DNA of 51,727 nucleotides from Candidatus Thalassarchaeum sp. (GTDB lineage Archaea > Thermoplasmatota > Poseidoniia > Poseidoniales > Thalassarchaeaceae), in the NCBI GenBank assembly GCA_022449945.1, contig JAKURM010000004.1:1-51727 (forward strand), in the 5' to 3' direction. Under the pieces are notes generated by a model, which was given only the letters and a program-made list of their open reading frames with translations, had not been told where the DNA came from and made no database searches. The translations under genes were made by a program, and so were the position numbers. Shown here in pieces: positions 1-51,727 of this stretch; positions within the stretch are counted from its first letter, which is position 1; the number at the start of each line of letters is the position of its first letter.

Positions 1-503
1 CCCATAATTACAGAGATTTGAGGGATTACTCCACTGGCTGTAACTTTTCTGAAGAAAATTTCTGCGTAGTAGCCAAGGCTTGCCCCTCCTACTTGGATTC
101 TAGCCCCTCCACTGTCATTTAGCCCAATTACTGGTGCACCAGTTTTTAGGGCCATATCCAGAATCTTGCATATCTTGAGGCCGTGCATTTCGCCAAGAGA
201 TCCTCCGTAAACCGTGAAATCCTGAGCGAAGCAGTAAACCAGCCTCCCGTCAATTGTTCCATGTCCACAAACCACTCCATCACCGGGAATTACGTTTCTA
301 TCCATGTCGAAATCCCGGCATCTGTGTTCAACTAGCGCATCTACTTCCATAAACGAGCCAGAGTCTAGCAACTGGTCGATCCTCTCTCTTGCAGTCAACT
401 TGCCCTTAGCATGCTGGGCCGAAATCCTATCTTGGCCGCCTCCTGCATGCGCCTTTGACTTCCTACGCCTCAGGTCATCAATTCGGTCCGACCCTCCTGT
501 CAT
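1..503 (-). CDS. pccB: Acyl-CoA (propionyl-CoA) carboxylase beta subunit, truncated by window edge
   Basis: Read manually on the minus strand from ATG at 503: [91 protein letters not shown]. Absent from the ORF track because it runs off the edge. Confidence 0.9.
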
Positions 504-608
504 TGAATTGGTAAATGGCAATAGGCCGCCCATGAGCATTCCTGATGACTTGTCATGTACAATGTAGCGGTTGCTTGAAGTCAGAATACGAATTGCAATG
601 CTCCGAAG

Positions 609-1046
609 ATGCGTGTAGTAGTGGCAAAACCAGGTTTAGATGGGCATGATAGGGGTGCCAAGGTGATAGCTAGGGCCCTAAGGGACGGTGGCCATGACGT
701 AATATACACCGGATTGCGCAAAAGTCCTGACGAGATTGTCAGGATAGTTAGTGACGAAGACGCTCAAGTTTTGGGGCTATCGACACTTTCTGGAGCTCAC
801 GAGTCTCTGATCCCAATTATCTGCACGGGCCTAAGGGAATCTGGACTGGGTGATGTGATTGTCTTTGCAGGAGGAATAATTCCCGAGCGAGATAGGAAGG
901 CACTGTATGAGTCAGGTGTCAGGGCGATTTTTGGCCCCGGTACGAAAACCACTTCCGTTCTAGATTTCTTGAATGAGGCATCAGATAGGTTGAGTGCAGG
1001 AAACCCTGTGGGGGTAGGTTCGGACACGGGGTGGCACTGGAATTGA
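609..1046 (+). CDS. Methylmalonyl-CoA mutase small (cobalamin-binding) subunit
   Basis: [14 protein letters not shown]12-binding DxHxxG motif, [13 protein letters not shown]. Confidence 0.95.
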
Positions 1047-1945
1047 GTGACACCTCCAACTTGCTTAAATCGGCTCGGACTGGAAATCGTCGCAGTTTGG
1101 CAAAACTTCTGACAGCAATTGAGAGGGGTCAAGAGAGTGAGATAACCTCCGAAGAATCCTGGATTCTGGGCGTCACGGGGGCTCCTGGGGTCGGAAAATC
1201 AACATTGATTGGAAGATTGATTGAGCATTGGCAATCTAACGGAGAGAAAGTTGCTATTCTGGCCGTAGATCCGTCTTCTCCAGTCTCTGGAGGGTCCTTT
1301 TTGGCAGATAGAGTCCGCATCCCACAAGCAGATATTGACGACTCAATTTTTTTCAGATCTCTTGCCTCGAAAAACTTCCCCGGTGGAATAGTACCCAATA
1401 TTGGAAAAATGTGCCAAGCACTATCTGCTTGCGGTTGGGGGCGCATTGTCATTGAAACTGTCGGATCCGGACAATCGGAAATTAGTATCGTGGCATTTGC
1501 CGACATCGTACTTCTTGTCGATGGCCCCGATAGGGGGGACATCATTCAAGCAGAGAAAGCAGGAATCTTGGAAATCGCTGATTCAATTGCAATAAACAAG
1601 TCTGACATTCCAAGTTCAAATTCTGCAATCGAGGACATTCGCCGTTCACTAGAACTTAGTGAGGGTGACAACAGAACAGTTCACTTGGTTTCTGCGATTA
1701 ATGGAGATGGAATTTCCGAGTTAATTTCTGATTTGGAATCGATTTCACCGGATCCTGGTAGGCTGGGTATCCGGAATCGAGAGAAACTAATTTCATACTG
1801 GGTTTCGTTATTGCTTAGCCACGAGGAAATCGACTCTCAATTAGTCAATCTGGGTAACGGTTCTATAACTGTCCGAGATGCGATATATTCTATGGGTTCG
1901 TCTATGAATTTTGGAGGTACTGCTAATGGTCGAAACGACGACTGA
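1031..1945 (+). CDS. meaB: MeaB/ArgK family GTPase, mutase chaperone
   Basis: GVTGAPGVGKST P-loop, AVDPSSPxSGG, DRVR, ETVGSGQSE, KAGILEIAD, NKSD; directly after the mutase B12 subunit. Confidence 0.92.
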   Translation: MALELSDTSNLLKSARTGNRRSLAKLLTAIERGQESEITSEESWILGVTGAPGVGKSTLIGRLIEHWQSNGEKVAILAVDPSSPVSGGSFLADRVRIPQADIDDSIFFRSLASKNFPGGIVPNIGKMCQALSACGWGRIVIETVGSGQSEISIVAFADIVLLVDGPDRGDIIQAEKAGILEIADSIAINKSDIPSSNSAIEDIRRSLELSEGDNRTVHLVSAINGDGISELISDLESISPDPGRLGIRNREKLISYWVSLLLSHEEIDSQLVNLGNGSITVRDAIYSMGSSMNFGGTANGRNDD

Positions 1946-2567
1946 AGTCTTTGTTGATCACGTCGAGCATTCAATCGGCGGATTCGGCGGTCACGCTTTT
2001 CGGAGGGCAACCCATGTAACAATGGCCATCATCCCCTATCTTTACTACGTTCATGGAAATGATATTTCTTCCTATTTTCAATTAGCTCCTAACCAGTTCG
2101 TCAGTCTAGTATGCATTTCCATACTAATCATTGAGGCATTGCGACTCCGTTTTGGAATCGTCATTATCGGTCAAAGAGAGTATGAATCATACCAAATTTC
2201 TGCATTGGCTTGGGGTGCTCTTGCAGTTTCACTTGCACTCCTAATAGCTCCCCAGAAGGGCGAACTGATGGAAGCAGGACTTTATGGCGCGCCAATAATT
2301 TTCGGAATGACAATAGTCGATCCTGTAATGGGCGAAATAAAGAGGATAAAGCAAGACCTGAGGCTAGCAATAGGAATCGGTCTTTTGGTTTCATACGTCG
2401 TTTGGCTATCTTGTTACTATTGGTTGGGTACAGACTTGATTGTCGTAGCACTCCTTGCTCCTCTAACTGTAGCAGGAGAGCTACCAAAGACGAAAGCAAT
2501 CGACGATAATGCCACCATGATCCTTTTTCCCCTTGCGGGATTGATACTCATGTTTCCATTCCTCTGA
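1926..2567 (+). CDS. Membrane protein, SEC59/phytol kinase-like CTP-dependent lipid kinase family (putative)
   Basis: Several TM segments; RRATH, DPVMGEI and DDNATM motifs typical of dolichol/phytol kinases. ATG at 1926 follows GGAGGT. Confidence 0.55.
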   Translation: MVETTTEVFVDHVEHSIGGFGGHAFRRATHVTMAIIPYLYYVHGNDISSYFQLAPNQFVSLVCISILIIEALRLRFGIVIIGQREYESYQISALAWGALAVSLALLIAPQKGELMEAGLYGAPIIFGMTIVDPVMGEIKRIKQDLRLAIGIGLLVSYVVWLSCYYWLGTDLIVVALLAPLTVAGELPKTKAIDDNATMILFPLAGLILMFPFL

Positions 2568-2620
2568 CACCATAAACCCGTCATATTTACAACCCGAATA
2601 GGCCTCGTGGTGTCGATACA

Positions 2621-2788
2621 ATGGAATTACAGGACGAATCTTCTTTAGACGACTCTGGGAACTCCCCATCTGATGACGGTCCTGCAGAGGTCAATATTGT
2701 CGAAACTCCCTTATCCCAGAGTACCTACTTGGCAATCTGGGCAATTTCACTTGTTGCCTCATTCGGCATTTTCTTTGTGTACTTCTGA
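2621..2788 (+). CDS. Small (55 aa) tail-anchored membrane protein
   Basis: Manual translation MELQDESSLDDSGNSPSDDGPAEVNIVETPLSQSTYLAIWAISLVASFGIFFVYF*. Fills the gap between two co-oriented genes, with GTGGTG upstream. Confidence 0.65.
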   Translation: MELQDESSLDDSGNSPSDDGPAEVNIVETPLSQSTYLAIWAISLVASFGIFFVYF

Positions 2789-2823
2789 TAGACATTTTGT
2801 AGTTTTATCGTTTGGATAGGCTC

Positions 2824-4686
2824 GTGTGCGGGATATCTGGGTTATTGGGAAGCGACTCCTCAGAAATGGCATCCAATATGGCTAGATGCATGCGTCACAG
2901 GGGGCCAGATGGTTTCGGGGGATTCTCCGAAGATATTGGCAGGGGAATAGTAGCCTTTGGGCATTCCAGACTTTCAATAGTTGACATGGGGGGCTCGGAA
3001 CAACCCCTCGTAAATCACTCTGGTTCTGCGTTGGTACATAATGGGGAAATATACAACTACGGTCAGATTAGAAAATCTATTTCCAATTATCAATGGTCTA
3101 CATCTGGTGATTCAGAGACAATATTAGCTCTACATTCAAACTCAATTTCCAGACCTTCCGAAGCCCCAGAATTTGCTACTGGTGTGGACGTTTCCGGAAT
3201 ACGGATTTCTCCGCAGGCCGCTTATCCTGGAAACCCTGCGGAGAAGCACTCCAAATGGGTATCTATGCTGGATGGGATTTGGGGATTCGCTCTTTGGGAT
3301 CCAGCTCTACGTGAACTAATCCTGTGCAGGGATTCAATGGGCGTGAAGCCACTCATACGCACCATACTTCCCAACGGTACTCTGCTATTTGCTTCCGAGA
3401 TGAAAGCATTTCATGCACATCCTGAGTTTGTCCCAATCCCTGACATCACGTCCCTTGCAGTTAGGTTGGCTTACGAGTATCCCCTAGACAGAACAACGCT
3501 ATTCGATGGAGTAATGCAAGTAGGACAAGGGACCATAGAAACATGGGGTATAGACGCCGAAGGAAGAGCCGTAATGACGGGAATTACTCGATATTCCTCT
3601 GAATCGATTAAACCTAATTCCAGCCTAGACTTCGAAAAACACTCAACTATTCTATTTGACACACTAAGTAAGAGTGTCAGAGATCGGATGATGTCAGATA
3701 CTCCCGTCGGCATTGTACTTTCTGGGGGGCTGGACTCTAGCCTAATTGCCGCCCTAGCAAAGGACTCCTCGGATGAATCCTCTCTGGAATCACCTGAATG
3801 CTGGACAGTTGCGGGTAGTGAGGACAATCCTGATCTAATTTCTTCTCAGAGAGTTACCGAAAGTCTTGACTTGCAACATAATGTTAGCATCCTTCATGAT
3901 GACATCTTCTGGAAGAAACTCCCTAGTTTTTCTTGGGATGGAGAAGATATGGACATCACAGTTCTTTTTTGGCAGCCACTATTTGAGGCAATGTCAACCT
4001 CAGTCAAGGTTGGATTGTGCGGACAGGGTGCAGACGAACTTCATGGGGGATATCAGAGATACGCCAATCTGCCACTGCACGCGAAGACTGTGGGCAATCG
4101 CCTGGATCTTGCAAGAGGCATTGACTTCTCAAGAATTGAATCCGGTATCGGGAAACCCTGGGAGGATTCGGGATTTTCACCTGATTCCGTGTTCTCTTCG
4201 GTCCAGTCGGCACTACAGTTCGAACTCGACAGAGGCCAACTAACCAACTTCCAACTTCGTCTTGCGGATAGGCACGGAATGGCATCGGGTTTGGAAGCTA
4301 GGGTTCCATTCTTGGGAAGGTCACATAGAGTTGCATCCCATAAAATGCCAATCGAATGGAGAGTCTCTAGTCCCGAGGAGAAGTTGGCACTAAGAAAGGC
4401 TGCAGAGCTGACAAACCTTCCCGATTCCATAGTTTACAGGCCTAAACTCCCCGCTGGAACAGCCACCGCCCCCAAGATGGTTGAGAGCCTAATTTCCGAA
4501 CTAGAGCCCCATGCACTTGAATGGTCAGCAGAGTATGGGATTTTGGAGCCATTACTTAGGAATCAGCCTGATATGGCGATAGGGATCCGATTATTCCACG
4601 CCACCCACTTTACAGAAGGAGGGATTGAACGCTCTTCAAAAGATTTGATGTCCGTCATCGATGATGTTGGGGACTGGCCCGGATAG
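2824..4686 (+). CDS. asnB: Asparagine synthetase B family glutamine-dependent amidotransferase
   Basis: GTG at 2824 gives the MCGI Ntn nucleophile; HRGPD, HSRLSIVD, HNGEIYN, SGGLDSS, GQGADELHGGY, EARVPFL. Confidence 0.9.
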   Translation: MCGISGLLGSDSSEMASNMARCMRHRGPDGFGGFSEDIGRGIVAFGHSRLSIVDMGGSEQPLVNHSGSALVHNGEIYNYGQIRKSISNYQWSTSGDSETILALHSNSISRPSEAPEFATGVDVSGIRISPQAAYPGNPAEKHSKWVSMLDGIWGFALWDPALRELILCRDSMGVKPLIRTILPNGTLLFASEMKAFHAHPEFVPIPDITSLAVRLAYEYPLDRTTLFDGVMQVGQGTIETWGIDAEGRAVMTGITRYSSESIKPNSSLDFEKHSTILFDTLSKSVRDRMMSDTPVGIVLSGGLDSSLIAALAKDSSDESSLESPECWTVAGSEDNPDLISSQRVTESLDLQHNVSILHDDIFWKKLPSFSWDGEDMDITVLFWQPLFEAMSTSVKVGLCGQGADELHGGYQRYANLPLHAKTVGNRLDLARGIDFSRIESGIGKPWEDSGFSPDSVFSSVQSALQFELDRGQLTNFQLRLADRHGMASGLEARVPFLGRSHRVASHKMPIEWRVSSPEEKLALRKAAELTNLPDSIVYRPKLPAGTATAPKMVESLISELEPHALEWSAEYGILEPLLRNQPDMAIGIRLFHATHFTEGGIERSSKDLMSVIDDVGDWPG

Positions 4687-4954
4687 ATCCTTCATTCGCC
4701 AACAGACGCATCTTTTCTGCGACTCCCCCCTTTCCACTATATCCGCCTATGGAGCCATCAGACTTCACGACTCTGTGACAGGGGACAATGATTGGATACG
4801 GGTTAGAAGAACAGGCATTTGCCACAGCCCGAGCAGATCTGGGATGGCCTATTTCCACTGCCACTTCTTTGTATGACCGAGTCTCCCCGGGGGGTATTTT
4901 CATCAGTTCCTTCCAGACCTTGTTCTGGAAATCAGTACCGTCCAAATTAACCAA
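4655..4954 (-). CDS. ogt: Methylated-DNA--protein-cysteine methyltransferase (C-terminal domain only)
   Basis: FQxKVW..IPPGETRSY..ARAVANA..NPYPIIVPCHRVV with the active-site Cys. Confidence 0.9.
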   Translation of the reverse strand: MVNLDGTDFQNKVWKELMKIPPGETRSYKEVAVEIGHPRSARAVANACSSNPYPIIVPCHRVVKSDGSIGGYSGKGGVAEKMRLLANEGSIRASPQHHR

Positions 4955-4969
4955 TTCTCGCCCTTCCAG

Positions 4970-5260
4970 TTATTCCGCTTCGGCTTGATCGTCCGTCTCG
5001 AAACCACCATCGTCCATTCCAACGATTTCATAGTTCGAAGGAAAAAGTGCAATGACTATTCCTGCAACAATGCATCCAAGTCCTAATGCAAATGCCTGTT
5101 TAACAACCATCAATTCAAGACCAATTGCGAAGAGAATTAGTCCTCCCAAGTTAGAAACCCACACCAATGTCTTGAATGTTGATAGAGAAACCCCCTCGGA
5201 TCTCTTAGTCCTTCTTGGTCCAAACTCAGCACCGAATCTAAGTGGCCCCTTGTCCTCCAT
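4970..5260 (-). CDS. Small membrane protein (2 TM)
   Basis: Two hydrophobic helices and an acidic tail; 4 bp downstream of the ferredoxin gene. Confidence 0.7.
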   Translation of the reverse strand: MEDKGPLRFGAEFGPRRTKRSEGVSLSTFKTLVWVSNLGGLILFAIGLELMVVKQAFALGLGCIVAGIVIALFPSNYEIVGMDDGGFETDDQAEAE

Positions 5261-5264
5261 TCAA

Positions 5265-5597
5265 TCACCTATCAATCATCAGAATTGCATCTGTCGGACA
5301 GGCTAGGACACATAGCTTACAACCAGTACACGGGTCTCTGAGAATCCTAGCCTTTCTGTTGACATCTACACTCATAATTGGGCTTGCCAGAGGGGTGTCG
5401 TAGAGCTCAATAGCATCATCATCGCATACAATCGTACACTGGTCACACCCAATACACTGTTCTTCCTTAACCCATGCAACAGCATCATCTCCACCCTTCA
5501 AACTAGCCTCTTCTTCAGCCTTCATAGAATTAAGGAGCCTCCTAATTCTTGCCTGTTCTACGGCCCTCCTTTCCAATAGGTCCGGTATCTCAGTCAT
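5265..5597 (-). CDS. 2[4Fe-4S] ferredoxin with N-terminal helical extension
   Basis: CIGCDQCTIVC and CTGCKLCVLACP motifs. Confidence 0.9.
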   Translation of the reverse strand: MTEIPDLLERRAVEQARIRRLLNSMKAEEEASLKGGDDAVAWVKEEQCIGCDQCTIVCDDDAIELYDTPLASPIMSVDVNRKARILRDPCTGCKLCVLACPTDAILMIDR

Positions 5598-5664
5598 GCT
5601 CGTTCAACTACTGGCGAGATGCCCATCCTTAAGATAGTGATTCTGCAATAATAGCATTTGCGAA

Positions 5665-8481
5665 CTAAGTCGACTTCGACTCTTCGATCTGTCTAGCTAG
5701 GAAACTCACAACGTCTAAAATTTCGAAGTCATGCCTTGGGTCTCCTTCGAACTTCAGGCATTCGAAGTGTGCTACGCACTTGGGGCATGTTGTCAGCATC
5801 ACATCTGCACCCGTAGCATTCACCTCGTCAAATCTCTGCAACCTTAGAGCACGGCTATTTTCATTACACGACATCATGCTAGAAACGCCACAACAAAGGG
5901 CATCTTCACCCGTATGCTCCATTTCGACTAGCTCGACACCATCTACCGCCCTGACCAAGTCGCGCGGCTCTTCGTAGATATTCATCTGCCTACCGAGTCG
6001 GCAAGGGTCGTGATAAGTCACAGTAACATCATTCTCGGTTCGTAGACTCATGTCAAATCCATTCTCTACTAGGAATTCTGTGGTATGCATAACCTTCATG
6101 TCGTCAAGTTCGTAGTCCAAGGCAAAGGTGCGGAAGCACTCTGCACACGATGTCACCAGAGTGTCTATCCCACTCTGTCCGAGCTTCTTCTGGTTGTATG
6201 CCTTTAACTTTTCAAACACCTCAGTCATTCCTTGCCACTTCTGATCATGCCCGCAGCACTTCAGGAAGTCCCTTCCTAGATATGTAACGGACTCCCCCAT
6301 CTCCTCGAAAATCGTGAATGCCGCGTTTGTGGTCTCTCCGAGGTCCATCTCACCATGATTGACATGGCTGAATATCATCTCTTGATCGATGTAGTCTACG
6401 CATCCTGGGTAGTAGCCAACGCTAGAATCCAGGGGATAGTCTTCTACAGAGATGAACGACTCATCTGCGTCTTCTTCGGCTTCAGCAGCGAGAACTGCTT
6501 GTAATAATGTGTGCGGAATCTCAGCAGCGGGAGGCCCTCCGACAACCAGATTCCTCCTGATGTCGATGTATGAGTCATAGTCAACCAGCTGTGGACATGC
6601 GTTAGTGCATGCGGTGCATGTTAAGCACGAGTACAATGGGACACCGTCATCCTCATTGTTCCATGTATTGTATATGATGTTCAGCTTGTCTCCAGCATTG
6701 AATAGCCTGACTGGACAAGCATCGTCGCACAGGTCGCATCCATAGCACTTGTTCATCTCCCATTCGTAACCCCTTGCCATGCTTCTCATTAGCATGAACA
6801 CAATTGCACCGACTCCTAGGCAAGGAATAAACATCGAATAGATTAGCTTGGCATCCAGACTCTTTGGGTTTTTGTGGTAGGTCGGGTTTTCCAGTGCAAG
6901 GGAGGCTAATTCTGTTAATTCCCTTGTACTATCGGCTCTCGCCAAAGTAGTCCCTTCTTCGGATAGTAGGAGGGGCTGGTAAGCAACAACCGAGAAGTCG
7001 GAAATCATCATGACGCTATCGTTCACTTCGCTGGATTTGGTGACGAACGTAACTGTGTATGATTGAGCCGAATCTAAGTAGATGGTTGCAGACTGGCACG
7101 ATGTTCCACTATTTTCCCACACTAGCTGTCCAGCCTCATCCGTTAGCACCAGGCTTTGTGTGTGGAGTCCAGCATTCCTGACTGTAGTTCTGAAATTGCA
7201 CGAAATATCAGCAGGAACTTCGGAGAGTCCTAGGTCTTCGACCATGAATGTCCTAGACTCTATGATTTCAATATCGCTAGCATCCTCTGAGCCATTATAG
7301 ATTACGTCATCTGCACCAATATTCCTGGAGGTAGATATATCGCTATGCCCATTAACCCCACTGAAGTCAATGATCGTTGACCTAGTCGGTTGGAAAACCC
7401 CCCAATTCGACCAGTATATCGCAGGCATGACACACCATTCGTCGTAGGAGTCGCCTTCGTGGATATCCTCCCAAACTGATAGTTGGCCGGAACTCTCGTA
7501 TGGCAGGCACTTGTCACCCCACTCATCCCAGACATTTCCTTTGTCTACATGGACAAGAGTGTCTGATGGCTGTCCTCTGATGCCATCCAATTCAACCAGC
7601 TTCGCCTCGTTCTGATACTCCCAGAATCCCATTGTCCCGAGTCCTCTCTGATTCCAGAAGCCATTTTCGTAGACAGGCCATGTTATTGCACATAGCAGTA
7701 CGCTAGCGACCAGTGAACCTACCGCAATCTGCCTTCCAAGGATTGGGGTTAATCTAGAACCCATGGGTCCAAGGAGGAACTTTCTCACCGAGAAATACAA
7801 GAGTGCAAAAACGAAAATTCCCGTCAGAACCCATGGAACTGCATTGAATACCTCTGCTGTCCACGGAGACTGCGTGCCGCATCTGAAAACCCCATGCGAG
7901 GTCCCCCAACAGTAGTCTGTTCGATTTTGTCCATACATTTCTAGGAAGATGTTTATCGAGAAAACTGAGATGAACCAAACGTGAGCAAGATATACTGCCC
8001 CAGCAGTAGCAAACCACGGATCTTCGACCCCCCTCTTCTCCCTCTTCCCAATGATGAAGGGGGGTAGTGCCAAGATTCCTACTGGGAGGCCAGTAATTAG
8101 CGCACCCCATACTCCTGCATTCCACGAGACGATCGGTTGTCCAAAGAACTCGCCTATTGGGCCAGCAGGAATGTCGAACTGAGGTAGGTATTCCCCCCAT
8201 CGGAGGTATCCATAGGAGAACAAAACATACCAGTCTGGGAAAACGAAACCAGCCTGGGCATATGGGTCAGCCGCATTGTGCAAAGGTGGGGGGATTATCC
8301 AAGAGTAGAATGCAATAACCATCATTATCGATGCGAAAATTATGGTGTCACGAAGTACCTCTGTTGGCCAGAATGCATGTCCGGTGAAAACCCTCCTCCT
8401 CTCATCTTCCCCTTCTAGTAGGCCTTCCTTTTCACTGATGTAGGTGTCAGCTATCCTTCCGAATCTTTCTATCATCCCCAT
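5665..8481 (-). CDS. Cytochrome b6f subunit IV-like domain fused to an extracellular domain and an HdrD/GlpC-like Fe-S CCG oxidoreductase
   Basis: N-terminal FWPxEV..PPPL..ADP..PDWY (Qo motif); C-terminal CYGCDLCDDACP and CLTCTACTNACP, plus two CCG domains (YYPGC..CCG..CAEC; YHDPC..CCG..CPKC). Confidence 0.85.
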   Translation of the reverse strand: MGMIERFGRIADTYISEKEGLLEGEDERRRVFTGHAFWPTEVLRDTIIFASIMMVIAFYSWIIPPPLHNAADPYAQAGFVFPDWYVLFSYGYLRWGEYLPQFDIPAGPIGEFFGQPIVSWNAGVWGALITGLPVGILALPPFIIGKREKRGVEDPWFATAGAVYLAHVWFISVFSINIFLEMYGQNRTDYCWGTSHGVFRCGTQSPWTAEVFNAVPWVLTGIFVFALLYFSVRKFLLGPMGSRLTPILGRQIAVGSLVASVLLCAITWPVYENGFWNQRGLGTMGFWEYQNEAKLVELDGIRGQPSDTLVHVDKGNVWDEWGDKCLPYESSGQLSVWEDIHEGDSYDEWCVMPAIYWSNWGVFQPTRSTIIDFSGVNGHSDISTSRNIGADDVIYNGSEDASDIEIIESRTFMVEDLGLSEVPADISCNFRTTVRNAGLHTQSLVLTDEAGQLVWENSGTSCQSATIYLDSAQSYTVTFVTKSSEVNDSVMMISDFSVVAYQPLLLSEEGTTLARADSTRELTELASLALENPTYHKNPKSLDAKLIYSMFIPCLGVGAIVFMLMRSMARGYEWEMNKCYGCDLCDDACPVRLFNAGDKLNIIYNTWNNEDDGVPLYSCLTCTACTNACPQLVDYDSYIDIRRNLVVGGPPAAEIPHTLLQAVLAAEAEEDADESFISVEDYPLDSSVGYYPGCVDYIDQEMIFSHVNHGEMDLGETTNAAFTIFEEMGESVTYLGRDFLKCCGHDQKWQGMTEVFEKLKAYNQKKLGQSGIDTLVTSCAECFRTFALDYELDDMKVMHTTEFLVENGFDMSLRTENDVTVTYHDPCRLGRQMNIYEEPRDLVRAVDGVELVEMEHTGEDALCCGVSSMMSCNENSRALRLQRFDEVNATGADVMLTTCPKCVAHFECLKFEGDPRHDFEILDVVSFLARQIEESKST

Positions 8482-8490
8482 GTAAACACC

Positions 8491-9363
8491 TCAATGTGGC
8501 TCCGCAATTCCTTGTACCCAAACGATGAAGAGGTGGGCCAGAATAAGGGCCGTTACTATCACCGGTAGAACGAATACATGCAAGAAGTACATCCTAACCA
8601 CAGTCTGTCCCGTGAGAACGGTATCCCCAAAAAGTGCGTTAGCCATCCATTCCCCTATCAAGGGCGTGGCATTAGCCATGTTTATTCCAATCGTGGCCGC
8701 GCCAAACGCCAGACTATCCCATGGAAGTAGATAACCGGAGTAACCGAAAAAGATGGTGAAGAACATCAAAGCCACTCCAATTAGCCAGTTTAGCTCCCTG
8801 GGGTTCCTGTAAGCACCAGTGAAGTAAACCCTGCACATGTGTAGGAATACAGCTGCTACCATGAAGTGAGTAGTCCAGTGGTGAATTGAACGGATTATGT
8901 ATCCGAATGGTAACTCTAGCATAATGAATTCCATTGATGCGTATGCAGGAGTCGGGTCAGAGCTTAGGTCTCCCCCTGGGACATAGTAGAAGCCAAGAAT
9001 CGTCCCAGAAATTACCAGGATAATGAATGCTAGGAATGAGATCCCACCTAAGCAGTACAATGGATACCAATACCAAATAATCCTTAGTTTATACTTCTCA
9101 GCATGAGTTAGTGGCATTTGCCTGTGCATACTGTGGTAAGAATCCCGGCTCATGCCCCAATAGTCCTGGATCCGAAATCTAGTATCAAGCCAAGAGAATG
9201 CCCATAGGAAGGCCTTCTCTGCCAATCCCATACTTCCTGCGTTAGTTTCAACTGCCCTGAGGATATCTTTTCTCGGAATGTCATCCCTCTCCCTCCTTAG
9301 GGTGAATGCAACGATAACCACGACAATTGCTATGAAAATCCAAAGGAACCAGAACTGAATCAT
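8491..9363 (-). CDS. Cytochrome b6-like (split cytochrome b, N-terminal part)
   Basis: YCLGGI, IRSIHHW..FLHMCRV, PRELNW, GYLLPWD, FLHVFVLP..AHL; four heme-ligating His. Confidence 0.93.
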   Translation of the reverse strand: MIQFWFLWIFIAIVVVIVAFTLRRERDDIPRKDILRAVETNAGSMGLAEKAFLWAFSWLDTRFRIQDYWGMSRDSYHSMHRQMPLTHAEKYKLRIIWYWYPLYCLGGISFLAFIILVISGTILGFYYVPGGDLSSDPTPAYASMEFIMLELPFGYIIRSIHHWTTHFMVAAVFLHMCRVYFTGAYRNPRELNWLIGVALMFFTIFFGYSGYLLPWDSLAFGAATIGINMANATPLIGEWMANALFGDTVLTGQTVVRMYFLHVFVLPVIVTALILAHLFIVWVQGIAEPH

Positions 9364-9372
9364 ATTTTTTAC

Positions 9373-10227
9373 CTACCCACAGAATGTGTACCAATCCTTG
9401 AAATCTGGGAGAGCCTCGATTGCATCGCCATTTACAATGAAGGGAATTAGTGGCATGCCATATGGGGCGGGCCCACCTGTCTTTTTTATTCCAATGAAGT
9501 CGAAGTCTTGTCCATTAGACCTGTTCCGAGCAGTGTTCTTCTCAATTACGGTAGGGTCATATCTACTGGAGTGACAGATACAGAAGAGCTTGTTTCCGCC
9601 CGAGTCAGTTCCACCCGGAAGCCAATTGTCTGCAGTGAAGTCATTGTTCACCAACTGCCATCCAGGTATACAACATAGATGCGGGCACCTGGAGAAAATG
9701 ATGATCATGTTGTCGTGAATTGAAAGCGAGGCAAACTCCTCTTTCTCTTCAATTTCATAACCAGAGCCTACGTATGCTCCGCTGGCCGTAACTCCATCCA
9801 TAAGTTGGAATCTCGGCTCGTTCTCACTCAGGGGCCTGTTCGTATTTTCTTCATGTGGTACGTAGACCGCGACAACAGGTAGTCCGGACCAAAGCCCTGC
9901 AGCAGCGGACATTCCCGTGGACGAATCGGCTGCTTCATCTCTGAATGCCTGCATGGTCATCGGTTGCTTATCCATATTCCCATACCATACTTCAGATCCC
10001 TTGGGTGCGTAGAAGAGTATAGCCTGATCCGAACCTCCCGAACTAGCCTGACCCATTAAAAATGAGGCAAAACCTACACTGCCTAGACTTGCCATGGTAA
10101 TCAGGCCGGCTGCCGTATTGAACGACATCCGCATGAATTCTCTTCGATCAACGAATCCTACGCCCTCTTTTGCCGAATCCTCATTTTCATGCAAAGGCCG
10201 TAGTTTGAATCTCCTAGCCATCATCAC
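9373..10227 (-). CDS. Rieske 2Fe-2S protein of a Rieske/cytochrome b complex
   Basis: Tat motif DRREFM followed by a TM helix; CPHLCC and CICHSSRYD boxes; GGPAP. Confidence 0.92.
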   Translation of the reverse strand: MMMARRFKLRPLHENEDSAKEGVGFVDRREFMRMSFNTAAGLITMASLGSVGFASFLMGQASSGGSDQAILFYAPKGSEVWYGNMDKQPMTMQAFRDEAADSSTGMSAAAGLWSGLPVVAVYVPHEENTNRPLSENEPRFQLMDGVTASGAYVGSGYEIEEKEEFASLSIHDNMIIIFSRCPHLCCIPGWQLVNNDFTADNWLPGGTDSGGNKLFCICHSSRYDPTVIEKNTARNRSNGQDFDFIGIKKTGGPAPYGMPLIPFIVNGDAIEALPDFKDWYTFCG

Positions 10228-10673
10228 ACCTCATATTTCTTCCATGCTTCTGGATCATTCCTTGTGATGTACTTGTTTCGCCTATGCTTTACTATGATTA
10301 CATCTGGTAAGACATACTTTAGGTACACGATTCCCATGATAATTAGGGTTAGAAGGGTCATTGCTAGGTTGAATGATAGTAGCTGCTGATCCCAGTGTTT
10401 GAATAGTCCATATGAAAGAGAGCCCGCCCAGAAAAGAGTCCAAAGAATTCCCCATAGTCCAACTAGTACGATCAACCAAGAGTCTCCTGACGGCGAAACG
10501 CTCGCTCTAACAATTGTTCCAGGCTTTGGTGAGTTGAATACACCATGATCAACTGCGGCCGAGTAAGACTCTTCAGAAATAGTGACATCTTCAAGTGCCT
10601 TGCGTGCGTCTTCCACGCTTACTTCTCCTGACTCGACTTGTCGGAGTAGGCGCATTACCACGTCGTCCTTCAT
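10224..10673 (-). CDS. Hypothetical membrane protein (2 TM) in the Rieske/cyt b operon
   Basis: 4-bp overlaps with both neighbours; short N-terminal helical hairpin plus two TM helices. Confidence 0.75.
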   Translation of the reverse strand: MKDDVVMRLLRQVESGEVSVEDARKALEDVTISEESYSAAVDHGVFNSPKPGTIVRASVSPSGDSWLIVLVGLWGILWTLFWAGSLSYGLFKHWDQQLLSFNLAMTLLTLIIMGIVYLKYVLPDVIIVKHRRNKYITRNDPEAWKKYEV

Positions 10674-11494
10674 AGTTGATCTCCCCTTCTAAGATGCTTT
10701 ATTCTCAGTTTTAGTAGATTACTCCGGCCAACATAATGTCTCGAGAATCCGTACCTGAGAAACAATCCACAGAAGATGATAACAAGCATTACTGCTGCGA
10801 ATCCTAGTAATCCTAGCCAGTGAGCTAGGAGCTCAGCACCCATGTGATGGAGATCTGTGTGCTCTTCCACTGGGGCAGGAGGGTTAATTTCACCATTGCC
10901 GGAGAATATCGTTCTGACCTTGCCGTTATCCGTCCCCTCATCAACACTGGCGGTAAGCCTATTCCACCTGTCTAGGTTTGACGGAGCCATATCGCCATTG
11001 ACAGCATTTCCAGCAACCCAGACAGTCATTGAACCCGATGATTCTTCCGGAGCAGTCCATACAATACTCCACTTCCTGTCAGCCGTGCTGGATCCAGCAT
11101 TGGTGTGCGTTAGGGTGGCCAGGTCACCCTCCCAGTTTTGAACCAGCCCTTCAAAACCATCTCCAGGTGAAAGTTCACCAGAGCTGACTCTCATCGAGAA
11201 TCCCCCAGTGTATGAATCAGCAGATATCTCAGGTCCACCAATCAATTGGATAATTAATTCATATTGCCCCCCAGCCTCGAATTGGTAGGGAAATCCATCT
11301 AAGATCACTGTAACTGAGTTATCCGGACTTTCAGAATGGCACGTGCATCCCGCTAGCGATACATCTCCTTGGTTATTGGCATCGCCACCAACTCCAGTGT
11401 GCAGTGCTTCGCTCGATCCAGCAAATATTGCAATTACAACCAACGTTGCCAAGTACTTTCGATGGGAAATCATTGTCTGTTTCTCACCTTCCAC
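10670..11494 (-). CDS. Secreted Reeler-like beta-sandwich protein with CxCH motif and C-terminal membrane anchor
   Basis: Signal peptide, GCTCH, Reeler-type Y.L.I..GGF..LTH..W..WTAP..GNAVNGD pattern, C-terminal TM helix. The true start may be a few codons downstream. Confidence 0.7.
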   Translation of the reverse strand: MEGEKQTMISHRKYLATLVVIAIFAGSSEALHTGVGGDANNQGDVSLAGCTCHSESPDNSVTVILDGFPYQFEAGGQYELIIQLIGGPEISADSYTGGFSMRVSSGELSPGDGFEGLVQNWEGDLATLTHTNAGSSTADRKWSIVWTAPEESSGSMTVWVAGNAVNGDMAPSNLDRWNRLTASVDEGTDNGKVRTIFSGNGEINPPAPVEEHTDLHHMGAELLAHWLGLLGFAAVMLVIIFCGLFLRYGFSRHYVGRSNLLKLRIKHLRRGDQL

Positions 11495-11541
11495 ATCAAA
11501 GTATATTGAGCCACAGAAAAGGGGGATATTAACGTTCCACC

Positions 11542-11560
11542 TCGGCCCCTACGGGGCCGA
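11542..11560. promoter_or_regulatory. GC-rich inverted repeat in a divergent intergenic region
   Basis: TCGGCCCC-TAC-GGGGCCGA, a perfect 8-bp stem. Confidence 0.4.
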
Positions 11561-11615
11561 TGATTAGTAGTAATCTCGGAACAACACTCAAACACCGGCG
11601 CACGAGTCCAGTAAC

Positions 11616-11921
11616 ATGACGGGTCCCCAATGGAAGAATGTGTACAACCTGGCCGAAGAGCAAGTTGAAAAATTAGATTTGGCGGAGCAATTGATGGAAA
11701 TGATGCAATTATCTGAAGCCGAGAAGACACTAATTGAGATGTTGGAGGAAAACTCCGAGTGCGTGCCAGTTCTGAATATCCTCGGCCATCTGAATGGAAG
11801 ATATATTTCTGATTTCGAATCGGCCATCGAGTATTATGAAAAGGTGATATCCTTGGAGCCTGACAATGCCTGGGCTCGAGATGAAAGAAGGCGATACAAG
11901 AGATATCTCACCTATGATTAG
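11616..11921 (+). CDS. Tetratricopeptide repeat protein
   Basis: VLNILGHL..AIEYYEKVISLEPDNAWA matches the TPR consensus. Confidence 0.8.
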   Translation: MTGPQWKNVYNLAEEQVEKLDLAEQLMEMMQLSEAEKTLIEMLEENSECVPVLNILGHLNGRYISDFESAIEYYEKVISLEPDNAWARDERRRYKRYLTYD

Positions 11922-11956
11922 AACAAGATAATCTAGTAATTTACTGGCCGGGAGCC

Positions 11957-12862
11957 ATGGAAGAAGGAGCCATTGTCATCGTTGGTGTCGGTGGTATAGG
12001 GTGCGCTTGGTCCCAAAGAGCCCACTCACTCTGCCAGGACCTTGCTGAATTATTATTGGTCGATGCGGACGAATCTTCTTTTTCTTCCGATCATGAAGCC
12101 AATTGTCTGCATCTTGATGCAGCCGGCGATGCAAGGGGGGCAGCCGCCCTACCAAATCTCGCTGAACATAGGTTGAAAGAAGGGATGGGCAACATTCAGC
12201 ACTTCCTTGAGAGATCAGAATTGGTCATCATTCTCTCTGCCCTTGGCGGTGGAACGGGTTCGGGTGCCACCTCTGAGATTGCTGCAAGAGCCAGAGAATC
12301 TGGTAGCCTGGTTTTGAGCATCGTCGGACTGCCCTTTGCCGAACAACCTCTAAGGTGCGCAATTGCCGACGTGGCCCTTCCTGAAATCGAGCGGAACTCT
12401 CACCTTTGCATTAGGGTGAGCCTTGAGAGGCTTGCATGGCAGGCGAGATACCGAAACTCAGACTGGAAGATGGGTTCGGAGTGGATAGGCGAACTTATCG
12501 AGGGTTTGGTTACTACATTAGCCCGAGTAGGAAAGATAAATCTTGATCTGATGGATTTGAGAACAGTTATCGATCGACCTGGTAATGCCACTCTACTAGT
12601 TGGCACGGGTTCGACTGAGAACCCATCAGAAGTTGTTCGCATGGCCCGAGAGTCACCCATGTCTGAGATCGGTGTCGATGGAGCAAAGGGTTGCTTGATA
12701 CAGGTTGAGGGCGGTCCTGACATGACTTTGGCACACCTGGATGCAGTTTCAGAAGGTTTTGTCTCTGCACTGGACAGTGACTGCCAGGTAATTCTTGGAG
12801 CCCGGTCAAGTGACGATATGGCCGGAAGCCTAAGACTCGTAGCCGTAGTCAGTGGCCTCTAG
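11957..12862 (+). CDS. Divergent FtsZ/tubulin family protein
   Basis: VGVGGIG, GGGTGSG tubulin signature, INLDLMDL T7-like loop, GGPDMTL..ILGAR..VVSGL C-terminal domain. Confidence 0.85.
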   Translation: MEEGAIVIVGVGGIGCAWSQRAHSLCQDLAELLLVDADESSFSSDHEANCLHLDAAGDARGAAALPNLAEHRLKEGMGNIQHFLERSELVIILSALGGGTGSGATSEIAARARESGSLVLSIVGLPFAEQPLRCAIADVALPEIERNSHLCIRVSLERLAWQARYRNSDWKMGSEWIGELIEGLVTTLARVGKINLDLMDLRTVIDRPGNATLLVGTGSTENPSEVVRMARESPMSEIGVDGAKGCLIQVEGGPDMTLAHLDAVSEGFVSALDSDCQVILGARSSDDMAGSLRLVAVVSGL

Positions 12863-14118
12863 TCGATAAGCTCAATCGTATCTTCATCGGGTACTGTTTC
12901 CATCTCTAAACTAATTTCATTATTCTGTGGAACAATTTCCGAGATAGCTGCTTCCTCCATCATTCCATTGCTTCCGTCCGAACCAAATGTTTCAAAATCT
13001 TTAGTCGCATTTACTCTAATTCGAAATACTGCAATTGGTGTGATTCCAACAATTACTAATGCCGTCAGAATGTGACCGAATGCTGTGGTAGTCAATAGGC
13101 TTCCTTTCGAAAGAGCGGACAGAGAAGAAATGCTTCCTGCGTACACATATCCAAAACTAATCCCCCAGAAAACTGCAGACTGCCCCTGGAAAATCTTTAC
13201 GCCTTTCTTACTGTTCTTGTTTGCCATAGACCAGACGGCCAATAGGATTGTAATTGCCATTAGCAATCCTTCCTCAACAATCATTGATGGCGTAACTTCG
13301 TTAGAAAAAAAAGGCATCCTTCTCCATGCACTGAAAACGTGCCAACATGCGGTCAGAGAAAGAAGAAATGCGACCCTATCGGCAATGACCCCGTCGATTT
13401 CAGTCGATTTCCTGGAGGTAGAAGTAATCCTGTCCACTATGCCCATAATTGAACCGATCAATATCAGAAATAGAGCCCATGCTAGATGTTCACTTGTACT
13501 GATATTTGCGTAATCTCCTGCGTCGTAGCCAAACCACCAAATAATCGGGCAGAACAAAACAAGGATAGCAACAATTCTCAGTGCCGAATAACCAAATCCA
13601 ATTCTGCTAGGCCTAATCTTCTTTGAAACTCTAGTGCCATAAGTAGACAATCCGATAGCCAATGTAATCGCTTGGAATATTGACATCAATACGAAAATCA
13701 TTCCAAGTGCAATTGCAATCCTCCCGAGCCATTCTTCTGCTTGAGAAATGGTCACAAATGAGACTATAGCAGAAATGCAAACAATTGGAAACAATGTTGC
13801 AGCACCCTTCTTCCAATACGATTTTCCAATTACCCCCCTGCTCTGGTGATCTACTCTTAGTAGGATGCCACCAATCTTTGATGGCGCGAAAATTGCAGCT
13901 ATGCAATATGACAGTGACAGCGAAAGAAAAATGACGGCACCCCTTTCTTGGATTCCAAATATGTCCACTTTCATCATTACGTAGAGCAGCCCGGTAATTA
14001 TCATCATTGCAAGGAAATGCGGCAGAGTTGAGGGGCTGGCGAATGACTTGAGAAGCCCTGTAACAGACCGTTCATTGCCCCCAATTCCCCCTTCCATGCC
14101 TTCTGGGGGACCCACCAT
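12859..14118 (-). CDS. Hypothetical polytopic membrane protein
   Basis: 419 aa, about 10-11 hydrophobic segments, acidic tail. Confidence 0.75.
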   Translation of the reverse strand: MVGPPEGMEGGIGGNERSVTGLLKSFASPSTLPHFLAMMIITGLLYVMMKVDIFGIQERGAVIFLSLSLSYCIAAIFAPSKIGGILLRVDHQSRGVIGKSYWKKGAATLFPIVCISAIVSFVTISQAEEWLGRIAIALGMIFVLMSIFQAITLAIGLSTYGTRVSKKIRPSRIGFGYSALRIVAILVLFCPIIWWFGYDAGDYANISTSEHLAWALFLILIGSIMGIVDRITSTSRKSTEIDGVIADRVAFLLSLTACWHVFSAWRRMPFFSNEVTPSMIVEEGLLMAITILLAVWSMANKNSKKGVKIFQGQSAVFWGISFGYVYAGSISSLSALSKGSLLTTTAFGHILTALVIVGITPIAVFRIRVNATKDFETFGSDGSNGMMEEAAISEIVPQNNEISLEMETVPDEDTIELID

Positions 14119-14146
14119 TGGTTAAGGTAAACCCCTTCCCGGTGCC

Positions 14147-14449
14147 ATGGCACGACTTAACAAGTCTGCTCGCGGAAAGCACAGGTGGGTGGGCATCGAG
14201 TCATCATTGCCTTGCTCAATTAAGAATGTGAAGGAAGAACTCAACAATATATCGGGTAAGATACAATGGAAATTACTTGATTTCCATATTTGGGCAGATT
14301 CTGCAACAATGATAGTCAAAGTACCCCTCGAAAGACATCATTTTGCCCTCGACAGAATTAACGAGATTGATGGAAAATCAACAATCACAAGCTCCGGAAA
14401 ACTTCGACTTGTTCGACATAGGATTTCTGAAAAACATAAATTAGAGTAG
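14147..14449 (+). CDS. RNase P protein component, Pop5/Rpp14 family
   Basis: RGKHRWVGI..IVKVP..TITSSGKLRLVR resembles the Pop5 R.RY..SGTI pattern. Confidence 0.65.
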   Translation: MARLNKSARGKHRWVGIESSLPCSIKNVKEELNNISGKIQWKLLDFHIWADSATMIVKVPLERHHFALDRINEIDGKSTITSSGKLRLVRHRISEKHKLE

Positions 14450-15793
14450 CCAATTTGTGCCATCCAAGTCGCAAATTTGTGATAATCCATTCCCGCAAAA
14501 GATCTCCATTTCGCCGTCCTTGCTTAGTCCAACGGGCCTCCTTGGGACACCGGCGATTTCCACAATTACTCCTTCTGAAAGAACTCTGGACAGTTTTCTC
14601 CATGAAAGATTTCGGAGCTCTTCCATATTTGGCAATTCAAACCACTCATTGTCTTCTAAGAGGGATGAAACTGCCGTATCAAGGATTCTGAAAACATCCA
14701 TTGCATCAATATCGCCCAACGTTTCCTCCCATCCCCCTCCTGAAATCTCGCCTTCTTCGAACCGGGTCCTGTTGGCTCCAAAACCAATTCTAACATCATC
14801 CGAATCACTCGACTCAATTAGCACCCCCCCAATCTTCCTTCTTTGTTTGGTAATTATGTCATTGGGCCACTTCATCTCAGCGTTTAGGGCATCACTGAGG
14901 ACTGAGCCGATACTTGTTTGTAGAAGGCCGGGGGAAATCGAATTGAATAACTCAGCATCCAGTTTCCATGTACTGGACAAACCATCCTTCATTGAAATCC
15001 ATTTGGTCCCCCTTCTTCCCCTACCATTCCTTTGAGAAAATGATAATACCCTCTGCCACCCTATATTTTCAAGTTTCTTTGCCTCGTCCATCGTGGAATC
15101 GCAAATGTCCAGAATTGTCGGTTTTACTCCCTGGCCGGTCTTCCAAAATCCAATTACTTCTAGACGCTCATTCCCGATTCTTTCGTAAGCAATTGAACGA
15201 GCAGACCACCCCATTTCTTTCCAGACCGAAGGATTACTTTCACTGATCGGATCAGTCCTCATCAGAATCAAAATCAACAAATCCCTCTTCCTTTTTTCGG
15301 AGTCAATTTCTAGGCTTCCGAGAAGCTTCGCCCCCCACCCCCCATTTCCAACATCGTTAAGCGCCACCGCCTCCATCTCCGGAATTTCTGACTCATGCCC
15401 CATCTCTAGATAGGGTATATTCCATACTAAAAGCTCTACATCACTAGGTATTTCCATCCCTTCCCCAATCCCAGACTCATGAACTTCTACTAACGCCGAA
15501 AGTCCGTGATTTTCCACATTCCCCCTCGTTGCTGAGACTGCATATGGATTCACATCACAACTAATCACATTCCAACCAAGGCTGGCAAGCTGCATTGTCA
15601 CTGCACCCGAACCACAACCAATCTCCAATGCTCTGCCATTTCTTTTCTTTAGTTTTGAAATAGCATCACAAAGCAGCAATGTGTCCTCCCTAGGTGGATA
15701 GACCGTCTCAGGAACCACTAGTTCGCATTCGCCGATCCCGATTATTGGAAACTTACATATCTTACTCGGGATTTCAATATGATACGAATCCAA
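14441..15793 (-). CDS. Fusion: HemK2/MTQ2-like SAM methyltransferase plus biotin--protein ligase
   Basis: N-terminal VYPPREDT, LEIGCGSG, DVNPYA, WNIPY; C-terminal DSTMDE, QxxGRGRRG..W, KWPND, KIGGVLIE. Confidence 0.88.
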   Translation of the reverse strand: MDSYHIEIPSKICKFPIIGIGECELVVPETVYPPREDTLLLCDAISKLKKRNGRALEIGCGSGAVTMQLASLGWNVISCDVNPYAVSATRGNVENHGLSALVEVHESGIGEGMEIPSDVELLVWNIPYLEMGHESEIPEMEAVALNDVGNGGWGAKLLGSLEIDSEKRKRDLLILILMRTDPISESNPSVWKEMGWSARSIAYERIGNERLEVIGFWKTGQGVKPTILDICDSTMDEAKKLENIGWQRVLSFSQRNGRGRRGTKWISMKDGLSSTWKLDAELFNSISPGLLQTSIGSVLSDALNAEMKWPNDIITKQRRKIGGVLIESSDSDDVRIGFGANRTRFEEGEISGGGWEETLGDIDAMDVFRILDTAVSSLLEDNEWFELPNMEELRNLSWRKLSRVLSEGVIVEIAGVPRRPVGLSKDGEMEIFCGNGLSQICDLDGTNWLL

Positions 15794-15832
15794 CTAATCA
15801 CCCATATTCCATATTCCCTATTTAGCCGGGTT

Positions 15833-15845
15833 GAAAACCTTTATC
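15833..15845 (+). promoter_or_regulatory. Putative BRE/TATA promoter of the tRNA-Lys/rpo operon
   Basis: GAAAACC-TTTATC: purine-rich BRE followed by a TATA-like box. Confidence 0.5.
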
Positions 15846-15968
15846 CGAATAATCACAGAAGGCGGTATGGACGCCTCTCCCGGGGCGATGCGATAGCCGA
15901 GCGCAAGCATGCGAGTCGCAAGGTTTTTGAAGACCCCCTAGGTCGGAGGATAGCCCAGCATTAGCCAT

Positions 15969-16042
15969 GGGCCTGTAGCTTAGTCAGGTAGAGCGCCGGG
16001 CTTTTAACCCGGTGGCCGGGGGTTCGAATCCCCTCAGGCCCG
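15969..16042 (+). tRNA. tRNA-Lys (anticodon TTT)
   Basis: GGGCCTG/CAGGCCC acceptor stem, CCGGG-CTTTTAA-CCCGG anticodon arm, GGTTCGAATCC T arm; no encoded CCA. Confidence 0.97.
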
Positions 16043-16092
16043 CCTGCTTGCTACTCAGGCCCTCGCTTTTCTGGAACCCGGGAGGCGAAATA

Positions 16093-16680
16093 ATGGCCGT
16101 AAAAAGCTCCACTAAGAAGAGACTTGTCGAACTAGGAATCGCGGAAGAGCACGCACACAGATTGGCCGACGACGCCAATCTAGATGCAATCAAGAGGATG
16201 TCAAGGGAACAGGTTGCAAAGAAAGTTGGAATCGAGGATAGCGATTCGGCTCTTGATCAAATAATGGGTGTAATCAGTGAACATGTAGGTTCCCGTAAGA
16301 GGACTAAGAGTAACCGAATTACCATTTCCCGCAAGGCCCTTCTCGAGGAAGATATTCCCAGGGGGGATTTCAGGTTCAATGTACTCAATCATTTCCTTGT
16401 CCCTCATCACGAACTGGTTCCAATCGAATCGGAGGAAACTGAGTTAGCGCCATGGGGGCTAAAGACTTCCGACGTTCACGGAAACAACCGGCTGGCGAAG
16501 GAGCTTCTTCCAAAAATACTGATCACCGATCCTGCAATTCAGGCCATAAAAGAAATGGAGGAGTTGGAAAACGACGAGCTCCCGGCGGGTTGGCTGACGA
16601 ACCGAGTCGTCAGAATCCGAAGGTATAGTAGATCGGCCGGCAGCTCGGTTGCATTTCGCTTGATTGTAGAGAGCGCATGA
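16093..16680 (+). CDS. rpoH: RNA polymerase subunit H (Rpo5) with N-terminal extension
   Basis: HFLVPHHE..LPKILITDPA..VVRIRRYSRSAG..FRLIV; ATG at 16093 after GGAGG; first gene of the rpo operon. Confidence 0.9.
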   Translation: MAVKSSTKKRLVELGIAEEHAHRLADDANLDAIKRMSREQVAKKVGIEDSDSALDQIMGVISEHVGSRKRTKSNRITISRKALLEEDIPRGDFRFNVLNHFLVPHHELVPIESEETELAPWGLKTSDVHGNNRLAKELLPKILITDPAIQAIKEMEELENDELPAGWLTNRVVRIRRYSRSAGSSVAFRLIVESA

Positions 16681-19600
16681 TTAGGGGTGAAAAAGTGAAG
16701 GAGATAGTTGAGAGTTATTTCAAGCAAAGAAGTCTGGTTAATCACCAGTTGGCGTCATACAACGATTGCATTCCCATTGGAGATGGGAAGGAAAGCCGAA
16801 TGGAGTCCATTGTCAGGAATATCAAGATTGGGAGCGATGAGCATTTTGATGATGACGAGGGTGGCTTGGTTAAACTCGATCTTCTCGACAAGGAGATTGT
16901 TGTAAGGCTGAAGAATTTGAGATTAGGGCGCCCCACGATAAAGGAGGCCAATGGGGCTGAGCATCCCGCTACTCCCCTAGAGTGCCGAATCCGAAAACTT
17001 ACTTATTTTTCTCCAGTATACCTCGACTTCAAGATTTATCGTGACGATTTACCTCCCTCTCCAGGCGCAGAACTTGGTTACCTCGAGGAGAAGGGAGTCC
17101 ATATTGGCAACTTGCCGATAATGGTACGCTCTGCTAGGTGCAACCTTCATGCCGGACATATCGATGAGAATCGGAGACTCTCCCCCGAGTCCTCGGATGA
17201 AGACGCTGAGCGCTACCAGAAGCTCCTTAGAAAATCCGGTGAAGATCCACTAGATCCGGGTGGATATTTCATCATCAATGGCACCGAAAGAGTCCTAATC
17301 TCGATGGAAGATCTGGCTCCGAACCGAGTAACAGTTGAGAAGAACAAGAAATATGCACATGAGACGCAGGTCGCAAAAATCTTCTCCCAGAAAGATGGAG
17401 TTCGGAAGCCCCTGAACGTCGAGAAGAGAAGGGACGGGATGTTAATGGTCAAGATTCCCAGTGCCGGAACCACACCAGTTCCATTGGTGTTACTCATGCG
17501 AGCATTGGGTGTTGAGAACGACAGGGAGATTTTCGCTTCAATTGCAGGTCCACCCGAGGCAATGAAATACACTGTTGCCAACCTAAATGATCTAAGGGAC
17601 AACGACGAATATGGGGTCGATACGTGCGATGAAGCCCTTGGTTGGCTTGAGAAGAAATTCGCCGCCGGCCAGCAGAAGGAATACCGTGAGTCACGGATCC
17701 AGAACCTGCTAGATAACGAACTCCTTCCTCATTTGGGTTCTACCTTCGAAAATAGAGAGAAGAAGGCCATTTTCTTGGGAAGAATCGCACGGCAAGTTCT
17801 GGAAATGGCAATTAAGGACAAGGATCCCAATGACAAGGATCACTATGCCAATAAGCGAGTAAGACTAGCAGGAGACCTGGTAGAGGATCTGTTCCGTGTC
17901 AGCTTACAGCAACTTGCCCGGGATCTAAAATATCAGTTGGAAAGGCATCACAACCGAAAGAGGGAGCTTCGAATATCCTCCTGCCTTAGGCCAGACGTGC
18001 TTACCACCAAAATCATGCATGCCCTTGCGACAGGAAACTGGGTGGGTGGTAGATCGGGTGTTAGCCAGCTGCTGGATCGTACTACATACCTGTCTGCACT
18101 ATCCCATCTGAGGCGAGTTACCAGTCCTCTAGTTCGGAGCCAACCACACTTCGAGGCTAGGGATCTCCACCCAACGCAATGGGGTCGACTTTGTCCAAAT
18201 GAGACGCCGGAAGGACAGAATTGCGGCCTTGTAAAGAACGGTGCCCAGATGATAGACATTTCTGAAGAAGTTCCCGAAGCAGACGTCAAAGATTTGCTAA
18301 AGGAGGCTGGAGTTAATGACAATCCAGATGGTTGGGCGGATGGCTCAAGGATTCACGTTAATGGGGATATATTCGGACTACACAAGAGGCCACACAAACT
18401 AGTGAGCCAATTCAAGAGAAGAAGACGCTCGGGAAGGATAAGGCCAGAAGTCAGCATAGGTAATGACTTGGAGAACAGTGATGTCTTCATCAATTCTGAT
18501 CGCGGTAGTATGCTACGTCCCCTGCTAATCATAGAACACGGCAGCCTTCAGATAACAAAGATGCATTTGGAGGGACTGAGGTCCGGTGAAATTTCATTTT
18601 CCGACTTAGTCTCAGGTGGAGTAATTGAATGGGTCGATGCCGAAGAAGAGGAAGATCTTCTGATTGCACCCAGGCCGTTTGACCTGCCGGCAGAGTCACC
18701 TAGGAATAAGAGGCCGATTAACCCATCCAAGGTTCAGTGGACAAACCTTGGAGAAATGGGCAAGGACTCTGACGGAAAGCCCGTACCACTATCTTACGCG
18801 CAATTGATTGCCGAGGTACAGATGCCCAATGGAGAGACGAAGAACGAGAAGTTCAGAGTCCCGCTGAACTACTACCAAGAGAATATTGATGCCCTAAAAA
18901 GGAAAGAAAAGAAAGGCAACACTGTACTAGTATACACCCATGTGGAGATTGACCCCCAACTAATTCTCGGAGTCTGTGCTTCTCTGGTTCCATACCCGGA
19001 ACACAATTCCACTCCGCGTGTAACCGGTGGAACTGCCATGGTAAAGCAAAGCCTTGGGGTGGCCAGTGCGAACTTTCGCCTTAGACCCGATACCAGAGCC
19101 CACGTGATGCACTACCCACAGAGGTCAATTGTTGGCACTCGTGCTATGCAGTCCACGAACTTCGACCAAAGGCCAGGCGGGCAAAATTACGTTGTCGCCA
19201 TAGTTAGCCATCACGGTTACAATATGCAGGACGCCGTAATTATGAATCGCTCTTCGGTGGAGAGGGCCCTAGGAAGGTCAGCATTCGTTCGTACATACAA
19301 TGCCGAGAATAAGAGATTCCCAGGAGGGCAGGAAGAGAGGATTGAGATCCCAGGAACCGGATTAGATGAGATCAAGGGACTCAAGTCATGGGATTCATAC
19401 TCGCACCTAGAGAGGGACGGCCTACCCGTTCCAGAGGAGGAACTGACCAGCGAAGAGGGAGGCCGATCAATTCTTGTTGGCAAGACCAGCCCTCCAAGAT
19501 TCCTCGAGGAGGCTCATGGGGCGTTTTTGCAAGCGCAAGAGAGACGAGAGTCATCCATGCTTGTTAGGCATGGGGAGAAGGGCTGGGTAGACAATGTATA

Positions 19601-20414
19601 CGTCACCGAATCTCTCGATTCCGGTAGACTAGTAAGGATTACACTTCGAACAAACAAGATTCCGGAGCTTGGAGATAAGTTTGCAAGTAGGCACGGTCAG
19701 AAGGGAATCATTGGCAGGCTCGTAAACCAAGAGGACATGCCATTCACCGAGGATGGAGTAATCCCTGATCTTCTGATAAATCCTCATGCAATTCCATCTA
19801 GGATGACTGTCGCACACGTATTGGAGATGATAGGTGGCAAGGTCGGCTCAATGGAAGGTAGGAGAATTGACGGTACCGCCTTCACAGGTGAGAAAGAAGA
19901 GTCACTAAGATCCGGCCTACTCCGAAACGGACTAAAGCATACTGGGAGGGAACAAATGATCAACGGAGAAACCGGAGAAAACTTCCCTGTTGATACCTTT
20001 GTAGGGGTGATATACTACCAGAGACTACACCACTTGGTAAGCAGCAAACTGCATGCCAGAAGCAGAGGAAGGGTCCAGATTCTAACTAGGCAACCAACGG
20101 AGGGAAGGGCTAGGCAAGGTGGCCTCAGGTTTGGTGAAATGGAGAGGGACTGCCTCATCTCACACGGGGCATCGATGGTGATCAAAGACCGACTTCTTGA
20201 TGAATCCGATGGCTGGAACCTCATGGTTTGCAATACTCCCCGTTGTGGGCATGTAGCCTACTACGACTGGAAGCGAAGAACCAGTGTTTGCCCGGTCTGC
20301 GGAGATAGGGCCGATGTCCATTCCGTACAGACTTCGTATGCATTCAAACTACTCCTGGATGAGATGAAGAGCTTGGGTGTTGCCATGAGGCTGGAACTGG
20401 AGGATCGAAGATGA
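16677..20414 (+). CDS. rpoB: RNA polymerase subunit B (unsplit Rpo2)
   Basis: GGYFIINGTER, ETPEGQNCGLVKN, GDKFASRHGQKG, RFGEMERD, C-terminal Zn ribbon. Confidence 0.98.
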   Translation: MIRGEKVKEIVESYFKQRSLVNHQLASYNDCIPIGDGKESRMESIVRNIKIGSDEHFDDDEGGLVKLDLLDKEIVVRLKNLRLGRPTIKEANGAEHPATPLECRIRKLTYFSPVYLDFKIYRDDLPPSPGAELGYLEEKGVHIGNLPIMVRSARCNLHAGHIDENRRLSPESSDEDAERYQKLLRKSGEDPLDPGGYFIINGTERVLISMEDLAPNRVTVEKNKKYAHETQVAKIFSQKDGVRKPLNVEKRRDGMLMVKIPSAGTTPVPLVLLMRALGVENDREIFASIAGPPEAMKYTVANLNDLRDNDEYGVDTCDEALGWLEKKFAAGQQKEYRESRIQNLLDNELLPHLGSTFENREKKAIFLGRIARQVLEMAIKDKDPNDKDHYANKRVRLAGDLVEDLFRVSLQQLARDLKYQLERHHNRKRELRISSCLRPDVLTTKIMHALATGNWVGGRSGVSQLLDRTTYLSALSHLRRVTSPLVRSQPHFEARDLHPTQWGRLCPNETPEGQNCGLVKNGAQMIDISEEVPEADVKDLLKEAGVNDNPDGWADGSRIHVNGDIFGLHKRPHKLVSQFKRRRRSGRIRPEVSIGNDLENSDVFINSDRGSMLRPLLIIEHGSLQITKMHLEGLRSGEISFSDLVSGGVIEWVDAEEEEDLLIAPRPFDLPAESPRNKRPINPSKVQWTNLGEMGKDSDGKPVPLSYAQLIAEVQMPNGETKNEKFRVPLNYYQENIDALKRKEKKGNTVLVYTHVEIDPQLILGVCASLVPYPEHNSTPRVTGGTAMVKQSLGVASANFRLRPDTRAHVMHYPQRSIVGTRAMQSTNFDQRPGGQNYVVAIVSHHGYNMQDAVIMNRSSVERALGRSAFVRTYNAENKRFPGGQEERIEIPGTGLDEIKGLKSWDSYSHLERDGLPVPEEELTSEEGGRSILVGKTSPPRFLEEAHGAFLQAQERRESSMLVRHGEKGWVDNVYVTESLDSGRLVRITLRTNKIPELGDKFASRHGQKGIIGRLVNQEDMPFTEDGVIPDLLINPHAIPSRMTVAHVLEMIGGKVGSMEGRRIDGTAFTGEKEESLRSGLLRNGLKHTGREQMINGETGENFPVDTFVGVIYYQRLHHLVSSKLHARSRGRVQILTRQPTEGRARQGGLRFGEMERDCLISHGASMVIKDRLLDESDGWNLMVCNTPRCGHVAYYDWKRRTSVCPVCGDRADVHSVQTSYAFKLLLDEMKSLGVAMRLELEDRR

Positions 20415-23400
20415 GTGCACGCGACGCAGCAAAGATTCCAAAGCGAATCGACTCAATCAGGTTCACCCTTATGGATCCGAATGAAATAAGGAAGATGTCA
20501 TCAGTAGAGGTAAAGACGGCGGACACTTACAAGGACGATGGCCATGCATTCAAGCAGGGTTTGATGGATCCAAAGATGGGGGTCATTGATCCTGGAATAA
20601 GGTGCGAGACATGTGGCAACAAGCACGAGGAGTGCCCCAGCCACTTCGGACACATTGCTCTAGAGCTCCCCGTGATGCACATCGGCTTCACTAACCTAAT
20701 CAAGAACTGCCTAAAGTCAACATGCAATTCTTGCAGCAAGGTCCTGTTACTGGACGCCGCCGAAACCCACCCAACCGATCCGGAAAAGTCCGAACAGGAT
20801 TACTACAGGGACAAGGTGCATGACATCATTCTCAAGCACGGCGTCGGCGGTCGTGAATTCAAGAAAGTCATCAAGGATATCGAGACCGTTTGCTCTAGTG
20901 CCAAGAGGGCCATCTGCATGCATTGCGGCGCTGAACAGGGCAAGATAATCTTGGACAAGCCTACGACCTTCAAAGAGAAGAAGGCCGACAAGGGCGAGCA
21001 CAAGCTGAATGCTAGGGACATAAGAGAGTGGCTAGAGAAAATTCCTGACGAGCACTTAATTTTCGTTGGAATGGAGAAGGATGTGAGCAGGCCCGAATGG
21101 ACGATCATGAAGGTTCTGCCTGTCCCGCCGATAACCGTTCGGCCCTCTATTACTCTTGAGAGTGGAGACAGATCGGAAGATGACTTGACACACAAACTAG
21201 TCGATGTACTTAGGATCAACCAGCGGCTACGAGAAAATCGTGACTCTGGGGCACCACAGCTAATTGTGGAAGACCTATGGGAGTTACTTCAGTATCACTG
21301 CACAACTTATTTTGACAACCAAACCAGTGGAATACCACCAGCACGCCATCGGTCCGGAAGGCCCCTGAAGACACTTTCTCAGAGACTGAAAGGAAAAGAG
21401 GGAAGGTTCCGTAGCAACCTCTCTGGAAAGAGGGTCAACTTCTGTGCCAGAACTGTCATCAGCCCCGACCCCAATCTTGGAATTAACGAGGTCGGGGTCC
21501 CCGTAACAACAGCAAAGGAACTAACGGTCCCAATCAGGGTTACCAGCCGAAATAGAGAACAGTTGCGGCAGATGATTCTACGCGGTCCAGATGTTCACCC
21601 TGGAGTAAATTACATTATCCGAGGAGATCGATTCCGCGTCCGAATTACCGATCGAACTAAGTTCATCTGGTCAGGATTCAGATGCCTCAATCCGGAATGC
21701 CATTCTGGTAGCGAGGAAGAGCCATACATGGGTTACCAACCGGAGTTGAACCAAGTCCTACCTGCACCCAATTTCCTTCCAGGCCTAGTACTAAAGGAGC
21801 AAATGCGGAGGGATCACATTACTGACGAGCTTCAGAAAGAGTGGAGCGTCGACCTCGAAGCGACTTTGTCTAACCTAAGGGGCGAGGATTTGAGTGGCAA
21901 CCAACTTCCTGAAGACGATCCCAATGCTGTAATACATCATCGTTGGAAGTGGGAAGTAGAGAACCCGGACGACTACCTACCCGAGTATCTAGAAGTACGT
22001 TGCCCACACTGTGGGAGTCCCGAGGTAGAGGATGAACACGGCAATGTCTTCCCTACTGATGTTGAGGACAGACTCAGCACTTACGATAGGGATGGAAACC
22101 CCCGTCCGGGGGTGGTCGTAGAACGCCATCTGATTGATGGTGATGTTGCGATTTTCAACCGGCAACCATCATTGCACAGGATGTCAATGCTAGTTCATGA
22201 AATTAGAGTCATGGAAGGTAAGACATTCCGCTTCAACCTTGCTGATTGTACTCCCTACAACGCAGATTTCGATGGAGATGAAATGAACCTACATGTAATT
22301 CAGAGCGAGGAAGCAAGGGCCGAAGCCCGAATCCTTATGCGAGTGCAGGAGCACATAATTTCCCCAAGGTATGGTGGAAGCGTTATCGGTGGGATACACG
22401 ACCACATCACCGGGGCTTACTTGCTAACGCATGGGGAAGCATTCCTCCCTCGCCAGGCTGCTCTGGACGTACTGAGCTCCATAGGGTGGGATGGCAATCT
22501 TCCCGAACCGGTGGAAAGGAATGGACAAGTCGGTTACTTTGGAAATGAGATTTTCAGCCTTCTAGTCCGAGGGGGCTTTGAACTGAACTTCAAGAATCGC
22601 GCGGGCGAGCCCGTTTCCGTGACGGCCGGCGACGTCTCCGGTGCCATTGACAAGCGCGGAATCGGGGCCGAGGATGGAAGGCTCCTAGATGCCGTGGTAC
22701 AGACTCACGGAACAGATACCGGTGCTGAGTTCATCAATAAGATGACTAAAATGACCATTGCAATATGTACAGCTATGGGATTCACCACTGGAATTGATGA
22801 CGAAGATCTGCCCCCGGAGGCAAAGGATGAGATTGATAGAATTAACCGAGCTGCCAGTGAGAAGGTAGACGAAGAACTTGCCAGTTTCGGAAAAGATGGC
22901 AGGAAGTACGAGGCCAGACCAGGGCGAACGCCACTGGAGACCCTTGAAGAGAATATTTTGACGATTCTTGACGAGGGCAAAGCCGAGACCGGAAATGTAG
23001 CAAAATCACTGTTGGGAGAAAATAACTCGGCGGTTTTGATGGCAACATCCGGAGCTAGGGGTTCTATGGACAATCTCGCTATGATGGCCGGCTCCATTGG
23101 TCAGCCAAAGGTTAGGGGCAAGCGACTAGAGAGGGGGTATCAGGATCGAGTTCTTTCACACTTCCCTAGGAATGTCAAGGGCGCCAAAGAGAAGGGGTTC
23201 GTCTCTTCTTCTTTCAAGAGTGGCCTCGAGCCTACGGAGTTCTTCATGCTGTCTGTCTCAGGAAGGGAATCCCTTGTGGACACTGCAGTTAGGACTAGTA
23301 AGTCAGGTTACATGCAGAGGAGGCTGATTAACGCAATGGACGATCTAAAGGTAGCAGATGATGACAGGGCTTCTGTCAGGAACACCGCCAACAGAATCAT

Positions 23401-23506
23401 CCAGTTCGAGTACGGCGAGGATGGCATTGATCCTGCAAGGAGCCGTAAGGGAAGCCCATTCGATGTCAACCAAGTCCTGAACGATGCGCTTGGAGGTGGT
23501 AAGTGA
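20411..23506 (+). CDS. rpoA1: RNA polymerase subunit A' (Rpo1N)
   Basis: [11 protein letters not shown] catalytic motif, [30 protein letters not shown]. Confidence 0.98.
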
Positions 23507-25086
23507 TGGTTGTAAAGAGTGCCACCAAGAAGAAACTGATGGACTTGGGAATCGAGGAGGAGTACGCTCACAAGTTGGCAGATGACAAGAAGTGGGATGA
23601 CGTCAAGGGCCTCTCTCCAGGGCAGATTGCACAGATTTGTGGCATAGACTCTGGGACGTCCCAAAGAATCCACGAGGTTATGGCAAACTCTGCTAAGTCC
23701 AGTCGGGCTTCTACAGCGACATCTGAGAAGACGATTGTTCGCAGAAGAACAGTTTCTAGGTCTCGTAGAATGAAGAGGTCCCTTCCCCTGGAGGAATATG
23801 ACCAAGAGTCTAAGATTATCCAAATCGGACGTGACGTGGACTCAGATGACGAGATGTACCTAAAGCTATCAAAGGCTGCTAGTGATGCTAATGCTGGCAT
23901 GACTCCTAGAATGCTAGACGATCTTGTCAAGGGCTTGGAGAAGAGGGGAGAGAAGAAGTTTACCGATGCGAAGGCAAGGAAGATTATCCAGTCCGCCATG
24001 AGCTTTGCCAGTGAGTCCAAGGCAGTACCATACGAGGCTGTGGGAATCACAAGAGCCCAGTCTATTGGAGAACCAGGTACACAAATGACCATGAGGACAT
24101 TCCACTACGCAGGAGTAGCAACGGTGAATGTGACCCAAGGTCTTCCTCGAATTATCGAAATAGTCGATGCTAGGAAAGTCCCTAAAACACCAACAATGAT
24201 CATCTATCTTGATGAACAGAACGCAAAGAAAAAGCCTCTTCGGACAAACGAGAAATTAGTCCGAAATATAGCAGCTGCACTCGAGACCACAACAGCCACT
24301 GATATTGCTGCCATCGATGTAGACGTGGCCCAGAGGAACATCAGCCTACAACTGAATAATAGCAATATGAAGCTGAAAAAGATGACTGGCGCTGAGGTTC
24401 GTGATAAACTATCAAGGGCATTGAGGCTATATGTTCAGGCAGACAATGATGACCGCCCCAAGTCACTTCGTATTATTCCTGGAGTCACAAAGGAAGATGA
24501 TCTGGCGTCCTTAGCCTCTGATCCGCCAACCTATACCGCACTACTCCAACTAGAGGACAAGATCAAGAAACTCAGACTTAAGGGACTTCCTGGAATTTCC
24601 AGGGCTAACGTCCAGGGCCCGGTTGCTGAAACAGGTGAGTATTACATCTCCACTATTGGCTCCAATCTTTCTAAAGTGAGTGAGTTTGCCGGAATAGACA
24701 AATCAAGGACATACACAAACAACATCAACGAAATTCATGACTACCTAGGAATCGAGGCTGCTCGGCAGGCGATTATCAACGAGATGTGGGATACTCTTGA
24801 GGGAGCCGGTCTAGATGTAGATGTCCGTCATCTGATAATGGTCTCAGACGTTATGACAAATGGTGGCGAAGTTCGGGCCATTGGTCGGCATGGAGTTAGC
24901 GGTACTAAGCACTCAATTCTTGCACGTTCAGCCTTCGAGGTGACCGTCACGCACCTCCTTAAGGCTGGGATTATTGGCGAGAGAGATATGCTTTCTGGAG
25001 TAACCGAGAATATCATTGTTGGCCAGCCAGTAGCTTTGGGTACGGGAAGCGTTGAACTGTATTACATCCCTGAGGCAACTAATTGA
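23506..25086 (+). CDS. rpoA2: RNA polymerase subunit A'' (Rpo1C) with long N-terminal extension
   Basis: [47 protein letters not shown]. Start is ATG 23506 or GTG 23503. Confidence 0.97.
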
Positions 25087-25095
25087 GGTGAGAAG

Positions 25096-25392
25096 ATGGA
25101 TATTGCCAGGCAGTTAAAGCAAGCTATCAACTCCGGAAGTATCATTTTCGGTCAGAGGCAAACATCATCTTACTGCTCCAAGGGCGATGCGAAACTGGTC
25201 TTACTAGCCGCAAATTGCCCGGAGTCATACATTGACGACTTACGAAACGCATTTCCTAAAGTTCCCGTCCATCAACTCACATTGGTGAACAGGCAATTAG
25301 GTGCTGCCTGTGGTAGGCCATTTCCAGTTAGTGCATTGTGCGTCATTGATCCCGGCCAGAGTGATTTGATGCAACTGGCTCCCAATTTATGA
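25096..25392 (+). CDS. rpl30e: 50S ribosomal protein L30e
   Basis: AKLVLLAANCP..LGAACGRPFPVS..DPGQSD; canonical position after rpoA2. Confidence 0.93.
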   Translation: MDIARQLKQAINSGSIIFGQRQTSSYCSKGDAKLVLLAANCPESYIDDLRNAFPKVPVHQLTLVNRQLGAACGRPFPVSALCVIDPGQSDLMQLAPNL

Positions 25393-25460
25393 TTACGAAT
25401 TGCCACTGAACTGGCAATTTTCTGGGTTCGGTTCAAAGTCATAACGGCTCCCCTAGCATC

Positions 25461-26384
25461 ATGGAGGATACAATCCGGGGTATACTGGAAACCAGAGGGG
25501 TATCTCTGAAGAACCCTGAGATCGAGAAAGTGATCACTGGATTCTCCTGTCTGGGGGTGGCTCCTAGGGTTTCGGAGATTGACACTTCGGAGGGAGATGT
25601 GCACGTGTGGATAATTTCTCCCAATAGTCTACCAATTAGAGGCAATGAACTAATTCGCTGGGGATTCAGTGCCCCTAAGGGAAGACATTGGCTACTTAGC
25701 CTTCGAGAGGTCCCTTCTGGACTAGTTGAAATCGATGGATTAGAATACGTAATTTGGACTCCTGAAAGGGTGACCAAATGGATTGGAGAAGCGGTACTTT
25801 CAGGGGATATGAAAGCACAGCCAACGCATGAAATAGAAACAGATTCTCCCGATTCGGAGAATGAGGAGAACAACCCGGGCTTCCCCGATATGGCCATGCG
25901 ACCAAGGCTCGAAATCGAGAATTGGCTATCTCAGAGGGGGCTTGATGGGGAACAATACAATCCGGTCTTTCTCGAAGCAAAGATTTGGGAAGTTTCAGGA
26001 AATCTGATTGGCCCAAATGGCGAATTGGAAGGCGGTAATTGGAAACTATACGAAGATCCATGGACACGGACTCTTTCGATACTAGAACCTGATGAATTAT
26101 CCGCAAATCCGCCCAATTTACGAGTTATATCCCCCCCTGCTAAGAGTTGGCTTACCCAATCCAGACTTTCCGAGGAAGCCTCGAAATTACTTGAGATACG
26201 ACGAAAGGGCGAAACGGACATTTCCGGTTCAAGCACAGTTAGAAGTATGCTATTACAAAGATGGTCCCTCGATACCTCCAGTTCGACTTTCGCCGAATTC
26301 CGGCTTTTCCTACCTGCATGGATTGTGTCGAATCCAGATGAGTCCGTCCTTCATGCCCGTAATGGACGAACGTACGAGATTTAG
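25461..26384 (+). CDS. Hypothetical protein
   Basis: 307-aa ORF filling the space; no recognised motif. Confidence 0.7.
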   Translation: MEDTIRGILETRGVSLKNPEIEKVITGFSCLGVAPRVSEIDTSEGDVHVWIISPNSLPIRGNELIRWGFSAPKGRHWLLSLREVPSGLVEIDGLEYVIWTPERVTKWIGEAVLSGDMKAQPTHEIETDSPDSENEENNPGFPDMAMRPRLEIENWLSQRGLDGEQYNPVFLEAKIWEVSGNLIGPNGELEGGNWKLYEDPWTRTLSILEPDELSANPPNLRVISPPAKSWLTQSRLSEEASKLLEIRRKGETDISGSSTVRSMLLQRWSLDTSSSTFAEFRLFLPAWIVSNPDESVLHARNGRTYEI

Positions 26385-27283
26385 GTTCTCTGAAGAAGCA
26401 TCAGTTCCTCGGTCGAAAGTGTGTCTCCAGACATCAGCTTGCTCATCAAATCGGTCATCTCCAGGCTGCCATCTTCATCAATCTGTCTTTGCTTACTGCC
26501 CGAAAGCTTCAGGATATCTTGCATGGAATGAATGCAGCGAAGAGAAATAATGTAGTTATTATGCAGATCGTCTGCTCTACCTTTCGTTTTGGTTAGCCCA
26601 ATGTGTTCGGAATTTGCCATTCCCCTGAGCTTTTCTACCTCATCGGACAATTCCATCATCAATGCGTGAGCCTCTTCTGATTTTTCAGATGCAACTGTAA
26701 CCGCATCATGCGCCTTCTGCTGAGCCTTCTCTGCGGCCCTTACTCTCCTTAGGGCATTGGAATTACTCTCTTCTTCTTCCTTTCTTGCATTTTCATATTC
26801 TGCTTTCAATTTCTTCATTTTCGCGAAGAATTCTTTCTCTTTGTTAGGCTTAATTTTTCCAGTTTGGTGATTCCATTCGAGCTTCTCCATTTCCCCTCTA
26901 ATCTTGCTTGCAGGTTTCCCATTTCTCCTCTTCCCGCGTTCCTCACTAGACTTGCTGCCATTAGAACTTCTGAGTTTAACCCTCAAAGCCTTCAACTCGT
27001 TTGTTCTTTCCAGGCGAATCTTCCTCAATTCGGCAACCTTTCCATTTGCTTCATTCCTGATAGCCTTCTGTTTCTGGACCTCTGTAATCAGCTCCTTTAC
27101 TTGGCGATTAATTTCATTCCTCTTATCGAGTTGTCCGCGAACTTGGACGTTCAAATCATCTCTGTTAGATTTAAAATCGTCTAGCTTACTGCTTACACTT
27201 TCAGACATGGGTTCAAAAATTTCCCTTATATTCGAGTGATTGAGTCCCATGTATGTCCATGTTTTCGGAATTTGCACCAACAT
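26381..27283 (-). CDS. Archaeal coiled-coil protein (COG1340-like)
   Basis: Heptad-rich; RDDLN..RNEIN..RNEAN repeats, LEW.HQT..EKE, C-terminal GDTLSTEELMLLQ. The real start is probably downstream (e.g. MSES). Confidence 0.75.
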   Translation of the reverse strand: MLVQIPKTWTYMGLNHSNIREIFEPMSESVSSKLDDFKSNRDDLNVQVRGQLDKRNEINRQVKELITEVQKQKAIRNEANGKVAELRKIRLERTNELKALRVKLRSSNGSKSSEERGKRRNGKPASKIRGEMEKLEWNHQTGKIKPNKEKEFFAKMKKLKAEYENARKEEEESNSNALRRVRAAEKAQQKAHDAVTVASEKSEEAHALMMELSDEVEKLRGMANSEHIGLTKTKGRADDLHNNYIISLRCIHSMQDILKLSGSKQRQIDEDGSLEMTDLMSKLMSGDTLSTEELMLLQRT

Positions 27284-27308
27284 TTAAGGAATACCAATTT
27301 CAAGGCCA

Positions 27309-28271
27309 TTATTCCCTTCTGCTGGCCATTCTTCCCTTTCTTCCACCAGTTCTTGCTACTCCCAATTTTCTGGCCTTCTTCCTAATCTTACCACTCTTGA
27401 TTACTTCTTTTTCCTCCCCCGGAACAATATTTTCTTCGAGGGTCGAAAGACCACCCGATTCCAATAGAGCCCCCATCTCTTCCTTGCTAAGGCTACCTCC
27501 ACTGGCCGCGATTCCCATGATGTCAGAGAGCTTTACTCTGCCGGGCCGATTTGATGCTATTCTGGTATAACTTTCAATCCTGTTAATCTCTTTCCTTGTG
27601 ATAGCTTTTTCAGATTTTAACCTATCCAATCTTCTGTCAATCTCCGATATCCTGTTGCTAATATTACGGATTTCCTTCCTACTTATTCGCGTACCTTTCG
27701 GATTATTCTCGGACTTTGCTTCGGCCACGATTTTTCCTGCTTCCTCTCTGTTCTCATCCAATTTTCTAGAAATTTCCTTCAACTTTCTTACTTCACTTGC
27801 GTACATTTTGTGTGCATCCTCAGCCAATATTTTTTGTTTGATTGATGCTTGAATCTCAAAAAATCTTCTAAAAGCATCGAGTTCCCGATTAAGCATAGGT
27901 ACCGATGTAAGATCATTATCTACTGTTGTCAGCCTAGAGTGTGTGTCACTAAGCCATTCAAACAGAATTTCCGATGGTGGTGGGACACAACGATTGACTG
28001 AATCTCGCTGTTCCTTGTGTTTCAGGCTTTTCTTCCTTGATTTGTGGAATTCCTGAAGTAATGATTTTCGCCCTATATCCGCCTCTTCAAAGCCCCCGAG
28101 AGCCGATCGAAGTGACTTCACGATCTGTACCTGATCCTTCCTCTCGCTCCTAAGTCCCCTTGCCTCGCTATCCAATGTAGACATATCCCTTTTCTTCCCT
28201 ATCAGGAGTTGACCGACGTCCTCTTCATCCATACCCTCAAGGTCGTCCCATTTTCCTTTGGACACACTCAT
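27309..28271 (-). CDS. Coiled-coil protein (COG1340-like paralog)
   Basis: Coiled coil, GGSLSKEEMGALL, basic C-terminal tail. Confidence 0.7.
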   Translation of the reverse strand: MSVSKGKWDDLEGMDEEDVGQLLIGKKRDMSTLDSEARGLRSERKDQVQIVKSLRSALGGFEEADIGRKSLLQEFHKSRKKSLKHKEQRDSVNRCVPPPSEILFEWLSDTHSRLTTVDNDLTSVPMLNRELDAFRRFFEIQASIKQKILAEDAHKMYASEVRKLKEISRKLDENREEAGKIVAEAKSENNPKGTRISRKEIRNISNRISEIDRRLDRLKSEKAITRKEINRIESYTRIASNRPGRVKLSDIMGIAASGGSLSKEEMGALLESGGLSTLEENIVPGEEKEVIKSGKIRKKARKLGVARTGGRKGRMASRRE

Positions 28272-29101
28272 TCTTCTTCACCACCGATTGCCTGGTAATC
28301 TTTCTTCTTGCCTTTTCGCCTTTTTGCAAAGGAAGAAAACCCCCCGTTCTCTACTCTTCTCATTCCAATTAGCAGGTCTGAGAACCCCGGACCTATGTCC
28401 CCGAATCCTTCCCTTAATCTTCTTTCCCAGTGTTTTATTGCCTTGTCAGACTGTGAAAGAAGCTCTCTGGCCCTATCAAGCTGGCTTCTCACTTCTCGCA
28501 ATTCATTGCTTAGGATTGTCCGCTTCTCGTAGGTTGGCTGAGCCTTTTCGACAGCTGCCAGCATTTCACCATGGGCCTTGTCTGCAGTTCTGTACAAATC
28601 TGACATTTCCTTGCTTTTTTTGATATAATCTACCATCTCTGGGTTGGATTCCTTCCTATCCTTTAGCCAACGGTCGTTTTCCTCTACAATCCTCCTCCGT
28701 TTGTCCAACAACTTCCTCTCTGCCTTGTGATCTAGGGCGGAAGTCTGAATTTTGTGTTCAATGTCTTCCAGTTCCTCCATCACCCTCTTCTTCTTCCATT
28801 TTGGATCCAGGCTCTTCATTCCTCCTTCTTCGAGAAGCTTTACTCTGGAAGATTTTACATCTGGGATTAGTGCACTTGCTCGGGATTGACTTTCATCCCT
28901 CTTCATTTTCAGTTCTGCAACTTTCTTATTTGCCCCTTCGAAGGACCTTTCCAACCTCTCTAACTTTGGTACTATGGATTCTTCTTCAGCCTCCAGGTTC
29001 CTTATTACTCCCGGTAGGCTATCTTTCAGCATCAATCTCCGCTGAAGTAACGCCCCTGCCAACTCATCAGGACCTAGCTCTAGCAACTGATTGTTGTCCA
29101 T
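28268..29101 (-). CDS. Coiled-coil protein (COG1340-like paralog)
   Basis: KVAELKMKRDE, IEHKIQTSALDHKAERKL, ADKAHGEM. Confidence 0.72.
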   Translation of the reverse strand: MDNNQLLELGPDELAGALLQRRLMLKDSLPGVIRNLEAEEESIVPKLERLERSFEGANKKVAELKMKRDESQSRASALIPDVKSSRVKLLEEGGMKSLDPKWKKKRVMEELEDIEHKIQTSALDHKAERKLLDKRRRIVEENDRWLKDRKESNPEMVDYIKKSKEMSDLYRTADKAHGEMLAAVEKAQPTYEKRTILSNELREVRSQLDRARELLSQSDKAIKHWERRLREGFGDIGPGFSDLLIGMRRVENGGFSSFAKRRKGKKKDYQAIGGEEE

Positions 29102-29153
29102 ATCCTCCGTGACGAACGAATCATTACATTAAAGGGCTATGTGAGGTGATATA

Positions 29154-30767
29154 TTGGGTTTGATTGATACGGTGCCACGGAAGGGGACGACCATGCTCTC
29201 GATGACGTCAAAATCCGCGAGCACTCCCATTATTATCGCTATTGTTCTCATTTCGTTGTCACACCATCATCCGAGTATACCAGAGCCTCTGCAAGACTGT
29301 GAAGCACTATTTACTAACACCAGCAACTCATCTGCGAATTTCACTTCTGCAGGAACCTCAACTGTTGCACTTTCTGGAGAACCGGCTCACGTCGGGGACG
29401 AGGTGGTTGCCTCGATTCTTGTCAGTAACATCGGTCATTCTACCGGATTTGCGACTTTAAACATCGAAAACGATGAAATTGGAAAATCCTATTCAGGTGA
29501 CCCTGTTGAAATTACACCAGGTTCAAGCAGGGAGATCATGACCTCGATTTTTCCGTTAAATCACGGTCCAATATCATACAGTTGGTGGGTTTCTAGTAAC
29601 GGTTCGAATGTAAACCAGAGCCTAATGGGGGATTTTAGTGTAGAGGTCCTTGCTAAGCAGTCAATTTCAACATCGATTGACAACTACGATTGGAGTGCAA
29701 CTGAAGGACTTCAGATTGATGTTTCACTATACCTATCATCTGGAAGCTCCCGAGAAGTAATTTTGGATGTTTTTGGTTCGCTAAAGGAAACTTCCTATCA
29801 TCTACAGAGTGTGGCAATTGATCTAGATCCCGGACGCAGGAACTTCCATTTTGAACTCGGAAGTCCCAATTCCGAAACTGTCGCGATAGAGTTGACCACC
29901 ATCGGTTGGCTACCTAATGCTGATTCAGTAAATTCATCATCAATTGAAGTAAACTCACCTTTGGCTGATCCTAGTCAACTGTCTGTAGAAGTTACAGTGA
30001 CAACCATGGAACCCACAGCAGGTGAACCGCTTCGATTGAAGGTGAATCTAACTAATGGTGATGACATGCAAGCCCAGAGTGGAAAAATTAGAGTGCTCAG
30101 AAGTTCAGACCAGACAATATTGGCCGAGTCGTTGATTTCCGCCGTAAATCCCGGCGTTTCCATAAGCCATGAACTCGTCATTCCATCGTGGCCTGATTCA
30201 GATAGCGCTCAATTGGAGGTCATATGGATGTATGGTGACCTTTCATCATCCAAATTTCACTCTTTAGAATCATCAGTCGAAGAGGGGGGGTTTTCTCTTC
30301 CATTCGACATTTCGGCTGCGTTATTTGGCGTTTTGTCTGGCGTAGTCATAGTCCTGTCCGGACGTCTCGTCTGGCGAGCCGCGTCATCCAGAACACCTAC
30401 TACCTCTGAATCACGAATTAGGGAAACCAGAGTTGAAAGGGACTCACGGTCCAAGAATAAGAAATTGAAAGAGGTTCCTTGTCCATTCTGCGAGCAGCGA
30501 CTATCGGTACCCGCCGACCACGTTGGCGATGCAAAATGTCCTTCCTGCTCAATGCAGTTCAGCGTAATGGGAGTAATGCCTGATTCCCCTACCCAATCAA
30601 AAAAGAACCTAGGGGAAAAAATAACGATTTTTCCAAAATCCAAGTCATCCAGCGATCTTTTACAGTGCCCGGAATGCGATCAGACCCTCAAAGTCCCAAT
30701 GGAAAAGAGGCCCGTGCAGTCTCGCTGTCCCGTGTGTAAAATAGAATTCATGGCCGAATTAGAGTGA
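29154..30767 (+). CDS. Membrane protein with extracellular Ig/CARDB-like domains and cytoplasmic double zinc ribbon
   Basis: Signal-like N-terminus, beta-rich repeats (V.N.G..G; V.LTNG), one TM helix, then CPFC..CPSC and CPEC..CPVC. Start uncertain. Confidence 0.75.
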   Translation: MGLIDTVPRKGTTMLSMTSKSASTPIIIAIVLISLSHHHPSIPEPLQDCEALFTNTSNSSANFTSAGTSTVALSGEPAHVGDEVVASILVSNIGHSTGFATLNIENDEIGKSYSGDPVEITPGSSREIMTSIFPLNHGPISYSWWVSSNGSNVNQSLMGDFSVEVLAKQSISTSIDNYDWSATEGLQIDVSLYLSSGSSREVILDVFGSLKETSYHLQSVAIDLDPGRRNFHFELGSPNSETVAIELTTIGWLPNADSVNSSSIEVNSPLADPSQLSVEVTVTTMEPTAGEPLRLKVNLTNGDDMQAQSGKIRVLRSSDQTILAESLISAVNPGVSISHELVIPSWPDSDSAQLEVIWMYGDLSSSKFHSLESSVEEGGFSLPFDISAALFGVLSGVVIVLSGRLVWRAASSRTPTTSESRIRETRVERDSRSKNKKLKEVPCPFCEQRLSVPADHVGDAKCPSCSMQFSVMGVMPDSPTQSKKNLGEKITIFPKSKSSSDLLQCPECDQTLKVPMEKRPVQSRCPVCKIEFMAELE

Positions 30768-30771
30768 TATA

Positions 30772-31446
30772 ATGACTGAATTCAGTGAAATAGAACAAAT
30801 GTACTTGAAATCAATTTTCGAGGTACATAGTTCGACTCCCGATGCAATAGTAAAGACCACACAATTGGCCCAGATTATGGATATCGCTCCTGCATCGGCT
30901 ACTGAAATGATCCAACGCCTGTCCGAACGAGGCGTGGTCACTCACATCCCTTATCGTGGGTTCCGCCTTACTCCAGAAGGATTCCAATTAGCTGCAAGAA
31001 TAAAACGTAGGGAGGGGTTGGTGAAGATTCTGCTCGCTGATGTAATAGGTTACAAGGGTAACATCAAGGAGGTCGCATGCAGAATGGAACACGCGATCGA
31101 TGATGACTTGGAGACGACTCTCGACAGGTTCCTAGGCTACCCTGAACACGATAACGATGGAAACAGGATTCCTGGGATTCAGAGGGAAATCGATTCACCC
31201 ATAATCGGCTCACTACTGCCTCTTTCCAATCTTCCCGAGGGGTCATATGCGACTATAGAACTGCTAGCATCAGATGTGGTCGACGGAATCACACTTTCCG
31301 AGGCCGGCCTTAGAGTTGGAGAAACAATTTCAAAGAATGAAGGAAAGATATACTTGGGAGGCACAGCGATTAGTGTGTCACCGAGCCTATCCATGTGTGT
31401 CATTGCTAGAGTTACTGAGATGGGGGCGGATACCGATGAGGGATGA
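30772..31446 (+). CDS. DtxR/MntR family metal-dependent transcriptional regulator
   Basis: EQMYLKSI, APASATEMIQRL, YRGFRLTPEG, ACRMEH, LGYP..D.DG..IP, FeoA-like tail. Confidence 0.88.
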   Translation: MTEFSEIEQMYLKSIFEVHSSTPDAIVKTTQLAQIMDIAPASATEMIQRLSERGVVTHIPYRGFRLTPEGFQLAARIKRREGLVKILLADVIGYKGNIKEVACRMEHAIDDDLETTLDRFLGYPEHDNDGNRIPGIQREIDSPIIGSLLPLSNLPEGSYATIELLASDVVDGITLSEAGLRVGETISKNEGKIYLGGTAISVSPSLSMCVIARVTEMGADTDEG

Positions 31447-33010
31447 TGCTGAACGGAAGTTACTCGAAGTTGAATCTGAAATGGAGTCGATGCTTGCAGC
31501 ACTTGAGGAGGGGCCTGAATCAGAAATAGAGGCCCATCTGATGGATAGTTCTAACAAAGAACCTTCTGAATCGAATTACAAGAGGTCACTGAAGGCAAGA
31601 GAGTCGGTTCTGACTGGTGTCGACGACCTGCTGATAAGCGGAGGAGCGAGGCTTATCCTGCTGCTGCCGATTATTGTTGTAGTACTTTTTGGATTTGCAC
31701 AGTCATTCCGCGACTCAGAGCCAGAGTGGTGGACAGGAAGCGTGAGTGGCCTATTACTGGATCTAAGTATTTCGAAAGCAATCTATCTTCTCGCACTGGT
31801 AATAATGGTAGCTGACTTGGTTCTATTGTTCGTTCTCCATTATCTGATGTGGTTGACTAGAAGGATTTTCAAGTTGGAGAGTGATGAAATTACAAGATCG
31901 GGAGTCACATTCCGAAGTGCCCATGGATACACGGAAATGAAGGCCGTAATTGACGGTTCTACTAGTCAGCTTAACCTGACTACATCACTGATGATAATTG
32001 CGACATTATTTCTTTCCCTAGCTCTGAACTTCTCTACAGATACGCAAGGAGTTCCCGTTCTAATTGCACTATCTACGGGTGCACTTCTTTCGGGGCACAG
32101 TGTCTACATGGTTTCGGATAGGCCAAGATTCAACACGGTAAATCCATGGGGACTATTAGATGCATTCTCTCCGCCAATTCATCCTGCTCTTCTCAACAAA
32201 CCGTTCACAGATGTTATCCGAGCCCATGTGGATCCTCTTCTTGCAGTAAGAGTTTCGAAATATGTCTCTTCATTCAATAGTAACCTACGCAAGGGCATCT
32301 CCCTTTCCGATCTCCAAGAGTACATTTTGCAAATGTTGCATATGCTGAGGTCAGGTATCATTGATGAGGATGAGTTTCAGGCTGCACTCGAATCGGTCGT
32401 CGATGCAAAAACGATAGACCAAATTATCAACCACCCAGATCTTGGTGAGGAGACACTGGAAAGGCTATTGAGCCACGCAAGAAGTAGATGCGCACCATTC
32501 TTTAGGCTCAATGATAGGCTTCGGATGCATATTAACAACACGTCCAATTCAGGAATTTGGTTCGATGTAGACATGGAGAACCTAACGCTTGGTCAGGCAA
32601 ATCTGTTTGCGTTCGTACTGAATCAGACTGAACAGAGCCAAGATCTGATTATCAGGGTTCAGACTCCTGACTTTCGACCCAATGAATGCGTCTATAGGCT
32701 AAGGGTAGAGCCCCAAGACGTATCAAATCTAGAAGGCATGCCACTATACCAGAAGATATCTGAATCGATGCTTGAGTCAGGGATAATTTGGCAGACCCTT
32801 ATTCCTTCTTCGATGGGGGACGCAACTGTAACTGTAAGGCTCGAAGACTCGGCAGGAAACCTAATTTCCGGCAAGGTTCTAACCGCCCAAGTCAGATCCG
32901 ACCTCTTTACCAGACTTAGAATGACAACCGGTGCCGTATTCATGATTGGGGCCGCACTAGCCATAGTATCTCCAATGCTTCCATTCGTAGCCAATTTGCT
33001 TGGTCTTTAG
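31436..33010 (+). CDS. Hypothetical membrane protein
   Basis: Likely ATG at 31436 overlapping the regulator's end; four TM helices, a soluble domain and a C-terminal TM. Confidence 0.72.
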   Translation: MRDDAERKLLEVESEMESMLAALEEGPESEIEAHLMDSSNKEPSESNYKRSLKARESVLTGVDDLLISGGARLILLLPIIVVVLFGFAQSFRDSEPEWWTGSVSGLLLDLSISKAIYLLALVIMVADLVLLFVLHYLMWLTRRIFKLESDEITRSGVTFRSAHGYTEMKAVIDGSTSQLNLTTSLMIIATLFLSLALNFSTDTQGVPVLIALSTGALLSGHSVYMVSDRPRFNTVNPWGLLDAFSPPIHPALLNKPFTDVIRAHVDPLLAVRVSKYVSSFNSNLRKGISLSDLQEYILQMLHMLRSGIIDEDEFQAALESVVDAKTIDQIINHPDLGEETLERLLSHARSRCAPFFRLNDRLRMHINNTSNSGIWFDVDMENLTLGQANLFAFVLNQTEQSQDLIIRVQTPDFRPNECVYRLRVEPQDVSNLEGMPLYQKISESMLESGIIWQTLIPSSMGDATVTVRLEDSAGNLISGKVLTAQVRSDLFTRLRMTTGAVFMIGAALAIVSPMLPFVANLLGL

Positions 33011-33044
33011 TTCGTTTCAATAAGGTGACTACACTCGCGAGCAT

Positions 33045-34028
33045 ATGGGACCCGAGGAATCGAGGGACGACGATCTCAGAACTAGGCTTCATGCTATGGA
33101 GTCCAAACTGAAGAGAATGAGGGATCAGAGGGGCTCCCATAACGAGGCAGCCCGACGGGCGGCCGACTCACGGAATTCTGTTCAAGAGCAGGGAAGGGAG
33201 CTAAGGGACTCCATCAAGTCAAAAATGGAGGAACAGAAAGAAGTACGGGCAAAGGCCAAATTCCATCAGGCTAGGAGAGATGAGATCCAGAAAAATGTGA
33301 GACAGCTAATTTCCAGGAAGAAGGGCAGGAGGGACGATGGACCAGGAAAATCTGTAGTTATTCAACTGTCTGAGACTATGGGGGAGATTGAAAAAATCGA
33401 AAATAGGATTATGACAGACGGCGGGCTATCATTGGAGAAGGAGAATAATCTAATCAAGAAGCTGAAATCACTAATTTCACGTCGTGAAGAGTTGATTCCT
33501 TCAGTCGAAGAACACCAGATTATTTCTATCGACTTGAGCGATATGGACGAATCGATACAGCGTCTTAGAGCCGAGGCAGACAACGAGCACCAGAAAATGA
33601 TTGATCAGAATAAGCTAGCCGATGAGATTTGGAACGATATCAAGCCCCTGTTCGAAGAGCGGGATTTCCTAAGGGGAGAGGGGGACAGACTCCACTCAAT
33701 TTTCGTTAGCGAGAGAGAAAAATCAGATGAAACTCACTCATCAATTGTTGAGATGCTTGCAAAGGTGAATGAAATCAAGGATGAGATTAAGTCCCAATGG
33801 CTAGAGCGTGAGAGATTGGTGAGGGATCACAACAAATCAGTAAGGGAGGCCTTGAAGACACCAGATCAAGATGAAAATATGGTGGACGATCTCTCAAAAA
33901 GACTCATCGAGGGGGGCTCTATTACGTTTGGTGGAACTGTCCCACCATCATCTGAGGAATTAGAACCGAGTAATAGCAACAAGAAAACTACTCGGAGATT
34001 GGGTACTAGCAGAGGGGGGAAAAGGTGA
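33045..34028 (+). CDS. Coiled-coil protein (COG1340-like paralog)
   Basis: RNSVQ..RRDEIQ..IENRIMTDGGLSLEKENNLI..ADNEHQKM..GDRLH..GGSITF. Confidence 0.75.
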   Translation: MGPEESRDDDLRTRLHAMESKLKRMRDQRGSHNEAARRAADSRNSVQEQGRELRDSIKSKMEEQKEVRAKAKFHQARRDEIQKNVRQLISRKKGRRDDGPGKSVVIQLSETMGEIEKIENRIMTDGGLSLEKENNLIKKLKSLISRREELIPSVEEHQIISIDLSDMDESIQRLRAEADNEHQKMIDQNKLADEIWNDIKPLFEERDFLRGEGDRLHSIFVSEREKSDETHSSIVEMLAKVNEIKDEIKSQWLERERLVRDHNKSVREALKTPDQDENMVDDLSKRLIEGGSITFGGTVPPSSEELEPSNSNKKTTRRLGTSRGGKR

Positions 34029-35018
34029 CTACCATCCTCGTTCTTCAAGCCTGACTTCAAGGCTGTCTATCTCCAGACCAGGCATCGCCTCTCCCACCAT
34101 CTCACTTGCTTCTGCAACAATGCCCTGATCATCAAAATGATGCGTGGCCAGAACTATTGCCTCTGCAGTGTTTTTTGGATCAGAACTCTTGAAAATTCCT
34201 GACCCTACAAATATTCCATCCATTCCATGCTTCATCATCAAAGCAGCATCTGATGGTGTCGCAATCCCCCCTGCAGAAAATGTAACCACTGGAAGTCTGC
34301 TTTGAGAAATCACATCATTCAATACCGACCCAATCTCATTACGAAGATATTCGAAATCACCAAATGGAGTTGATGAAACCTTCACCCCGAGTTCCGAAGA
34401 GTTCTCTAATCTCTTGTAACCATCCATTATCACGTCTATCATTCCTTCCAGCTTGGATTTGTTTGCACCCTTCGCCTCTTCTATCTCATAAGATACAAGC
34501 CTGGCATGTTCCACAGCACTGACTACGTTCCCAGTCCCAGCCTCTCCCTTTGTCCTAATCATTGCAGCCCCTTCTGAAATTCTCCTGACGGCTTCGCCCA
34601 GGCTCGTACAACCGCATACGAAAGGGATGGTGAAGTCATTCTTTGCTATATGGAAGAATGGATCTGCTGGGGTCAAGACCTCTGACTCATCAACCATGTC
34701 AACGCCAAGCGCCTCGAGAACACGAGCCTCCTCATCATGTCCAATTCTGGCCTTTGCCATTACTGGAATGCTAGTTGTTTCGATAATTTCTTTGATTAGC
34801 TGAGGATGACTCATTCTGGCAACTCCTCCACTAGAACGAATGTCAGCAGGTACTCTTTCCAATGCCATTACTGATACAGCACCCGCGTCTTCGGCTATAT
34901 GCGCCTGTTCAGGAGTAACTACGTCCATCACCACCCCTCCCTGTTGCATTTTAGCAAAACCGCGCTTCAGCAGTTCCGTACCATGCCTCATGGTCTGTAG
35001 ATCTAACCTATCTGACAC
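34029..35018 (-). CDS. pdxS: Pyridoxal 5'-phosphate synthase lyase subunit
   Basis: [70 protein letters not shown]. Confidence 0.97.
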
Positions 35019-35069
35019 GCCCAGCGCTTCGGGTTTACATTGAAGAACCTATGTCCTGATGGGCTATGC

Positions 35070-35348
35070 TCACGAATCGGCTAAGACTGGTGAGTCTCCC
35101 TCTGCTAGCGGAAGCCCCGGCGACTCCTCTTCATTCTTTACCAACCATTCCATTTGGTCATCAGGGAGATCAATATCTGCATATATCGCCTCGGCAGGAC
35201 ACTCGGGAACGCAAGCTGCACAATCTATACACTCGTCAGGGTCAATGACGAGGTATTCTTCGGCTTCCCTAAAGGCCTCGACTGGACAGACGTGTACACA
35301 GTCTTGATATTTGCAGCGCACGCAGGCACTGGTTACTACATATGTCAT
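35070..35348 (-). CDS. 7Fe (3Fe-4S/4Fe-4S) bacterial-type ferredoxin
   Basis: [38 protein letters not shown], the Azotobacter FdI-like pattern. Confidence 0.93.
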
Positions 35349-35393
35349 ATGAAAATCTTGGACTCACGAATAGCATATCAACGCTTTCGTCAC

Positions 35394-35828
35394 TCAACGC
35401 GAATCAATTAGTTCTCGGAGAAACTTCTCTGCCACGGACAAAACATCTTCTTTGGGGTAAACCTCCAATTTGAATGTCCCCTTTATCACAGGACCATCTC
35501 CTTCACAGTCCAGAGACACATCACCCCGCACAAGTTTCTATAAGGATGACCTGACATGGATTACCATATCCTCGACAATCCTCCCTGCAAGATCATCATC
35601 AATTATCATGAAAATCTGCTCCTTCCCAAATCTGCACAATGAGGCAGCCGCTACTTTCTTCTTCATATTTGCAACAATCATTACCATTGGAGAACCATGT
35701 GCGGACTTACTGTGATTGATGGATATCTCAGACTCGCTACCAACGAACCATCGCATTGCCTCGGAAATTATCTCAATGTCATCCACTGCACTTGCATGAA
35801 CTCTCCATGACCCGCCGTGGATTCTCAT
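35394..35828 (-). pseudogene. Archaeal RNA-binding protein (PF01877/COG1325-like) interrupted by an in-frame TAG
   Basis: MRIHGGSWRVHASAVDD..HGSPM..IHVRSSL-TAG(35538-35540)-KLVRGDVSL..IKGTFKLEVYP..DSR*. Family-like sequence continues in the same frame past the stop, so this may be a sequencing error. Confidence 0.65.
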
Positions 35829-35958
35829 ACAATGCCCTAGCATCGAATGACCTTCAATGCGCCGTACGAATATTCCTAATCCCGGGATTCCGTTCAAATA
35901 CTGGTGGTAGTTCGGACGGCTCGCGAACGGGGTAGCCCCCGATAGAGGAGTTGTCATA

Positions 35959-36891
35959 ATGGCCAAAGGTGCATCGGCTAGAGCGGCAGCTCGAAGGCAG
36001 AAAGACAAATGGAAGGCAAAGCGCTGGTTCTCCATCAGGGCTCCCAGAAATCCCTGGTCGTTCAAGGTCATTGGAGAGACCATAGCGGAAGAGGAATCTA
36101 TGCTCGTCGGCCGTCCCTATGAGGTCATGCAGAGCGATCTGGATGGGGACTTCTCCAAGATGCACGTCAAAATCAAGTTCAGAATAAAGGACGTCGTAGG
36201 AAACGATGCTCTAACCGAGTTCGTTGGCCACGATGTGATGAAGGACTTCGTCAGAAGACAAATTAGGCGCGACAGAGGGAAAGTTGACGATACGATTGAT
36301 GTCGTGACCGATGACGGCTTCTTCATCAGGATTAAGCCGTTCATAGTTACTCGTTCCAGAGTCAAAGGGAGTCAGAAGCAGGAAACTCGTAGTGTTGCTA
36401 GGAATGAGGTAATTACATTCTGTGCGAAGGCTACCTGGATAGGTGTTCAGCAGGCACTATTGGATGGTTCTCTAGAGGAAAGGGTAACTAAGGCCGTTTC
36501 CAAGATTCAGCCAGTCCGTGCTGTCTTCTTCCGTAGGAGTCAACTGATACAGGATGGCGTGGTAATTGACGATGGACCAACACTCGAAGAAGTAAAAGCA
36601 GCTGAGAAGGAGTCAATAGAGGCAGCAAATAAGAGCTCCGAAGACGAGGGAATTGAGCCTGAAGAAGCAGATGTTGAAACCGAAGAGTTAGCAGAAATAG
36701 GAGACGCTGAAATATCGGATGACGCCATTACCGAGGATCAAAACGTAAGTGAAAAACCATCCGAAGAAGTAGAAGAGACAAGCCCAGATTTCGAATCAAT
36801 GACGGTTGTACAATTGAAAGAATTGCTGAAGAAGGCAGGCAAGCCAGTTTCAGGAAAGAAAGCCGATTTGGTTGCCCGTCTTTCGGAGTGA
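35959..36891 (+). CDS. rps3ae: 30S ribosomal protein S3Ae (eS1) with acidic linker and C-terminal SAP domain
   Basis: KDKWKAKRWF..IGET..LVGR..FVGH..DFVRRQIRR; tail MTVVQLKELLK..G.PVSGKKADLVARL. Confidence 0.95.
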   Translation: MAKGASARAAARRQKDKWKAKRWFSIRAPRNPWSFKVIGETIAEEESMLVGRPYEVMQSDLDGDFSKMHVKIKFRIKDVVGNDALTEFVGHDVMKDFVRRQIRRDRGKVDDTIDVVTDDGFFIRIKPFIVTRSRVKGSQKQETRSVARNEVITFCAKATWIGVQQALLDGSLEERVTKAVSKIQPVRAVFFRRSQLIQDGVVIDDGPTLEEVKAAEKESIEAANKSSEDEGIEPEEADVETEELAEIGDAEISDDAITEDQNVSEKPSEEVEETSPDFESMTVVQLKELLKKAGKPVSGKKADLVARLSE

Positions 36892-36895
36892 GGAG

Positions 36896-37657
36896 ATGCC
36901 CCGCATTGCGGTGCTTTGCGGAACAGGAATGAGCGAGTTCGCAACAGCCCTATCTTCTAATGGAGTATCTCTATCTGATTGCATGATTGCCGAATCCCCT
37001 TGGGGTGAGGTGCCACTATCCATGGTCAAGATGGAACGTGGAGAGGTGGTTATTATTGATCGCCACTACTCAAATTCAAATTCCAGGACCCCTCCCCATT
37101 CGATTAATCACAGGGCCAATGTTCATGCCGCAATTAGCAGTCATCCAGACATGGTAGTTAGCGTAAATTCCGTAGGGTCAATTCGTTCAGATTTGAAACC
37201 TGGAATGGTGACAGTGGCCGGCGACGTTCTCGATCTGTCCATAAGGCCGTGGACATTTCATGATGACAACGCAATTCACGCCGATCGAACCTCGATTTTC
37301 AGTAAAGAAGCCTCAAACACGTGCAGCAAAGCAATTTCCACAGTGCAGGATACATCCCCCAAAGGCATTGTAGTTGCCCAATGCGTAGGCCCACAATTCG
37401 AGAGCCCGGCAGAAATAGATGCTCTCGAGCGATTAGGTGCCGATGTCGTCGGAATGACTCTCGGACCCGAGTCAAGACTGATTTCCGAAAAGATGCTGCC
37501 ATATGTCTGCCTTCCATGTTGCTCTAATTGGGCAGCTGGACGAACACCCGGTGACCCTGCTGCAGAAATCTCACACCACGAAGTCGATGCTATTGCTTCT
37601 GGAATGAGGAATGTTGTAGCATTATGCATCACTTCTCTACTAGATGAACTACAGTAG
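36896..37657 (+). CDS. PNP/MTAP family nucleoside phosphorylase (likely 6-oxopurine or methylthioinosine type)
   Basis: GTG, SPWG, PPHSINHRAN, SVGS, GPQFESPAEI, DVVGMT, NWAAG (Asn rather than the MTAP Asp). Confidence 0.85.
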   Translation: MPRIAVLCGTGMSEFATALSSNGVSLSDCMIAESPWGEVPLSMVKMERGEVVIIDRHYSNSNSRTPPHSINHRANVHAAISSHPDMVVSVNSVGSIRSDLKPGMVTVAGDVLDLSIRPWTFHDDNAIHADRTSIFSKEASNTCSKAISTVQDTSPKGIVVAQCVGPQFESPAEIDALERLGADVVGMTLGPESRLISEKMLPYVCLPCCSNWAAGRTPGDPAAEISHHEVDAIASGMRNVVALCITSLLDELQ

Positions 37658-37670
37658 TATCAATATCCAA

Positions 37671-38195
37671 CTATCCAAAGAATTCTAGTTGTAATTCAGA
37701 AACATGGTCTCGCGAAATAGCATTTGAGTATGCTTCCAAGGGTTCTTTATTCAACTCTAGAAACTGCTTGCCAAAATTGAATGGCTGCAGGATACTCAGA
37801 GCCTGTTCATTATGGCCTAATATTGAGAGAGATGCCGCCAGCGCTTCTACAGATGACAATCGGCCGGCCTTTCCCCAAGAAACAGGGTTTGCGGGGAGTA
37901 AAATCGGCAGAATTCTACTCTCCAAATTCGTCTTACCTTCGATGAAATTTATAGACTCATGAATTTTTTTCCATGAGCAGTCAAGAACCACCAATGAAGC
38001 ACCCAATTCGATTAATTCCCTGTCTTCGGGTCCCATTATGACCGTTGAATTTGGATCAAGAAGATAGCCTCTGCGGGGGGCCAAATCTGCCTTATTGTGA
38101 ACCCTTGCAAGTCCCTGTTTTCCTAACTTCCTTGCTGTGCATTTTCTCGGGTCATCCTGTGCTAGATGAATGACATGAAGTGGTACAAGGCTCAC
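37671..38195 (-). CDS. tsr3: 16S rRNA aminocarboxypropyltransferase
   Basis: QDDPRKCTARKL, LDCSW, RILPxLLPANPVSWGK..LSSVEALAA, FLELN. Confidence 0.93.
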   Translation of the reverse strand: MSLVPLHVIHLAQDDPRKCTARKLGKQGLARVHNKADLAPRRGYLLDPNSTVIMGPEDRELIELGASLVVLDCSWKKIHESINFIEGKTNLESRILPILLPANPVSWGKAGRLSSVEALAASLSILGHNEQALSILQPFNFGKQFLELNKEPLEAYSNAISRDHVSELQLEFFG

Positions 38196-38198
38196 GTT

Positions 38199-38759
38199 CT
38201 ATCTCCTATTTCTTGCACCTTTCCTCGATACTCCGAGCCTTCGTGCTTTCTTCCGGGGAACTTTGCCCCTATCTTCAGTGCTGATTTTGGTTGCAGCATC
38301 CGAGATTGTCATCTCTCTATGGGATGCAGACTCTACAACTCGAGAATTACTTGGTGCAGACTCAACGAACAGTTTGACTCCCAGTGACTTCGAAATCTTC
38401 TCTAATATCGTATCCGTGGGCCTAATTCCATTTTCTGCCTTTTGTATTGCAGAGACCTTCAGGTTCATTGACTTAGCTAATTCAGACTGAGACAATCCCT
38501 GATTCTCCCTGGCCCTCCTTATCCTCGAATGGAAGTCTGGAGCCAACTCAATTTCATCCTTTGTCATGATGTCAACTCCCGAAATCCCTTTCCCGACTAC
38601 GTGGCTTTCAGGAGCAGCATCAGGCAATTGCACGACCTTCCTCTCAACAACTAAGCCCATGGAATCGATACAATTGGTGCAGCAATCGAGAATTGTTCCG
38701 TGCACAGTAGACCTTCTGGTTGCGGTTCCTTCGATTCCGCATAACTCACATGTACCCAT
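38199..38759 (-). CDS. Archaeal multiprotein bridging factor aMBF1
   Basis: CELCG..CxxC Zn ribbon, IRRARE..GLSQSELA HTH, MTISD; divergent from pan. Confidence 0.9.
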   Translation of the reverse strand: MGTCELCGIEGTATRRSTVHGTILDCCTNCIDSMGLVVERKVVQLPDAAPESHVVGKGISGVDIMTKDEIELAPDFHSRIRRARENQGLSQSELAKSMNLKVSAIQKAENGIRPTDTILEKISKSLGVKLFVESAPSNSRVVESASHREMTISDAATKISTEDRGKVPRKKARRLGVSRKGARNRR

Positions 38760-38811
38760 GGCTATCCCAACATCTCGTGTAACATGATACCTTCGCAGGT
38801 GTCATAAACAC

Positions 38812-40062
38812 GTGCCAAGAACGAGAATCATGGCAAGTGAGTCTGGAGAGGACATCAAAGAAGACATTTCTCCTATGTCCGACAGTGCAAAAGAAGATAC
38901 CTTAGATAGGCTATCTAAGGATTTTGATGATCTCTCAGAGCATGCACAGCAACTACTTACTGAGAAGCTATTTCTTGAGAATGAGTTTGCCCAGTTGAAG
39001 AAGCGTGCGAACCGTCTCGATGAAGAATTACGAAACATCAAGACACCCCCGCTAGTAGTTGGATACATTCAGGATATAATTGACGAACAAGCGATCGTTC
39101 GAAGCTCCAATGGAACCGTATTCTTGGTTTCAGTCAACCGTAGACTCGATATCTCAGAGATGAAACCCGGGACTAGAGTCGCTCTCAACCAAGATACCTT
39201 GTCTGTAGTCGAGGCTCTATCTGATTCATGGGACCCCCTCGTTAGCAGTGCAGAAATTATCGAAAGTCCAACGATTGACTACGAATCAATTGGCGGCCTA
39301 GACGAACAGATTAGGGAGATTAGGGAGGCCGTAGAACTGCCCTTTGAAAAACCCGAAGCGTTCATTGAATTGGGAATAGAACCACCCAAGGGTGTATTGC
39401 TCACAGGTCCACCTGGAACTGGAAAGACAATGCTTGCCAAGGCCGTGGCAAACTCGACTAAGGCTACATTCCTCGGCCTTGTTGGTGCCGAGCTGGCTCA
39501 GAAGTACATCGGAGAGGGAGGCAGAATGGTCAGAGAGCTATTCGATCTGGCCAAACAGAAGGCTCCGTCAATAATCTTCATAGACGAATTGGACTCCATA
39601 GGATCCAAACGTCTCGATACGGCAACATCTGGAGACAGAGAGGTCCAGAGAACGCTTATGCAGCTTCTTTCAGAAATGGACGGGTTCGAGACTCTAGACG
39701 ACGTGAAGATAATCGCTGCTACAAACAGACCAGAGTTACTGGATGCGGCTCTGTTGCGACCAGGCCGTTTTGACAGGATAATCGACATTCCTCTGCCTGA
39801 CGTTGACGCGAGGGAGACAATATTTGGGGTTCACACGAAATCTATGCCTATTGACAAGAAGGTTGGATTGAGGTATCTTTCTAACATTTCGGAAGGATTC
39901 AGTGGTGCCGAAATCAAGTCGTCTGTGGTTGAGGCTGGGATAAATGCAATCTCAGACGGACGAAAGAAAGTATCAAAATCTGATTTCACAGATGCAATCA
40001 AAAAGGTTGAGAATAAGAGAAAGGACTCTGCAAACAGCTCCGCCGAGGGACTGTACCGTTAA
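38812..40062 (+). CDS. pan: Proteasome-activating nucleotidase
   Basis: Coiled coil, PPLVVG, OB domain, GPPGTGKT, IFIDELD, GDREVQRT, LRPGRFDR, HbYX tail LYR. The start may be a downstream ATG. Confidence 0.95.
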   Translation: MPRTRIMASESGEDIKEDISPMSDSAKEDTLDRLSKDFDDLSEHAQQLLTEKLFLENEFAQLKKRANRLDEELRNIKTPPLVVGYIQDIIDEQAIVRSSNGTVFLVSVNRRLDISEMKPGTRVALNQDTLSVVEALSDSWDPLVSSAEIIESPTIDYESIGGLDEQIREIREAVELPFEKPEAFIELGIEPPKGVLLTGPPGTGKTMLAKAVANSTKATFLGLVGAELAQKYIGEGGRMVRELFDLAKQKAPSIIFIDELDSIGSKRLDTATSGDREVQRTLMQLLSEMDGFETLDDVKIIAATNRPELLDAALLRPGRFDRIIDIPLPDVDARETIFGVHTKSMPIDKKVGLRYLSNISEGFSGAEIKSSVVEAGINAISDGRKKVSKSDFTDAIKKVENKRKDSANSSAEGLYR

Positions 40063-40097
40063 GCAAATCTCTTCATTGGGTCTGCCTTCCAAGGCAT

Positions 40098-41138
40098 GTG
40101 TCTCAACCACTGGTGGAATGCGTTCCAAACTTTAGCGAAGGCCGAGACAAGTCAGTTATAGGCAGAATAACGGCCCCAATAGAGGCTATTCCAGGAGTCA
40201 CACTACTGGATGTTGACATGGGCGCCGACTTCAACAGGACCGTGGTCACGATGGTGGGCAATCCTGATGACGTCCTCAAAGCAGCCATTGAGTGCACCAT
40301 AGTGGCTTCAGAGCTCATTGACATGAGGGGCCACACCGGTGAGCACGCCAGGATGGGTGCTGTTGATGTTGTCCCATTCATTCCTATCAACGGTGTATCT
40401 ATCGAGGAATGCGCCAGCCTCTCTGAAATTTATGCAGAGACGGTTTCGCAAAAACTCGACCTTCCAGTATATCTCTATGCGGAGGCTGCTAGGAGTGAGC
40501 AGAGGGTGAGGCTACCAGACATCAGGAGAGGCGAGTACGAAGGACTGCAGGAAAAGATGCAATCCGAGATTTGGGCTCCAGATTACGGGCCAAGAGAATT
40601 CAACCCAAAGCTTGGTGCTACGGCTACCGGAGCTAGGCAGATTCTAATCGCATACAATGTGAATCTGAACTCAGATGACAAAACCAAGGCCAATTCGATC
40701 GCATCTATGATTCGAACAAGCGGCTCCTTGGTTAAGGACGTAAACGGGGAGAAAATAATCGGGGAGGACGGTAAACCTCTAAGGAATCCTGGTAAATTTA
40801 AGGCTCTCCAGGCTGCCGGTTGGATGTACGATGATTCTACTGCCCAGGTGTCGATGAATCTCCTTGATCACAAGGTCACAGGATTGCATCATGTCACTGA
40901 GGCAATCCGCGAAGAGTCCCAGAAAATTGGCTTAAACGTGGTTGCGGGGGAGCTGGTAGGACTAGTCCCCCTAGAAGCCATGATTTCAGCAGGTAGGAAT
41001 TATCACAAAGAACCCGATTCTGCTGACGAATCGTCACTAGTCGATGCAGCAATAAAGGGCCTCATGCTCGATATTTTAGGTGAATTTAATCCCGAATCAA
41101 GTATCATTGAATGGGCCATTCGTGAGGCGTTGGGATGA
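40098..41138 (+). CDS. Glutamate formiminotransferase
   Basis: LVECVPNFSEGRD, NRTVVT, GEHARMGAVDVVPF, IRRGEYEG, GAR..LIAYNVNL. Confidence 0.95.
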   Translation: MSQPLVECVPNFSEGRDKSVIGRITAPIEAIPGVTLLDVDMGADFNRTVVTMVGNPDDVLKAAIECTIVASELIDMRGHTGEHARMGAVDVVPFIPINGVSIEECASLSEIYAETVSQKLDLPVYLYAEAARSEQRVRLPDIRRGEYEGLQEKMQSEIWAPDYGPREFNPKLGATATGARQILIAYNVNLNSDDKTKANSIASMIRTSGSLVKDVNGEKIIGEDGKPLRNPGKFKALQAAGWMYDDSTAQVSMNLLDHKVTGLHHVTEAIREESQKIGLNVVAGELVGLVPLEAMISAGRNYHKEPDSADESSLVDAAIKGLMLDILGEFNPESSIIEWAIREALG

Positions 41139-41758
41139 ACGAGGGATACGAGGAAGTACTCAGATCAATAGCATCCTCCGATCCTACTCCTGGAGGTGGT
41201 TCGGTCGCAGCATTATCCCTTGCTCACGCACAATCACTGACCATCATGGTAGCTAGACTTACGGAGGGCAAGGAGAAGTGGGCAGATGGGCACGAGTTGG
41301 CGGAGGCAATAATCTCGAAATGGGATCCTAAAATGGAAGTTGCCATTGGGCTGGCAGAGAAGGATGCACATGCATTTGACCAAGTAATGGGGGCCTATCG
41401 TCTCCCAAAGAGCGACGAAAAAGAGAAGGAATTCAGGAATTCGTCTATCAGAGAAGCAACAATTGGGGCTGCTGAAGCACCCCTGGAAACAGCGACAGAA
41501 GCATTGGATCTCCTATCCGACATTGAGTCATTCAGCCATTCATGCAACTCAAATGCATTGACTGACCTTGCCTCAGCGGCGGAACTATCGAGTTCAGCGG
41601 TAAAAATTGCATCGATGAATGTTAGAATTAATCTGGATTTCATTGAGGGAGAGGATGTCGATGAACTCTCGACGAGATTGGATGCCGTAGTGGGGCAATC
41701 TTCCTCATCACTAGTGAGGATTAGAACCAAAGTTTCCGAGAGGCTTGGTTGGAAATGA
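41135..41758 (+). CDS. Formiminotetrahydrofolate cyclodeaminase
   Basis: ASSDPTPGGGSVAAL, D..AF..VM.AYRLPK, N.NAxTD, NVRINL. Confidence 0.92.
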   Translation: MNEGYEEVLRSIASSDPTPGGGSVAALSLAHAQSLTIMVARLTEGKEKWADGHELAEAIISKWDPKMEVAIGLAEKDAHAFDQVMGAYRLPKSDEKEKEFRNSSIREATIGAAEAPLETATEALDLLSDIESFSHSCNSNALTDLASAAELSSSAVKIASMNVRINLDFIEGEDVDELSTRLDAVVGQSSSSLVRIRTKVSERLGWK

Positions 41759-43770
41759 AACTAGACAGAGACTCCTTCAACGGTATTCCAGATACTCTTC
41801 CACCACACAAGACCATAGATCCCGCAGTCCCCCATGCCCCCCCAAGGCCCCAAGTTTTGGATGAAAGAGGCAGGGTGCTGTCTATTGAAAACGCTTTGAG
41901 GTACTTCCCAGAAGATTGGCACGAGACTCTCGCCAAGGAGTTCCTGGATGAGCTGGACCAGCATGGCCACATATACATGCATAGGTTCAGGCCAGACTAC
42001 GAAATGCATGCCAGGCCAATCTCGGATTACGATGCCCACTCTAAGTCCGCAGCAGCAATAATGCTGATGATTCAGAACAACCTAGATCCCAATGTCGCCC
42101 AGTTTCCACACGAATTGATTACCTACGGGGCCAATGGGGCCGTTTTCCAGAACTGGGCGCAGTACCTGCTTACCATGGAGTATCTCTGCAAGATTAGGGA
42201 AGATCAGACATTAGTAATATACTCCGGCCATCCATTGGGAATTTTCCCCTCTAGCCAAGAATCTCCGATGGTAGTAGTCACGAATGGAATGGTCATCCCA
42301 AACTACTCTTCTAAATTGGACTATGAGAGGATGAACGCCTTGGGGGTTTCTCAGTACGGACAGATGACGGCCGGATCGTACATGTACATAGGCCCTCAGG
42401 GAATCGTACACGGAACAACCATCACGATACTAAACGCTGCTAGAAAGTACCTCGGAAAAACCTCTGAAGAAGGGCTAGGGGGCGTGCTATACGTCACATC
42501 TGGTCTTGGTGGGATGTCCGGGGCCCAGGCTAAGGCTACGGTAATTGCGGGTGCAGTGTGCATAATCGCCGAAGTCGATCCATCCCCAGCAAGAAAGAGG
42601 CATTCACAGGGTTGGCTAACAGAGCTTCACGAAGACATTGAGAAATTAGTAGATCGTGCTGAGCAGGCCATTTTCAGAAAGGAGGCAGTCTCTCTTGGAT
42701 ATGTGGGCAACATCGTAGAACTCCTGGAGTACCTTGTGGAGAGGGGCACCCATGTCGATCTAGCTAGCGATCAGACCAGCCTACACAATCCATGGCTAGG
42801 AGGATACATTCCAGTCGGCCTGACACTTGAAGAGAGTACAGAACTGCTGATGGAAGACCCTGCCAAATTCAAGGAATCAGTCAAATTTTCATTAAGGAGG
42901 CATGTAGCAGCAATCAATTCTCTTTGCTCCAAAGGGACCCGTTTCTGGGATTACGGAAACGCCTTCCTGCTCGAGTCAAGCAGAGCAGGAGCGGACATCA
43001 AAAAAGAGGACGGTTCCTTTCTCTACCCTTCCTACGTGGAAGACATAATGGGGCCAATGTGCTTCGATTATGGCTTCGGACCGTTCAGATGGGTCTGCAC
43101 CTCCGGCGAGGAGAGCGATCTGAGAAAGACGGACCAGATCGCAAAGGATGTCCTAGAGCAATTATCCTATGGTTGTCCGGATGAAATTCGAACTCAGTAC
43201 ATAGACAACATAAGATGGATTACTGAGGCAGAGAAGCATGGCCTGGTGGTTGGTAGCAAGGCCAGAATCCTATATGCGGATGAAGTGGGAAGGAGGGCCA
43301 TTGCGAGGGAATTCAACAAGGCAATCTCGGATGGCACTGTCACCGCTCCAATTGTTCTTGGTCGCGATCATCACGACGTAAGCGGTACTGACAGCCCATA
43401 TAGGGAGACTGCGAACATATACGACGGATCTATGTTCACCGCAGACATGTCAGTACAGAACTTCGTAGGGGACTCGTTCAGAGGGGCAACATGGGTCAGC
43501 CTGCACAACGGGGGAGGCGTTGGCTGGGGAGAGGCCATAAACGGTGGATTTGGACTTGTTATCGATGGTTCAGAACAATCTCAAGAGAATATCGACTCTA
43601 TGATCTCATGGGATGTGAATAACGGCCTTGCTAGGAGGTCATGGGCGAGGAATCCAGCTGCAAGATTCGCCATCTCCAGGGCCATGGAATCCGATGATAG
43701 GATTGACGTCACTATGCCCAATATCGTGGACGAAAGAGTGCTAAGGGACTTGTTCGAAGGTACTCGATGA
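41749..43770 (+). CDS. hutU: Urocanate hydratase (long form)
   Basis: NNLDP.VAQFPHELITYG, GQMTAGSYMYIGPQGIVHGT, GLGGMSGAQ, GRDHHD, LHNGGGVG. Start is TTG 41749 or ATG 41755. Confidence 0.97.
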   Translation: MEMKLDRDSFNGIPDTLPPHKTIDPAVPHAPPRPQVLDERGRVLSIENALRYFPEDWHETLAKEFLDELDQHGHIYMHRFRPDYEMHARPISDYDAHSKSAAAIMLMIQNNLDPNVAQFPHELITYGANGAVFQNWAQYLLTMEYLCKIREDQTLVIYSGHPLGIFPSSQESPMVVVTNGMVIPNYSSKLDYERMNALGVSQYGQMTAGSYMYIGPQGIVHGTTITILNAARKYLGKTSEEGLGGVLYVTSGLGGMSGAQAKATVIAGAVCIIAEVDPSPARKRHSQGWLTELHEDIEKLVDRAEQAIFRKEAVSLGYVGNIVELLEYLVERGTHVDLASDQTSLHNPWLGGYIPVGLTLEESTELLMEDPAKFKESVKFSLRRHVAAINSLCSKGTRFWDYGNAFLLESSRAGADIKKEDGSFLYPSYVEDIMGPMCFDYGFGPFRWVCTSGEESDLRKTDQIAKDVLEQLSYGCPDEIRTQYIDNIRWITEAEKHGLVVGSKARILYADEVGRRAIAREFNKAISDGTVTAPIVLGRDHHDVSGTDSPYRETANIYDGSMFTADMSVQNFVGDSFRGATWVSLHNGGGVGWGEAINGGFGLVIDGSEQSQENIDSMISWDVNNGLARRSWARNPAARFAISRAMESDDRIDVTMPNIVDERVLRDLFEGTR

Positions 43771-43801
43771 CTCTATTTGGGAATCACGGTTCGATACACC
43801 T

Positions 43802-45325
43802 ATGGTTGATATCCTGATAGATGGGTGCTCCTTGACTCTGGAGCAGGCTATGTCGTTAGCTTCTGGCCAATCCACTGCTTCTCTATCAATAGAATCAAGG
43901 GAAAAGATGTGCGAATCACGAGCTGCAGTAGAGGATATAGTCCGTTCTGGAGACACTGTATACGGGATAAATACAGGTTTCGGGGCAATGTCATCGGTTA
44001 GAATACAAGACGACGAAATAGAGGCTCTTCAGGCAAATCTGGTCAGAAGCCATGCCTGTGGCGTAGGAGAGAGAATGGAGCCAGAGCACGTACTCCTAAT
44101 GATGGTTTTCAGGGCCAATTCAATCGCGAAGGGTATCTCCGGCTCGAGACCCGAGGTCGTCGATCTGATCCTCTCGATGGTTAACTCGAGGATATCGCCC
44201 GAAGTACCACGAATCGGGTCTCTCGGAGCATCTGGAGATCTAGCTCCTCTCTCTCACATGGCATTGTCAATGATGGGGGAGGGAAAATGCTCAGTCTACG
44301 AAAACGGCTTATGGGAAAGTCGAGATAGCATGGATGCCCTTTCAGATGCTGGCTTGGAACCGATAAAACTCCTTGCGAAGGAAGGACTCTCACTGATCAA
44401 CGGGACAAGCCAGATGTGTGCATTTCTTGCTGTAACAGTATTAAACATGGAGACTCTTGCCTTCGCTGCTGATGCTTCATTGGCTTGCTCATTGGAGGCC
44501 ATTCGGGGATCCCAAAAGCCATTTGACCCTAGAATACAGGCATCTCGACCGCAATTCGGGCAAGCTGTCTCCGCTGCTAGGATTCTGGAACTTCTTTCTG
44601 ATTCCGAGATTTCGACTTCCGATGGGGATTACGACAGGGTACAGGACGCATACTGTTTCAGGGGCGCCCCTCAAGTCCCTGGCCCCGTTATCGATCTACT
44701 ACGAGCAACGAGGAGGATGCTGGAAATTGAGATCAACAGTGCTACTGACAACCCCCTAGTATTCGTGGAAGGGGACGATGCCGAAATTATCAGCGGAGGA
44801 AATTTCCATGGACAAAATCTGGCCCTTGCCAGTGATGCGATAGCCATTGCATGTCACGAACTAGCCGCAATCTCAGAGAGAAGGATAAACCAGCTCTTGG
44901 ATCCAAAGTGGAGCGGCCAGAAAGCCTTCCTCGCCACCAAAGAGGGACTTGAGAGCGGACTGATGATAATTCAGTACGTTGCTGCCTCGATAATTTCAGA
45001 ATTGCACTTACTAGCAAACCCTGCTACTACGAGCAACACTCCAGTCAGCATGGGCAAGGAGGACCACGCATCGATGGGATCGACGGGCTGCCACAGGGCC
45101 CTTCGGTCAACTATGCTTCTTTCCCAGGCCATAGCAAACGAGATGGTTTGCTCCTCAGAGGCCTTGGATGGAATCGATGAAAAGGCCGGAGAGGGAGTCT
45201 CGAAGATTCACAAATGGGTCAGGACAATAGTCTCTCCGTTAGATGGTGATAGAACAATGACGGATGAGTGCGAGGCTTTGTCGCGAGCAATAGTAGGAGG
45301 GCACCTCTCCAGCTTATTCGGGTGA
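43802..45325 (+). CDS. hutH: Histidine ammonia-lyase
   Basis: YGINTGFG, GSLGASGDLAPLSH (MIO-forming ASG), KEGLSLING, NSATDNP, SGGNFHG, EDHASMG. Confidence 0.96.
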   Translation: MVDILIDGCSLTLEQAMSLASGQSTASLSIESREKMCESRAAVEDIVRSGDTVYGINTGFGAMSSVRIQDDEIEALQANLVRSHACGVGERMEPEHVLLMMVFRANSIAKGISGSRPEVVDLILSMVNSRISPEVPRIGSLGASGDLAPLSHMALSMMGEGKCSVYENGLWESRDSMDALSDAGLEPIKLLAKEGLSLINGTSQMCAFLAVTVLNMETLAFAADASLACSLEAIRGSQKPFDPRIQASRPQFGQAVSAARILELLSDSEISTSDGDYDRVQDAYCFRGAPQVPGPVIDLLRATRRMLEIEINSATDNPLVFVEGDDAEIISGGNFHGQNLALASDAIAIACHELAAISERRINQLLDPKWSGQKAFLATKEGLESGLMIIQYVAASIISELHLLANPATTSNTPVSMGKEDHASMGSTGCHRALRSTMLLSQAIANEMVCSSEALDGIDEKAGEGVSKIHKWVRTIVSPLDGDRTMTDECEALSRAIVGGHLSSLFG

Positions 45326-45329
45326 TAAA

Positions 45330-46052
45330 TTGCAGGAAAAATTGCACATGACAAGGCATCCGGGAACTAATCCCCCGCCATTCGACACGAAAGTTGCAGA
45401 GACAAAGGAAAGCTACTTGCTACTTGACCAGACTTACTGCTACCCCAGAGGTGGTGGACAACCGGGGGATACGGGAACGATCATTTCTGGCGGCACTCCT
45501 GTTTCTACTCTTCACGAGGTCCTGCCGGGTGAAATGATACTACACCCTGTAGATGACGTTGGAGACTTCTCAATAGGCCAGGAGATAACTTGCGAAATTG
45601 ACGTTAAGAGGAGGAACGGACATACTCTGATGCACACGTCACAGCATATCTTCTCAGCTCTAGCAGAGGATATCTGGGGCGCTGAGACAGTCGGGAACCA
45701 GATAGGGGCCGAACAATCCAGGGTCGATTTGTTGTTCGACAACAAAGAAGTGTTCGACCCAGACGTCCTCGTCGATGCCGTTAACTCAGTAATCGGGTCA
45801 AACGTTGATGTGAACGTTCACGAGTGGGACAGGGGGAGAATCATGGAACACAAGCAGATGAGGCACACCAAATTCATGCACAGGATTCCAGAAACCATTA
45901 CTCACCTTAGGGTGGTAGAGGTGGAGGACGTGGACTTATGCCCCTGCGCCGGAACACATGCATCAAATACCTCGCAGATCCCAACGGTCAGGTACATCGG
46001 AAAGAAGAACAAGGGAAAGGGCAGGTTGAGAGTTTCATACGAATTTGAATGA
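45330..46052 (+). CDS. Free-standing alanyl-tRNA editing protein AlaX
   Basis: LDQTYCYPRGGGQPGDTG, HTSQH and CAGTH Zn ligands. Confidence 0.92.
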   Translation: MQEKLHMTRHPGTNPPPFDTKVAETKESYLLLDQTYCYPRGGGQPGDTGTIISGGTPVSTLHEVLPGEMILHPVDDVGDFSIGQEITCEIDVKRRNGHTLMHTSQHIFSALAEDIWGAETVGNQIGAEQSRVDLLFDNKEVFDPDVLVDAVNSVIGSNVDVNVHEWDRGRIMEHKQMRHTKFMHRIPETITHLRVVEVEDVDLCPCAGTHASNTSQIPTVRYIGKKNKGKGRLRVSYEFE

Positions 46053-46076
46053 CAATATGATTAGTATCACTTCTAA

Positions 46077-46152
46077 TGGTGGGCTCGGCAGGAATTGAAC
46101 CTGCGATCTTCGCCATGTCAAGGCGACGTCATAACCCCTAGACCACGAGCCC
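46077..46152 (-). tRNA. tRNA-Val (anticodon GAC), CCA encoded
   Basis: Reverse complement GGGCTCGTGGTCTAG..TCGCC-TTGACAT-GGCGA..GGTTCAATTCC..CGAGCCC-ACCA. Confidence 0.97.
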
Positions 46153-46196
46153 GGCTTTCATCGCAGTAAACATTCACACAAGAATGATTCTGAGGC

Positions 46197-46349
46197 TCAT
46201 GATACAATTTTTGATATTCTTCCATCACAATTATGATTTGAACACGATCCTGCAGCTCTAGTACGGCCATTGCTCATCTTGATTAGTTTCGGAGCAATGA
46301 TCACAACATATGTCTTGCACTTCATGCAGAATCCGTGTACATCACTCAT
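46197..46349 (-). CDS. Small zinc-ribbon protein (50 aa, DUF5679-like)
   Basis: Manual translation MSDVHGFCMKCKTYVVIIAPKLIKMSNGRTRAAGSCSNHNCDGRISKIVS*; C-x2-C..M.NGR..G.C..C pattern. Confidence 0.8.
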   Translation of the reverse strand: MSDVHGFCMKCKTYVVIIAPKLIKMSNGRTRAAGSCSNHNCDGRISKIVS

Positions 46350-46472
46350 AGTTATGCTAAATCATTTCAGACTTCAATATTTCATAACATGCAGGGTTAG
46401 ATTGGCGTTTTAGGTAAAAATTTGCAAAAACGATGTACTGAGGGTATATAGCGAGAAATCTATACAAATCAT

Positions 46473-46498
46473 TTTCTGATAATCATGGTTATCAGAAA
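46473..46498. promoter_or_regulatory. 26-bp near-perfect palindrome, candidate operator
   Basis: TTTCTGATAATCATGGTTATCAGAAA, 12 of 13 pairs complementary, inside an AT-rich spacer. Confidence 0.5.
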
Positions 46499-46623
46499 CA
46501 AACACTGCGATATTTTGCTACATTTGCGAATATAGACATGGATTCTGGAGAGATCGGAATATATTGACAATTATTGAGAAACATATTAAGTTAAATTAAA
46601 ACTGTTATAATTTAATATTAGCA

Positions 46624-47916
46624 TTAATATGTTTTATTTTGATTTACAATAATGCCATCAATCAACGTCTTGCTAACTGGAGATGTACCTGGCGTCTGGC
46701 ACCAACTGTCTGCTGAACTAGACCATAGTATGTTTAGGTCCGCCCGTCTTCCTTCAGCAATTACACCTCTTACGCTATTATCGGGAAACATGGTTGATGC
46801 GGGGTTCCTAGTAGCTGCTGCAAGCGAAACAATCGGATCAATCCCCATTCTGTGCGAAAGCAAACTACCAATGAATGGTAATGATGTAATGGGGCAGTTT
46901 GGATTAAAGTCAGTTGCAATTGAAAATGGCCAATCTTCATCAATGCATTTGGAAATTGGCAGGTCAAGCTCTTTGCCTAAAATGTAAGGAGTTCCTGGTA
47001 GGAAGGTCTGAACTGTCCCCGATTCGGCTGCAGCGATTCTCGAATCTTCATTAGAGCAAGCCACATGATCCCCGCTCACTGAACCAAGTTCCGCTGCTAA
47101 CTCCAGACCCCCGCTATCGACAAACTCATCCACATGAAGCCTAGACCCAAGCCCTTCTGCCTTTGCAGCATTGACAATGTCCTCTGTTTCTTCGTTTGTG
47201 AACCAACCCTCTTCGCAGAAAACATCTACCCATTTTGCCAGGCCCAGCTCATTTACAACTGGGAGTTGTTCTGAAATCAGCTCTTCCATATATTCTCCCC
47301 GACTCTTCTCTCGAGGAAAATCATGAGCCCCCAGCCATGTGGGAACAATGTTGCACGGAGTTTCCCTATTGATCATTGATACGGACTCTAGAATCTTTAC
47401 TTCTGTTTCCAAGTCCAATCCATAGCCACTTTTTGCTTCCATGGATGTAGTTCCGTTTGTTATGAACGACTGGCATCTACTCAGTCCAGAGCTCACAATC
47501 CTTTCTTGGGGGGCTGATCTTGTGCTTAATACGGTCTTCCATATACCGCCCCCAATTTCTGCGATTTGCTGGTATGAATTTCCTGATTGCCGTAGTGCCA
47601 ATTCGTTTGCTCGGTCTCCCGCCCATACTAGGTGCGTGTGGGAATCCACGAAACCAGGTACAATCGCCATACCACCTACGTCGATAACACTCACATCTAC
47701 CGAGCTCTTCTTGGATGGATACCATGGGGCAAATTCAGTAATCAATTCAGTTGATTGCTCTATTCTCTCCACATATCCATCATTGATCAAAATGCCCATT
47801 CCTGGACTATGGACTATGGACTCTCGGTCATGCAAACGTTCTCCTGAAAGGGGAAATTCATCATCTCCCGTAGACATGTGAGCAACCTCTCCGCAGTTGT
47901 GAATCAGAGTTCGCAT
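46624..47916 (-). CDS. hutI: Imidazolonepropionase
   Basis: PGFVDSHTHLV.AGDRA.E, GTTS.EAKSGYGL, LGAH, DVFCE, HVDE, ATDFNP. Confidence 0.95.
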   Translation of the reverse strand: MRTLIHNCGEVAHMSTGDDEFPLSGERLHDRESIVHSPGMGILINDGYVERIEQSTELITEFAPWYPSKKSSVDVSVIDVGGMAIVPGFVDSHTHLVWAGDRANELALRQSGNSYQQIAEIGGGIWKTVLSTRSAPQERIVSSGLSRCQSFITNGTTSMEAKSGYGLDLETEVKILESVSMINRETPCNIVPTWLGAHDFPREKSRGEYMEELISEQLPVVNELGLAKWVDVFCEEGWFTNEETEDIVNAAKAEGLGSRLHVDEFVDSGGLELAAELGSVSGDHVACSNEDSRIAAAESGTVQTFLPGTPYILGKELDLPISKCIDEDWPFSIATDFNPNCPITSLPFIGSLLSHRMGIDPIVSLAAATRNPASTMFPDNSVRGVIAEGRRADLNILWSSSADSWCQTPGTSPVSKTLIDGIIVNQNKTY

Positions 47917-47966
47917 GACTCCTGATACTCAGGACAGTTGAAAGAACTCGCGCTCTTCGGTGTTCT

Positions 47967-48974
47967 GTGGGGCGACTAATTGTCGGCATAGAGAGCACTG
48001 CGCATACCCTTTCATTTGGGGTAGTCGACTCCGATGGGACTTTGTTCCCATCCCATTCGTCGTTATTCCGCCCAGAAGAAGGTGGAATTCACCCGAGAGA
48101 AGCAGCTGACCATCATTCTGATTCGGCATCTAATCTATTGGATATGCTATCTAGTAGCACTGACTTCAATTGGGACTCGGTGGAGGCAATTGCCTTCAGC
48201 CAGGGTCCTGGTCTGGGACCCTGCCTCCGAATCGGAGCATCTGTAGCACGCTCTCTTTCAACCAGCCTCGGAGTACCTTTAATTGGAGTGAATCATTGTG
48301 TGGCACATATTGAAATTGGTAGGAATCAGACTGGCTGCATTGACCCCGTCTTGCTTTATGTTAGCGGTGGGAATACGCAGGTAATTGCACGTTCCGATGG
48401 TAGATACAGGGTACTTGGGGAGACATTAGACATAGGAATAGGCAACATGCTCGATAAATTTGCTCGTTTGCACGGCATTCCATTTCCAGGCGGACCCGAG
48501 ATTGAGAGATTGGCCGACGAATATCTCCAGAAGGCTGAACCGGATATGGACCCAGTTCAGTTGCCATATGGGGTCCAAGGGATGGACATTGCATTCTCTG
48601 GAATCCTCACATCTGCGATTCAGAAAGTATCTGACGGAGCTCCGTTGGAACAAGTCTGCTGGTCACTTCAAGAGCACACATTTGCCACTTGCATAGAAGT
48701 CGCCGAGCGGGCGATGGCACATACGGGTAAAACAGAACTACTTCTCGGTGGAGGAGTTGCATGCAATGGTCGACTTAGGGAGATGTCAAGCATCATGTGT
48801 TCCGAGAGGGACGCAGTTTCGTACTGGCCTGAGAAGGCATACTGTATTGATAATGGGACTATGATCGCTGAATTGGGTAGAAGGATGTACCAGCAAGGCA
48901 TTACTACTAGTCTGGGAGACAGCGGCATCAACCCCCTGCTGCGAACCGATAACACAGACGTAACTTGGCCATAG
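47967..48974 (+). CDS. kae1: tRNA t6A synthase Kae1 (not fused to Bud32)
   Basis: GIESTAHT, GGIHPREAA.HH, GPGLGPCL, NHCVAHIE, SGGNTQ, ETLDIGIGN, GGGVACN, DNGTMIA. Confidence 0.96.
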   Translation: MGRLIVGIESTAHTLSFGVVDSDGTLFPSHSSLFRPEEGGIHPREAADHHSDSASNLLDMLSSSTDFNWDSVEAIAFSQGPGLGPCLRIGASVARSLSTSLGVPLIGVNHCVAHIEIGRNQTGCIDPVLLYVSGGNTQVIARSDGRYRVLGETLDIGIGNMLDKFARLHGIPFPGGPEIERLADEYLQKAEPDMDPVQLPYGVQGMDIAFSGILTSAIQKVSDGAPLEQVCWSLQEHTFATCIEVAERAMAHTGKTELLLGGGVACNGRLREMSSIMCSERDAVSYWPEKAYCIDNGTMIAELGRRMYQQGITTSLGDSGINPLLRTDNTDVTWP

Positions 48975-49029
48975 AGTCGCGAATACTTATGAGAGGCCGT
49001 ATGGCCGGTAATACGAGGACGATTAGACA

Positions 49030-49854
49030 GTGCAGAGGAGGAGAAGGAGCAAGCCCGCGCCAAAGGACGTATTTGGCAGTTCCCAACCCGCCCAGCCAAC
49101 AAAGTCCCCAACTCGGTCCAGACCTCCACTACCTTCGCGACCGCGTACCCAGATTACCCCTCCATCGGTTCCTGGAGCCAAGAGCAAGGACGATCAAAAG
49201 CCCACTACGGAGAAACCGAGTGTCGTCGAGCCAATTCTGGAAACTCCAGAGGATAGTTCAGAGCCAATAGATGAATCTGAAGTGAAGGTGGAAGCAGATC
49301 CACAAGAGGAAATTCTCGAGGAGCAGCTTCTAGCTAAACAGCCAAAGCAGAAGAAGACACTTGGTTTGAGCAAGAAGGAAGCGGTACTTGATGCACCTGC
49401 CGAAACTGTGGAAAAACCCCACACCTCAACAAGTCAGAAGGCCAGGGAACTGATAGAGAGCAGCATTCTACGGGCATCTAAACCCGTGGCGACACCTGTA
49501 ACCCCCACAGCAAAGAAGATCGAAACACCCGTGGCGAAGCCAGAAGTCAAGCCAAAAACACAGAGGAAGTTCCGAAACAGAGTCTCTTCATACCAACCTG
49601 CAAATCGCGCCAGGAGACTGGACAGGAGCAGACACATGGAGTACAAATACGAAATGCGAGGAGTCCTGGTCGATATTGGAGTCCCAGAAGAGCATCGATC
49701 CAGTCTCCTTGCCACAATTTGGGCTAGGGGGGAGAGGCAGACCACAAAGGAGGCCAAGGACTTCATCTTGGAAAAGATGGATGAGGGTATAATTGACGAT
49801 GAGCAGCACGACATACTGATCAAGATTGTCGATGGCTACACAGTTAGACGATAA
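49030..49854 (+). CDS. Hypothetical protein: Pro/Lys/Glu-rich disordered N-terminus and compact helical C-terminal domain
   Basis: 274-aa ORF in operon orientation; low-complexity first ~180 aa, ordered-looking last ~85 aa. Confidence 0.7.
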   Translation: MQRRRRSKPAPKDVFGSSQPAQPTKSPTRSRPPLPSRPRTQITPPSVPGAKSKDDQKPTTEKPSVVEPILETPEDSSEPIDESEVKVEADPQEEILEEQLLAKQPKQKKTLGLSKKEAVLDAPAETVEKPHTSTSQKARELIESSILRASKPVATPVTPTAKKIETPVAKPEVKPKTQRKFRNRVSSYQPANRARRLDRSRHMEYKYEMRGVLVDIGVPEEHRSSLLATIWARGERQTTKEAKDFILEKMDEGIIDDEQHDILIKIVDGYTVRR

Positions 49855-49894
49855 CATCAGAATGGTTCTTGTCCGTGTGCTTAGTGGGACGTTC

Positions 49895-51412
49895 ATGCCC
49901 AATGGCAGTAAAGACTCCTCACCAGCCGGCTCTCCACCATACCGCCGTGGAATACATGCAGGAATGTACAGGGACAGGCTATGGACCATGAGGCAATATG
50001 CCGGATTCTCTACTCCATCAAAGACCAACCAACGTTTCAGGGCACTCCTCGATGGAGGGCAAACAGGAATCTCTGTAGCATTCGACCTACCAACTCAACT
50101 TGGCCTCGATTCCGATGACCACCAATCGGCCGGTGAGGTGGGGAAGGTAGGAGTCGCTATTGACTCAATTCATGACATGAGAGTCTTATTTGATGGAATT
50201 GACCTAGGGAGAGTTTCCACATCAATGACGATAAATGCGCCTGCAACGACGCTCCTAGCACTCTATGTCGCAGTCGCAGACGAGAGAGGCGTCCGTCGAA
50301 ACGAAATATCCGGAACTGTGCAGAATGACATCCTCAAGGAATATATGGCTAGAGGGCTATACGTATATCCCCCAGAGCAGTCAGTAAGACTAACTACTGA
50401 CCTGATGAACTGGTGCTCCAACAATGCCCCCAGATGGAACACAATTTCCGTTAGTGGTTACCATCTCAGGGAGGCAGGATGCACCGCTGCACAGGAGGTC
50501 GGAATGACATTGTCCAATGCATTATTCTATGCCAGGAGCGCCATAGATTCAGGAATGGAGTTCGACGAATTTGCACCACGGATGTCATTCTTTTTCGCTT
50601 GCCACAACGATTTCCTAGAAGAAATCGCCAAGTTTCGTGCCGCTAGGGAGCTCTGGCATAAATTAGTACTAGACGAGTTCGGTCCATCCGACCCCCGTTC
50701 ATCGCAGCTGAGATTCCACACACAGACATCAGGTGTCACCCTCACCGCACAACAACCCCTGAACAACGCAATTCGCGTTTCATACCAGGCTCTTGCAGCC
50801 GTCCTAGGTGGTACTCAATCACTTCATACTAATAGCTACGACGAGGCACTCGGCCTCCCTACCGAGGATTCCGTAACCATCGCTCTCCGGACTCAGCAGA
50901 TTATCGCAGAGGAGACAGGAATCGCCTCTCACGTAGACCCAATGGGAGGTTCCGAGGCCGTGGAGGAACTAACTGAGAAGATCATCTCTGATTCGCATTC
51001 CATCATCCGGAAGATTGACTCGATGGGAGGTGCCATGGAATGTGTAAAGTCCGGACACCAGCAGAGGCTGATTCACGAAAGTGCTTGGGTTCAACTGAAG
51101 GGGATAGAATCCGGAAGCGAGCTTGTTGTGGGCGTGAATTCCCATTCAAACGAGGACGATCCCGTTTTCGAGGGCATGATAATCGATCCGAAGGACGAGC
51201 GTGATAAGGTGGGCGAACTAGTCGTTATGAAATCAAACCGGGACGAGGCACGAGTCAGTGAATCCCTAGCTGCTCTGGAAGAAATATGTAAGGGGGACGG
51301 AAATGTCATGGATGCACTTATTGTCGCTCTGAAGGCGGAGGCAACAGTAGGGGAAGTCAATGGGGTTATGAGAGAAGTTTTCGGTACATGGATGGCTCCT
51401 AGTGGTGTTTGA
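49895..51412 (+). CDS. Methylmalonyl-CoA mutase large (catalytic) subunit
   Basis: WTMRQYAGF (Tyr typical of methylmalonyl specificity), AFDLPTQ.G.DSD, STSMTIN, GTVQNDILKEY, SGYH.REAG, QSLHTN..DEAL; no B12 domain. Confidence 0.96.
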   Translation: MPNGSKDSSPAGSPPYRRGIHAGMYRDRLWTMRQYAGFSTPSKTNQRFRALLDGGQTGISVAFDLPTQLGLDSDDHQSAGEVGKVGVAIDSIHDMRVLFDGIDLGRVSTSMTINAPATTLLALYVAVADERGVRRNEISGTVQNDILKEYMARGLYVYPPEQSVRLTTDLMNWCSNNAPRWNTISVSGYHLREAGCTAAQEVGMTLSNALFYARSAIDSGMEFDEFAPRMSFFFACHNDFLEEIAKFRAARELWHKLVLDEFGPSDPRSSQLRFHTQTSGVTLTAQQPLNNAIRVSYQALAAVLGGTQSLHTNSYDEALGLPTEDSVTIALRTQQIIAEETGIASHVDPMGGSEAVEELTEKIISDSHSIIRKIDSMGGAMECVKSGHQQRLIHESAWVQLKGIESGSELVVGVNSHSNEDDPVFEGMIIDPKDERDKVGELVVMKSNRDEARVSESLAALEEICKGDGNVMDALIVALKAEATVGEVNGVMREVFGTWMAPSGV

Positions 51413-51413
51413 T

Positions 51414-51727
51414 ATGAGTACGGGAAGGATAAACCACATCGGAATAGCGACCAAGTCACTGGATGAAGCTGAGACTCTCTGGTCTGCACTAGGATTCACT
51501 GGTACCAAGGACGAGGAGGTTGCCGAGCAGGGTGTACGCATTCGGCACATGTCCGGATCGCAGGAAACCCGAATCGAACTTCTTGAGCCAATTTCCGATG
51601 ATTCTCCAATAGGGAGGTTCATCGAGAAGAGGGGAGAAGGGATCCAGCAAATCGCCGTCGATGTCTTGGATATGGAGGCCAAGATAGAAGAGCTCATGTC
51701 AATGGGAATCAGGATGATCAACAAAAC
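51414..51727 (+). CDS. mce: Methylmalonyl-CoA epimerase (VOC fold), truncated by window edge
   Basis: Manual translation MSTGRINHIGIAT..EEVAEQGVR..RIELLEP..SPIGRFIEKRGEGIQQIA; 1 bp after the mutase gene. Confidence 0.9.
   Translation, partial: MSTGRINHIGIATKSLDEAETLWSALGFTGTKDEEVAEQGVRIRHMSGSQETRIELLEPISDDSPIGRFIEKRGEGIQQIAVDVLDMEAKIEELMSMGIRMINK

Follow-up and report, generated by a model that had tools for sequence, protein, structure and literature searches.

The complex III locus of marine group II archaea encodes a b6-type Rieske/cytochrome b core with an HdrD-type iron-sulfur module fused to subunit IV

In HdrDE and DsrMK, electrons pass from quinol through haem b to an HdrD-type subunit, and the CCG motifs of HdrB and HdrD carry 5 + 5 cysteines. 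For the b6f complex, input of stromal or cytoplasmic ferredoxin at haem ci is a long-debated idea. The CCG clusters of EMO and EtfD can relay electrons via haem b to quinone (bioRxiv 10.64898/2026.08.18.745454; PMC13083937), and the relay-type cluster of EtfD has four Cys ligands (PMC13083937). Cytochromes b of the bc family with a cytoplasmic Fe-S/flavin module have also been described. In anammox clade G, the modules are subunits of their own, NAD(P)-binding Fe-S proteins (PMC5600118), and the 'PDWF-FeS' fusions carry 4Fe-4S and MvhD or flavin domains in a cluster without a Rieske gene (PMC4122944). In Ca. Angelarchaeales, Diamond et al. (2022) reported a complex III with adjoining 'unusual' hdrD-like and rnfB-like genes and suggested that it may be an entry point of reduced ferredoxin (PMC9038741). 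What is said here of the cited papers applies to the accessible parts of their text.

The window, by which we mean the whole 51,727-nucleotide stretch of Candidatus Thalassarchaeum sp. DNA that was analyzed (GCA_022449945.1 JAKURM010000004.1:1-51727), carries seven co-oriented genes, g1 to g7, on the minus strand at positions 4970-11494. All of the ORFs are present at the coordinates given in Table 1, with intergenic gaps, in order from g1 to g7, of -4, -4, 9, 9, 67, and 4 bp. Homologues bear the source labels Poseidoniales/Thalassarchaeaceae. The cluster encodes the marine group II complex III, with the core of a b6-type Rieske/cytochrome b menaquinol oxidase. A preliminary description had read it as a b6-type Rieske/cytochrome b complex with an HdrD-type Fe-S module on subunit IV, and motifs and profiles agree with that anatomy. 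Its statement that the cluster holds no CxxCH cytochrome c1/f gene was borne out as well, since a motif scan of the seven proteins detected CXXCH in none of them.

Table 1. Genes of the cluster and parts of g5, with their positions in the window
Feature	Coordinates	Strand	Length (aa)	Description
g1	10670..11494	-	274	Exported Reeler-fold GCxCH protein, C-terminal TM anchor
g2	10224..10673	-	149	2 TM helices; DUF7318-like
g3	9373..10227	-	284	Tat signal, one TM anchor, Rieske [2Fe-2S]
g4	8491..9363	-	290	Cytochrome b6 with haem-ci cysteine
g5	5665..8481	-	938	Subunit IV (PDWY) fused to HdrD-type module
g5 residues ~1-233	7783..8481	-		Subunit IV / cytochrome b C-terminal half; PDWY, helices E, F, G and next helix
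g5 residues ~234-566	6784..7782	-		Order-specific insertion
g5 residues ~567-938	5665..6783	-		Cytoplasmic HdrD-type module: two cubane [4Fe-4S] motifs and two CCG domains
g6	5265..5597	-	110	RnfB-like 2x[4Fe-4S] ferredoxin, conserved N-terminal helix
g7	4970..5260	-	96	Small membrane protein

The g4 protein matched PF00033 (3.7e-41), and its closest solved relatives are b6 subunits of b6f complexes (6rqf_I, 8.9e-42). It has an extra N-terminal TM helix, and the haem-ligand pairs for bL and bH, His161/175 and His262/277, show b6-like spacing. Its LYCLGG sequence aligned with FYCLGG of spinach b6 and contains, as Cys104, the CxGG cysteine for a covalent haem ci/cn (see PMC5600118 for the significance of the motif). 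A b6 ORF with YCxGG was detected in most of the related loci scanned (L011-L015, L017, L035, L038, L057, and L070); in that scan none was flagged in L016 or L037, the latter showing a g4-like match only.

The N-terminal part of g5 provides a subunit IV separate from b6, with a Qo motif of the PxWY type. This motif, PDWY at residues 82-85, is the one seen in menaquinone users (PMC4122944). Compared by itself with subunit IV structures, the g5 N terminus gave a faint match (E 0.44), and its assignment therefore comes from homologues and from profile A1. PF00032 scored over the cut-off in g5 homologues (28.8 bits in L012, 22.5 in L011, 48.7 in P0122, and 44.4 in P0123), and profile A1 matched, among solved structures, residues 248-431 of QcrB (E 2.5e-9) and subunit IV of b6f (E 9.8e-6). 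From these sequence features, the core is predicted to carry haems bL and bH and a covalent haem ci, with PDWY as a low-potential Qo motif.

Upstream of g4, g3 contains an RREFM Tat motif, a TM helix at residues 40-58, and the sequences CPHLCC (181-186) and CICHSS (216-221), which together supply the Tat export, the CxH...CxxH boxes, and the disulfide cysteines of a Rieske protein. Its family matches are all sub-threshold (TIGR01416, 5.8e-9, 36.2 bits for a cut-off of 97.4; solved Rieske proteins, E 0.31 at best), and the identification therefore relies on motifs and context; a Rieske-box ORF occupies the equivalent position in every related locus scanned. The g2 protein, with TM helices at 67-85 and 98-116, is encoded with 4-bp overlaps with both g1 and g3 and is probably a small accessory subunit. 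It matched PF24002 (DUF7318) weakly (1.4e-5, 25.5 bits, under the cut-off of 27), and its homologue in L012 scored over that cut-off (47.3 bits).

The g1 protein was assigned to the NCBIfam choice-of-anchor V domain (choice_anch_V, 1.3e-23), has a TM helix at 227-245, and carries the sequence CTCH at residues 50-53. G49, C50, C52, and H53 are invariant in 30 sequences. A Foldseek search with its structure model (pLDDT 76.8) retrieved the reeler domain of F-spondin (3coo_B, E 2.2e-6, TMt 0.59) and, as a weak match, cytochrome f (1e2v_A, E 2.5e-4), which points to a Reeler-type beta-sandwich fold. Its Atlas cluster is named 'putative Reelin domain-containing protein', and Pfam PF02014 gave nothing against g1 at E <= 0.01. 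Across 61 genomes of the order, PF00034 was found in none and PF13442 scored over its cut-off in none, and no PF00127 cupredoxin was detected in the genome of the window. Thus, no c-type cytochrome, be it f or c1, and no other high-potential acceptor subunit was found, g1 being a candidate only: lying in the usual place of cytochrome f/c1, it may be a p-side redox or accessory subunit.

In g5, the subunit IV part is followed by an insertion made up of a TM helix (247-265), an extracytoplasmic beta-sandwich domain of ~280 residues (266-545), and a return helix (546-564). Its model (pLDDT 82.1) gave generic GOLD/jelly-roll matches only (E 4.9e-5, TMt 0.60), and no cofactor motif was seen in it. 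The insertion is missing from the short forms of the fusion (alignment A2).

The C-terminal part has the organization of HdrD, in which two ferredoxin motifs precede two CX(n)CCGX(n)CXXC motifs. It matched Fer4 and, in two CCG stretches, PF02754 (1.2e-23). The cubane motifs, CX2CX2CX3CP, start at 579 and 619; the CCG motifs, C694/CC742-743/C779xxC782 and C827/CC863-864/C899xxC902, are both complete, with ten cysteines (5 + 5). The module cysteines are invariant in alignments A2 and A5 except for one position: L012 and L014 have V in place of the second C of the first CC pair. Among solved structures, mycobacterial EtfD (9ojn_A, 2e-21) is closest to the module, in the soluble part only, and the best NCBIfam match of the module is TfrB (2.4e-33, under the cut-off). 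Its closest unfused relatives, soluble HdrD-like proteins with 41-43% identity, sit in Hdr-like clusters of Methanosarcinales, Methanoperedens, and Methanocomedens MAGs, which argues for an Hdr ancestry rather than a pure wire. Nevertheless, g5 was not filed as a heterodisulfide reductase, because its anchor is subunit IV and no HdrE-type anchor is present. In the short forms, ~10 residues separate the last helix from the first [4Fe-4S] cysteine (alignment A2); in EtfD, the equivalent cubane cluster lies ~7 Å from haem b (PMC13083937). The natural reading is that electrons can move between the module and the n-side haems, and we consider such exchange probable.

Downstream of g5, the g6 protein contains two CX2CX2CX3C motifs (Fer4_21, 6.3e-13). 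It was rejected as the RnfB of a true Rnf complex: its match to TIGR01944 rnfB (8e-13, 48.4 bits) is under the family cut-off of 68.7, and RnfACDEG are reported to be lacking in these archaea in the accessible text of Tully 2019 (PMC6336850). The label 'RnfB-like' thus says little about its partner. In the predicted complex of g6 with g5 566-938, ipSAE was 0.83 in three runs, and the best of 3 controls gave 0.01. That mark was reached by 58/80 solved complexes and 2/110 mismatched pairs, a calibration that holds only roughly here because the prediction used alignments of our own making. The runs share at least 80% of contacts, with a partner pLDDT of at least 79. The model supports docking of g6 on the CCG domains of g5: helix 1-29 of g6 is predicted to lie on g5 692-738, and g6 47-53, with the cluster ligands Cys48 and Cys51, near g5 872-878 and 908-912. 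The predicted packing of the Fe-S module may be a recall of solved Hdr-type structures. For g7, which has a hydrophobic stretch at 35-76, Pfam-type and NCBIfam searches found no family; the gene is always paired with g6, in either orientation.

Conservation of the cluster is far above chance expectation. The g5 fusion is full length and free of stop codons in 200/201 genomes of the order, in all 61 high-quality genomes, and in 24/24 genera, a distribution indicating that it is real and under selection. Among loci with enough flanking sequence, g1-g5 are colinear in 50/50 species loci, and g6 lies downstream of g5 in 52/52, at a distance of 3-2993 bp (median, 345 bp). The synteny that the preliminary description proposed as a check is therefore present. 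Its seven co-oriented genes hold for the window, and the g1-g5 order is fixed, but g6 and g7 are not bound to that orientation: g6 is on the same strand as g5 in 28 of the 52 loci and inverted, together with g7, in the other 24. Thus, the seven genes do not form one obligatory operon, and production of g6 and g7 in step with g1-g5 is not required. The RNA available consisted of short contigs from one sample, none of which spans two genes of the cluster.

Short fusions devoid of the insertion were found in L011-L014, L035, and L036, all from other Thermoplasmatota, and in L037, a MAG labelled Geothermarchaeales. All of these loci carry a Rieske-box ORF, all but L037 a flagged b6 ORF with YCxGG, and several have an RnfB-like ferredoxin nearby. 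In L015-L017, from the sister group in the same class, the 2x[4Fe-4S] part is fused to subunit IV and the CCG part is a separate gene, which argues that the cubane clusters are the link to the membrane. By source labels, fusion or adjacency is kept across at least two phyla, always with a Rieske protein and cytochrome b6. This distribution indicates that the arrangement predates the order.

We tentatively favor a menaquinol-oxidizing b6-type complex whose Fe-S chain brings electrons from ferredoxin to the n-side haems and Qi. With g6, the g5 module would provide as many as six Fe-S clusters in a chain leading from the cytoplasm to haems bH/ci and the Qi pocket. Reduced ferredoxin would be produced by 2-oxoacid:ferredoxin oxidoreductases and oxidized at g6, and its electrons would travel by way of the CCG and cubane clusters, reaching haem ci/bH and reducing menaquinone at Qi. 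In quinol oxidation at Qo, one electron would go to the Rieske protein and on towards a haem-copper oxidase, possibly via g1, and the second would return via the b haems. The complex would thereby combine a ferredoxin:quinone reductase with a quinol oxidase. Gene content (POR_N, 1.9e-44) indicates that the genome makes reduced ferredoxin; NuoF was not found in this 88%-complete MAG. We put forward the inward direction and ferredoxin as the donor with corresponding caution, the direction depending on our estimate of potentials. A bolder proposal, possible though doubtful, is that the six-cluster chain beside haem ci is a hard-wired ferredoxin entry and that g1 replaces cytochrome f as p-side acceptor, maybe with an unconventional covalent haem from an otherwise substrate-less Ccm system. 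If ferredoxin does enter in this way, some of the most abundant archaea in the ocean would have complex III itself as their ferredoxin:quinone reductase.

The reverse direction has to be weighed against this ferredoxin entry; the preliminary description left the direction open and put its emphasis on bifurcation at Qo. Of the menaquinol electrons released there, one would go to the Rieske protein, and the other, of low potential, would cross bL, bH, and ci, enter the Fe-S chain, and reduce a cytoplasmic disulfide at the CCG site, or g6. Such a quinol-based bifurcation would drive a reduction in the cytoplasm instead of a plain Q cycle. The full set of ten CCG cysteines, the invariance of the second CCG motif and of the Fer4 cysteines, the Hdr-like surroundings of the nearest unfused relatives, and the Rieske protein kept in every locus are consistent with such a flow, as is, by analogy, the precedent of HdrDE and DsrMK; bifurcation of the Qo type would moreover give menaquinol added driving force for disulfide reduction. 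By our own estimate, however, the n-side electron would work against the membrane potential, at about -150 mV, which at best suits a high-potential disulfide and not ferredoxin, so that ferredoxin reduction by the Qo bifurcation route is unlikely. The predicted g6 dock also covers part of the CCG region and would fit an electron relay better than an open disulfide site, and the first CC pair reads CV in L012 and L014, as in the relay-type cluster of EtfD. We regard outward flow as unlikely. The complete CCG motifs are equally what a catalytic disulfide site would require. Such a site could also work inward, as a thiol:quinone oxidoreductase on complex III akin to TfrB or to sulfur-oxidizing Hdr-like systems, oxidizing a cytoplasmic thiol or persulfide pair (on a small thiol or a carrier protein) and sending the electrons to Qi. 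The flow would be downhill, and the complete CCG motifs and the match to TfrB agree with it; but the cluster and its flanks showed no gene for a thiol carrier, a lipoate-binding protein, or sulfur oxidation, and the conserved ferredoxin g6 would be left without a role, which makes thiol oxidation quite improbable.

The resemblance of the module to EtfD suggests instead an EMO/EtfD-like acceptor for ETF, by which beta-oxidation and amino-acid catabolism would feed Qi. The genome has an ACAD-EtfB-EtfA operon, PF05187 ETF-QO was not found in it, and these archaea are described as fatty acid and protein degraders (PMC6336850). Yet g5 was rejected as EMO/EtfD itself: it matches EtfD in the soluble part only, and the same genome encodes, at C46:1358-3439, a genuine full-length orthologue (1.6e-104 over membrane and soluble domains), to which g5 is 25% identical. 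With that orthologue elsewhere, the fused module probably does not serve as acceptor for ETF, and we consider this role very unlikely. Most genomes of the order give a second match to the module, whose identity was examined in the genome of the window (G000) alone. Finally, the module might not be wired to the haems. It would then act in redox sensing or in assembly, or be an independent enzyme for which subunit IV is a mere anchor. Fusion does serve as a membrane anchor for soluble enzymes; the association with Rieske and cytochrome b6 proteins across phyla, its persistence where the CCG part is split off, and the short helix-to-cluster linker all speak against it, and we give this last explanation hardly any weight.

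The preliminary description had presented the complex as a candidate for novelty. Rieske/cytochrome b complexes with cytoplasmic oxidoreductase subunits (PMC5600118) and hdrD/rnfB-like neighbours of complex III (PMC9038741) are published, as are Fe-S-fused cytochromes b (PMC4122944), and because of these precedents the cluster is less novel than first claimed. What stands is the fusion of subunit IV to an HdrD-type module; neither it nor its universality in marine group II was found in print. The Ca. Angelarchaeales locus, also from Thermoplasmatota, shares with the window a cytochrome b/Rieske complex III without cytochrome c, and there, as in the short-form loci L012, L014, and L035, a plastocyanin-like gene lies upstream of the Rieske gene (PMC9038741). 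The accessible text devotes one sentence to the proximal genes, in one genome, and mentions no fusion; its supplements may show more. In the window, the fusion belongs to another, very abundant order in which it is universal, has a ~330-aa insertion, and is accompanied by a Reeler-fold GCxCH protein at the cupredoxin's place. The idea of ferredoxin entry was reached independently for Ca. Angelarchaeales (PMC9038741).

With anammox clade G and the PDWF-FeS fusions, the locus shares a bc-family cytochrome b combined with a cytoplasmic Fe-S/flavin module; a CCG/HdrD module on subunit IV occurs in the window and, in the accessible text of PMC5600118 and PMC4122944, in neither of those systems. With HdrDE, DsrMK, and EMO/EtfD, it has in common a haem-b membrane protein whose cytoplasmic face bears two cubane and two CCG sites, and a cytoplasmic redox partner connected to the quinone pool. 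In those systems the anchor, a NarI-like or 5-TM haem-b domain, comes with neither Qo site nor Rieske protein, whereas here subunit IV from a Rieske/b6 complex is the anchor. The b6f complex and the Firmicutes menaquinol:cytochrome c reductases of the b6c type share with the window the split cytochrome b, the four-His b6 with its CxGG cysteine, the subunit IV with a PxWY Qo motif, and the Rieske subunit. In contrast to both, the archaeal complex is without cytochrome f, c1, or a fused cytochrome c, its b6 has the extra N-terminal helix, and its subunit IV continues into a cytoplasmic Fe-S module, so that, compared with b6f, an Fe-S chain is covalently attached on the haem ci side.

The minus strand between positions 4970 and 11494 carries seven open reading frames (g1 to g7) separated by -4, -4, 9, 9, 67 and 4 bp, in agreement with the preliminary description of seven co-oriented, mostly tightly spaced genes. 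Its statement that the cluster has no gene for a CxxCH cytochrome also held, CXXCH being found in none of the seven proteins. Pfam alone gave no match for g1, g3, g7 or the N terminus of g5. In the g4 product, four His residues show b6-like spacing, and the cysteine of an LYCLGG sequence corresponds in the alignment to the spinach b6 cysteine that binds haem ci. The genes around the cluster are of the housekeeping type (asparagine synthase, a 99-aa methylguanine-methyltransferase DNA-binding-domain protein, an FtsZ-family protein and RNA polymerase subunits), and the proximity of the RNA polymerase and FtsZ-family genes thus places it in a core chromosomal region. Two of its neighbors are conserved in position. 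The 99-aa ORF, 15 bp downstream of g7, keeps its place in all nine same-genus loci and in some same-order loci, and weak homologues (23-35% identity) of an upstream 419-aa protein occupy the same relative position in nine of nine diverse loci of the order.

Table. The seven genes of the cluster, their neighbors in the window, and related genes on other contigs (C1 to C102) of the same genome.
Feature	Location	Strand	Length	Characteristics
g1		minus	274 aa	Signal-like N terminus; CTCH at 50-53; C-terminal TM helix; NCBIfam choice-of-anchor V, 1.3e-23
g2		minus	149 aa	2 TM helices; DUF7318 match sub-threshold
g3		minus	284 aa	Twin-arginine RREFM; 1 TM helix; Rieske boxes CPHLCC and CICHSS; family models below cut-off only
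g4		minus	290 aa	Cytochrome b6; PF00033, 3.7e-41; best solved relatives, b6 of b6f, 8.9e-42
g5		minus	938 aa	PDWY at 82-85; six predicted TM helices; two CX2CX2CX3CP; two complete CCG motifs; PF02754, 1.2e-23
g6		minus	110 aa	2x[4Fe-4S] ferredoxin; best NCBIfam match rnfB, below cut-off
g7		minus	96 aa	Small, hydrophobic; no family match
99-aa ORF	window 4655-4954	minus	99 aa	Solely the DNA-binding domain of 6-O-methylguanine methyltransferase (PF01035, 1.4e-34)
FtsZ/tubulin-family protein	window 11957-12862	plus	301 aa	Short; just upstream of the cluster, opposite strand
419-aa protein	window 12859-14118	minus	419 aa	About 9 TM helices; no family match
RNA polymerase B, A', A''	window 16677-25086	plus
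g1 paralogue	C102:38454-39485 (L030:8455-9486)	minus		26% identity; choice-of-anchor V, 2.2e-19; GCSCH kept
EtfD/EMO orthologue	C46:1358-3439 (locus L029)	minus	694 aa	Full length; 9ojn_A, 1.6e-104
ACAD-EtfB-EtfA operon	C1:49568-52513
CcmF-like gene	C19:4715-7162		about 800 aa	Haem handling; found order-wide
CcmC-like gene	C1:35786-36514		about 245 aa	Haem handling; found order-wide

The N-terminal part of g5 on its own matched b6f subunit IV with an E value of 0.44 in a single-sequence search of solved structures, and we therefore used homologues and a profile. The PF00032 cut-off of 20.7 bits is exceeded by shorter homologues at loci L011 (22.5 bits) and L012 (28.8 bits) and by the homologous proteins P0122 (48.7 bits) and P0123 (44.4 bits). 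With a profile of 12 N-terminal regions (alignment A1), residues 248-431 of actinobacterial QcrB, its C-terminal half, were found at E 2.5e-9 and b6f subunit IV at E 9.8e-6, and the PDWY motif of the quinol oxidation (Qo) site is invariant among the aligned homologues. These sequence comparisons settle the assignment of the g5 N terminus as a subunit IV. According to the relevant part of Kao and Hunte, PDWY accompanies menaquinone and low-potential Rieske proteins (PMC4122944).

In alignment A2, fusions of the short form contain helices E, F, G and H, and a GGYxYELNxCxxC sequence starts about 10 residues past the last helix. An inside N terminus, such as subunit IV has, puts the Fe-S module in the cytoplasm. 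The g5 protein of the window follows the short-form plan with an insertion of about 330 residues between helices G and H (the long form), which adds two helices and an outside domain of 280 residues. This domain was modeled with confidence (pLDDT 82.1); fold searches matched generic beta sandwiches only, and we ascribe no function to it.

We recovered whole, stop-free g5 sequences from 200 of 201 genomes in the order Poseidoniales (marine group II), among them 61 of 61 high-quality genomes and all 24 genera, spread over three families; the sole genome without a match is 83% complete. Among 251 genomes sampled across the phylum, every listed full-length match falls inside the order, and the listed matches outside it start at query residue 535 or beyond. 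We then compared 79 loci from species-representative genomes, 63 of which carry the long form. In all 50 long-form loci whose upstream flank spans 3.4 kb or more, g1-g2-g3-g4 are colinear with g5 on the same strand. In the 52 whose downstream flank spans 3.5 kb or more, g6 always lies downstream of g5, at a distance of 3 to 2993 bp (median, 345 bp), on the same strand in 28 cases and inverted together with g7 in 24. Thus, g1-g5 form a fixed unit, and g6-g7 are a constant neighbor that is not always co-transcribed. The conservation of the cluster, which the preliminary description had proposed to check by synteny, is borne out for the fusion and for the g1-g5 order. A complete archaeal g1-g5 set followed by inverted g7-g6, with a 943-aa fusion, was also present in a record titled Salinimicrobium sp. 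MAG (L057), whose bacterial label is probably a binning or labeling error.

Co-expression in ocean metatranscriptomes had also been suggested as a check. In two runs from one sample of one study, most of the contigs on g1, g3, g4 and g5 were near-identical; they measure 150 to 250 nt, no contig spans two genes, and the lack of cover on g2, g6 and g7 proves nothing. These contigs establish presence in an RNA library only, being proof neither of transcription nor of an operon, and say nothing on co-transcription.

Outside the order, the module is arranged differently. In a sister lineage of the same class but of another family (loci L015 to L017; genomes G226, G399 and G387), g1, g2, the Rieske gene and b6 are followed by a gene in which subunit IV is fused to 2x[4Fe-4S] only, and the two CCG domains have a gene of their own, downstream and in another frame. 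The same split occurs in three genomes, and so it is not a sequencing frameshift. An RnfB-like ferredoxin gene follows the CCG gene in L015 and L017; L016 stops at a contig end. In other Thermoplasmatota (L011 to L014, L035 and L036) and in a MAG labeled Ca. Geothermarchaeales (L037), fusion proteins that are 569 to about 680 aa long join subunit IV directly to the full module. The Rieske gene and b6 adjoin these short-form fusions, with a DUF7318 gene and a ferredoxin gene nearby in several, and the reading frame upstream of b6 encodes a cupredoxin domain in L012, L014 and L035 but not in L011 and L013. Haloferax, too, has a b-type complex with DUF7318. A search of 1.84 billion cluster representatives with the short form gave 141 proteins at E <= 1e-30, just a handful of which matched end to end. 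Among ten proteins scanned, four combine PF00032, Fer4 and CCG, two have PF00032 and Fer4, two are Hdr-like without cytochrome b, and the other two showed no PF00032 but did show Fer4, in one form or the other with regard to CCG (present or absent).

At 41 to 43% identity, the nearest relatives of the module that are not fused are HdrD-like soluble proteins of 350 to 360 aa, from MAGs labeled Methanosarcinales, Methanocomedens and Methanoperedens (L045, L047, L048, L053, L071, L086 and L087). Three of the seven loci (L053, L086 and L087) continue with genes for HdrC-like (2x[4Fe-4S]) and HdrB-like (CCG) proteins and a large Fe-S ORF. This hints at recruitment of the module from an Hdr-like system.

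On the high-potential side, the position of g1 is that of the cupredoxin gene in the short-form loci that have one, and PF00127 cupredoxins were not found in the genome of the window. Alignment, model and fold search describe the g1 protein as a Reeler-type sandwich on a C-terminal anchor, with an invariant GCxCH and near-invariant Met101 and His130; it is a candidate acceptor on this side. A Foldseek match to cytochrome f was weak (E 2.5e-4, TMq 0.39) and could be explained by a generic sandwich plus helix; we keep g1 as an analogue of cytochrome f as a lead only. A g1 paralogue in the same genome adjoins a TatC gene and one for a transhydrogenase beta subunit. A search of this assembly found no COX1, but the gene occurs in 27 of 31 relatives and in all 10 of those of high quality. 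One relative (L117) has a cox operon of COX2, COX1, COX3, COX4 and SCO1, next to which lies neither a cupredoxin nor a cytochrome c gene.

Haem-handling genes of the Ccm type (PF01578) were present in 61 of 61 genomes from the order. The same genomes yielded no class-I cytochrome c domain (PF00034 in 0/61; PF13442 above cut-off in 0/61), and the 15 ORFs of at least 100 aa with CXXCH in the genome of the window include no obvious cytochrome c. The presence of Ccm genes alongside this result is a remaining puzzle. The Ccm genes do not discriminate between genomes with and without g1, being present in all 10 outside-order genomes checked, namely, seven of seven with the short form and no g1 and three of three with the split form and g1.

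We used complex prediction, with alignments for both chains, for the g6 ferredoxin, whose eight cluster cysteines are invariant and whose N-terminal helix is conserved. Three runs paired the g6 protein with residues 566-938 of g5 at an ipSAE of 0.83, and the best of three controls scored 0.01. Of 80 solved complexes, 58 attain this ipSAE mark, as do 2 of 110 mismatched pairs; the calibration holds just roughly for custom alignments, and the score could owe something to resemblance to solved Fe-S assemblies. The runs share at least 80% of their contacts, with a partner pLDDT of at least 79. In the predicted interface, the g6 helix lies on g5 residues 692-738 in the first CCG domain, and g6 residues 47-53, among them ligands of one cluster, are near g5 residues 872-878 and 908-912. 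The prediction supports binding of g6 to the module while falling short of showing it. If the docking is right, the centers would be ordered from the g6 clusters through the CCG and then the cubane clusters to the membrane haems.

What donates to this chain, or receives from it, can be read in several ways. The best solved relative of the module is mycobacterial EtfD (9ojn_A, 2e-21), an ETF:menaquinone oxidoreductase in which, in the part of the report relevant here, two CCG and two cubane clusters wire ETF to haem b and menaquinone, with about 7 A between the final cluster and the haem (PMC13083937). In a corresponding part of their report, the authors of the Syntrophus EMO structure likewise see the non-cubane clusters as a relay (bioRxiv 10.64898/2026.08.18.745454). 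With an ACAD-EtfB-EtfA operon in the genome and PF05187 (ETF-QO) not found there, we initially favored the g5 module as the acceptor of ETF. We downgraded this reading on account of the orthologue on contig C46, which matches 9ojn_A over both membrane and soluble domains and is probably the ETF:menaquinone oxidoreductase of this archaeon. This paralogue most likely serves ETF, and so ETF entry through g5 is a minor rival.

The same genome encodes the alpha subunit of a 2-oxoacid:ferredoxin oxidoreductase (POR_N, 1.9e-44), and NuoF was not found in its 88%-complete assembly; reduced ferredoxin would therefore be made and need a route to the respiratory chain. Electrons could pass from ferredoxin along the Fe-S chain to haem ci/bH and menaquinone, a path that would be steeply downhill. 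The preliminary description had allowed for this direction and for the opposite one, in which the low-potential electron of quinol bifurcation at Qo drives cytoplasmic reduction. By our own estimate, such an electron, having worked against the membrane potential, would arrive at the n-side with a potential of roughly -150 mV, borderline for reducing a disulfide and not low enough for ferredoxin. We therefore favor inward flow over outward bifurcation; we hold the former tentatively, at a little short of even confidence, and regard the latter as unlikely. A catalytic thiol/disulfide role of the CCG site is kept alive by the completeness of both CCG motifs in g5 and by the occurrence of unfused relatives in Hdr clusters. 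The anatomy given in the preliminary description and the conservation of the cluster are established, and the interpretation offered there is partly supported, its mechanism and direction being proposals.

Throughout a globally abundant archaeal order, the Rieske/b6 complex bears an HdrD-type module that is joined covalently to its subunit IV. Marine group II are among the most abundant surface-ocean archaea, and the cluster, present in 200 of the 201 genomes sampled, is their only recognizable complex III. If the chain feeds ferredoxin electrons to haem ci and the Qi site, it would suggest a route by which these electrons return to the respiratory chain in these aerobic archaea, and possibly in others relying on 2-oxoacid:ferredoxin oxidoreductases. 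Inward flow would also offer a tractable model of n-side electron input into b6-type complexes, and it would resemble the ancestral bc state proposed in part of PMC5600118, a small cytochrome b with a cytoplasmic oxidoreductase. Outward flow would represent quinol-based bifurcation driving cytoplasmic reduction.

Parts of this picture have appeared in genome papers. In its treatment of respiration, Tully 2019 reports cytochrome b and Rieske genes without a canonical bc1 in most marine group II genomes, as “MGII specific (complex III),” and classes RnfB as an orphan component of Rnf, with no link drawn there between the two (PMC6336850); the present reading joins these oddities. The words Rieske and cytochrome b are absent from the main text of its reference 9 (PMC4511931). 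We found no description of the subunit IV-HdrD fusion in the literature searched, to which the supplements of PMC6336850, PMC9038741 and PMC4511931 may add. The ferredoxin-entry function has already been hinted at once, for a related order. Diamond et al. 2022 note hdrD-like and rnfB-like genes by complex III in one Ca. Angelarchaeales genome and propose ferredoxin entry; this is the same idea, given in one sentence, and the passage makes no mention of a fusion to subunit IV (PMC9038741). The fusions covered by Kao and Hunte in the relevant section join cytochrome b to other Fe-S or flavin domains and, unlike the present complex, come without a Rieske protein (PMC4122944). The anammox complexes, as treated in part of Dibrova et al., have cytoplasmic oxidoreductase subunits, and the ancestral scenario presented there is of a like kind (PMC5600118).

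Follow-up and report, generated by a model that had tools for sequence, protein, structure and literature searches.

Marine Group II (MGII) archaea, the Poseidoniales, count among the most abundant surface-ocean heterotrophs; to our knowledge, none of them has been cultured. In the excerpt of PMC6336850 used here, their "complex III" is noted only as a cytochrome b and a Rieske protein without a canonical bc1 complex, plus an orphan "RnfB". The locus described here raises the question of where the rest of this complex is encoded, and what a cytoplasmic HdrD-like iron-sulfur module would do in it. The window, i.e., the whole stretch of DNA analysed, is 51,727 nucleotides long and contains a Rieske/cytochrome b6 operon of a Poseidoniales archaeon, in which gene no. 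5 is an uninterrupted 938-aa frame. The sequence-only reading had described this single frame as a three-part fusion of subunit IV, an extracellular domain and an HdrD-like domain; ORF analysis of the window returned the same frame and placed it on the minus strand, which that reading had not given. From N- to C-terminus, the chain consists of subunit IV with a PDWY motif, two extra transmembrane (TM) helices, a 275-aa ectodomain, one TM helix and the HdrD-like module. The features, in order of transcription, are as follows.

10670-11494, minus strand: 274-aa "choice-of-anchor V" protein, encoded by the first operon gene, with a C-terminal TM helix and an invariant GCxCH
10224-10673, minus strand: DUF7318-like small membrane subunit, which stays with the operon in distant relatives
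9373-10227, minus strand: Rieske protein with CPHLCC and CICH (family search, motifs)
8491-9363, minus strand: cytochrome b6, 290 aa, with four heme His and the CxGG Cys for heme cn (Pfam, alignment)
5665-8481, minus strand: fusion gene (subunit IV, ectodomain and HdrD-like module), 938 aa (ORF, motifs, full-length conservation)
7936-8400, minus strand: subunit IV core, residues 28-182, helices E, F and G (A5 profile against PDB, motif, hydropathy)
8227-8238, minus strand: PDWY motif, residues 82-85 (motif script)
7672-7842, minus strand: two extra TM helices, residues 214-270 (hydropathy; missing from fusions outside Poseidoniales)
6847-7671, minus strand: ectodomain, residues 271-545, a helical/loop part and a predicted beta-sandwich (AF2, structure search, alignment A1)
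6787-6846, minus strand: TM helix 6, residues 546-565, predicted to bring the chain back into the cytoplasm (hydropathy, alignment with ectodomain-less fusions)
6532-6786, minus strand: 2 x [4Fe-4S] ferredoxin-like part, residues 566-650 (Pfam, motifs, alignments)
5752-6426, minus strand: two CCG domains, residues 686-790 and 791-910, five Cys each (Pfam, motifs, alignment)
5265-5597, minus strand: 110-aa 2 x [4Fe-4S] ferredoxin (Fd110), predicted partner of the module (Pfam, synteny, complex prediction)
4970-5260, minus strand: 96-aa membrane protein, conserved downstream of Fd110 (synteny)

As a single sequence, the N-terminal part scored 12.7 bits with PF00032, below the Pfam cut-off of 20.7, and Pfam searches at E up to 10 with the N-terminus alone and the middle part alone gave sub-threshold matches only. 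A profile of 11 fusion N-termini (A5) matched the C-terminal halves of cytochrome b in PDB (residues 227-354, E 4.9e-12) as well as b6f subunit 4 (E 4.6e-10). P-D-W-Y is invariant in all 11 rows of A5 and occurs in each of seven fusion-length representatives (P0244-P0248, P0256, P0306); PDWY is said, after Kao and Hunte in 2014, to suit a low-potential quinone. The cytochrome b6 gene lies 10 bases upstream of the fusion gene, and its product aligns with spinach b6 (E 8.9e-42) with YCLGG and both His pairs present; CxGG was found in 11 of 12 loci examined. By homology, by the PEWY-type Qo motif and by the split b6 next door, the N-terminal part belongs to the family of cytochrome b C-terminal halves and b6f subunit IV, in agreement with the sequence-only reading. 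In addition, two PF02621 matches in the same genome point to a menaquinone pathway. The fusion gene product is best read, from its sequence, as subunit IV of the MGII "complex III", a b6-type Rieske/cytochrome b complex that oxidises menaquinol. The missing MGII subunit IV sits unrecognised in a protein annotated only as "(Fe-S)-binding protein" or "Fe-S oxidoreductase", and it bears a cytoplasmic module capable of a six-cluster chain. As acceptor of the Rieske electron, the 274-aa "choice-of-anchor V" protein is a candidate. Its heme-like motif is CxCH, not CxxCH, and its model, with a pLDDT of only 65.9, matched cytochrome f chains at E 1.1e-4 to 5.8e-4 but with TM about 0.3, cohesin and reeler domains ranking alongside. 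A search of the genome (88% complete) gave no PF00127 cupredoxin.

Hydropathy analysis placed three subunit IV helices at residues 46-64, 126-144 and 162-180, two extra helices at 214-232 and 252-270, and a lone helix between ectodomain and Fe-S module at 546-564 (LIYSMFIPCLGVGAIVFML); both the extra helices and the lone one had been anticipated from the sequence. The last TM helix of ectodomain-less fusions aligns with TM helix 6 of the Poseidoniales fusion. Since the helix order is that of b6f subunit IV, with the N-terminus inside and helix G ending outside, followed by two helices, the ectodomain and one helix, the Fe-S/CCG module comes to lie on the cytoplasmic side. Loop K+R counts point the same way, and not to the external position named beforehand as a refutation.

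The middle segment, described earlier as acidic and Trp-rich, then beta-rich, and about 270 aa long, corresponds to residues 271-545, with 44 D+E against 16 K+R and 3.3% Trp. AF2 gave a confident model (pLDDT 83.8), in which a short helical region precedes a beta-sandwich. This model was matched by the p24 GOLD domain (Z 8.6, rmsd 3.1, 100 residues aligned) and by PPC and collagen-binding domains (Z 7-8), Z values near 8 being common among unrelated sandwiches, and a Foldseek match had E 1.1e-5 and TMt 0.65. An ESM Atlas search with the ectodomain gave nothing usable. C428 and C462 are invariant in alignment A1, and H379 is the only conserved His. The predicted fold suggests that the ectodomain is likely a generic beta-sandwich, perhaps GOLD/PPC-like, without a redox motif. 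A cupredoxin or heme role was rejected, as the structure-search matches have no redox fold and only H379 and C428/C462 are conserved; this is an absence of match, not proof. Other Thermoplasmatota and one Bathyarchaeia MAG possess an older subunit IV-HdrD fusion that lacks the ectodomain, and by alignment the ectodomain is a lineage-specific insertion into this two-part fusion.

In a sample of 301 genomes of the phylum, every one of the 63 other Poseidoniales genomes (21/21 in f1, 42/42 in f3) had a match to the fusion, either at full length or in pieces, and one of these genomes is a single contig. The protein had 870 database matches, and among the 120 matches listed the length was 885-942 aa. 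Single open frames of 903-967 aa were present in dozens of independent assemblies, including two one-contig genomes (G026 and G211). Furthermore, DNA contigs that overlap or nearly abut, taken from an independent run, cover most of 5200-9400 with at most one differing letter per piece. Some observations could speak for an assembly chimera or a mis-called gene, in which the three parts would be separate genes: a few draft genomes (G001, G233, G239, G039) have the match divided between two frames or contigs, and two MGIII loci show the region as pieces of 430 aa and 533 aa, respectively. Against the independent frames, matches and contig tiling, this explanation is refuted for Poseidoniales and its chance is practically nil. 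The three-part fusion is therefore real and conserved, and the separately encoded parts that would have contradicted it were not seen in the 63 genomes. Metatranscriptome contigs from three runs of two studies cover only 6412-6565, 6522-6765, 6661-6811, 6846-7012, 6864-7089 and a few edges; such RNA-library contigs may derive from DNA, and they neither prove transcription nor bear on a single transcript.

The HdrD-like module carries CxxCxxCxxxCP at residues 579 and 619 and CCG at 742 and 863, and Pfam found two CCG domains (1.2e-23) and 4Fe-4S dicluster domains. Each CCG domain keeps its five Cys, namely C694, C742, C743, C779 and C782 in the first and C827, C863, C864, C899 and C902 in the second. 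In alignment A2, whose 29 rows include four that are not from Poseidoniales, 17 cluster Cys never vary and 90% of rows or more have C743, and the ferredoxin-like part has a mean identity of 0.95 among 36 Poseidoniales sequences. The phylogenetic position was determined with a quick ML tree (SH-aLRT only, midpoint root). Of 91 sequences collected, 88 covered at least 280 query residues and 78 were kept; the rows dropped had cut regions outside 280-440 aa, among them P0250, P0253, P0259, P0265, P0297 and P0318 (two to three match stretches each), or, for P0244, length and match coordinates identical to the G093 row. The fusions sit in a 22-row clade with SH-aLRT 100. Within a 16-row clade (SH-aLRT 98), 15 rows are subunit IV fusions, and its sister group consists of soluble HdrD-like proteins encoded beside hdrC/hdrB/hdrA/mvhD. 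These nearest free relatives are 41-45% identical to the module and are labelled HdrD by some sources. The Methanoperedens L101 protein, called HdrD of HdrDE from gene order only, groups with EtfD-like proteins in another part of the tree; Pfam did not confirm HdrE in the ORF upstream of it. The description of the module as "complete HdrD-like" thus stands for the two CxxCxxCxxxCP motifs and the two five-Cys CCG domains but fails for kinship, as the tree puts the module outside the clade of HdrD of HdrDE and the partner genes encode Rieske and cytochrome b6 proteins, not HdrE. The best PDB sequence match was EtfD (9ojn_A, E 2e-21), in alignment with which the module has CCGHD for CTGDS and CAEC for CPHC, and a separate 693-aa protein of the genome, remote from the module in the tree, matches EtfD at E 1.6e-104. 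Judged by sequence, the module is neither HdrD of HdrDE nor EtfD. Among NCBIfam models, TfrB (NF004898) scored best with the fusion at 115.5 bits against a cut-off of 385, and LdhH, GlpC, GlcF, DsrK and TmcB scored below it, all far under their own cut-offs. With 50 relatives at E <= 1e-45, the nearest clusters reached no named equivalog cut-off and no HdrD model was among the matches.

Fd110 and the 96-aa membrane protein lie directly downstream of the fusion in all 12 f1/f2 loci with enough flank, and in MGIIa Fd110 lies outside the operon, 0.3-15 kb away, in five of five genomes. The HdrA-like protein at L122 ends in a C-terminal ferredoxin domain with which Fd110 shares 32% identity. Complex prediction for module and Fd110 gave a score of 0.85 against 0.00 for the best of three controls. 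Of 80 solved complexes, 58 attained this mark of 0.85, as did 2 of 110 mismatched pairs; the prediction used alignments of our own, may lean on solved Hdr complexes and does not show binding in cells. The runs agreed in at least 87% of contacts with a partner pLDDT of at least 81, and the predicted interface maps to the CCG region, at chain residues 110-173 and 307-317. The prediction suggests that Fd110 is likely the partner of the HdrD-like module, and the "orphan RnfB" of MGII is probably this partner. The sequence-only reading had proposed a cytoplasmic active site for an unknown substrate. The location held; with a likely ferredoxin partner next door, a plain active site is now less likely than an electron wire.

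For the function of this wire, we give about an even chance to the reading in which it links ferredoxin to hemes bn/cn at the Qi site on the n side and runs in the ferredoxin:menaquinone direction. In the cytoplasm, the HdrD-like module would hold two cubane [4Fe-4S] clusters and two noncubane [4Fe-4S] sites of the five-Cys CCG type, and together with Fd110 it would line up as many as six Fe-S clusters in an n-side chain. At Qi, the quinone-reducing site, this chain and hemes bn/cn would trade electrons, and the CCG clusters would act as relay, not as catalytic site. In mycobacterial EtfD, according to an excerpt of PMC13083937, CCG clusters and two cubanes form such a wire to heme b and menaquinone. 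The genome encodes a ferredoxin-reducing 2-oxoacid oxidoreductase, and from the physiology of an aerobic heterotroph we infer that flow is inward; the likeliest path would be from 2-oxoacid:ferredoxin oxidoreductase to ferredoxin, the Fe-S wire, heme cn/bn and menaquinone. The resulting menaquinol would be re-oxidised at Qo by the same complex, giving a hard-wired ferredoxin:quinone route via Qi. Architecture and partner evidence are the same for outward flow, in which bifurcation at Qo would send the high-potential electron via Rieske to an oxidase branch and the low-potential one via hemes bp, bn and cn to the Fe-S module, and HdrA/MvhD-like genes are linked to the fusion at L122, L123 and L071. 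We consider outward flow unlikely, because an aerobic heterotroph with 2-oxoacid:ferredoxin oxidoreductase must oxidise, not reduce, ferredoxin and because electron transfer from heme bn to ferredoxin is uphill. With outward flow, ferredoxin would be reduced or, in anaerobic relatives, HdrA-type flavoproteins would be fed, and the complex would be a quinol-driven source of low-potential reductant.

The CCG motifs keep all five Cys and have no EtfD-type Thr or His substitution. In the portion of PMC13083937 used here, the EtfD clusters are non-catalytic through CT for CC and the His in CPHC, so that a catalytic disulfide site in the fusion is conceivable. The module would then be a true disulfide reductase or thiol oxidase like HdrDE or DsrMK, acting with its noncubane clusters on a cytoplasmic disulfide, and the HdrD label of its nearest free relatives fits this idea. 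We regard it as quite unlikely, since the predicted ferredoxin interface sits on the CCG region, the module falls outside the branch of HdrD of HdrDE, and sensitivity to oxygen is expected of catalytic noncubane clusters that are exposed (PMC13083937, in the same portion), while this organism is an aerobe. The substrate of such an enzyme would be a small thiol pair or a DsrC-like protein, with Rieske/cytochrome b6 replacing the NarI-type cytochrome b. Finally, the EtfD match of the module, the EtfAB genes in the genome and the description of MGII as fatty acid degraders in the excerpt of PMC6336850 would fit an ETF:quinone oxidoreductase like mycobacterial EtfD, which passes beta-oxidation electrons to the quinone pool via the b6 complex. 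The module has no EtfD-specific cluster ligands, and the genome has its own EtfD homologue, distant from the module in the tree; this reading is highly improbable. An ETF-dehydrogenase role of the fusion was rejected because of that separate homologue.

If the ferredoxin wire is extended to the whole complex, it is possible, though we propose it only tentatively, that Poseidoniales complex III itself is a ferredoxin:menaquinone oxidoreductase via heme cn at Qi, and that in anaerobic relatives (L122, L123, G076) the module couples Rieske/cytochrome b, which is quinone-based bifurcating, to flavin-based HdrA/MvhD. Directly downstream of distant fusions, HdrC/B/A/MvhD-like genes are found at L122 and an HdrA-like gene at L123, and Fer4 and FlpD at L071. 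If true, gene fusion would here have fixed a mechanism that has long been under debate for cyclic electron flow through chloroplast b6f. Exchange between the module and hemes bn/cn would require the links among ferredoxin, quinone and oxygen respiration in MGII to be revised, and would provide a natural, genetically fixed test case for n-side electron entry and exit in Rieske/cytochrome b complexes, those of chloroplasts and anammox bacteria included. A literature search for a subunit IV-HdrD fusion found no description, and supplementary gene tables could list the protein. Cytochrome bc complexes have been proposed, in the part of PMC5600118 used here, to stem from dehydrogenases anchored by b-cytochromes and equipped with Fe-S wires, and the fusion may echo this origin.

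The complex resembles cytochrome b6f and the Firmicute b6c type in its split b6 with four His and the CxGG Cys, in its PEWY-type motif (here PDWY) and in the Rieske gene of the operon. In Bacillus, subunit IV is likewise fused to a redox domain, a cytochrome c. In contrast to both types, the C-terminal extension of the fusion re-crosses the membrane and bears n-side Fe-S clusters, the complex has no recognisable cytochrome f or c1, and there are extra subunits, namely the DUF7318-like and choice-of-anchor V proteins, Fd110 and the 96-aa membrane protein. HdrDE, DsrMK, Hme, Tmc and Qmo place an HdrD- or HdrC-like Fe-S protein on a dihaem cytochrome b of the NarI/HdrE type. They share with the fusion a cytoplasmic 2 x [4Fe-4S] plus 2 x CCG arrangement on a quinone-linked membrane b-type cytochrome, whereas here the module has Rieske/cytochrome b6 of the Q-cycle type as membrane partner and is covalently fused to subunit IV. 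Mycobacterial EtfD (9ojn) is the best solved sequence relative, and its wire is the working model for the module; it brings a 5-TM heme b domain of its own, a linear [3Fe-4S] cluster (CT for CC) and a His ligand, where the fusion has subunit IV, CC and no His in the first CxxC. The closest free-standing relatives, the sister-group soluble proteins of hdrD-hdrC-hdrB-hdrA-mvhD clusters in Methanoperedens and others, are about 340-390 aa long and, unlike the fusion, lack a membrane part, and their kinds of neighbour genes match those after the L122 fusion. For chloroplast b6f, a ferredoxin-dependent cyclic route via heme cn has been proposed and is debated. Anammox Rieske/cytochrome b complexes have been proposed from gene clusters to make NAD(P)H (PMC12954380, in the excerpt used here). 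The idea common to these systems is that n-side hemes trade electrons with soluble low-potential carriers; in the Poseidoniales complex, by contrast, a dedicated Fe-S module is covalently built in.

The sequence-only reading had described a three-part protein made of subunit IV, an extracellular domain and an HdrD-like module; its extent and parts were confirmed, and the strand, which it had left unstated, is the minus strand of the window (5665-8481). ORF, motif and hydropathy scans and Pfam recovered every listed element of the 938-aa protein: PDWY at residues 82-85, six hydrophobic segments (46-64, 126-144, 162-180, 214-232, 252-270 and 546-564), an excess of acidic residues across 271-545 (44 D+E versus 16 K+R), CxxCxxCxxxCP sites at 579 and 619, and CCG motifs at 742 and 863 with their five-Cys sets (C694, C742, C743, C779 and C782; C827, C863, C864, C899 and C902); Pfam reported one 4Fe-4S dicluster domain as well as two CCG domains. 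The fusion is the fifth gene of a minus-strand operon.

Genes of the operon around the fusion, in order
10670-11494, minus strand: 274-aa 'choice-of-anchor V' protein
second gene, minus strand: DUF7318-like membrane protein
third gene, minus strand: Rieske protein with CPHLCC and CICH
fourth gene, minus strand: 290-aa cytochrome b6
5665-8481, minus strand: 938-aa fusion
5265-5597, minus strand: Fd110, a 110-aa 2 x [4Fe-4S] ferredoxin
seventh gene, minus strand: 96-aa membrane protein

Flanking the operon are two ordinary-looking genes, one upstream for a 301-aa tubulin/FtsZ-family protein (11957-12862, plus strand) and one downstream for a 99-aa methylguanine-DNA methyltransferase DNA-binding-domain protein (4655-4954, minus strand).

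As a single sequence, the N-terminal part scored 12.7 bits against PF00032, below the Pfam threshold of 20.7, and matched b6f subunit 4 in the PDB at E 0.44. A profile of 11 N-termini taken from diverse fusions (A5) matched cytochrome b residues 227-354 (E 4.9e-12) and b6f subunit 4 (E 4.6e-10), identifying this part by homology as subunit IV. In established structures, b6f subunit IV has its N-terminus on the cytoplasmic (n) side and the end of helix G on the outer (p) side. By this order helices 4 and 5 would lead in and then out, the 275-aa segment would lie outside, and helix 6 would bring the chain back, so that the Fe-S module is predicted to be cytoplasmic. The K+R counts in the short loops agree with the cytoplasmic CCG region of the sequence-only reading, as do subunit IV homology and hydropathy.

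The fusion was matched in 41 of 41 relatives searched and, across 301 sampled genomes of the phylum, in every genome of the Poseidoniales groups f1 (21/21) and f3 (42/42). A homologue search gave 870 matches; the 120 listed are 885-942 aa long, share 73-96% identity and carry the source labels Thalassarchaeaceae, Poseidoniales or marine group II. Both within the genus and in a second family (61-64% identity), single frames cover residues 1-937, the one-contig genome G026 being among the examples, and contigs from an independent DNA run, overlapping or near-abutting, tile most of 5200-9400 with at most one differing letter per piece. For Poseidoniales, an assembly chimera is ruled out by these single frames, homologues and independent contigs. 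In a few drafts (G001, G233, G239 and G039) the fusion is split over frames or contigs, and MGIII loci carry the region in shortened or split form.

In loci fetched from three genomes beyond Poseidoniales (G093, G076 and G105), BLAST revealed proteins of 606-789 aa in the order subunit IV (30-33% identity), one TM helix and HdrD-like module (34-43%), with the ectodomain absent. These sequences mark the ectodomain, together with helices 4 and 5, as a Poseidoniales-specific insertion into an older two-part fusion. N-terminal subunit IV with PDWY was found in 7/7 representatives of clusters at 50% identity (P0244-P0248, P0256 and P0306; 543-789 aa), and a MAG labelled Bathyarchaeia (locus L123) holds a relative with 41% identity over residues 6-540 of P0245.

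Conservation is lowest in the ectodomain (mean identity 0.50 versus 0.95 for the ferredoxin-like part in 36 Poseidoniales sequences), and MGIIa lacks its acidic Trp-rich piece bearing C325 and C350. Invariant features include C428, C462, RxQPxD, QP, QPL, the sole invariant His (H379) and an NPxxxNPKxLDAK stretch just ahead of helix 6. An ectodomain lengthened to 675 aa in family f2 accounts for the 1334-aa fusion of genome G027 (L076:6519-10523); by sequence comparison the outside domain is evolutionarily plastic. An AlphaFold2 model from 29 sequences (pLDDT 83.8, pTM 0.79) resembled the p24 GOLD domain (Foldseek, E 1.1e-5, TMt 0.65; VIA, Z 8.6, rmsd 3.1 over 100 residues) and PPC and collagen-binding domains (Z 7-8). 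For the middle domain singled out earlier, these model-based matches appear to be generic beta-sandwiches; no redox fold was among them and no metal motif was found in the ectodomain, which we read as a putative structural or docking domain.

For the HdrD-like module, no NCBIfam equivalog came near its cut-off (best TfrB, 115.5 versus 385), and the best solved relative was M. smegmatis EtfD (9ojn_A, E 2e-21). EtfD carries CT and CPHC, changes to which PMC13083937 attributes its linear [3Fe-4S] and the non-catalytic state of its noncubane cluster, whereas the fusion has CC and CAEC at the same places. The genome encodes EtfAB and a separate 693-aa EtfD homologue (G000:C46:1355-3436, minus strand; E 1.6e-104 to 9ojn_A); most relatives searched have such a stand-alone homologue, with about 29% identity to the module. 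Elsewhere lie a 658-aa SdhB-like iron-sulfur protein fused to a flavodoxin domain and, N-terminally, to a ferredoxin-like stretch (G000:C20:7251-9227, minus strand) and an adjoining 286-aa SdhE/HdrB-like CCG protein (G000:C20:6391-7251, minus strand). An exhaustive representative search found 164 proteins at E <= 1e-30. The nearest free relatives of the module (about 340 aa, 41-45% identity, Methanoperedens and others) lie in hdrD-hdrC-hdrB-hdrA-mvhD-like clusters. In a quick ML tree (78 rows, SH-aLRT support, midpoint root only), 15 subunit IV fusions and one 370-aa MGIII-like piece formed a 16-row clade (SH-aLRT 98), sister to soluble HdrD-like proteins inside a clade at SH-aLRT 100; EtfD-like proteins and a Methanoperedens protein adjoining an hdrE-like ORF (L101) fell in another part. 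In the tree, the module that the sequence-only reading had called HdrD-like sits among subunit IV fusions and apart from the hdrE-linked protein.

Fd110 and the 96-aa protein lie directly 3' of the fusion in 12/12 f1/f2 loci with enough flank, and in MGIIa 5/5 genomes carry an Fd110 orthologue (63-65% identity) at a distance of 0.3-15 kb. Since its best NCBIfam match is rnfB, under cut-off, Fd110 is probably the 'orphan RnfB' that PMC6336850 reports for Marine Group II archaea. Complex prediction (module alignment A2, 29 rows; Fd110 alignment A3, 13 rows) scored the pair 0.85 against 0.00 for the best control; the mark used was attained by 58/80 solved and 2/110 mismatched pairs. At least 87% of contacts agreed between runs, with partner pLDDT at least 81, and in the predicted interface the linker and CCG region of the module meet Fd110 through its N-terminal helix and the loop of its first cluster. 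Binding of Fd110 to the module is supported by this prediction, to whose score resemblance to solved Hdr complexes could contribute. In an uncultured archaeon (L122), Fer4_8 (HdrC-like), two-CCG (HdrB-like), 1010-aa FAD/Fer4 (HdrA-like) and FlpD/MvhD genes follow the fusion directly, and a multiheme cytochrome c, a DUF7318-like protein, Rieske and b6 precede it; Fd110 shares 32% identity with the C-terminal ferredoxin domain of this HdrA-like protein. Directly 3' of the fusion, L123 has only an HdrA-like gene and G076 a Fer4 + FlpD protein. The L122 and L123 gene orders suggest a Rieske/cytochrome b complex linked to a flavin-based bifurcating module. The stretches holding Rieske/b6/subunit IV-HdrD genes and Hdr-type neighbours are L122:3729-12487 and L123:50-4691.

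The operon b6 matched spinach b6 (E 8.9e-42) and retains both His pairs and the YCLGG Cys; CxGG is present in b6 of 11/12 related loci examined, and its Cys ligates heme cn in b6f (PMC5600118). In Poseidoniales b6 the N-terminus is extended by about 85 aa, among them a single hydrophobic stretch. Long N-terminal extensions occur in other Thermoplasmatota (L068:9086-10948, L071:1169-3802 and L079:788-3613); Pfam scans of two of these proteins (620 and 877 aa) showed Big_5 Ig-like domains in the extension, and the third is 941 aa. The 274-aa protein (10670-11494) has a signal peptide, a beta-sandwich, a C-terminal TM helix and an invariant G-C-x-C-H at residues 49-53. Its model (pLDDT only 65.9) matched cytochrome f chains (Foldseek, E 1.1e-4 to 5.8e-4, TM ~0.3) alongside cohesin and reeler domains. 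Cytochrome c assembly matches (PF01578) were found in the genome, and the genome search gave no PF00127 cupredoxin match. The 274-aa protein may be a stand-in for cytochrome f/c1.

By analogy, the module and Fd110 would most likely act as a wire of Fe-S clusters on the n side, reaching hemes bn/cn at the quinone-reducing Qi site. The quinone is probably menaquinone, because the genome has two PF02621 (futalosine-pathway) matches. Ferredoxin to menaquinone would be the favoured direction, since the genome encodes a 2-oxoacid:ferredoxin oxidoreductase and PMC6336850 describes the organism as an aerobic heterotroph. One remaining alternative is the reverse, in which Qo bifurcation would export low-potential electrons through the module, as PMC12954380 proposes for anammox complexes; another, kept because both CCG sites are complete, is that the module could be a true disulfide reductase. 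The literature covered, which included passages of PMC6336850, PMC9287336, PMC4683180 and PMC5600118, yielded no account of a fusion between subunit IV and HdrD. We rate an n-side module of this kind as new in Rieske/cytochrome b complexes, and a membrane partner of this kind as new for HdrD-like modules. For the favoured Fe-S wire, the working analogy is EtfD, whose own wire leads to heme b and menaquinone.

Follow-up and report, generated by a model that had tools for sequence, protein, structure and literature searches.

Archaeal split cytochromes b are described, in the available text of two papers, as lacking the cysteine of haem ci (Baymann, 2012, PMC3509893; Dibrova, 2017, PMC5600118), and the available part of a third confines the CxGG motif to Firmicutes, cyanobacteria and plastids, and one other bacterial clade (PMC4122944). 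Does a cytochrome b from a marine group II (MGII) archaeon that encodes this motif, next to a partner subunit fused to an iron-sulfur module, carry the additional haem, and could that haem exchange electrons with the module? The gene lies in a 51,727-nucleotide stretch of a Candidatus Thalassarchaeum contig (the window). For MGII and Thermoplasmatota, our literature search returned no description of a haem-ci cysteine or an HdrD-like fusion.

A split cytochrome b and its operon

The cytochrome b start codon lies 9 nt past the stop of the upstream Rieske gene (Table 1). The 290-aa product matches PF00033 in a Pfam search (E 3.7e-41), and its five best solved sequences are all cytochromes b6, from 6rqf_I (E 8.9e-42) to 2zt9_A (E 1.2e-39), with residues 102-289 aligned to b6 33-214. 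The preliminary description, which had proposed an archaeal cytochrome b with b6 hallmarks, was correct in this respect. We take the product to be the haem-binding subunit of a Rieske/cytochrome b complex from a member of the Poseidoniales (Thalassarchaeaceae). The ligands of haems bL and bH are H161 and H175 of helix B, with 13 residues between them, and H262 and H277 of helix D, with exactly 14 (VFVLPVIVTALILA); all four are invariant in a 19-sequence alignment (A1) and are aligned with the ligands of b6.

Table 1. Features of the operon, by position in the window
Feature	Position	Strand	Size	Basis or remarks
Split b6-type cytochrome b gene	8491..9363	(-)	290 aa	PF00033 and b6 PDB matches
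Cys104 codon TGC	9054..9052	(-)		Ungapped alignment to PetB Cys35
Subunit-IV-like N-terminal part, helices E, F, G	7942..8481	(-)		PDWY Qo motif, residues 82-85
MGII-specific beta-rich insertion	6847..7671	(-)	~275 aa	Flanking TM 214-232, 252-270, 546-564
Two-[4Fe-4S] ferredoxin domain	6589..6759	(-)		CxxCxxCxxxCP twice: C579/582/585/589, C619/622/625/629
Two CCG domains	5764..6414	(-)		C694, C742-C743, C779, C782; C827, C863-C864, C899, C902
Rieske iron-sulfur subunit	9373..10227	(-)	284 aa	CPHLCC box I, CICHSSRY box II
2x[4Fe-4S] ferredoxin, RnfB/PorD-like	5265..5597	(-)	110 aa	Conserved directly downstream of fusion gene
Protein with two TM helices	10224..10673	(-)	149 aa	Weak DUF7318 match
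Protein with N-terminal signal or TM and C-terminal TM anchor	10670..11494	(-)	274 aa	Choice-of-anchor-V/Reeler-like beta-sandwich

The reported split from subunit IV and the extra N-terminal transmembrane (TM) helix are both present. The reading frame ends 13 residues after H277, placing the split between helices D and E, and the next gene (5665..8481, 938 aa) opens with a subunit-IV-like part bearing PDWY. This part aligns with PetD 7r0w_J across PDWY/PEWY (E 0.097), its P82, D83, W84 and Y85 are invariant (alignment A2), and its homologues reach PF00032. The additional helix (TM0, residues 4-22, hydropathy 2.88) precedes helices A-D; the hydropathy scan detects TM0 and helices A, C and D, and helix B is assigned by comparison with the homologous b6.

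The 14-residue helix D spacing had also been offered as a b6 hallmark. The spacing is there, but it is not specific to b6: all 124 of the 150 diverse representatives in which both helix D histidines could be aligned share it (124/124), including 70 that are 350 aa or longer (unsplit forms), and it is ruled out as a hallmark. On these alignments the cysteine, not the spacing, is the informative b6 character.

The protein shares with PetB of the b6f complex (PDB 6rqf, 7r0w, 1vf5, 1q90) the split, the four histidines, the spacing and the Y-C-L-G-G motif at Cys35. It differs from PetB in TM0 and in its N-terminal region, which exceeds that of PetB by about 19 residues, and from b6f in its Qo motif (PDWY, not PEWY) and its subunit IV, which carries a fused Fe-S/CCG module and has six TM helices in MGII (four in other families). 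With TM0 and these further helices, the b6 pattern of seven TM helices (4 + 3) was not found. The NCBIfam cytochrome b6 model (PRK03735) gives 194.8 bits, under its cut-off of 325, and the best NCBIfam model, cytb_ExtP, 206.7 bits, under a cut-off of 290. In the column of PetB Arg207 (His202+5) the archaeal protein has a tryptophan, W282, invariant in alignment A1. In b6f, Arg207 is reported to belong to the path that carries protons to the Qn pocket (PMC7908018), and the archaeal pocket thus differs from that of b6f.

Haloarchaeal split cytochromes b (the halocyanin-Rieske/cytb cluster or 'subfamily N', as described in the available text of PMC3509893 and PMC5600118) are the nearest relatives outside the Thermoplasmatota, with 52-57% identity. 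They are split at the same place, have four helices in the second subunit and share the 14-residue spacing; their published TM pattern is 4+4 (PMC3509893), which the layout of the archaeal complex matches, rather than the 4+3 of b6f. Neither the Cys nor the second Gly is present in the haloarchaeal sequences, which read [AST]-L-G-[SLF], whereas MGII and Thermoplasmatota members keep the Cys.

The archaeal clade is separate on our tree. Subunit IV of the archaeal complex carries the cytoplasmic Fe-S module, where that of Bacillus is fused to a cytochrome c. By published description, firmicute and heliobacterial QcrB resemble the archaeal protein in their non-photosynthetic or anoxygenic context, in CxGG (YCLGG in Heliobacterium), and in a PDWY-type Qo motif common to Gram-positives and the archaeal fusion (PMC4122944).

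The Rieske subunit has a twin-arginine motif (DRREF) and a TM anchor; it matches TIGR01416 under the cut-off (E 5.8e-9) and no Pfam family at 0.01, and a homologue at another locus (L097) matches PF00355. The 149-aa protein is kept in the operon of Cys and non-Cys clades alike. The 274-aa protein scores 83.7 bits with NF041895 (cut-off 42), its fold matches are the Reeler domain (E 2e-6) and, weakly, cytochrome f (E 2e-4), and its G-C-x-C-H motif occurs in 120/120 homologues; it may act as an electron acceptor on the outer face and as a substrate of Ccm. The downstream ferredoxin gene is also found at loci L085, L087, L088, L089 and L104 and at many MGIII-like loci.

Conservation of Cys104 and the CxGG motif

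The heptapeptide LYCLGGI (residues 102-108, with YCLGG at 103-107) lies opposite FYCLGGI of b6 with no gap nearby, pairing Cys104 with PetB Cys35, the thioether ligand of haem ci/cn. The motif and its cysteine codon are exactly as first described. Lack of conservation among orthologues, which would have spoken against a haem-binding role, was not seen: YCLGG is present in 80/80 Poseidoniales (MGII) loci, counted in a related-loci search of genome contigs that returned close MGII loci only, and the Cys in 59/62 of the closest database clusters, the other three comprising one with Ser and two truncated or deleted sequences.

In the database alignment the Cys is present in 100/121 aligned rows; 16/19 substitutions fall in haloarchaeal-type sequences, and the remaining three are P0044, P0082 and P0097. 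Wider diversity was covered with Thermoplasmatota loci sampled from genomes. Families f1, f3, f4, f23, f25, f29 and f31 of the Thermoplasmatota retain it, and among the diverse representatives having a residue in that column just 35/123 have Cys. The sister clade that includes the haloarchaea has [TSA]-x-G-S in place of CxGG, and CLGG lineages flank this Cys-less clade on both sides of the cytochrome b tree (FastTree, midpoint-rooted, no support values shown). The motif is therefore probably ancestral and maintained. Within the Cys-less clade, the second glycine has been lost along with the Cys (G107 to S or L), as would be expected of a motif that acts as a single unit.

A different variant, YSLGG with Ser instead of Cys, occurs in 59 MGIII-like metagenome loci. 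These are also changed at L111F, F113Y and five helix D positions (263, 268, 271, 272, 276). To judge from these loci a near-identical complex can do without the thioether, since an abundant MGIII-like lineage has swapped Cys for Ser and kept the whole gene cluster.

The case for a third haem

What the sequences establish is the fold family, the set of ligand histidines, the equivalent position of Cys104 and PetB Cys35, the strict conservation of the Cys and the two glycines, and the operon. We consider it probable from these sequence characters that the protein is a three-haem, b6-type cytochrome in an archaeal variant of the Rieske/cytochrome b complex, and predict a covalent haem. The twin-arginine motif of the Rieske subunit implies that the cluster side faces outward, and Cys104 the cytoplasm. 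The third haem (ci/cn) would most likely sit where the Qi pocket opens to the cytoplasm, joined to Cys104 through one thioether bond, the two glycines of CxGG making room for it, in the arrangement of the cyanobacterial, plastid, Bacillus and heliobacterial enzymes. The biochemically tested CxGG lineages (Bacillus, heliobacteria and oxygenic phototrophs) are all reported to have haem ci (Kao and Hunte, 2014, PMC4122944). If attached, the archaeal haem would participate in quinone reduction; proposed roles of haem ci/cn include concerted two-electron quinone reduction, protection from oxygen, and the supply of stromal electrons for cyclic flow (PMC7908018).

How the haem would be attached was approached through the known maturation systems, a search suggested in the preliminary description. 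Ccm is present, but among 31 Poseidoniales genomes, 10 of them >= 90% complete, CCB1 (PF12046), CCB2/CCB4 (PF11152) and CCB3/YGGT (PF02325) each matched 0/31, and ResB was not found in the genome of the window (G000). The Synechococcus control matched in every CCB search. The archaeon differs from b6f organisms in this lack of CCB genes and resembles B. subtilis, which has haem ci without CCB1 or CCB2/4; the B. subtilis control genome gave no CCB1 or CCB2/4 match but did match YGGT. The absence of CCB genes therefore does not exclude haem ci. System I is represented by PF01578 (CcmC/CcmF) in 31/31 genomes, mostly at two loci each (contigs C19 and C1 of G000), and by CcmE (PF03100) on contig C102 of G000. 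Ccm acts on the outer face of the membrane, and topology rules it out as the attachment system of Cys104, which faces the cytoplasm. Because no CCB-type gene was found, attachment would be spontaneous or would use an unknown factor.

The lack of a CCB-type maturation factor in these 31 genomes speaks for a two-haem, haloarchaea-like cytochrome, in which Cys104 carries no haem and the CxGG motif is inherited and kept for packing against haem bH or quinone. Sister lineages manage with Ser, Thr or Ala in place of the Cys, Trp replaces Arg207 of b6f, and the score falls under the curated b6 cut-off, all of which are in keeping with a packing role. This role would hardly account for a Cys that is strict in the 80/80 MGII loci and in deep Thermoplasmatota families, nor for a motif identical to that of enzymes proven to bind haem ci (PMC4122944). 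Loss of the Cys also goes along with further changes around the pocket, suggesting that the pocket has an occupant when the Cys is present. We regard the two-haem cytochrome as somewhat unlikely.

The fused iron-sulfur module and its possible wiring

The 938-aa fusion protein follows the pattern of HdrD/GlpC/EtfD-type modules, as read from its sequence: two CxxCxxCxxxCP motifs, then two C...CCG...CxxC domains. The ferredoxin domain begins 15 residues past the last TM helix, matches Fer4_8/9/10 and aligns with the cubane-cluster cysteines of EtfD (9ojn_A). The CCG domains match PF02754 in two stretches (E 1.2e-23) and have non-cubane cluster sites of the HdrB/HdrD/EtfD type. All eight Fer4 cysteines and all CCG cysteines except C743 are invariant among 13 sequences; L088 and L089 (family f23) have CVG in place of CCG in the first domain. 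The arrangement of two cubane [4Fe-4S] clusters and two CCG sites directly after a membrane helix is as described for EtfD/EMO (PDB 9ojn) and HdrD of HdrDE (PMC13083937), but here the module is paired in the membrane with a Rieske/cytochrome b core and not a NarI/HdrE-like haem b domain. By topology the module would lie on the cytoplasmic side.

The MGII-specific beta-rich insertion, inferred to be extracytoplasmic, is missing from the L087-L090 fusions. AlphaFold2 modelling of the whole fusion from a 13-row alignment gave a mean pLDDT of 54.7, with only the CCG domains and the insertion moderately confident; strands of the insertion at 388-500 had pLDDT 65-85 in this overall poor model. A complex prediction of cytochrome b 40-290 and fusion 1-200 with three haems, with fusion 540-938 as the partner, returned a score of 0.02 (mark 0.32).

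The preliminary description went on to suggest that haem ci could connect to the fused Fe-S domain. Topology makes the link plausible, but the Cys and the module do not strictly co-occur, and two lineages have uncoupled them. In family f29 the YCLGG motif stands without an Fe-S/CCG module, and Fe-S/CCG genes are present in 49/59 of the MGIII-like YSLGG loci, the other 10 contigs ending within ~810 nt of the cytochrome b gene. The joint absence of Cys and Fe-S/CCG amounts to about one evolutionary event on the midpoint-rooted FastTree tree. A search for subunit IV residues near Qi specific to the Cys clade found E41, R44 and D45 conserved in both clades. Because haem ci would be the cofactor nearest the cytoplasm, we tentatively propose that it may exchange electrons with the 2x[4Fe-4S] and 2xCCG module. 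Such a relay would resemble EtfD, in which the first cubane cluster lies ~7 A from haem b.

In EtfD electrons are described as passing from ETF to the CCG clusters, then the cubanes, haem b and menaquinone (PMC13083937). An ETF:quinone link for beta-oxidation was considered for the fused module and downgraded, as the genome encodes a far better EtfD orthologue on contig C46 (693 aa). This protein matches 9ojn with E 1.6e-104, compared with E 8.6e-22 for the fused module against 9ojn_A, and the fused domain is 24% identical to it. EtfAB genes lie beside an acyl-CoA dehydrogenase in the genome, and no Fer4_ETF_QO match was found there.

Electrons could enter from another cytoplasmic donor, with the Fer4/CCG domains and the RnfB-like ferredoxin feeding low-potential electrons through the clusters and ci/bH to quinone at Qi. 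Such a complex, supplied by ferredoxin or an unknown dehydrogenase, would act as a donor:quinone reductase as well as a quinol oxidase. EtfD, the closest solved homologue, runs in this direction (PMC13083937; preprint 10.64898/2026.08.18.745454), a ferredoxin gene is conserved beside the fusion gene, and an orphan RnfB in MGII has been noted (Tully, 2019, PMC6336850). In b6f, haem cn has been discussed as a possible entry for stromal electrons (PMC7908018). Electron entry is nevertheless unlikely in our estimation: the ETF route is already served by the genome's own EtfD orthologue, and the uncoupling of Cys and module in two lineages counts against it.

The opposite direction would have electrons from quinol oxidation at Qo pass along bL, bH, ci, the Fe-S clusters and the CCG sites to reduce a cytoplasmic disulfide or other acceptor, as in an HdrDE- or DsrMK-like reductase whose NarI-type cytochrome is replaced by the Rieske/cytochrome b core. 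In MGII the complete HdrB-type pattern of five cysteines is found in each of the two CCG domains, whereas the first CCG site of EtfD has four cysteines, which bind a linear [3Fe-4S] cluster (PMC13083937). Among NCBIfam models the top match is TfrB, a thiol:fumarate reductase subunit whose CCG domain is catalytic (preprint 10.64898/2026.08.18.745454), but every family score, including those of LdhH, GlpC and DsrK, is far under its cut-off. The CVG of family f23 and a step uphill against the membrane potential also weigh against this direction, and no substrate or thiol cofactor system was identified. Electron output through the module is, in our view, very unlikely.

A fuller scheme would give the b6-type complex both a cytoplasmic electron port, from ferredoxin through an Fe-S wire and ci to Qi, and an outer C-x-C-H haem acceptor matured by Ccm. 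We think this combination quite unlikely. If true, it would provide a natural example of the ferredoxin:quinone reductase route that has long been debated for haem cn of b6f, and the outer acceptor would be cytochrome-f-like with an unprecedented C-x-C-H haem motif.

An 'MGII-specific complex III' is mentioned, with no description in the available text, by Tully (2019, PMC6336850), and the present analysis defines it. This complex has a CxGG motif that is conserved in a group ranking among the most abundant planktonic archaea, and an Fe-S module is fused right below the Qi site. With close relatives in which either the Cys or the module has been lost, natural variants can be compared to test the role of haem ci, and the fusion of the partner subunit to an iron-sulfur module may help to reveal the purpose of the extra haem.

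Gene cluster and b6-type features of the cytochrome b

The window corresponds to contig C47 of a MAG (1.34 Mb, 87.7% completeness). Among named genomes, the nearest loci, at 82-99% identity, almost all carry the name Candidatus Poseidoniales, Thalassarchaeaceae or a wider archaeal label, i.e. Marine Group II (MGII).

Coordinates of the gene cluster and of other features discussed in the text
Feature	Position	Strand	Remarks
274-aa membrane-anchored protein	10670-11494	minus	First gene of cluster; choice-of-anchor-V domain
Protein with two TM helices	10224-10673	minus	Second gene
Rieske protein	9373-10227	minus	Third gene; DRREF Tat motif, box I CPHLCC, box II CICHSSRY
Cytochrome b, 290 aa	8491-9363	minus	Fourth gene; Pfam Cytochrome_B, E 3.7e-41
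938-aa fusion protein	5665-8481	minus	Fifth gene
Qo motif PDWY	8236-8247	minus	
MGII insertion, ~275 aa	6847-7671	minus	Within fusion protein
110-aa 2x[4Fe-4S] ferredoxin	5265-5597	minus	Last gene of cluster
Histidine-degradation set and methylmalonyl-CoA mutase parts with MeaB	40098-45322, 609-1942, 49826-51409	plus	
EtfD/EMO orthologue, 693 aa	C46:1355-3436 (L112:1015-3096)		Other contig of the MAG
EtfB-EtfA-acyl-CoA dehydrogenase cluster	C1:48509-52669 (L109/L110)		Other contig of the MAG
Cytochrome b frames with extra upstream domains	L087:8089-9975, L089:8067-10760, L090:413-3610		Other Thermoplasmatota families

The preliminary description had based a b6-like assignment on the motif LYCLGGI, a 14-residue spacing of the helix D histidines and the split from subunit IV, and had also noted an extra N-terminal TM helix. 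The motif is borne out by direct reading of the DNA (residues 102-108, Cys104 codon TGC at 9054..9052) and by alignment of b6 residues 33-214 to query residues 102-289, in which Cys104 falls on Cys35 of FYCLGGI with no gaps nearby. A hydropathy scan places the extra helix at residues 4-22, preceding a four-helix cytochrome b core, and the split holds, as the separate next gene opens with a subunit-IV-like part. The 14-residue gap between H262 and H277, VFVLPVIVTALILA, is present but fails as a b6 hallmark: among 150 representatives drawn from 5961 relatives, both histidines aligned in 124, and all 124 share it (70 of them at least 350 aa long).

When the protein was searched against all solved structures, cytochromes b6 took the five top places (E 8.9e-42 to 1.2e-39), with actinobacterial QcrB next (~1e-30) and cytochromes b of mitochondria or proteobacteria at 1e-20 or weaker. 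Existing database annotations name the protein 'cytochrome B6', and its b6-likeness is already known at that level. The cysteine and the split are common to this protein and b6, whereas Trp stands here in place of b6 Arg207. Scores lie under the NCBIfam cut-offs for both cytochrome b6 (194.8 against 325) and ExtP (206.7 against 290), and by hydropathy the helices of the complex number more than seven, similar to the haloarchaeal 4+4 form in the available text of PMC3509893. Because of the sub-threshold scores, the Trp and the helix count, this is a separate archaeal subfamily outside the curated b6 family, predicted to work in a b6-like manner.

In three loci of other Thermoplasmatota families, read stop to stop, the cytochrome b frame also encodes cupredoxin (PF00127, PF13473) and/or Ig-like (Big_5, Big_7) domains upstream. 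Should each frame prove to be a single gene, outward-facing domains would be anchored by the extra N-terminal TM helix.

Conservation of Cys104 and haem attachment systems

The case for haem ci depends on the cysteine being kept among orthologues, and a genome contig search found YCLGG in 80/80 MGII loci. Among the 62 closest database clusters Cys is present in 59 and Ser in one (P0044, a single member), while in P0040 and P0051 the motif region is gone by deletion or truncation. Across 201 sampled Thermoplasmatota genomes, 78 had a match and 20 regions were fetched; YCLGG occurs in families f1, f3, f4, f23, f25, f29 and f31, Y-[TS]-x-G-S in nine loci of other families, and haloarchaeal-type homologues carry Y-[AST]-L-G-[SLF]. 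In a midpoint-rooted FastTree phylogeny of 142 sequences, shown without support values, haloarchaea and the T/S-x-G-S Thermoplasmatota form a single Cys-less clade with CLGG lineages flanking both sides; positions 104 and 107 discriminate fully between the two types. This arrangement suggests that the archaeal clade had the CLGG motif ancestrally and lost it about once, jointly with the second glycine.

In the available portions of earlier papers, haloarchaea are listed among the few split cytochromes b without the cysteine (Baymann 2012, PMC3509893), CxGG is given as absent from the archaeal short-cytochrome subfamily N (Dibrova 2017, PMC5600118), and the motif is limited to Firmicutes, plastids and cyanobacteria, and the APWY clade (Kao and Hunte 2014, PMC4122944).

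Among the haem attachment systems that the preliminary description had proposed to look for, Ccm was found, and ResB and the CCB factors were not. PF01578 (CcmC/CcmF) occurs in 31/31 Poseidoniales genomes, with two loci in the MAG, which also has CcmE. CCB1, CCB2/CCB4 and YGGT/CCB3 each gave 0/31 in the same genomes (ten at least 90% complete; Synechococcus control positive in every CCB search), and ResB was absent from the results for the MAG. Ccm, which acts at the outer face, is ruled out as the attachment system for Cys104. The CCB absence weighs only mildly against haem ci, because Bacillus subtilis, of a lineage with biochemically shown haem ci (available text of PMC4122944), likewise gave no match to CCB1 and CCB2/4 as a control (YGGT was matched).

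The role of Ccm in this genome is puzzling given the scarcity of CXXCH, found in 19 of 4441 ORFs of at least 70 aa, all short (71-163 aa) and none matching a Pfam cytochrome c family. The 274-aa protein has an N-terminal signal or TM segment, a beta-sandwich and a C-terminal TM anchor, and matches the choice-of-anchor-V model NF041895 at 83.7 bits. G-C-x-C-H is invariant in 120/120 of its homologues and CXXCH occurs in 0/120; at this site two relatives from family f29 have canonical CXXCH and one GATCH. Fold comparison of its model points to Reeler domains (E 2e-6) and, only weakly, to cytochrome f (E 2e-4, TM-score about 0.3). Since the genome carries CcmC/E/F and no recognisable CXXCH cytochrome c, this protein may be a cytochrome-f-like acceptor with haem bound via an unusual CXCH site.

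The fused Fe-S/CCG module and its possible link to haem ci

In the N-terminal, subunit-IV-like part of the fusion protein PDWY is invariant in 13 homologues, and the PetD match is weak (E 0.097). The middle holds extra helices and a beta-rich, MGII-specific insertion; this contains cysteine, is probably extracytoplasmic between two extra TM helices, is missing from homologous fusions of other families and has no family match. Box II of the Rieske protein has the 'S-Y' signature assigned to high-potential Rieske proteins (Kao and Hunte 2014), whereas PDWY is found, in the available text of the same paper, only with low or mid-minus potential ones (PMC4122944). This pairing is unusual.

C-terminal to the last TM helix (546-564) lie two CxxCxxCxxxCP motifs and a complete pair of CCG domains. 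If helices are counted from the N-terminus of subunit IV, which is cytoplasmic, this module falls in the cytoplasm, on the Cys104 side of the membrane. Among solved structures, residues 546-938 come closest to 9ojn_A (E 8.6e-22), which we take to be M. smegmatis EtfD from its length (1042 aa) and match to Rv0338c. Cubane cysteines of the two proteins align, and the Fer4 domain starts 15 residues past the last TM helix of the fusion. In EtfD, the CCG clusters hand electrons to two cubane clusters, from which they reach a haem b ~7 A away and then menaquinone (PMC13083937, available text). By analogy, a cluster near the n-side haems is plausible.

Among the 20 fetched loci YCLGG accompanies the module in 9/9 (fused, or as adjacent split genes in f4), and of the 11 module-less loci nine lack the cysteine and two (f29) keep it, a search of f29 for CCG elsewhere giving weak, partial matches only. 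This co-occurrence looks strong, yet it reflects few events on the tree, about one joint and one discordant loss. The lineage of a Ser variant, P0082, is MGIII-like and kin to f4. Its 80 related metagenome loci comprise 59 with YSLGG, 17 with YCLGG and four with the region missing. Fe-S/CCG genes are seen in 49 of the 59 Ser loci (both parts in 45), and the remaining 10 contigs stop within ~810 nt of the cytochrome b gene. This is clear counter-evidence, and it makes the thioether cysteine dispensable for a module-bearing complex. The Ser variants retain the GG pair and differ at L111F, F113Y and helix D positions 263, 268, 271, 272 and 276; because they form a single clade, this no more than hints at a remodelled pocket. 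The haem ci to Fe-S connection raised in the preliminary description is thus plausible from the cytoplasmic placement and EtfD likeness, but strict co-occurrence does not support it.

Judged from sequence, haem ci is probably present. The likeliest reading, to which we give a modest preference, is a three-haem b6-type cytochrome in which haem ci on Cys104 would line the Qi pocket at the cytoplasmic face; electronic contact between it and the fused Fe-S wire is a more tentative prediction, on the doubtful side. Any such flow could run in either direction. The EtfD precedent and the conserved neighbouring RnfB-like ferredoxin would speak for input from a donor to quinone. ETF is a less likely donor because contig C46 encodes a separate EtfD orthologue (E 1.6e-104 to PDB 9ojn), which shares just 24% identity with the fused domain. 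In favour of output to a cytoplasmic disulfide, both CCG domains have the full five-Cys HdrB-type pattern, and the top family match, though sub-threshold, is TfrB.

Implications for Marine Group II

The EtfD orthologue and the EtfB-EtfA cluster, with no Fer4_ETF_QO match in the genome, suggest that in MGII an EtfD-type enzyme links beta-oxidation to the quinone pool. Histidine-degradation genes (formiminotransferase, cyclodeaminase, urocanase, histidine ammonia-lyase) and the methylmalonyl-CoA mutase parts agree with descriptions of MGII as heterotrophs living on amino acids and fatty acids.

Tully 2019 (PMC6336850) reported an orphan RnfB and a complex III, called 'MGII specific', that comprises cytochrome b and Rieske genes; in the available text neither is analysed further. 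Our literature search found no description of a haem-ci cysteine or HdrD-like fusion in MGII or Thermoplasmatota; supplements of the cited papers may list such sequences. Among b6-type Rieske/cytochrome b complexes, the one found here is a new archaeal variant. The abundant marine Ser lineage (L115-L184), with an otherwise identical gene cluster, and its Cys-retaining sister contigs amount to a natural Cys-to-Ser experiment inside one order.

Follow-up and report, generated by a model that had tools for sequence, protein, structure and literature searches.

A reeler-type CxCH protein as a candidate redox subunit of a cytochrome b6-type Rieske/cytochrome b complex in Marine Group IIb archaea

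Among the described systems closest to the locus reported here, cytochrome f combines a signal peptide, a Cys/His motif of the CxxCH form roughly 20 residues into the mature protein, a beta-rich ectodomain and a C-terminal transmembrane (TM) helix. An archaeal precedent is SoxLN-CbsAB of Sulfolobus, in which CbsA (cytochrome b558/566), an outward-facing and anchored haem protein other than cytochrome c1, serves the Rieske/cytochrome b complex. Ferousi et al. reportedly described, in J Biol Chem in 2019, a contracted CXCH haem-c site in a tetrahaem cytochrome of Kuenenia; it is said to be one of several sites in an alpha-helical multihaem protein, in a bacterium with haem-maturation genes. Auracyanin, halocyanin and sulfocyanin are outward-facing, membrane-tethered one-electron carriers of organisms without soluble cytochrome c. 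Marine Group II (MGII) archaea are uncultured and rank with the most abundant surface-ocean archaea. The available text of PMC6336850 reports that cytochrome b and a Rieske protein are present in MGII and that canonical bc1 genes are lacking, and PMC6461757 makes no mention of cytochromes.

We analyzed a 51,727-nt stretch of DNA (the window) from Candidatus Thalassarchaeum sp., a Marine Group IIb (MGIIb) archaeon of the Thalassarchaeaceae, which contains an operon whose features, as described below, all lie on the minus strand. The first gene encodes a reeler-type (choice-of-anchor V) protein with a CxCH motif (the CxCH protein). The first-pass annotation had placed it in an open reading frame (ORF) at 10670-11494; this frame exists, and GTG 11494 is an in-frame upstream alternative, but ATG 11473 is the likelier start, giving a coding sequence at 10670-11473 with its stop codon at 10670-10672. 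The resulting product has 267 amino acids (aa), most of 120 listed close homologues have 267-277 aa, and GGTGA lies ~10 nt upstream of this ATG. The translation starts with a predicted Sec-type signal peptide of residues 1-23 that ends in SEA (11405-11473); its hydrophobic segment is visible in the translation, as had been noted earlier, its cleavage site follows from the -3/-1 rule, and inspection of this N-terminal segment found no twin arginine. It is followed by a choice-of-anchor V (reeler-like) ectodomain, matched over residues 15-174 (10952-11431), and a TM anchor of residues 217-240 (10754-10825) that carries the family motif A-[HY]-W-[LV]-G...F. Hydropathy gives one hydrophobic helix at about these residues, in agreement with the single C-terminal TM helix of the first-pass annotation. 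The cytoplasmic tail comprises residues 241-267 (10673-10753) and is almost invariant in MGII. Separately, a glycine 3-4 residues past the predicted cleavage site is invariant family-wide; in cytochrome f, the sixth haem ligand is the alpha-amino group at the N-terminus of the mature protein.

Conservation is distributed unevenly along the protein. In the alignment of 119 MGII sequences, 62 columns are at least 99% conserved, and 35 of these lie in residues 209-266; the anchor and the tail are the best-conserved part of the protein. Within the ectodomain core, the block of highest conservation is N156-A-V-N-G-D161 (10991-11008). The dN/dS of the ectodomain was ~0.05 (14 usable pairs), similar to that of the Rieske gene at 0.035 (12 pairs); both values are rough because dS is close to saturation. 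Strong purifying selection thus acts on the ectodomain.

The position of the gene at the head of an operon was confirmed, since stop/start overlaps or 9-nt gaps connect the genes down to one of 938 aa. Gene 2 (10224-10673), which begins in a 4-nt overlap with the end of gene 1, encodes a DUF7318-like protein of 149 aa with a cytoplasmic N-terminal part and two TM helices; 17/17 gene-2 orthologues match DUF7318 at E ≤ 0.01, the lowest value being 1.8e-6, and the score of the window protein, 25.5 bits, falls short of the cut-off (27). The third gene (9373-10227) encodes a Rieske protein with an RR signal and the invariant boxes CPHLCC and CICHSS, which is very divergent and matches TIGR01416 at 5.8e-9, below the cut-off. 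The 290-aa product of the next gene (8491-9363) is cytochrome b6-like (Pfam Cytochrome_B, 3.7e-41); in PDB it matches cytochrome b6 chains best (E ~1e-41; 6rqf_I, 8.9e-42), and in the residue alignment its invariant C104 falls on Cys35 of the spinach protein, the haem-ci cysteine. Then comes a subunit IV-like/HdrD-like fusion of 938 aa (5665-8481), which matches Cytochrom_B_C at an E of only 0.16 and consists, in this order, of a subunit IV-like membrane part with PDWY, ~260 aa without a family, a TM helix and an Fe-S part; this C-terminal part holds 2x[4Fe-4S] and two CCG domains (HdrD/TfrB/GlpC-like). The final gene of the cluster (5265-5597) encodes a 110-aa, RnfB-like 2x[4Fe-4S] ferredoxin. 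Judged from the split cytochrome b, the haem-ci cysteine and both Rieske boxes, the operon is predicted to encode a Rieske/cytochrome b complex of the b6f type.

The same gene order was found, as far as the contigs reach, in 80/80 MGIIb loci, which were kept by an anchor-based pattern and are all close MGIIb relatives. Gene 2 is present in all 80 and the ferredoxin gene in 60; the co-occurrence with Rieske and cytochrome b genes that the first-pass annotation had proposed to check holds in 78 and 72 of them, respectively. At the two loci without a Rieske match (L029 and L034), the contig ends inside or just past gene 2. Upstream of the CxCH gene, a promoter-like element (11526-11559) consisting of a 17-nt GC-rich palindrome (11543-11559) and then a TATA-like TTAATAT (11526-11532) is conserved in 12/12 aligned loci, and scans for bacterial promoters and terminators gave counts at or below shuffle expectation. 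The window contains no CxxCH ORF of at least 80 aa, no recurrent CxxCH gene or cupredoxin-HMM match was found within ~8 kb (81 sources), and no cytochrome c assembly family was matched by the window ORFs scanned. Within this range, the CxCH gene has no rival for the role discussed below.

The CxCH protein is a clear member of the NCBIfam family choice_anch_V (NF041895; 83.7-83.8 bits against a cut-off of 42, residues 15-174), which is matched by 105/105 aligned relatives, and it scores 43 bits against the MXAN_6652 family (NF041894), below the cut-off of 200. The CxCH branch differs from both families by its own TM anchor and its respiratory operon. As to the beta-sandwich of reeler fold assumed at first, family and profile matches are compatible with it, but the protein itself does not match Pfam Reeler (PF02014): the Pfam scan returned no family at E ≤ 0.1. 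Pfam Reeler was matched at E ≤ 1e-3 by 4/105 aligned relatives (best E 3.1e-7), and one relative, P0268, scored 24.3 bits against the cut-off of 21. In PDB, the family profile (105 sequences) hit three F-spondin reeler-domain chains (E 0.011-0.019), and searches with the protein and with the profile returned reeler domains only (E ≤ 10). On sequence evidence, the ectodomain is a putative reeler-type beta-sandwich. Its sequence likeness to the eukaryotic reeler domain of F-spondin is distant and lies in the beta-sandwich core, and the GCxCH segment, being N-terminal of the aligned part, is excluded from that alignment.

The domain is widespread (632 representative clusters at E ≤ 1e-3; 393 confirmed places in a species-genome scan), and tblastn of five family members against plasmids gave no useful match. 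Many of the fusions in the family involve adhesin-like Ig/PKD/CARDB domains, and a search for longer fused forms gave three matches, fused to PKD or Ig-like domains. The anchor motif of the CxCH protein is absent in 79/105 members, and PGF-CTERM occurs in 4/105. Among the papers listed, our literature search on the choice-of-anchor V domain found no described function and nothing linking the domain to respiration. One relative, P0207, joins a prokaryotic reeler-type domain to a DUF4079 membrane domain, which we take to be related to b561-type cytochromes and which weakly matches Ni_hydr_CYTB (E 0.0082). A reeler domain likewise lies outside on an electron-transfer membrane protein in the reeler-DOMON-cytochrome b561 ferric reductases (CYBDOM), where its role is stated as unknown in the available text of bioRxiv 10.1101/2023.09.01.555970.

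The GCTCH sequence described near the mature N-terminus can be read in the translation as G42-C43-T44-C45-H46 (11336-11350), ~20 residues downstream of the predicted signal cleavage site. Its conservation, which had been named as a check, is high: GCxCH is present in 120/120 listed close homologues, and CH in 269/269 family sequences with coverage of the site, so that C45 and H46 are family-invariant, whereas C43 is replaceable or displaced. Between the contracted and the canonical spacing, the former prevails, with Cx1CH in 254 of the 269 sequences, Cx2CH in 3, Cx4CH in 5, Cx6CH in 1, Cx8CH in 3 and a single xCH in 3. The canonical CxxCH thus stands at the motif position in three relatives, and in hhalign the CxxCH of P0293 falls exactly on the family motif. 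In two relatives, P0147 and P0227, the cysteine of the Cys-His pair is the sole cysteine of the mature protein; because no other cysteine is available there, a plain disulfide, the refutation that had been foreseen, is excluded for at least these two. Such a pattern indicates that the GCxCH motif is not a product of chance. It also fits the sequence signature of c-type cytochromes, with CH in 269/269 and the first cysteine variable or absent. In c-type cytochromes, haem-c sites are known to vary in just this way: the Cys-His is constant, while the first cysteine can be missing or lie at different distances from it.

A candidate second ligand is His123 of the T-H-T motif (11105-11107). Position 123 is H in 96/105 aligned relatives, Q in 5, F in 2, S in 1 and a gap in 1; both F123 sequences also have N156 changed to L, and His123 is invariant in an 11-sequence alignment, a subset of the TM-anchored subfamily. 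The His/Met-rich stretch EEHTDLHHMG..AH pointed out by the first-pass annotation is indeed present just before the TM helix, with H209-H210-M211 at 10841-10849, but it is not conserved in other anchored relatives; the invariance of H209 and M211 is confined to MGII (119 sequences), and for this reason we rejected the stretch as a family-wide metal site. We also set aside an iron-sulfur site of the Rieske-like or Tat-exported kind, as there is no twin-arginine signal and just one Cys/His box.

The anchor of the CxCH protein also occurs with a different ectodomain. Five relatives, P0288-P0292, all known from short contigs, consist of a signal peptide, a blue-copper domain and the same anchor, including its motif, as the reeler-type proteins. 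P0292 scores 36.6 bits against Pfam Copper-bind (cut-off 21.2), and the profile of P0288-P0292 matches auracyanin A (7.6e-4) and rusticyanin (6.3e-3) in PDB. In the profile-profile comparison of cupredoxin-bearing with reeler-type proteins, the anchor alone aligns (probability 99.5%, E 2.4e-23), and P0288 is 75% identical to the reeler-type P0137 over 53 aa (E 5e-25). The closest anchors are reeler-type for P0288 and P0292 and other cupredoxin-type for P0289 and P0290; mean anchor identity is 45.0% between cupredoxin-bearing and reeler-type proteins and 42.8% among the reeler-type proteins. The MGII anchor is 19-23% identical to the anchors of the cupredoxin-bearing proteins. Fusions were found as well: P0242 contains a reeler-type domain, a TM helix and the start of a haem-copper oxidase subunit I, P0151 a reeler-type domain, three intervening CARDB domains and a cupredoxin, and P0207 five Ig-like domains between its reeler-type domain and its membrane domain. 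The exchange for a blue-copper domain and the fusions in P0242 and P0151 are, on sequence evidence, hints of an electron-transfer role. In contrast, the 437-aa P0105 (reeler plus Rieske) was rejected as evidence, being one sequence on one contig with a different Rieske type; it is probably a chimera because its junction is Gly-rich and its Rieske part is of that different type.

Comparison with the known systems suggests that the CxCH protein is a probable functional analogue of cytochrome f/c1 and not a homologue. It shares the layout of cytochrome f given above, and its operon likewise includes genes for a Rieske protein and for a cytochrome b6-type protein in which the haem-ci cysteine is retained. 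It differs in having C-T-C-H in place of CxxCH and in its predicted fold family, which is that of the reeler/choice-of-anchor V domains; no cytochrome f/c1 chain was found in PDB with the protein or the 105-sequence profile (E ≤ 10), and the Apocytochr_F families were unmatched in the Pfam scan (E ≤ 0.1). Of the analogy drawn by the first-pass annotation, the layout and the shared operon thus stand; the His/Met stretch is not a family-wide feature, and homology to cytochrome f is not supported. The ectodomain is no cupredoxin either, having no Pfam or NCBIfam match to one and no type-1 copper motif; with the blue-copper carriers only the anchor is homologous, by way of the cupredoxin-bearing relatives. 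The Kuenenia site is alike in the single residue between the cysteines followed by His, but CxCH would here be the rule in a whole family of beta fold (254/269). CbsA differs in size and in its haem b instead of a Cys-linked haem.

We propose that the gene product is an outward-facing, membrane-anchored extrinsic subunit of the cytochrome b6-type Rieske/cytochrome b complex of MGIIb. It would be exported by its Sec-type signal peptide, the reeler-type, beta-rich ectodomain would lie on the outer face, and the TM helix and the cytoplasmic tail would keep the protein in the complex. A one-electron redox centre around Cys45-His46 may take the electron from the Rieske cluster and pass it to a mobile blue-copper protein or a terminal oxidase. 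Counted in favour of the proposal, the available text of PMC9287336 reports complex IV adjacent to blue-copper proteins for three Thermoplasmatota orders, of which Poseidoniales is not one. The centre would most likely be a haem with a thioether at Cys45, and usually at Cys43 too, in a contracted CxCH site on a non-cytochrome fold, with His46 as an axial ligand and His123 as the candidate second one. We consider a redox role in itself likely, whatever the cofactor. The proposal as a whole, haem included, is put forward tentatively, with somewhat more doubt than confidence.

Several points count against this proposal. His123 is not universal (96/105). Bis-His c-haems are usually low-potential. 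The Rieske box of the operon reads S-Y, a high-potential signature according to the available text of PMC4122944, and this was counted against a bis-His haem in the CxCH protein. The available text of PMC9287336 states that cytochrome c Pfam families are absent from every Thermoplasmatota genome examined, and that of PMC4429474 that cytochromes c accompany the CCM system in the surveyed archaea; together these suggest that the known haem-attachment machinery may be missing in MGII. The available text of PMC9723583 describes halocyanin and plastocyanin genes as highly transcribed in Thalassarchaeaceae. These proteins could be reduced directly by the Rieske protein, a point against an intermediary. 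The proposal is further weakened by the rarity of this kind of anchoring in the family (motif missing in 79/105), by the many adhesin-like fusions, and by the low identity (19-23%) of the MGII anchor to those of the cupredoxin-bearing proteins.

A protein of the same place and role might instead hold copper or another metal, bound by Cys45, His46 or His123 and sometimes Cys43, which we regard as distinctly unlikely. The presumed ligands Cys, (Cys), His, His form a conserved set, and a type-1 copper domain can take the place of the ectodomain on the same anchor. Variants with one and with two cysteines occur and recall type-1 and CuA-like copper sites, respectively, and the H/Q/F variation at position 123 recalls the axial-ligand variation known in blue-copper sites. 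Nevertheless, neighbouring Cys and His residues cannot easily bind the same metal ion, so the adjacent pair is hard to place on one. A precise binuclear site is hard to reconcile with a first-cysteine spacing of 1 to 8 residues, and the three relatives with a canonical CxxCH at the site, as well as the lack of likeness to a cupredoxin or known copper site (Pfam; PDB at E ≤ 10), speak against a metal centre too. Copper would need no haem-attachment machinery, which fits the absence of cytochrome c families from Thermoplasmatota reported in the available text of PMC9287336.

Equally improbable, in our view, is a non-redox subunit or surface domain that serves assembly, stability, halocyanin docking or the binding of an outside ligand, with the Rieske protein reducing halocyanin directly and the Cys-His pair a structural or ligand-binding detail. 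Reeler domains described to date, as in F-spondin, are modules for binding, and most family members are equipped with Ig-like, PKD or CARDB domains or with anchors for surface sorting. Direct electron transfer is unlikely in P0151 and P0207, because three CARDB and five Ig-like domains, respectively, separate the reeler-type domain from the redox or membrane domain; the high expression of halocyanin in Thalassarchaeaceae (PMC9723583, available text) would also suit a non-redox subunit. However, Cys-His is kept in 269/269 sequences, even where its cysteine is the only one, and this invariance points to chemistry rather than packing. The replacement of the ectodomain by a cupredoxin on the same anchor, the fusion of P0242 to oxidase subunit I and the strong purifying selection on the ectodomain argue in the same direction.

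Very improbable is a cofactor-handling protein that would act outside the cytoplasm, as a receptor or chaperone of haem or copper in the assembly of the complex or the oxidase, and not as a permanent electron carrier. The membrane anchor, the small beta-rich ectodomain and the Cys/His site near the mature N-terminus recall the layout of copper chaperones anchored at their C-terminus, the operon also encodes subunits that bear haem and iron-sulfur clusters, and one relative (P0242) is fused to oxidase subunit I, but no similarity to known chaperone families was found (Pfam, NCBIfam and PDB searches), the swap for an electron-transfer cupredoxin would not be expected, and the near-invariant anchor and tail suggest a fixed place in the complex.

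Returning to the extrinsic redox subunit, the CxCH gene is a concrete, testable candidate for the missing complex III subunit in MGII, and with either cofactor this widespread domain, so far without a described role, would gain its first function. If haem is bound, the protein would represent a new fold for c-type cytochromes and the first family with a contracted CxCH as the rule, pointing to an unknown archaeal haem-attachment route; if copper is bound, the ectodomain would represent a new type of electron-transfer domain based on copper. The exchange of cupredoxin and reeler-type domains on one anchor amounts to a natural experiment. A broader reading, which we think rather unlikely, is that the choice-of-anchor V/reeler-type domain is an unrecognised class of c-type cytochrome, a beta-sandwich monohaem protein in which the contracted CxCH is normal. 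Its hosts would include archaea without a recognised cytochrome c or haem-attachment system, in MGII the domain would act as the cytochrome f/c1 that complex III otherwise lacks, and in related archaea a blue-copper domain would have replaced it on the same anchor. Such a class would imply a novel haem attachment or export route.

That the DUF7318-like gene 2 helps in haem attachment or export would be pure speculation. The case of P0171 as a DUF7318 fusion is weak (Pfam E 0.0032), and the MGII gene-2 profile gave no alignment with the tails of P0171, P0169 and P0188. Apart from these comparisons, a Trp-rich helix at the outer face was observed in the gene 2 product.

The CxCH protein is most economically read as the extrinsic subunit of a b6f-like complex, in the role of a one-electron carrier. 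Its open reading frame exists at 10670–11494 (-) as the first-pass annotation claimed; the likelier start is an in-frame ATG at 11473, with GGTGA ahead of it, which yields 267 aa, as in most close homologues. The window derives from a Marine Group IIb archaeon, and the closest genome matches were Thalassarchaeaceae and Poseidoniales MAGs, with protein identity of at most 92%. As read from the translation on the minus strand, the protein has a short, hydrophobic, signal-like N-terminus without a twin arginine, the motif G42-C43-T44-C45-H46 about 20 residues past the predicted cleavage site, an ectodomain roughly 150 residues long, the juxtamembrane stretch EEHTDLHHMG..AH, a single TM helix (approximately residues 217–240) and a basic, cytoplasmic tail of 27 residues (10673–10753, (-)). 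Apart from C43 and C45, the ectodomain contains no cysteine.

The CxCH protein belongs to the choice-of-anchor V domain family of NCBIfam (83.7 bits, cut-off 42). This model was matched by all 105 sequences of our family alignment (PGF-CTERM by 4), and relatives formed 632 clusters at E ≤ 1e-3 among the 1.84 billion representatives searched. The previously suggested reeler fold appears modestly supported: Pfam Reeler matched 4 of the 105 relatives (best E 3.1e-7), the family profile found three F-spondin reeler-domain chains in the PDB (E 0.011–0.019) and no other credible match, and an automatic Atlas cluster name agrees with a reeler; a Pfam search with the CxCH protein itself gave no match. 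PDB searches with the protein and the family profile yielded no chain of cytochrome f, cytochrome c1, a DOMON protein or a cupredoxin at E ≤ 10. Since no cytochrome f chain was found at that threshold and Pfam returned nothing, we do not regard the CxCH protein as a relative of cytochrome f. It would be a counterpart of cytochrome f/c1 in function, as the proposed analogy has it, and not in descent. Our literature search found no report connecting the choice-of-anchor V domain with respiration.

The gene is the first of an operon, as had been noted, with five genes downstream; up to the 938-aa gene, neighbours overlap by 4 nt or lie 9 nt apart. Gene 2 (10224–10673, (-), 149 aa) encodes a DUF7318-like protein with two TM helices; it scored below the Pfam cut-off (25.5 bits, cut-off 27), and 17 of 17 orthologues tested matched DUF7318 at E ≤ 0.01 (best 1.8e-6). 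To our knowledge, DUF7318 is a family of unknown function; the match may point to a counterpart in Haloarchaea. The gene 2 protein has a cytoplasmic N-terminal part, a Trp-rich helix 1 (W74, W78 and W82 invariant) and, after this helix on the outer side, an invariant WDQQ. The Rieske protein (-) that follows is very divergent; it carries an RR signal, and its CxHLCC and CICHSS boxes are invariant. The cytochrome b (8491–9363, (-), 290 aa) has cytochrome b6 chains of b6f complexes as nearest solved relatives (E 8.9e-42). Its C104, invariant in 17 orthologues, aligned with Cys35 of spinach b6 (LYCLGG vs FYCLGG), the attachment residue of haem ci, and would be consistent with covalent binding of this haem at the inner side. 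Haem ci alone could produce a haem-stained band from complexes of archaea without cytochrome c. The 938-aa fusion gene (5665–8481, (-)) encodes four parts: a membrane part that resembles subunit IV and contains PDWY, an outside domain (about 260 aa) for which no family matched, a TM helix and a cytoplasmic iron-sulfur module (2x[4Fe-4S] + 2xCCG) that is HdrD/TfrB/GlpC-like (PDB chain 9ojn_A, 8.7e-22). It is unusual to see an HdrD-like module attached to a b6-type complex at its inner face. After a 67-nt gap, the cluster ends with a 110-aa RnfB-like ferredoxin (5265–5597, (-); TIGR01944 8e-13, below cut-off), which suggests that a ferredoxin could feed into the complex and may be the 'orphan RnfB' described in MGII genomes without the remaining Rnf in a section of PMC6336850.

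The gene order was identical in 80 of 80 Marine Group IIb (MGIIb) loci as far as each contig extends, with gene 2 found in 80, the Rieske gene in 78, cytochrome b in 72, the 938-aa gene in 67 and the ferredoxin in 60. The expected association with Rieske and cytochrome b genes was thereby observed; because these loci are close relatives, it shows stability and not independent co-occurrence. Within MGII, 35 of the 62 columns conserved at 99% or more fall in residues 209–266, making the anchor and tail the most conserved part, which argues for fixed contacts within a complex; the tail, almost invariant in 119 MGII sequences and more so than the ectodomain, suggests a cytoplasmic partner. With few pairs usable and dS close to saturation, dN/dS could be estimated only roughly: the ectodomain gave 0.046, the anchor 0.040, the Rieske gene 0.035 and cytochrome b 0.008.

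Evidence for a role in electron transfer comes from related proteins, in some of which the same anchor carries a different domain. The juxtamembrane/TM motif was present in 26 of the 105 family sequences, and a profile of the 11 aligned ones from outside MGII retrieved five proteins (P0288–P0292) with a signal peptide, a blue-copper domain and this anchor. P0292 matched Pfam Copper-bind (36.6 bits, cut-off 21.2), P0289 was near the cut-off, Cys-x2-His-x(2-4)-Met motifs were found by eye in the blue-copper domains, and the cupredoxin-type profile matched auracyanin A (7.6e-4), a type-1 copper protein (1.6e-3) and rusticyanin (6.3e-3) in the PDB. The anchor of P0288 is 75% identical to that of the reeler-type P0137 over 53 residues (E 5e-25), and that of P0292 matched P0153 at E 1e-15. 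Profile-profile comparison of the two types aligned 58 columns with 99.5% probability, in the anchor only and with nothing outside it. Judged by these alignments, the anchors are clearly homologous. They are also interleaved: the nearest anchors were reeler-type for P0288 and P0292 and other cupredoxin-type for P0289 and P0290, and mean identity was 45.0% between the types and 42.8% among reeler-type anchors. One membrane module therefore bears the CxCH domain in some proteins and a known one-electron carrier in others, and a cupredoxin would take the same anchored position in related Thermoplasmatota. Fusions were also found: in P0242, the domain continues through a TM helix into haem-copper oxidase subunit I, of which the first 35 residues are present before the sequence breaks off; in P0151, three CARDB domains link it to a cupredoxin; and in P0207, five Ig-like domains link it to a DUF4079 membrane domain. 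The long spacers in P0151 and P0207 make direct electron transfer doubtful in both.

An HMM built from the family alignment matched 282 of 293 collected proteins and covered the motif in 269. When CxCH was compared with CxxCH in these homologues, Cys-His was kept in 269/269. The first Cys stood one residue before (Cx1CH) in 254, two (canonical CxxCH) in 3, four in 5, six in 1 and eight in 3, and was missing (single xCH) in 3. About 119 of the 269 are close MGII relatives, and the independent evidence is that of the 50%-identity representatives, 120 of the 150 listed having CxCH by plain pattern and the remainder being mostly fragments. By hhalign, the CxxCH of P0293 was placed exactly on the CxCH motif. 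Few polar residues are conserved across the whole family (C43, C45, H46, Y71, H123, N156 and D168), and the residue separating C43 and C45 varies freely. Position 123 is His in 96 of 105 sequences, and both Phe123 sequences also have N156 changed to Leu, a joint change hinting that H123 and N156 are in mutual contact. A pattern of this kind, with Cys-His invariant and an upstream Cys that can shift or be lost, is the natural variation known for haem-c attachment sites; a functional CXCH haem-c site has reportedly been described once.

Two features lead us to favor a Cys-linked haem at this site: the Cys-His signature and the variants with canonical CxxCH. There are real objections: cytochrome c families are reported absent from the phylum, His123 is non-universal, and the Rieske centre is probably high-potential. 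Copper at the site and a non-redox role of the protein are both live alternatives. A multinuclear metal site at Cys-His is possible; binding of one metal ion by two adjacent residues is sterically awkward. A plain disulfide cannot account for the single-Cys proteins, since P0147 and P0227 keep Cys-His without a further Cys in the mature protein (the third, P0167, is seemingly frame-shifted). S-Y in the Rieske box is given as a high-potential signature in part of PMC4122944, and predicted archaeal cytochromes c are described as accompanied by a CCM system in a passage of PMC4429474.

As for a conventional acceptor, no CxxCH was found in ORFs of at least 80 aa within the window. Near the loci (81 sources, 1.16 Mb, 6153 frames), CxxCH occurred in 14 frames of unrelated lengths, and a cupredoxin-ectodomain HMM of limited reach, built from five sequences, had no match. 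The picture is different in other parts of the genome: an excerpt of PMC9723583 reports halocyanin and plastocyanin genes as highly transcribed by Thalassarchaeaceae MAGs. Halocyanin may play plastocyanin's part. Another passage of PMC6336850 lists cytochrome b and Rieske protein in MGII, with canonical bc1 genes lacking, and 'MGII specific (complex III)' proteins. In Lutacidiplasmatales, Thermoplasmatales and Lunaplasmatales, blue-copper proteins adjoin complex IV; the relevant passage does not name Poseidoniales (PMC9287336). Excerpts on Haloarchaea describe a paradox of haem-stained proteins with no candidates (PMC4429474, PMC8305020).

The gap between the divergent genes starting at 11473 (-) and 11616 (+) contains, in 12 of 12 aligned MGIIb loci, a GC-rich palindrome of 17 nt (11543–11559) and then a conserved TATA-like word, which would fit a promoter ahead of gene 1. 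The palindrome, with a symmetric double change in some loci, may bind a regulator or form a hairpin. Head-to-head with the operon (11616–12862, (+)) are a 101-aa TPR protein and a short, 301-aa FtsZ-family protein (TIGR00065 126 bits, far under the cut-off of 295); synteny is kept in 79 of 80 loci for the former and in 77 for the latter. A fast-evolving, syntenic multi-TM protein of 419 aa (12859–14118, (-)), with no match in Pfam or NCBIfam, was detected by tblastn in 38 of 80 loci at 34–77% identity. The window further encodes a fused HemK/MTQ2-type methyltransferase and biotin-protein ligase of 450 aa (14441–15793, (-)), tRNA-Lys (15969), tRNA-Val (46077), the RNA polymerase genes rpoH-B-A'-A'' (16012–25086) and two metabolic gene sets (40098–47916 and 3–1945, 49826–51412): a histidine-utilisation set (formiminotransferase, cyclodeaminase, urocanase, histidine ammonia-lyase and amidohydrolase) and methylmalonyl-CoA mutase parts (B12-binding subunit, MeaB and large subunit) with an adjoining carboxyl transferase. 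One contig titled Acidimicrobiaceae bacterium (L067, PAQG01000017.1) carries the full MGIIb operon at 67–86% identity and is probably mis-binned.

Follow-up and report, generated by a model that had tools for sequence, protein, structure and literature searches.

A small N-terminal domain common to the RNA polymerase subunits RpoH and RpoA'' of Poseidoniales archaea

Organization of the rpoH-rpoA'' locus

The window, i.e. the whole stretch of DNA analysed here, comprises 51,727 nucleotides from Candidatus Thalassarchaeum sp., a member of the Poseidoniales, the abundant marine archaea known as Marine Group II. The features considered here are the following.

15969-16044, + strand: tRNA-Lys(UUU) (ARAGORN), directly 5' of rpoH and bounding the possible RpoH start
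16081-16085, + strand: Shine-Dalgarno-like GGAGG (sequence), 7 nt 5' of the RpoH ATG
16093-16680, + strand: rpoH, 195 aa, start ATG at 16093
16093-16278, + strand: RpoH N-terminal domain, residues 1-62 (BLASTP against RpoA''), the RpoH-type copy
16279-16374, + strand: RpoH linker, residues 63-94, basic
16315-16335, + strand: RpoH motif RITISRK, residues 75-81, nearly invariant
16375-16680, + strand: RpoH core, Rpb5 C-terminal "assembly" domain, residues 95-195 plus stop (PF01191)
16677-20414, + strand: rpoB, 1245 aa (open reading frame list, named by sequence and gene order)
20411-23506, + strand: rpoA', 1031 aa (open reading frame list, named by sequence and gene order)
23492-23496, + strand: GGAGG before the RpoA'' start (sequence)
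23506-25086, + strand: rpoA'', 526 aa, start ATG at 23506
23506-23685, + strand: RpoA'' N-terminal domain, residues 1-60 (BLASTP), the RpoA''-type copy
23686-23907, + strand: RpoA'' tether, residues 61-95 basic and Ser/Thr/Arg-rich, then 96-134 acidic
23728-23748, + strand: RpoA'' motif KTIVRRR, residues 75-81
23908-25086, + strand: RpoA'' core, residues 135-526 plus stop (TIGR02389, PF04998)

With the gene order rpoH-rpoB-rpoA'-rpoA'', rpoB and rpoA' (16677-23506) separate the two domain-bearing genes, and in relatives the two domain copies lie approximately 7.4 kb apart on one strand. The tRNA-Lys(UUU) gene is also found 5' of rpoH in four loci of relatives (L014, L015, L044 and L045), and in the window it rules out a longer RpoH frame from a GTG at 16012. 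The ATG of rpoA'' overlaps the rpoA' stop codon TGA (TGATG, 23504-23508).

The C-terminal part of RpoH matched the profile of the Rpb5 assembly domain (PF01191; E 3.8e-11, 43 bits against a cut-off of 23.5, residues 95-191), and scored 44.8 bits, below the cut-off of 83, with the NCBIfam equivalog model NF007129, the match covering residues 94-193 only. Judged from its sequence, the RpoH core is a diverged Rpo5 orthologue, which is supported by the gene order. RpoA'' scored just under the cut-off of the TIGR02389 equivalog (E 8.6e-125, 416.5 bits against 420.65, residues 135-519) and passed that of PF04998 (Rpb1 domain 5; E 9.6e-47, 160 bits against 28.5). The initial annotation had contrasted the 195 residues of this RpoH with the 75–85 of an ordinary archaeal Rpo5, and the size difference is real, as NF007129 spans 80 positions and RpoH of the sister order has an ordinary length of 81 aa. 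Archaeal RpoH is stated to be without an N-terminal extension in an excerpt of PMC3906176.

Two copies of one domain and their linkers

RpoH and RpoA'' open with one common domain of approximately 62 residues. In a single BLASTP comparison the two copies aligned without gaps, with 27 of 52 positions identical and 38 of 52 positive (E 4e-14). The shared extra domain had been pointed out in the initial annotation; both sequences are present at the two gene starts, and its count of 26 identities over 47 ungapped positions was reproduced by an independent recount. Exactly two copies, those of RpoH and RpoA'', were found in the window's own genome (1.34 Mb, 88% complete).

Conservation within the domain is highest at residues 3-11. 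Invariant residues are V3, S5, T7, K8, R10, L11, G15, A21, H22, L24, A25, N29 and I33 in the RpoH domain and, in 11 orthologues, V3-D13, H22, L24, A25, K29, W30, D31, D32, V33, L36, I41, A42, C45 and S49 in that of RpoA''. The paralogy of the two copies appears to be old, since each type has its own invariant signature in all three Poseidoniales families (R10/N29/I33 in the RpoH type versus K10, M12, D13, K29, W30, D31 and D32 in the A'' type). Hairpin 1 reads L-G-(I/V)-x, where only the first glycine (G15, nearly invariant) is conserved, and is preceded by a lysine cluster (K4/K8-K10). The domain as a whole is close to neutral (net charge -1), with acidic residues following hairpin 1 (E17-E19 in RpoA'', E18-E19 in RpoH).

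The segments following both domains had been described as Arg/Ser-rich linkers; their basic character was upheld, with nine Lys and Arg in RpoH 63-94 and 11 in RpoA'' 61-95, and both are Ser/Thr-rich. The RpoH linker (K+R 9/32, net charge +4) is the least conserved part of the protein (amino acid identity 0.60, pN/pS 0.36); R68, T77, K81 and D87 are invariant in 27 sequences, and R70, S73, I76, I78, S79 and P89 are conserved in at least 90% of them. Residues 61-95 of RpoA'' hold one acidic residue (D+E) and 12 Ser and Thr and have a net charge of +10; they are followed by an acidic stretch (residues 96-134, net -6) that no family model covers, the TIGR02389 match beginning at residue 135.

Translation of the N-terminal domain

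Judged from start codons and substitution patterns, the N-terminal domain is translated. The position of the RpoH start is fixed among 70 relatives while its codon varies (ATG 40, TTG 25, GTG 5), and in 68 orthologues the pN/pS of the domain (0.20; mean amino acid identity 0.75) was lower than that of the Rpb5-like core (0.26) and of the linker, with synonymous sites of the domain near saturation (pS 0.78). Both results speak against translation starts downstream of the segments, which the initial annotation had named as an outcome that would undo its proposal. An annotation artefact, in which the real start lies downstream and the "domain" is an untranslated leader, or in which the fusion is an assembly error, would be in line with the occurrence of a GGAG, GAGG or GGTG word within 20 nt 5' of the RpoH start in only 19 of 70 relatives, by which this element is not conserved. 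Such an artefact is nevertheless highly improbable, and already close to refuted, as it conflicts with the low pN/pS of the domain, with the retention of the start position by three different codons, with the rpoH frame being intact in 70/70 loci analysed and of identical length (195 aa) in 68 of them, with the feature recurring in over 200 independently assembled genomes, and with the absence of Met codons from the window RpoH between residues 58 and 153, the latter already inside the core. Contigs from RNA libraries span the tRNA, the ATG and the whole RpoH domain (X1 record 1, 15924-16349); being metatranscriptome assemblies from one study and two samples, they show presence only, not transcript start or level, and stretches that they leave uncovered carry no meaning.

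Distribution across genomes

The domain profile matched 88/90, 114/114 and 1/1 genomes of the three Poseidoniales families (f1, f3 and f2, respectively) and 0/45 genomes of sister families (f4 0/43, f5 0/2). The domain is thus lineage-specific, as had been anticipated, and the orthologues carry the segment rather than lacking it, the other outcome that had been posed as a refutation. Two copies per genome, one of each type, are the rule in relatives, and the third copies seen in G241, G082 and G294 are duplicates of RpoH or RpoA''. Across the order, the match in RpoA'' is found at residue 1 of frames of 513-541 aa. The records of relatives include isolates with the prefixes AG-422-, AG-343- and AG-457-, which from naming habit we take to be single-cell assemblies. 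A relation to the 758-aa RpoA'' of the sister order was considered and rejected (hhalign with the domain profile, probability 1.4%). The domain represents a clade-wide change to the core transcription enzyme that marks the order Poseidoniales, and it offers a handle for biochemistry with recombinant parts.

Predicted fold

An AF2 model, a prediction from 17 sequences, comprised five helices (residues 6-13, 18-24, 30-34, 38-45 and 52-65; pLDDT 82, pTM 0.64), with residues 1-3 predicted to be disordered. The domain is accordingly predicted to adopt a five-helix SAM-like/(HhH)2 arrangement, with two helix-hairpin-helix units and a connecting helix. In VIA, the top structural neighbours were the (HhH)2 domain of FANCM (9hjo_A, Z 7.2) and the SAM domains of SARM1 (Z 7.2) and Scm/Sfmbt (Z 7.0), followed by NusA (Z 6.8), XPF (2kn7, Z 6.7), FAAP24 (4bxo_B, Z 6.1) and Hef (1x2i, Z 5.8); RAD51/RadA N-terminal domains were also among the best matches. 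The top 35 rows were all of (HhH)2, SAM or NusA AR type, and the range of values (Z 7.2-5.4, rmsd 1.9-3.7 Å, 55-65 of 66 residues aligned, sequence identity 8-18%) is to be read with the caveat that a Z below 8 for a small helical domain may reflect only a common arrangement. Foldseek gave no match at E ≤ 0.001 (best E 0.54, TM 0.70).

No Pfam, NCBIfam or PDB sequence family matched the domain. The HHH models of Pfam gave no match for the window copies, and the best values, HHH_3 at E 0.11 and HHH_5 at E 0.18, came from one of 17 sequences each; SAM_1 matched one of 17 at E 0.13, which is not significant; PF03871, the Rpb5 N-terminal jaw, was not matched at E ≤ 1; and a PDB sequence search with the domain profile gave nothing meaningful (best E 0.015 over 15 residues). 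The initial annotation had described a duplicated HhH-like module resembling the RadA N-terminal domain or the NusA AR domains. The duplication and, by prediction, the fold agree with this description, whereas the two marks of a DNA-binding HhH motif, a profile match and a GhG-type hairpin, were absent.

The domain in proteins other than polymerase subunits

A search of 1.84 billion proteins with the domain gave 207 matches. Among the best 150 of these, nearly all start at residue 1 (exceptions include P0089, P0091, P0107 and P0151, plus a handful preceded by a short additional stretch), and approximately 60 are neither RpoH nor RpoA'' but unplaced marine proteins. The 60 non-polymerase carriers among these best 150 fell into 33 unrelated body groups, 13 of which have two or more diverged members with less than 50% identity. 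Judging from these sequences, the module also exists outside the polymerase, as it heads at least 33 unrelated bodies among the best 150 matches, and this spread over dozens of unrelated proteins shifts its likely role towards that of a docking or interaction module. The A''-type W30 was found in 39 of the 60 carriers and the RpoH-type N29 in nine. Many carriers keep only profile positions 1 to approximately 31-50 and may therefore not fold as a whole domain.

A domain tree was built from 54 sequences and 63 columns, of which 19 of 51 inner branches were unresolved, and it was read from the starred branches only. In this tree P0060 nests with L044/L045 at 99/97, and P0079 and P0064 nest with the window's genus at 99/92. 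The nesting of several carriers inside particular RpoH clades implies repeated capture.

Genes for the carriers probably reside on mobile elements or in variable islands, and none was found in Poseidoniales metagenome-assembled genomes: the carrier-family profile A2 (334 positions) gave 456 matches in 370 of 401 Poseidoniales genomes, and the best 150 of these covered only the domain end (at most positions 1-107) in RpoA'' frames, the A2 body not being found among them. A scan of genome contigs with P0079 found nothing. Queries of IMG/VR with A1, P0097, P0083, A2 and the 616-aa neighbour in L043 returned pattern matches only, none of them confirmed, and tblastn with P0099 and the RpoA'' domain gave no match in 50,697 phage records, a collection that may lack Poseidoniales viruses. 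The single carrier context seen, L043, held no virus or plasmid hallmark gene; its 616-aa neighbour was found in 0/151 genomes and its ThiF-like neighbour in 0/61, both searches being run without a positive control, and PHROGs and Pfam searches with the L043 frames and nine carriers gave only ThiF and weak or unnamed matches. An origin of carriers by imprecise excision at the tRNA-Lys beside rpoH found no support, L043 having no tRNA. P0091 was identified by PADLOC as an NsnB/AriA/GajA-like, defence-type ATPase, the sole match among 15 carriers.

Possible function of the domains

We favour, with a probability of roughly 0.5, the reading that the polymerase jaw bears two tethered domains serving as docking modules, and that mobile elements have copied them. 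The common ancestor of the Poseidoniales would have acquired the domain at the start of RpoH (Rpo5) and a paralogue of it at the start of RpoA'' (Rpo1C), each on a flexible basic linker of approximately 30 aa in RpoH and 35-75 aa in RpoA'', and every polymerase would thereby bear two tethered copies near the lower jaw and the downstream-DNA face. This placement is inferred from the known position of Rpo5 and the Rpo1C jaw, and a location near the jaw is secure for the RpoH copy alone. Rpo5 and the Rpo1C jaw lie at the downstream DNA, and Rpo13 occupies the site that the absent Rpb5 jaw leaves free (excerpts of PMC2675907 and PMC2847245). As interaction modules rather than a rigid structural part, the domains may reach from the jaw to a common partner (the other copy, a factor or, acting jointly with the basic linkers, DNA), in a working mode like that of the two tethered alpha-CTDs of bacterial RNA polymerase. 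Through their copied module, the carriers would bind this partner too and so be brought to the polymerase, or compete there. The low net charge of the domain and its acidic stretch after hairpin 1 fit docking, and the acidic NusA AR domains are protein binders; as a counterpoint, binding to nucleic acid would also be in keeping with the basic linkers and with the basic segment at the N-terminus (K4, K8-K10).

In line with the paired appendage inferred in the initial annotation, the two copies could instead make up an (HhH)2 pseudo-dimer comparable to ERCC1-XPF or FANCM-FAAP24, which together with the basic linkers would grip the downstream duplex DNA without sequence specificity and stand in for Rpo13 or the Rpb5 jaw. 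Partners of DNA-binding (HhH)2 heterodimers (FANCM, XPF, FAAP24, Hef) are indeed among the best structural matches, G15 and the lysine cluster ahead of it are retained, both linkers are strongly basic, and Rpo13 at the equivalent place has been proposed to touch DNA at +8 (excerpt of PMC2675907). Against DNA gripping stand the missing GhG hairpin, the acidic residues after hairpin 1 in a domain of net negative charge, the insignificant scores of the HHH models and the equally good scores of SAM and NusA AR domains; moreover, W30-D31-D32 is conserved and the domain sits strictly at the N-terminus of dozens of unrelated proteins, features more reminiscent of a protein-recognition surface. We give DNA gripping a fairly low probability. 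SAM and NusA AR domains bind protein or RNA. A more limited role is conceivable, in which the two domains bind each other merely to join RpoH and RpoA'' or to stabilise the jaw, with no outward function, the carriers being by-products of recombination at the starts of highly expressed genes. Each genome retains a single RpoH-type and a single A''-type copy, and SAM and (HhH)2 domains commonly form heterodimers. The two subunits are also neighbours in the enzyme (excerpts of PMC2675907 and PMC13257274). Other archaea, including the sister order, however assemble the same subunits without the domain, a static contact needs no long flexible tethers, and the carriers have kept the conserved residues under divergence (the 13 body groups mentioned above), which argues for selection on the module in carriers too; we find this explanation quite unlikely.

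It is very unlikely that the module, whose free N-terminus MVVKS(A/S)TKK is strictly conserved, serves as a localisation or sorting signal (to a nucleoid region, compartment or particle) common to polymerase subunits and carriers. Its position at the very first residue of almost all 150 best matches, the high conservation of residues 3-11 next to a predicted disordered tip, as would be expected of a partner-bound peptide, and the many carriers that keep only the first 31-50 positions would agree with such a signal, but it has no known partner, compartment or particle, and two tags on one enzyme would be redundant. Returning to the tethered docking modules, an extension that we consider speculative and rather unlikely is that the domain is a self-recognising handle in a host-parasite conflict: mobile elements or viruses would repeatedly have copied the tethered domain of the polymerase (most often the A'' type, and the RpoH type on three or more occasions from particular host clades), their proteins would dock on the partner copy on RNA polymerase and redirect or block transcription, and at least one host defence ATPase (P0091) would carry an integrated decoy that senses hijackers. 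If the carriers are truly mobile-element proteins that dock on the polymerase, they would offer a small, naturally occurring case in which an archaeal polymerase is hijacked through mimicry of one of its domains.

Comparison with known systems

Lineage-specific additions to RNA polymerase are known, among them the Rpb5 jaw, Rpo13 and bacterial sequence insertions. Our literature search found no report of one small domain on two different archaeal polymerase subunits, nor of such a polymerase domain common to many unrelated proteins, and the excerpts of PMC13257274 and PMC9258230 make no mention of the domain. The N-terminal jaw of eukaryotic Rpb5, a known docking site for regulators (excerpts of PMC2675907 and PMC13257274), is likewise an extra domain that precedes the assembly domain and is located on the lower jaw next to downstream DNA, but it has approximately 130 residues compared to the 62-aa five-helix module, is unrelated by the PF03871 profile and is not duplicated on Rpb1. 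Rpo13 of Sulfolobales and Desulfurococcales is, like the present domain, a lineage-specific small helical addition to an archaeal RNA polymerase; it differs in being a separate 104-aa subunit with a helix-turn-helix core, present in one copy and in Crenarchaeota, and it is compared here by position and role only. The Rpb5 jaw is, furthermore, packed rather than tethered.

The bacterial alpha-CTDs are two small helical, HhH-like domains per enzyme that dock on DNA and regulators via flexible linkers. They are a working analogy only, being C-terminal on two identical alpha subunits as opposed to N-terminal on Rpo5 and Rpo1C, with no alpha-CTD chain among the 50 best VIA rows and no sequence relation to the domain. 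The best structural neighbours, i.e. NusA AR1/AR2 and the (HhH)2 pairs ERCC1-XPF and FANCM-FAAP24, share the five-helix double-HhH arrangement, and differ in sequence and in the hairpins as described above; NusA AR binds proteins, and XPF-family (HhH)2 domains pair with each other on DNA. SAM domains, mainly eukaryotic, are small modules that bind head-to-tail and occur on many unrelated proteins, a spread that resembles that of the domain described here.

A shared N-terminal domain on RpoH and RpoA''

In the window, rpoH, rpoB, rpoA' and rpoA'' form one operon on the + strand, and the first 60–62 residues of RpoH and of RpoA'' constitute a common domain. The relevant features are:

15969–16044, tRNA-Lys(UUU), upstream of rpoH
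16081–16085, +, GGAGG upstream of the RpoH ATG
16093–16680, +, RpoH (195 aa, ATG start)
16315–16335, RITISRK in the RpoH tether (residues 75–81)
23492–23496, +, GGAGG upstream of the RpoA'' ATG
23506–25086, +, RpoA'' (526 aa, ATG start)
23728–23748, KTIVRRR in the RpoA'' tether (residues 75–81)

The initial annotation had counted 26 identities over the first 47 residues, a count that we reproduced; by BLASTP, 27 of 52 positions were identical without gaps (E 4e-14). PF01191 (Rpb5 C-terminal domain) matched RpoH 95–191, and the TIGR02389 and PF04998 matches began at about residue 135 of RpoA''; the family models thus cover the later parts only, leaving about 94 extra residues on RpoH and 134 on RpoA''. 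The domain is about neutral in charge (net -1 in each copy) and is followed by basic linkers, with net +4 in RpoH 63–94 and net +10 in the Ser/Thr-rich RpoA'' 61–95. Each linker has a short motif in which hydrophobic and basic residues alternate; the RpoH version, RITISRK, was nearly invariant in 27 sequences. Since the two motifs sit at the same residue numbers, the likeness between the extensions may reach past the folded domain.

The stop codon of rpoA' shares its A with the RpoA'' ATG (TGATG). A longer RpoH frame from GTG-16012 was ruled out, as it is overlapped by the tRNA-Lys(UUU) gene. Of 80 genome loci, 70 were analyzed for RpoH (10 were omitted because a contig end cut the locus or the frame fell outside 193–197 aa), and the frame start position was identical in all 70, with ATG in 40, TTG in 25 and GTG in 5. 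Over 68 orthologues of 195 aa, the domain was RpoH's best conserved part, with the highest identity and lowest pN/pS; synonymous sites were near saturation (pS about 0.8), making the ratios rough but their direction clear.

Conservation of the three parts of RpoH
Domain: aa identity 0.75, pN/pS 0.20
Rpb5-like core: aa identity 0.70, pN/pS 0.26
Linker: aa identity 0.60, pN/pS 0.36

The RpoH domain is real coding sequence; it is kept in orthologues at a fixed start position with a varying start codon.

In each of the five loci examined, which represent two families of the order, a tRNA-Lys(UUU) gene precedes rpoH by about 50 nt (in relatives at L014:1646–1721, L015:10033–10108, L044:9876–9950 and L045:9875–9949). 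Contigs from metatranscriptome libraries of one study, which attest presence in RNA libraries only, span the tRNA, the start codon and the entire domain; as they run from the tRNA into rpoH, co-transcription is possible.

Predicted fold

No Pfam, NCBIfam or PDB sequence family matched the domain. An AlphaFold2 model based on the domain profile A1 (pLDDT 82) has helices at 6–13, 18–24, 30–34, 38–45 and 52–65, with residues 1–3 disordered. Foldseek returned nothing at E ≤ 0.001 for this model, its best rows being SARM1 SAM, RadA/RAD51 N-terminal domains, FANCM/FAAP24 and XPF (TM 0.6–0.74). An exhaustive aligner, aligning 59–65 of 66 residues, gave Z-scores that are middling by the tool's own warning (FANCM (HhH)2 7.2, SARM1 SAM 7.2, NusA 6.8, XPF 6.7, Topo V 6.6, NusA AR1 6.1). 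The uniform type of these matches points to a SAM-like/(HhH)2 five-helix fold. The HhH-like module proposed initially is partly supported by the predicted fold, with RadA and NusA AR domains among the structural neighbours. The canonical GhG hairpin is absent: hairpin 1 reads L-G-[IV]-x and is followed by acidic residues.

Distribution in the order and its sister families

When the order was searched with a single sequence, 39 of 41 genomes contained the domain. The A1 profile, built from 17 domain copies, matched 88/90, 1/1 and 114/114 genomes of the Poseidoniales families f1, f2 and f3, respectively, and none in the sister families f4 (0/43) and f5 (0/2), which supports the initial view of a lineage-specific module. 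The f1 genomes without a match are incomplete (84–85% complete). Matches came in pairs separated by about 7.4 kb, with one member in a frame of about 200–250 aa and the other in a frame of about 515–540 aa; where a third copy was present, in three genomes, it was a duplicate RpoH or RpoA''. A second RpoH with an f3-like domain in a same-genus MAG (G002:C5:11357–11542, L022, versus G002:C17:17341–17535, L023) probably reflects a mixed bin or contamination, which is 3% for this MAG.

Signatures of RpoH type (R10, N29, I33) and A'' type (K10, M12, D13, K29-W30-D31-D32) were invariant across f1, f2 and f3. Because each paralogue keeps its own signature in all three families, we infer from sequence a single duplication older than the radiation of the order.

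Sister-family RpoH was found in four of five genomes (open frames of 83–121 aa); a sister-order RpoH (L027:1492–1737, minus strand) has the ordinary length of 81 aa, against 195 aa in the window, in line with the short archaeal Rpo5 described initially. Sister-family RpoA'' was found in all five (open frames of 762–860 aa), and the 758-aa sister-order protein at L029:1486–3762 (minus strand) carries an N-terminal extension of about 365 aa without a Pfam match and unrelated to the studied domain (hhalign probability 1.4%). In this class, additions seem to accumulate at the RpoA'' N-terminus as a hot spot.

Full-text searches found no description of the domain. Passages from a 2026 survey of small-subunit domains in archaeal RNAP, which covers Rpo6 and Rpo8, name neither the domain nor Poseidoniales (PMC13257274), and the domain is likewise absent from passages on Poseidoniales-specific families (PMC9258230). 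One abstract describes archaeal RpoH as lacking an N-terminal extension (PMC3906176). Lineage-specific polymerase appendages and the fold class are known; unusual are the duplication onto two subunits and a domain common to the polymerase and a set of other proteins.

Other carriers of the domain

Scored against 1.84 billion representative proteins (E ≤ 1e-3), A1 matched only 207, nearly all beginning at residue 1. The tails of the best 150 were RpoH-like in 14, RpoA''-like in 17, too short to judge in 48 and neither in 71. From the 71 we left out 11 that resemble RpoA'' fragments, consisting of the whole domain and linker alone, along with the repeat protein P0076 (2474 aa), whose matches span just 16 residues, and added P0060, which its RpoH-like linker had placed with RpoH. 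Among these best 150 matches, the resulting 60 other carriers fell into 33 unrelated body groups, 13 of which had more than one member (identity always below 50%, owing to how the library was built), and the module is hence not private to the polymerase. Carrier families include A2 (316–337 aa) and others of 210–225, 284–295 and 163–187 aa; single carriers include a 1292-aa protein and Cys-rich proteins of 368 and 413 aa. P0089 has the domain near its C-terminus. In P0064, a small protein of 186 aa, two stretches matched as tandem copies; it would be well suited to asking if such a pair packs together. In P0091, an 851-aa defence-type ABC/OLD-like ATPase on 8–9.5-kb metagenome contigs, an RpoH-type domain is internal (residues 93–144); PADLOC matched it to the defence models NsnB (E 2e-38), AriA, AbiLi and GajA, and it also has a C2H2 zinc-finger match.

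The A''-type W30 was present in 39 of the 60 carriers, the RpoH-type N29 in nine and neither in 12. In a domain tree that is weak at 63 columns, P0060 grouped with RpoH of L044/L045 (support 99/97), and P0079 and P0064 (by its first copy) with RpoH of the window's genus (99/92). This nesting inside particular RpoH clades on well supported branches implies repeated capture of the domain by other proteins.

With the domain profile, 251 genomes of the class yielded no such carrier; none was found in IMG/VR or in phage records either, and the A2 body was not detected in 401 Poseidoniales genomes. The sole context seen was L043, the contig of P0159 (413 aa), whose domain and linker are 75% identical to RpoH of a Thalassarchaeaceae contig. 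The ORFs of L043 had no Pfam or PHROG function except one ThiF-like gene, the contig has no tRNA, and searches for two of its genes in 151 and 61 Poseidoniales genomes, respectively, gave no match. In these archaea, an unbinned mobile element, a plasmid, a virus or a variable island could each account for such observations.

Proposed role of the domain

The lower jaw beside downstream DNA comprises Rpo5/Rpb5 together with the jaw of Rpo1C. The jaw domain of Rpb5, its first ~130 residues, is missing from archaeal Rpo5, and the groove thus freed is taken by Rpo13 in Sulfolobales, whereas Thermus uses a beta' insertion there (PMC2675907, PMC2847245). We propose that Poseidoniales have their own solution for this region, in which one small domain is present twice, each time on a flexible basic tether. 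The domain would be a docking module recognising a common partner, be it its sister copy, some factor, or DNA to which the linkers also contribute, and the other carriers would reach the same partner via the copied module. We assign this docking reading, carriers included, a probability of about 0.5. It is favoured by the near-neutral charge, the conserved Trp-Asp-Asp and His surfaces, a free N-terminus predicted to be disordered yet strongly conserved, the strictly N-terminal position and the module's presence on many unrelated proteins. As a working analogy, the two tethered domains per Poseidoniales polymerase would resemble the pair of alpha-CTDs through which bacterial RNAP docks its partners.

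The initial annotation had instead envisaged a paired HhH-like appendage; read as a clamp on DNA, which the basic tethers could suit, this arrangement is less likely for a near-neutral domain. A pure assembly aid appears improbable, and an address tag more so; an artefact deserves hardly any credence given the fixed start across orthologues.

Elsewhere in the operon, RpoA' is long (1031 aa), and CLNPEC and CPHC, about 105 residues apart, bound a stretch (window about 21683–22012, residues about 425–534) that resembles an insertion of zinc-ribbon type in this large subunit.
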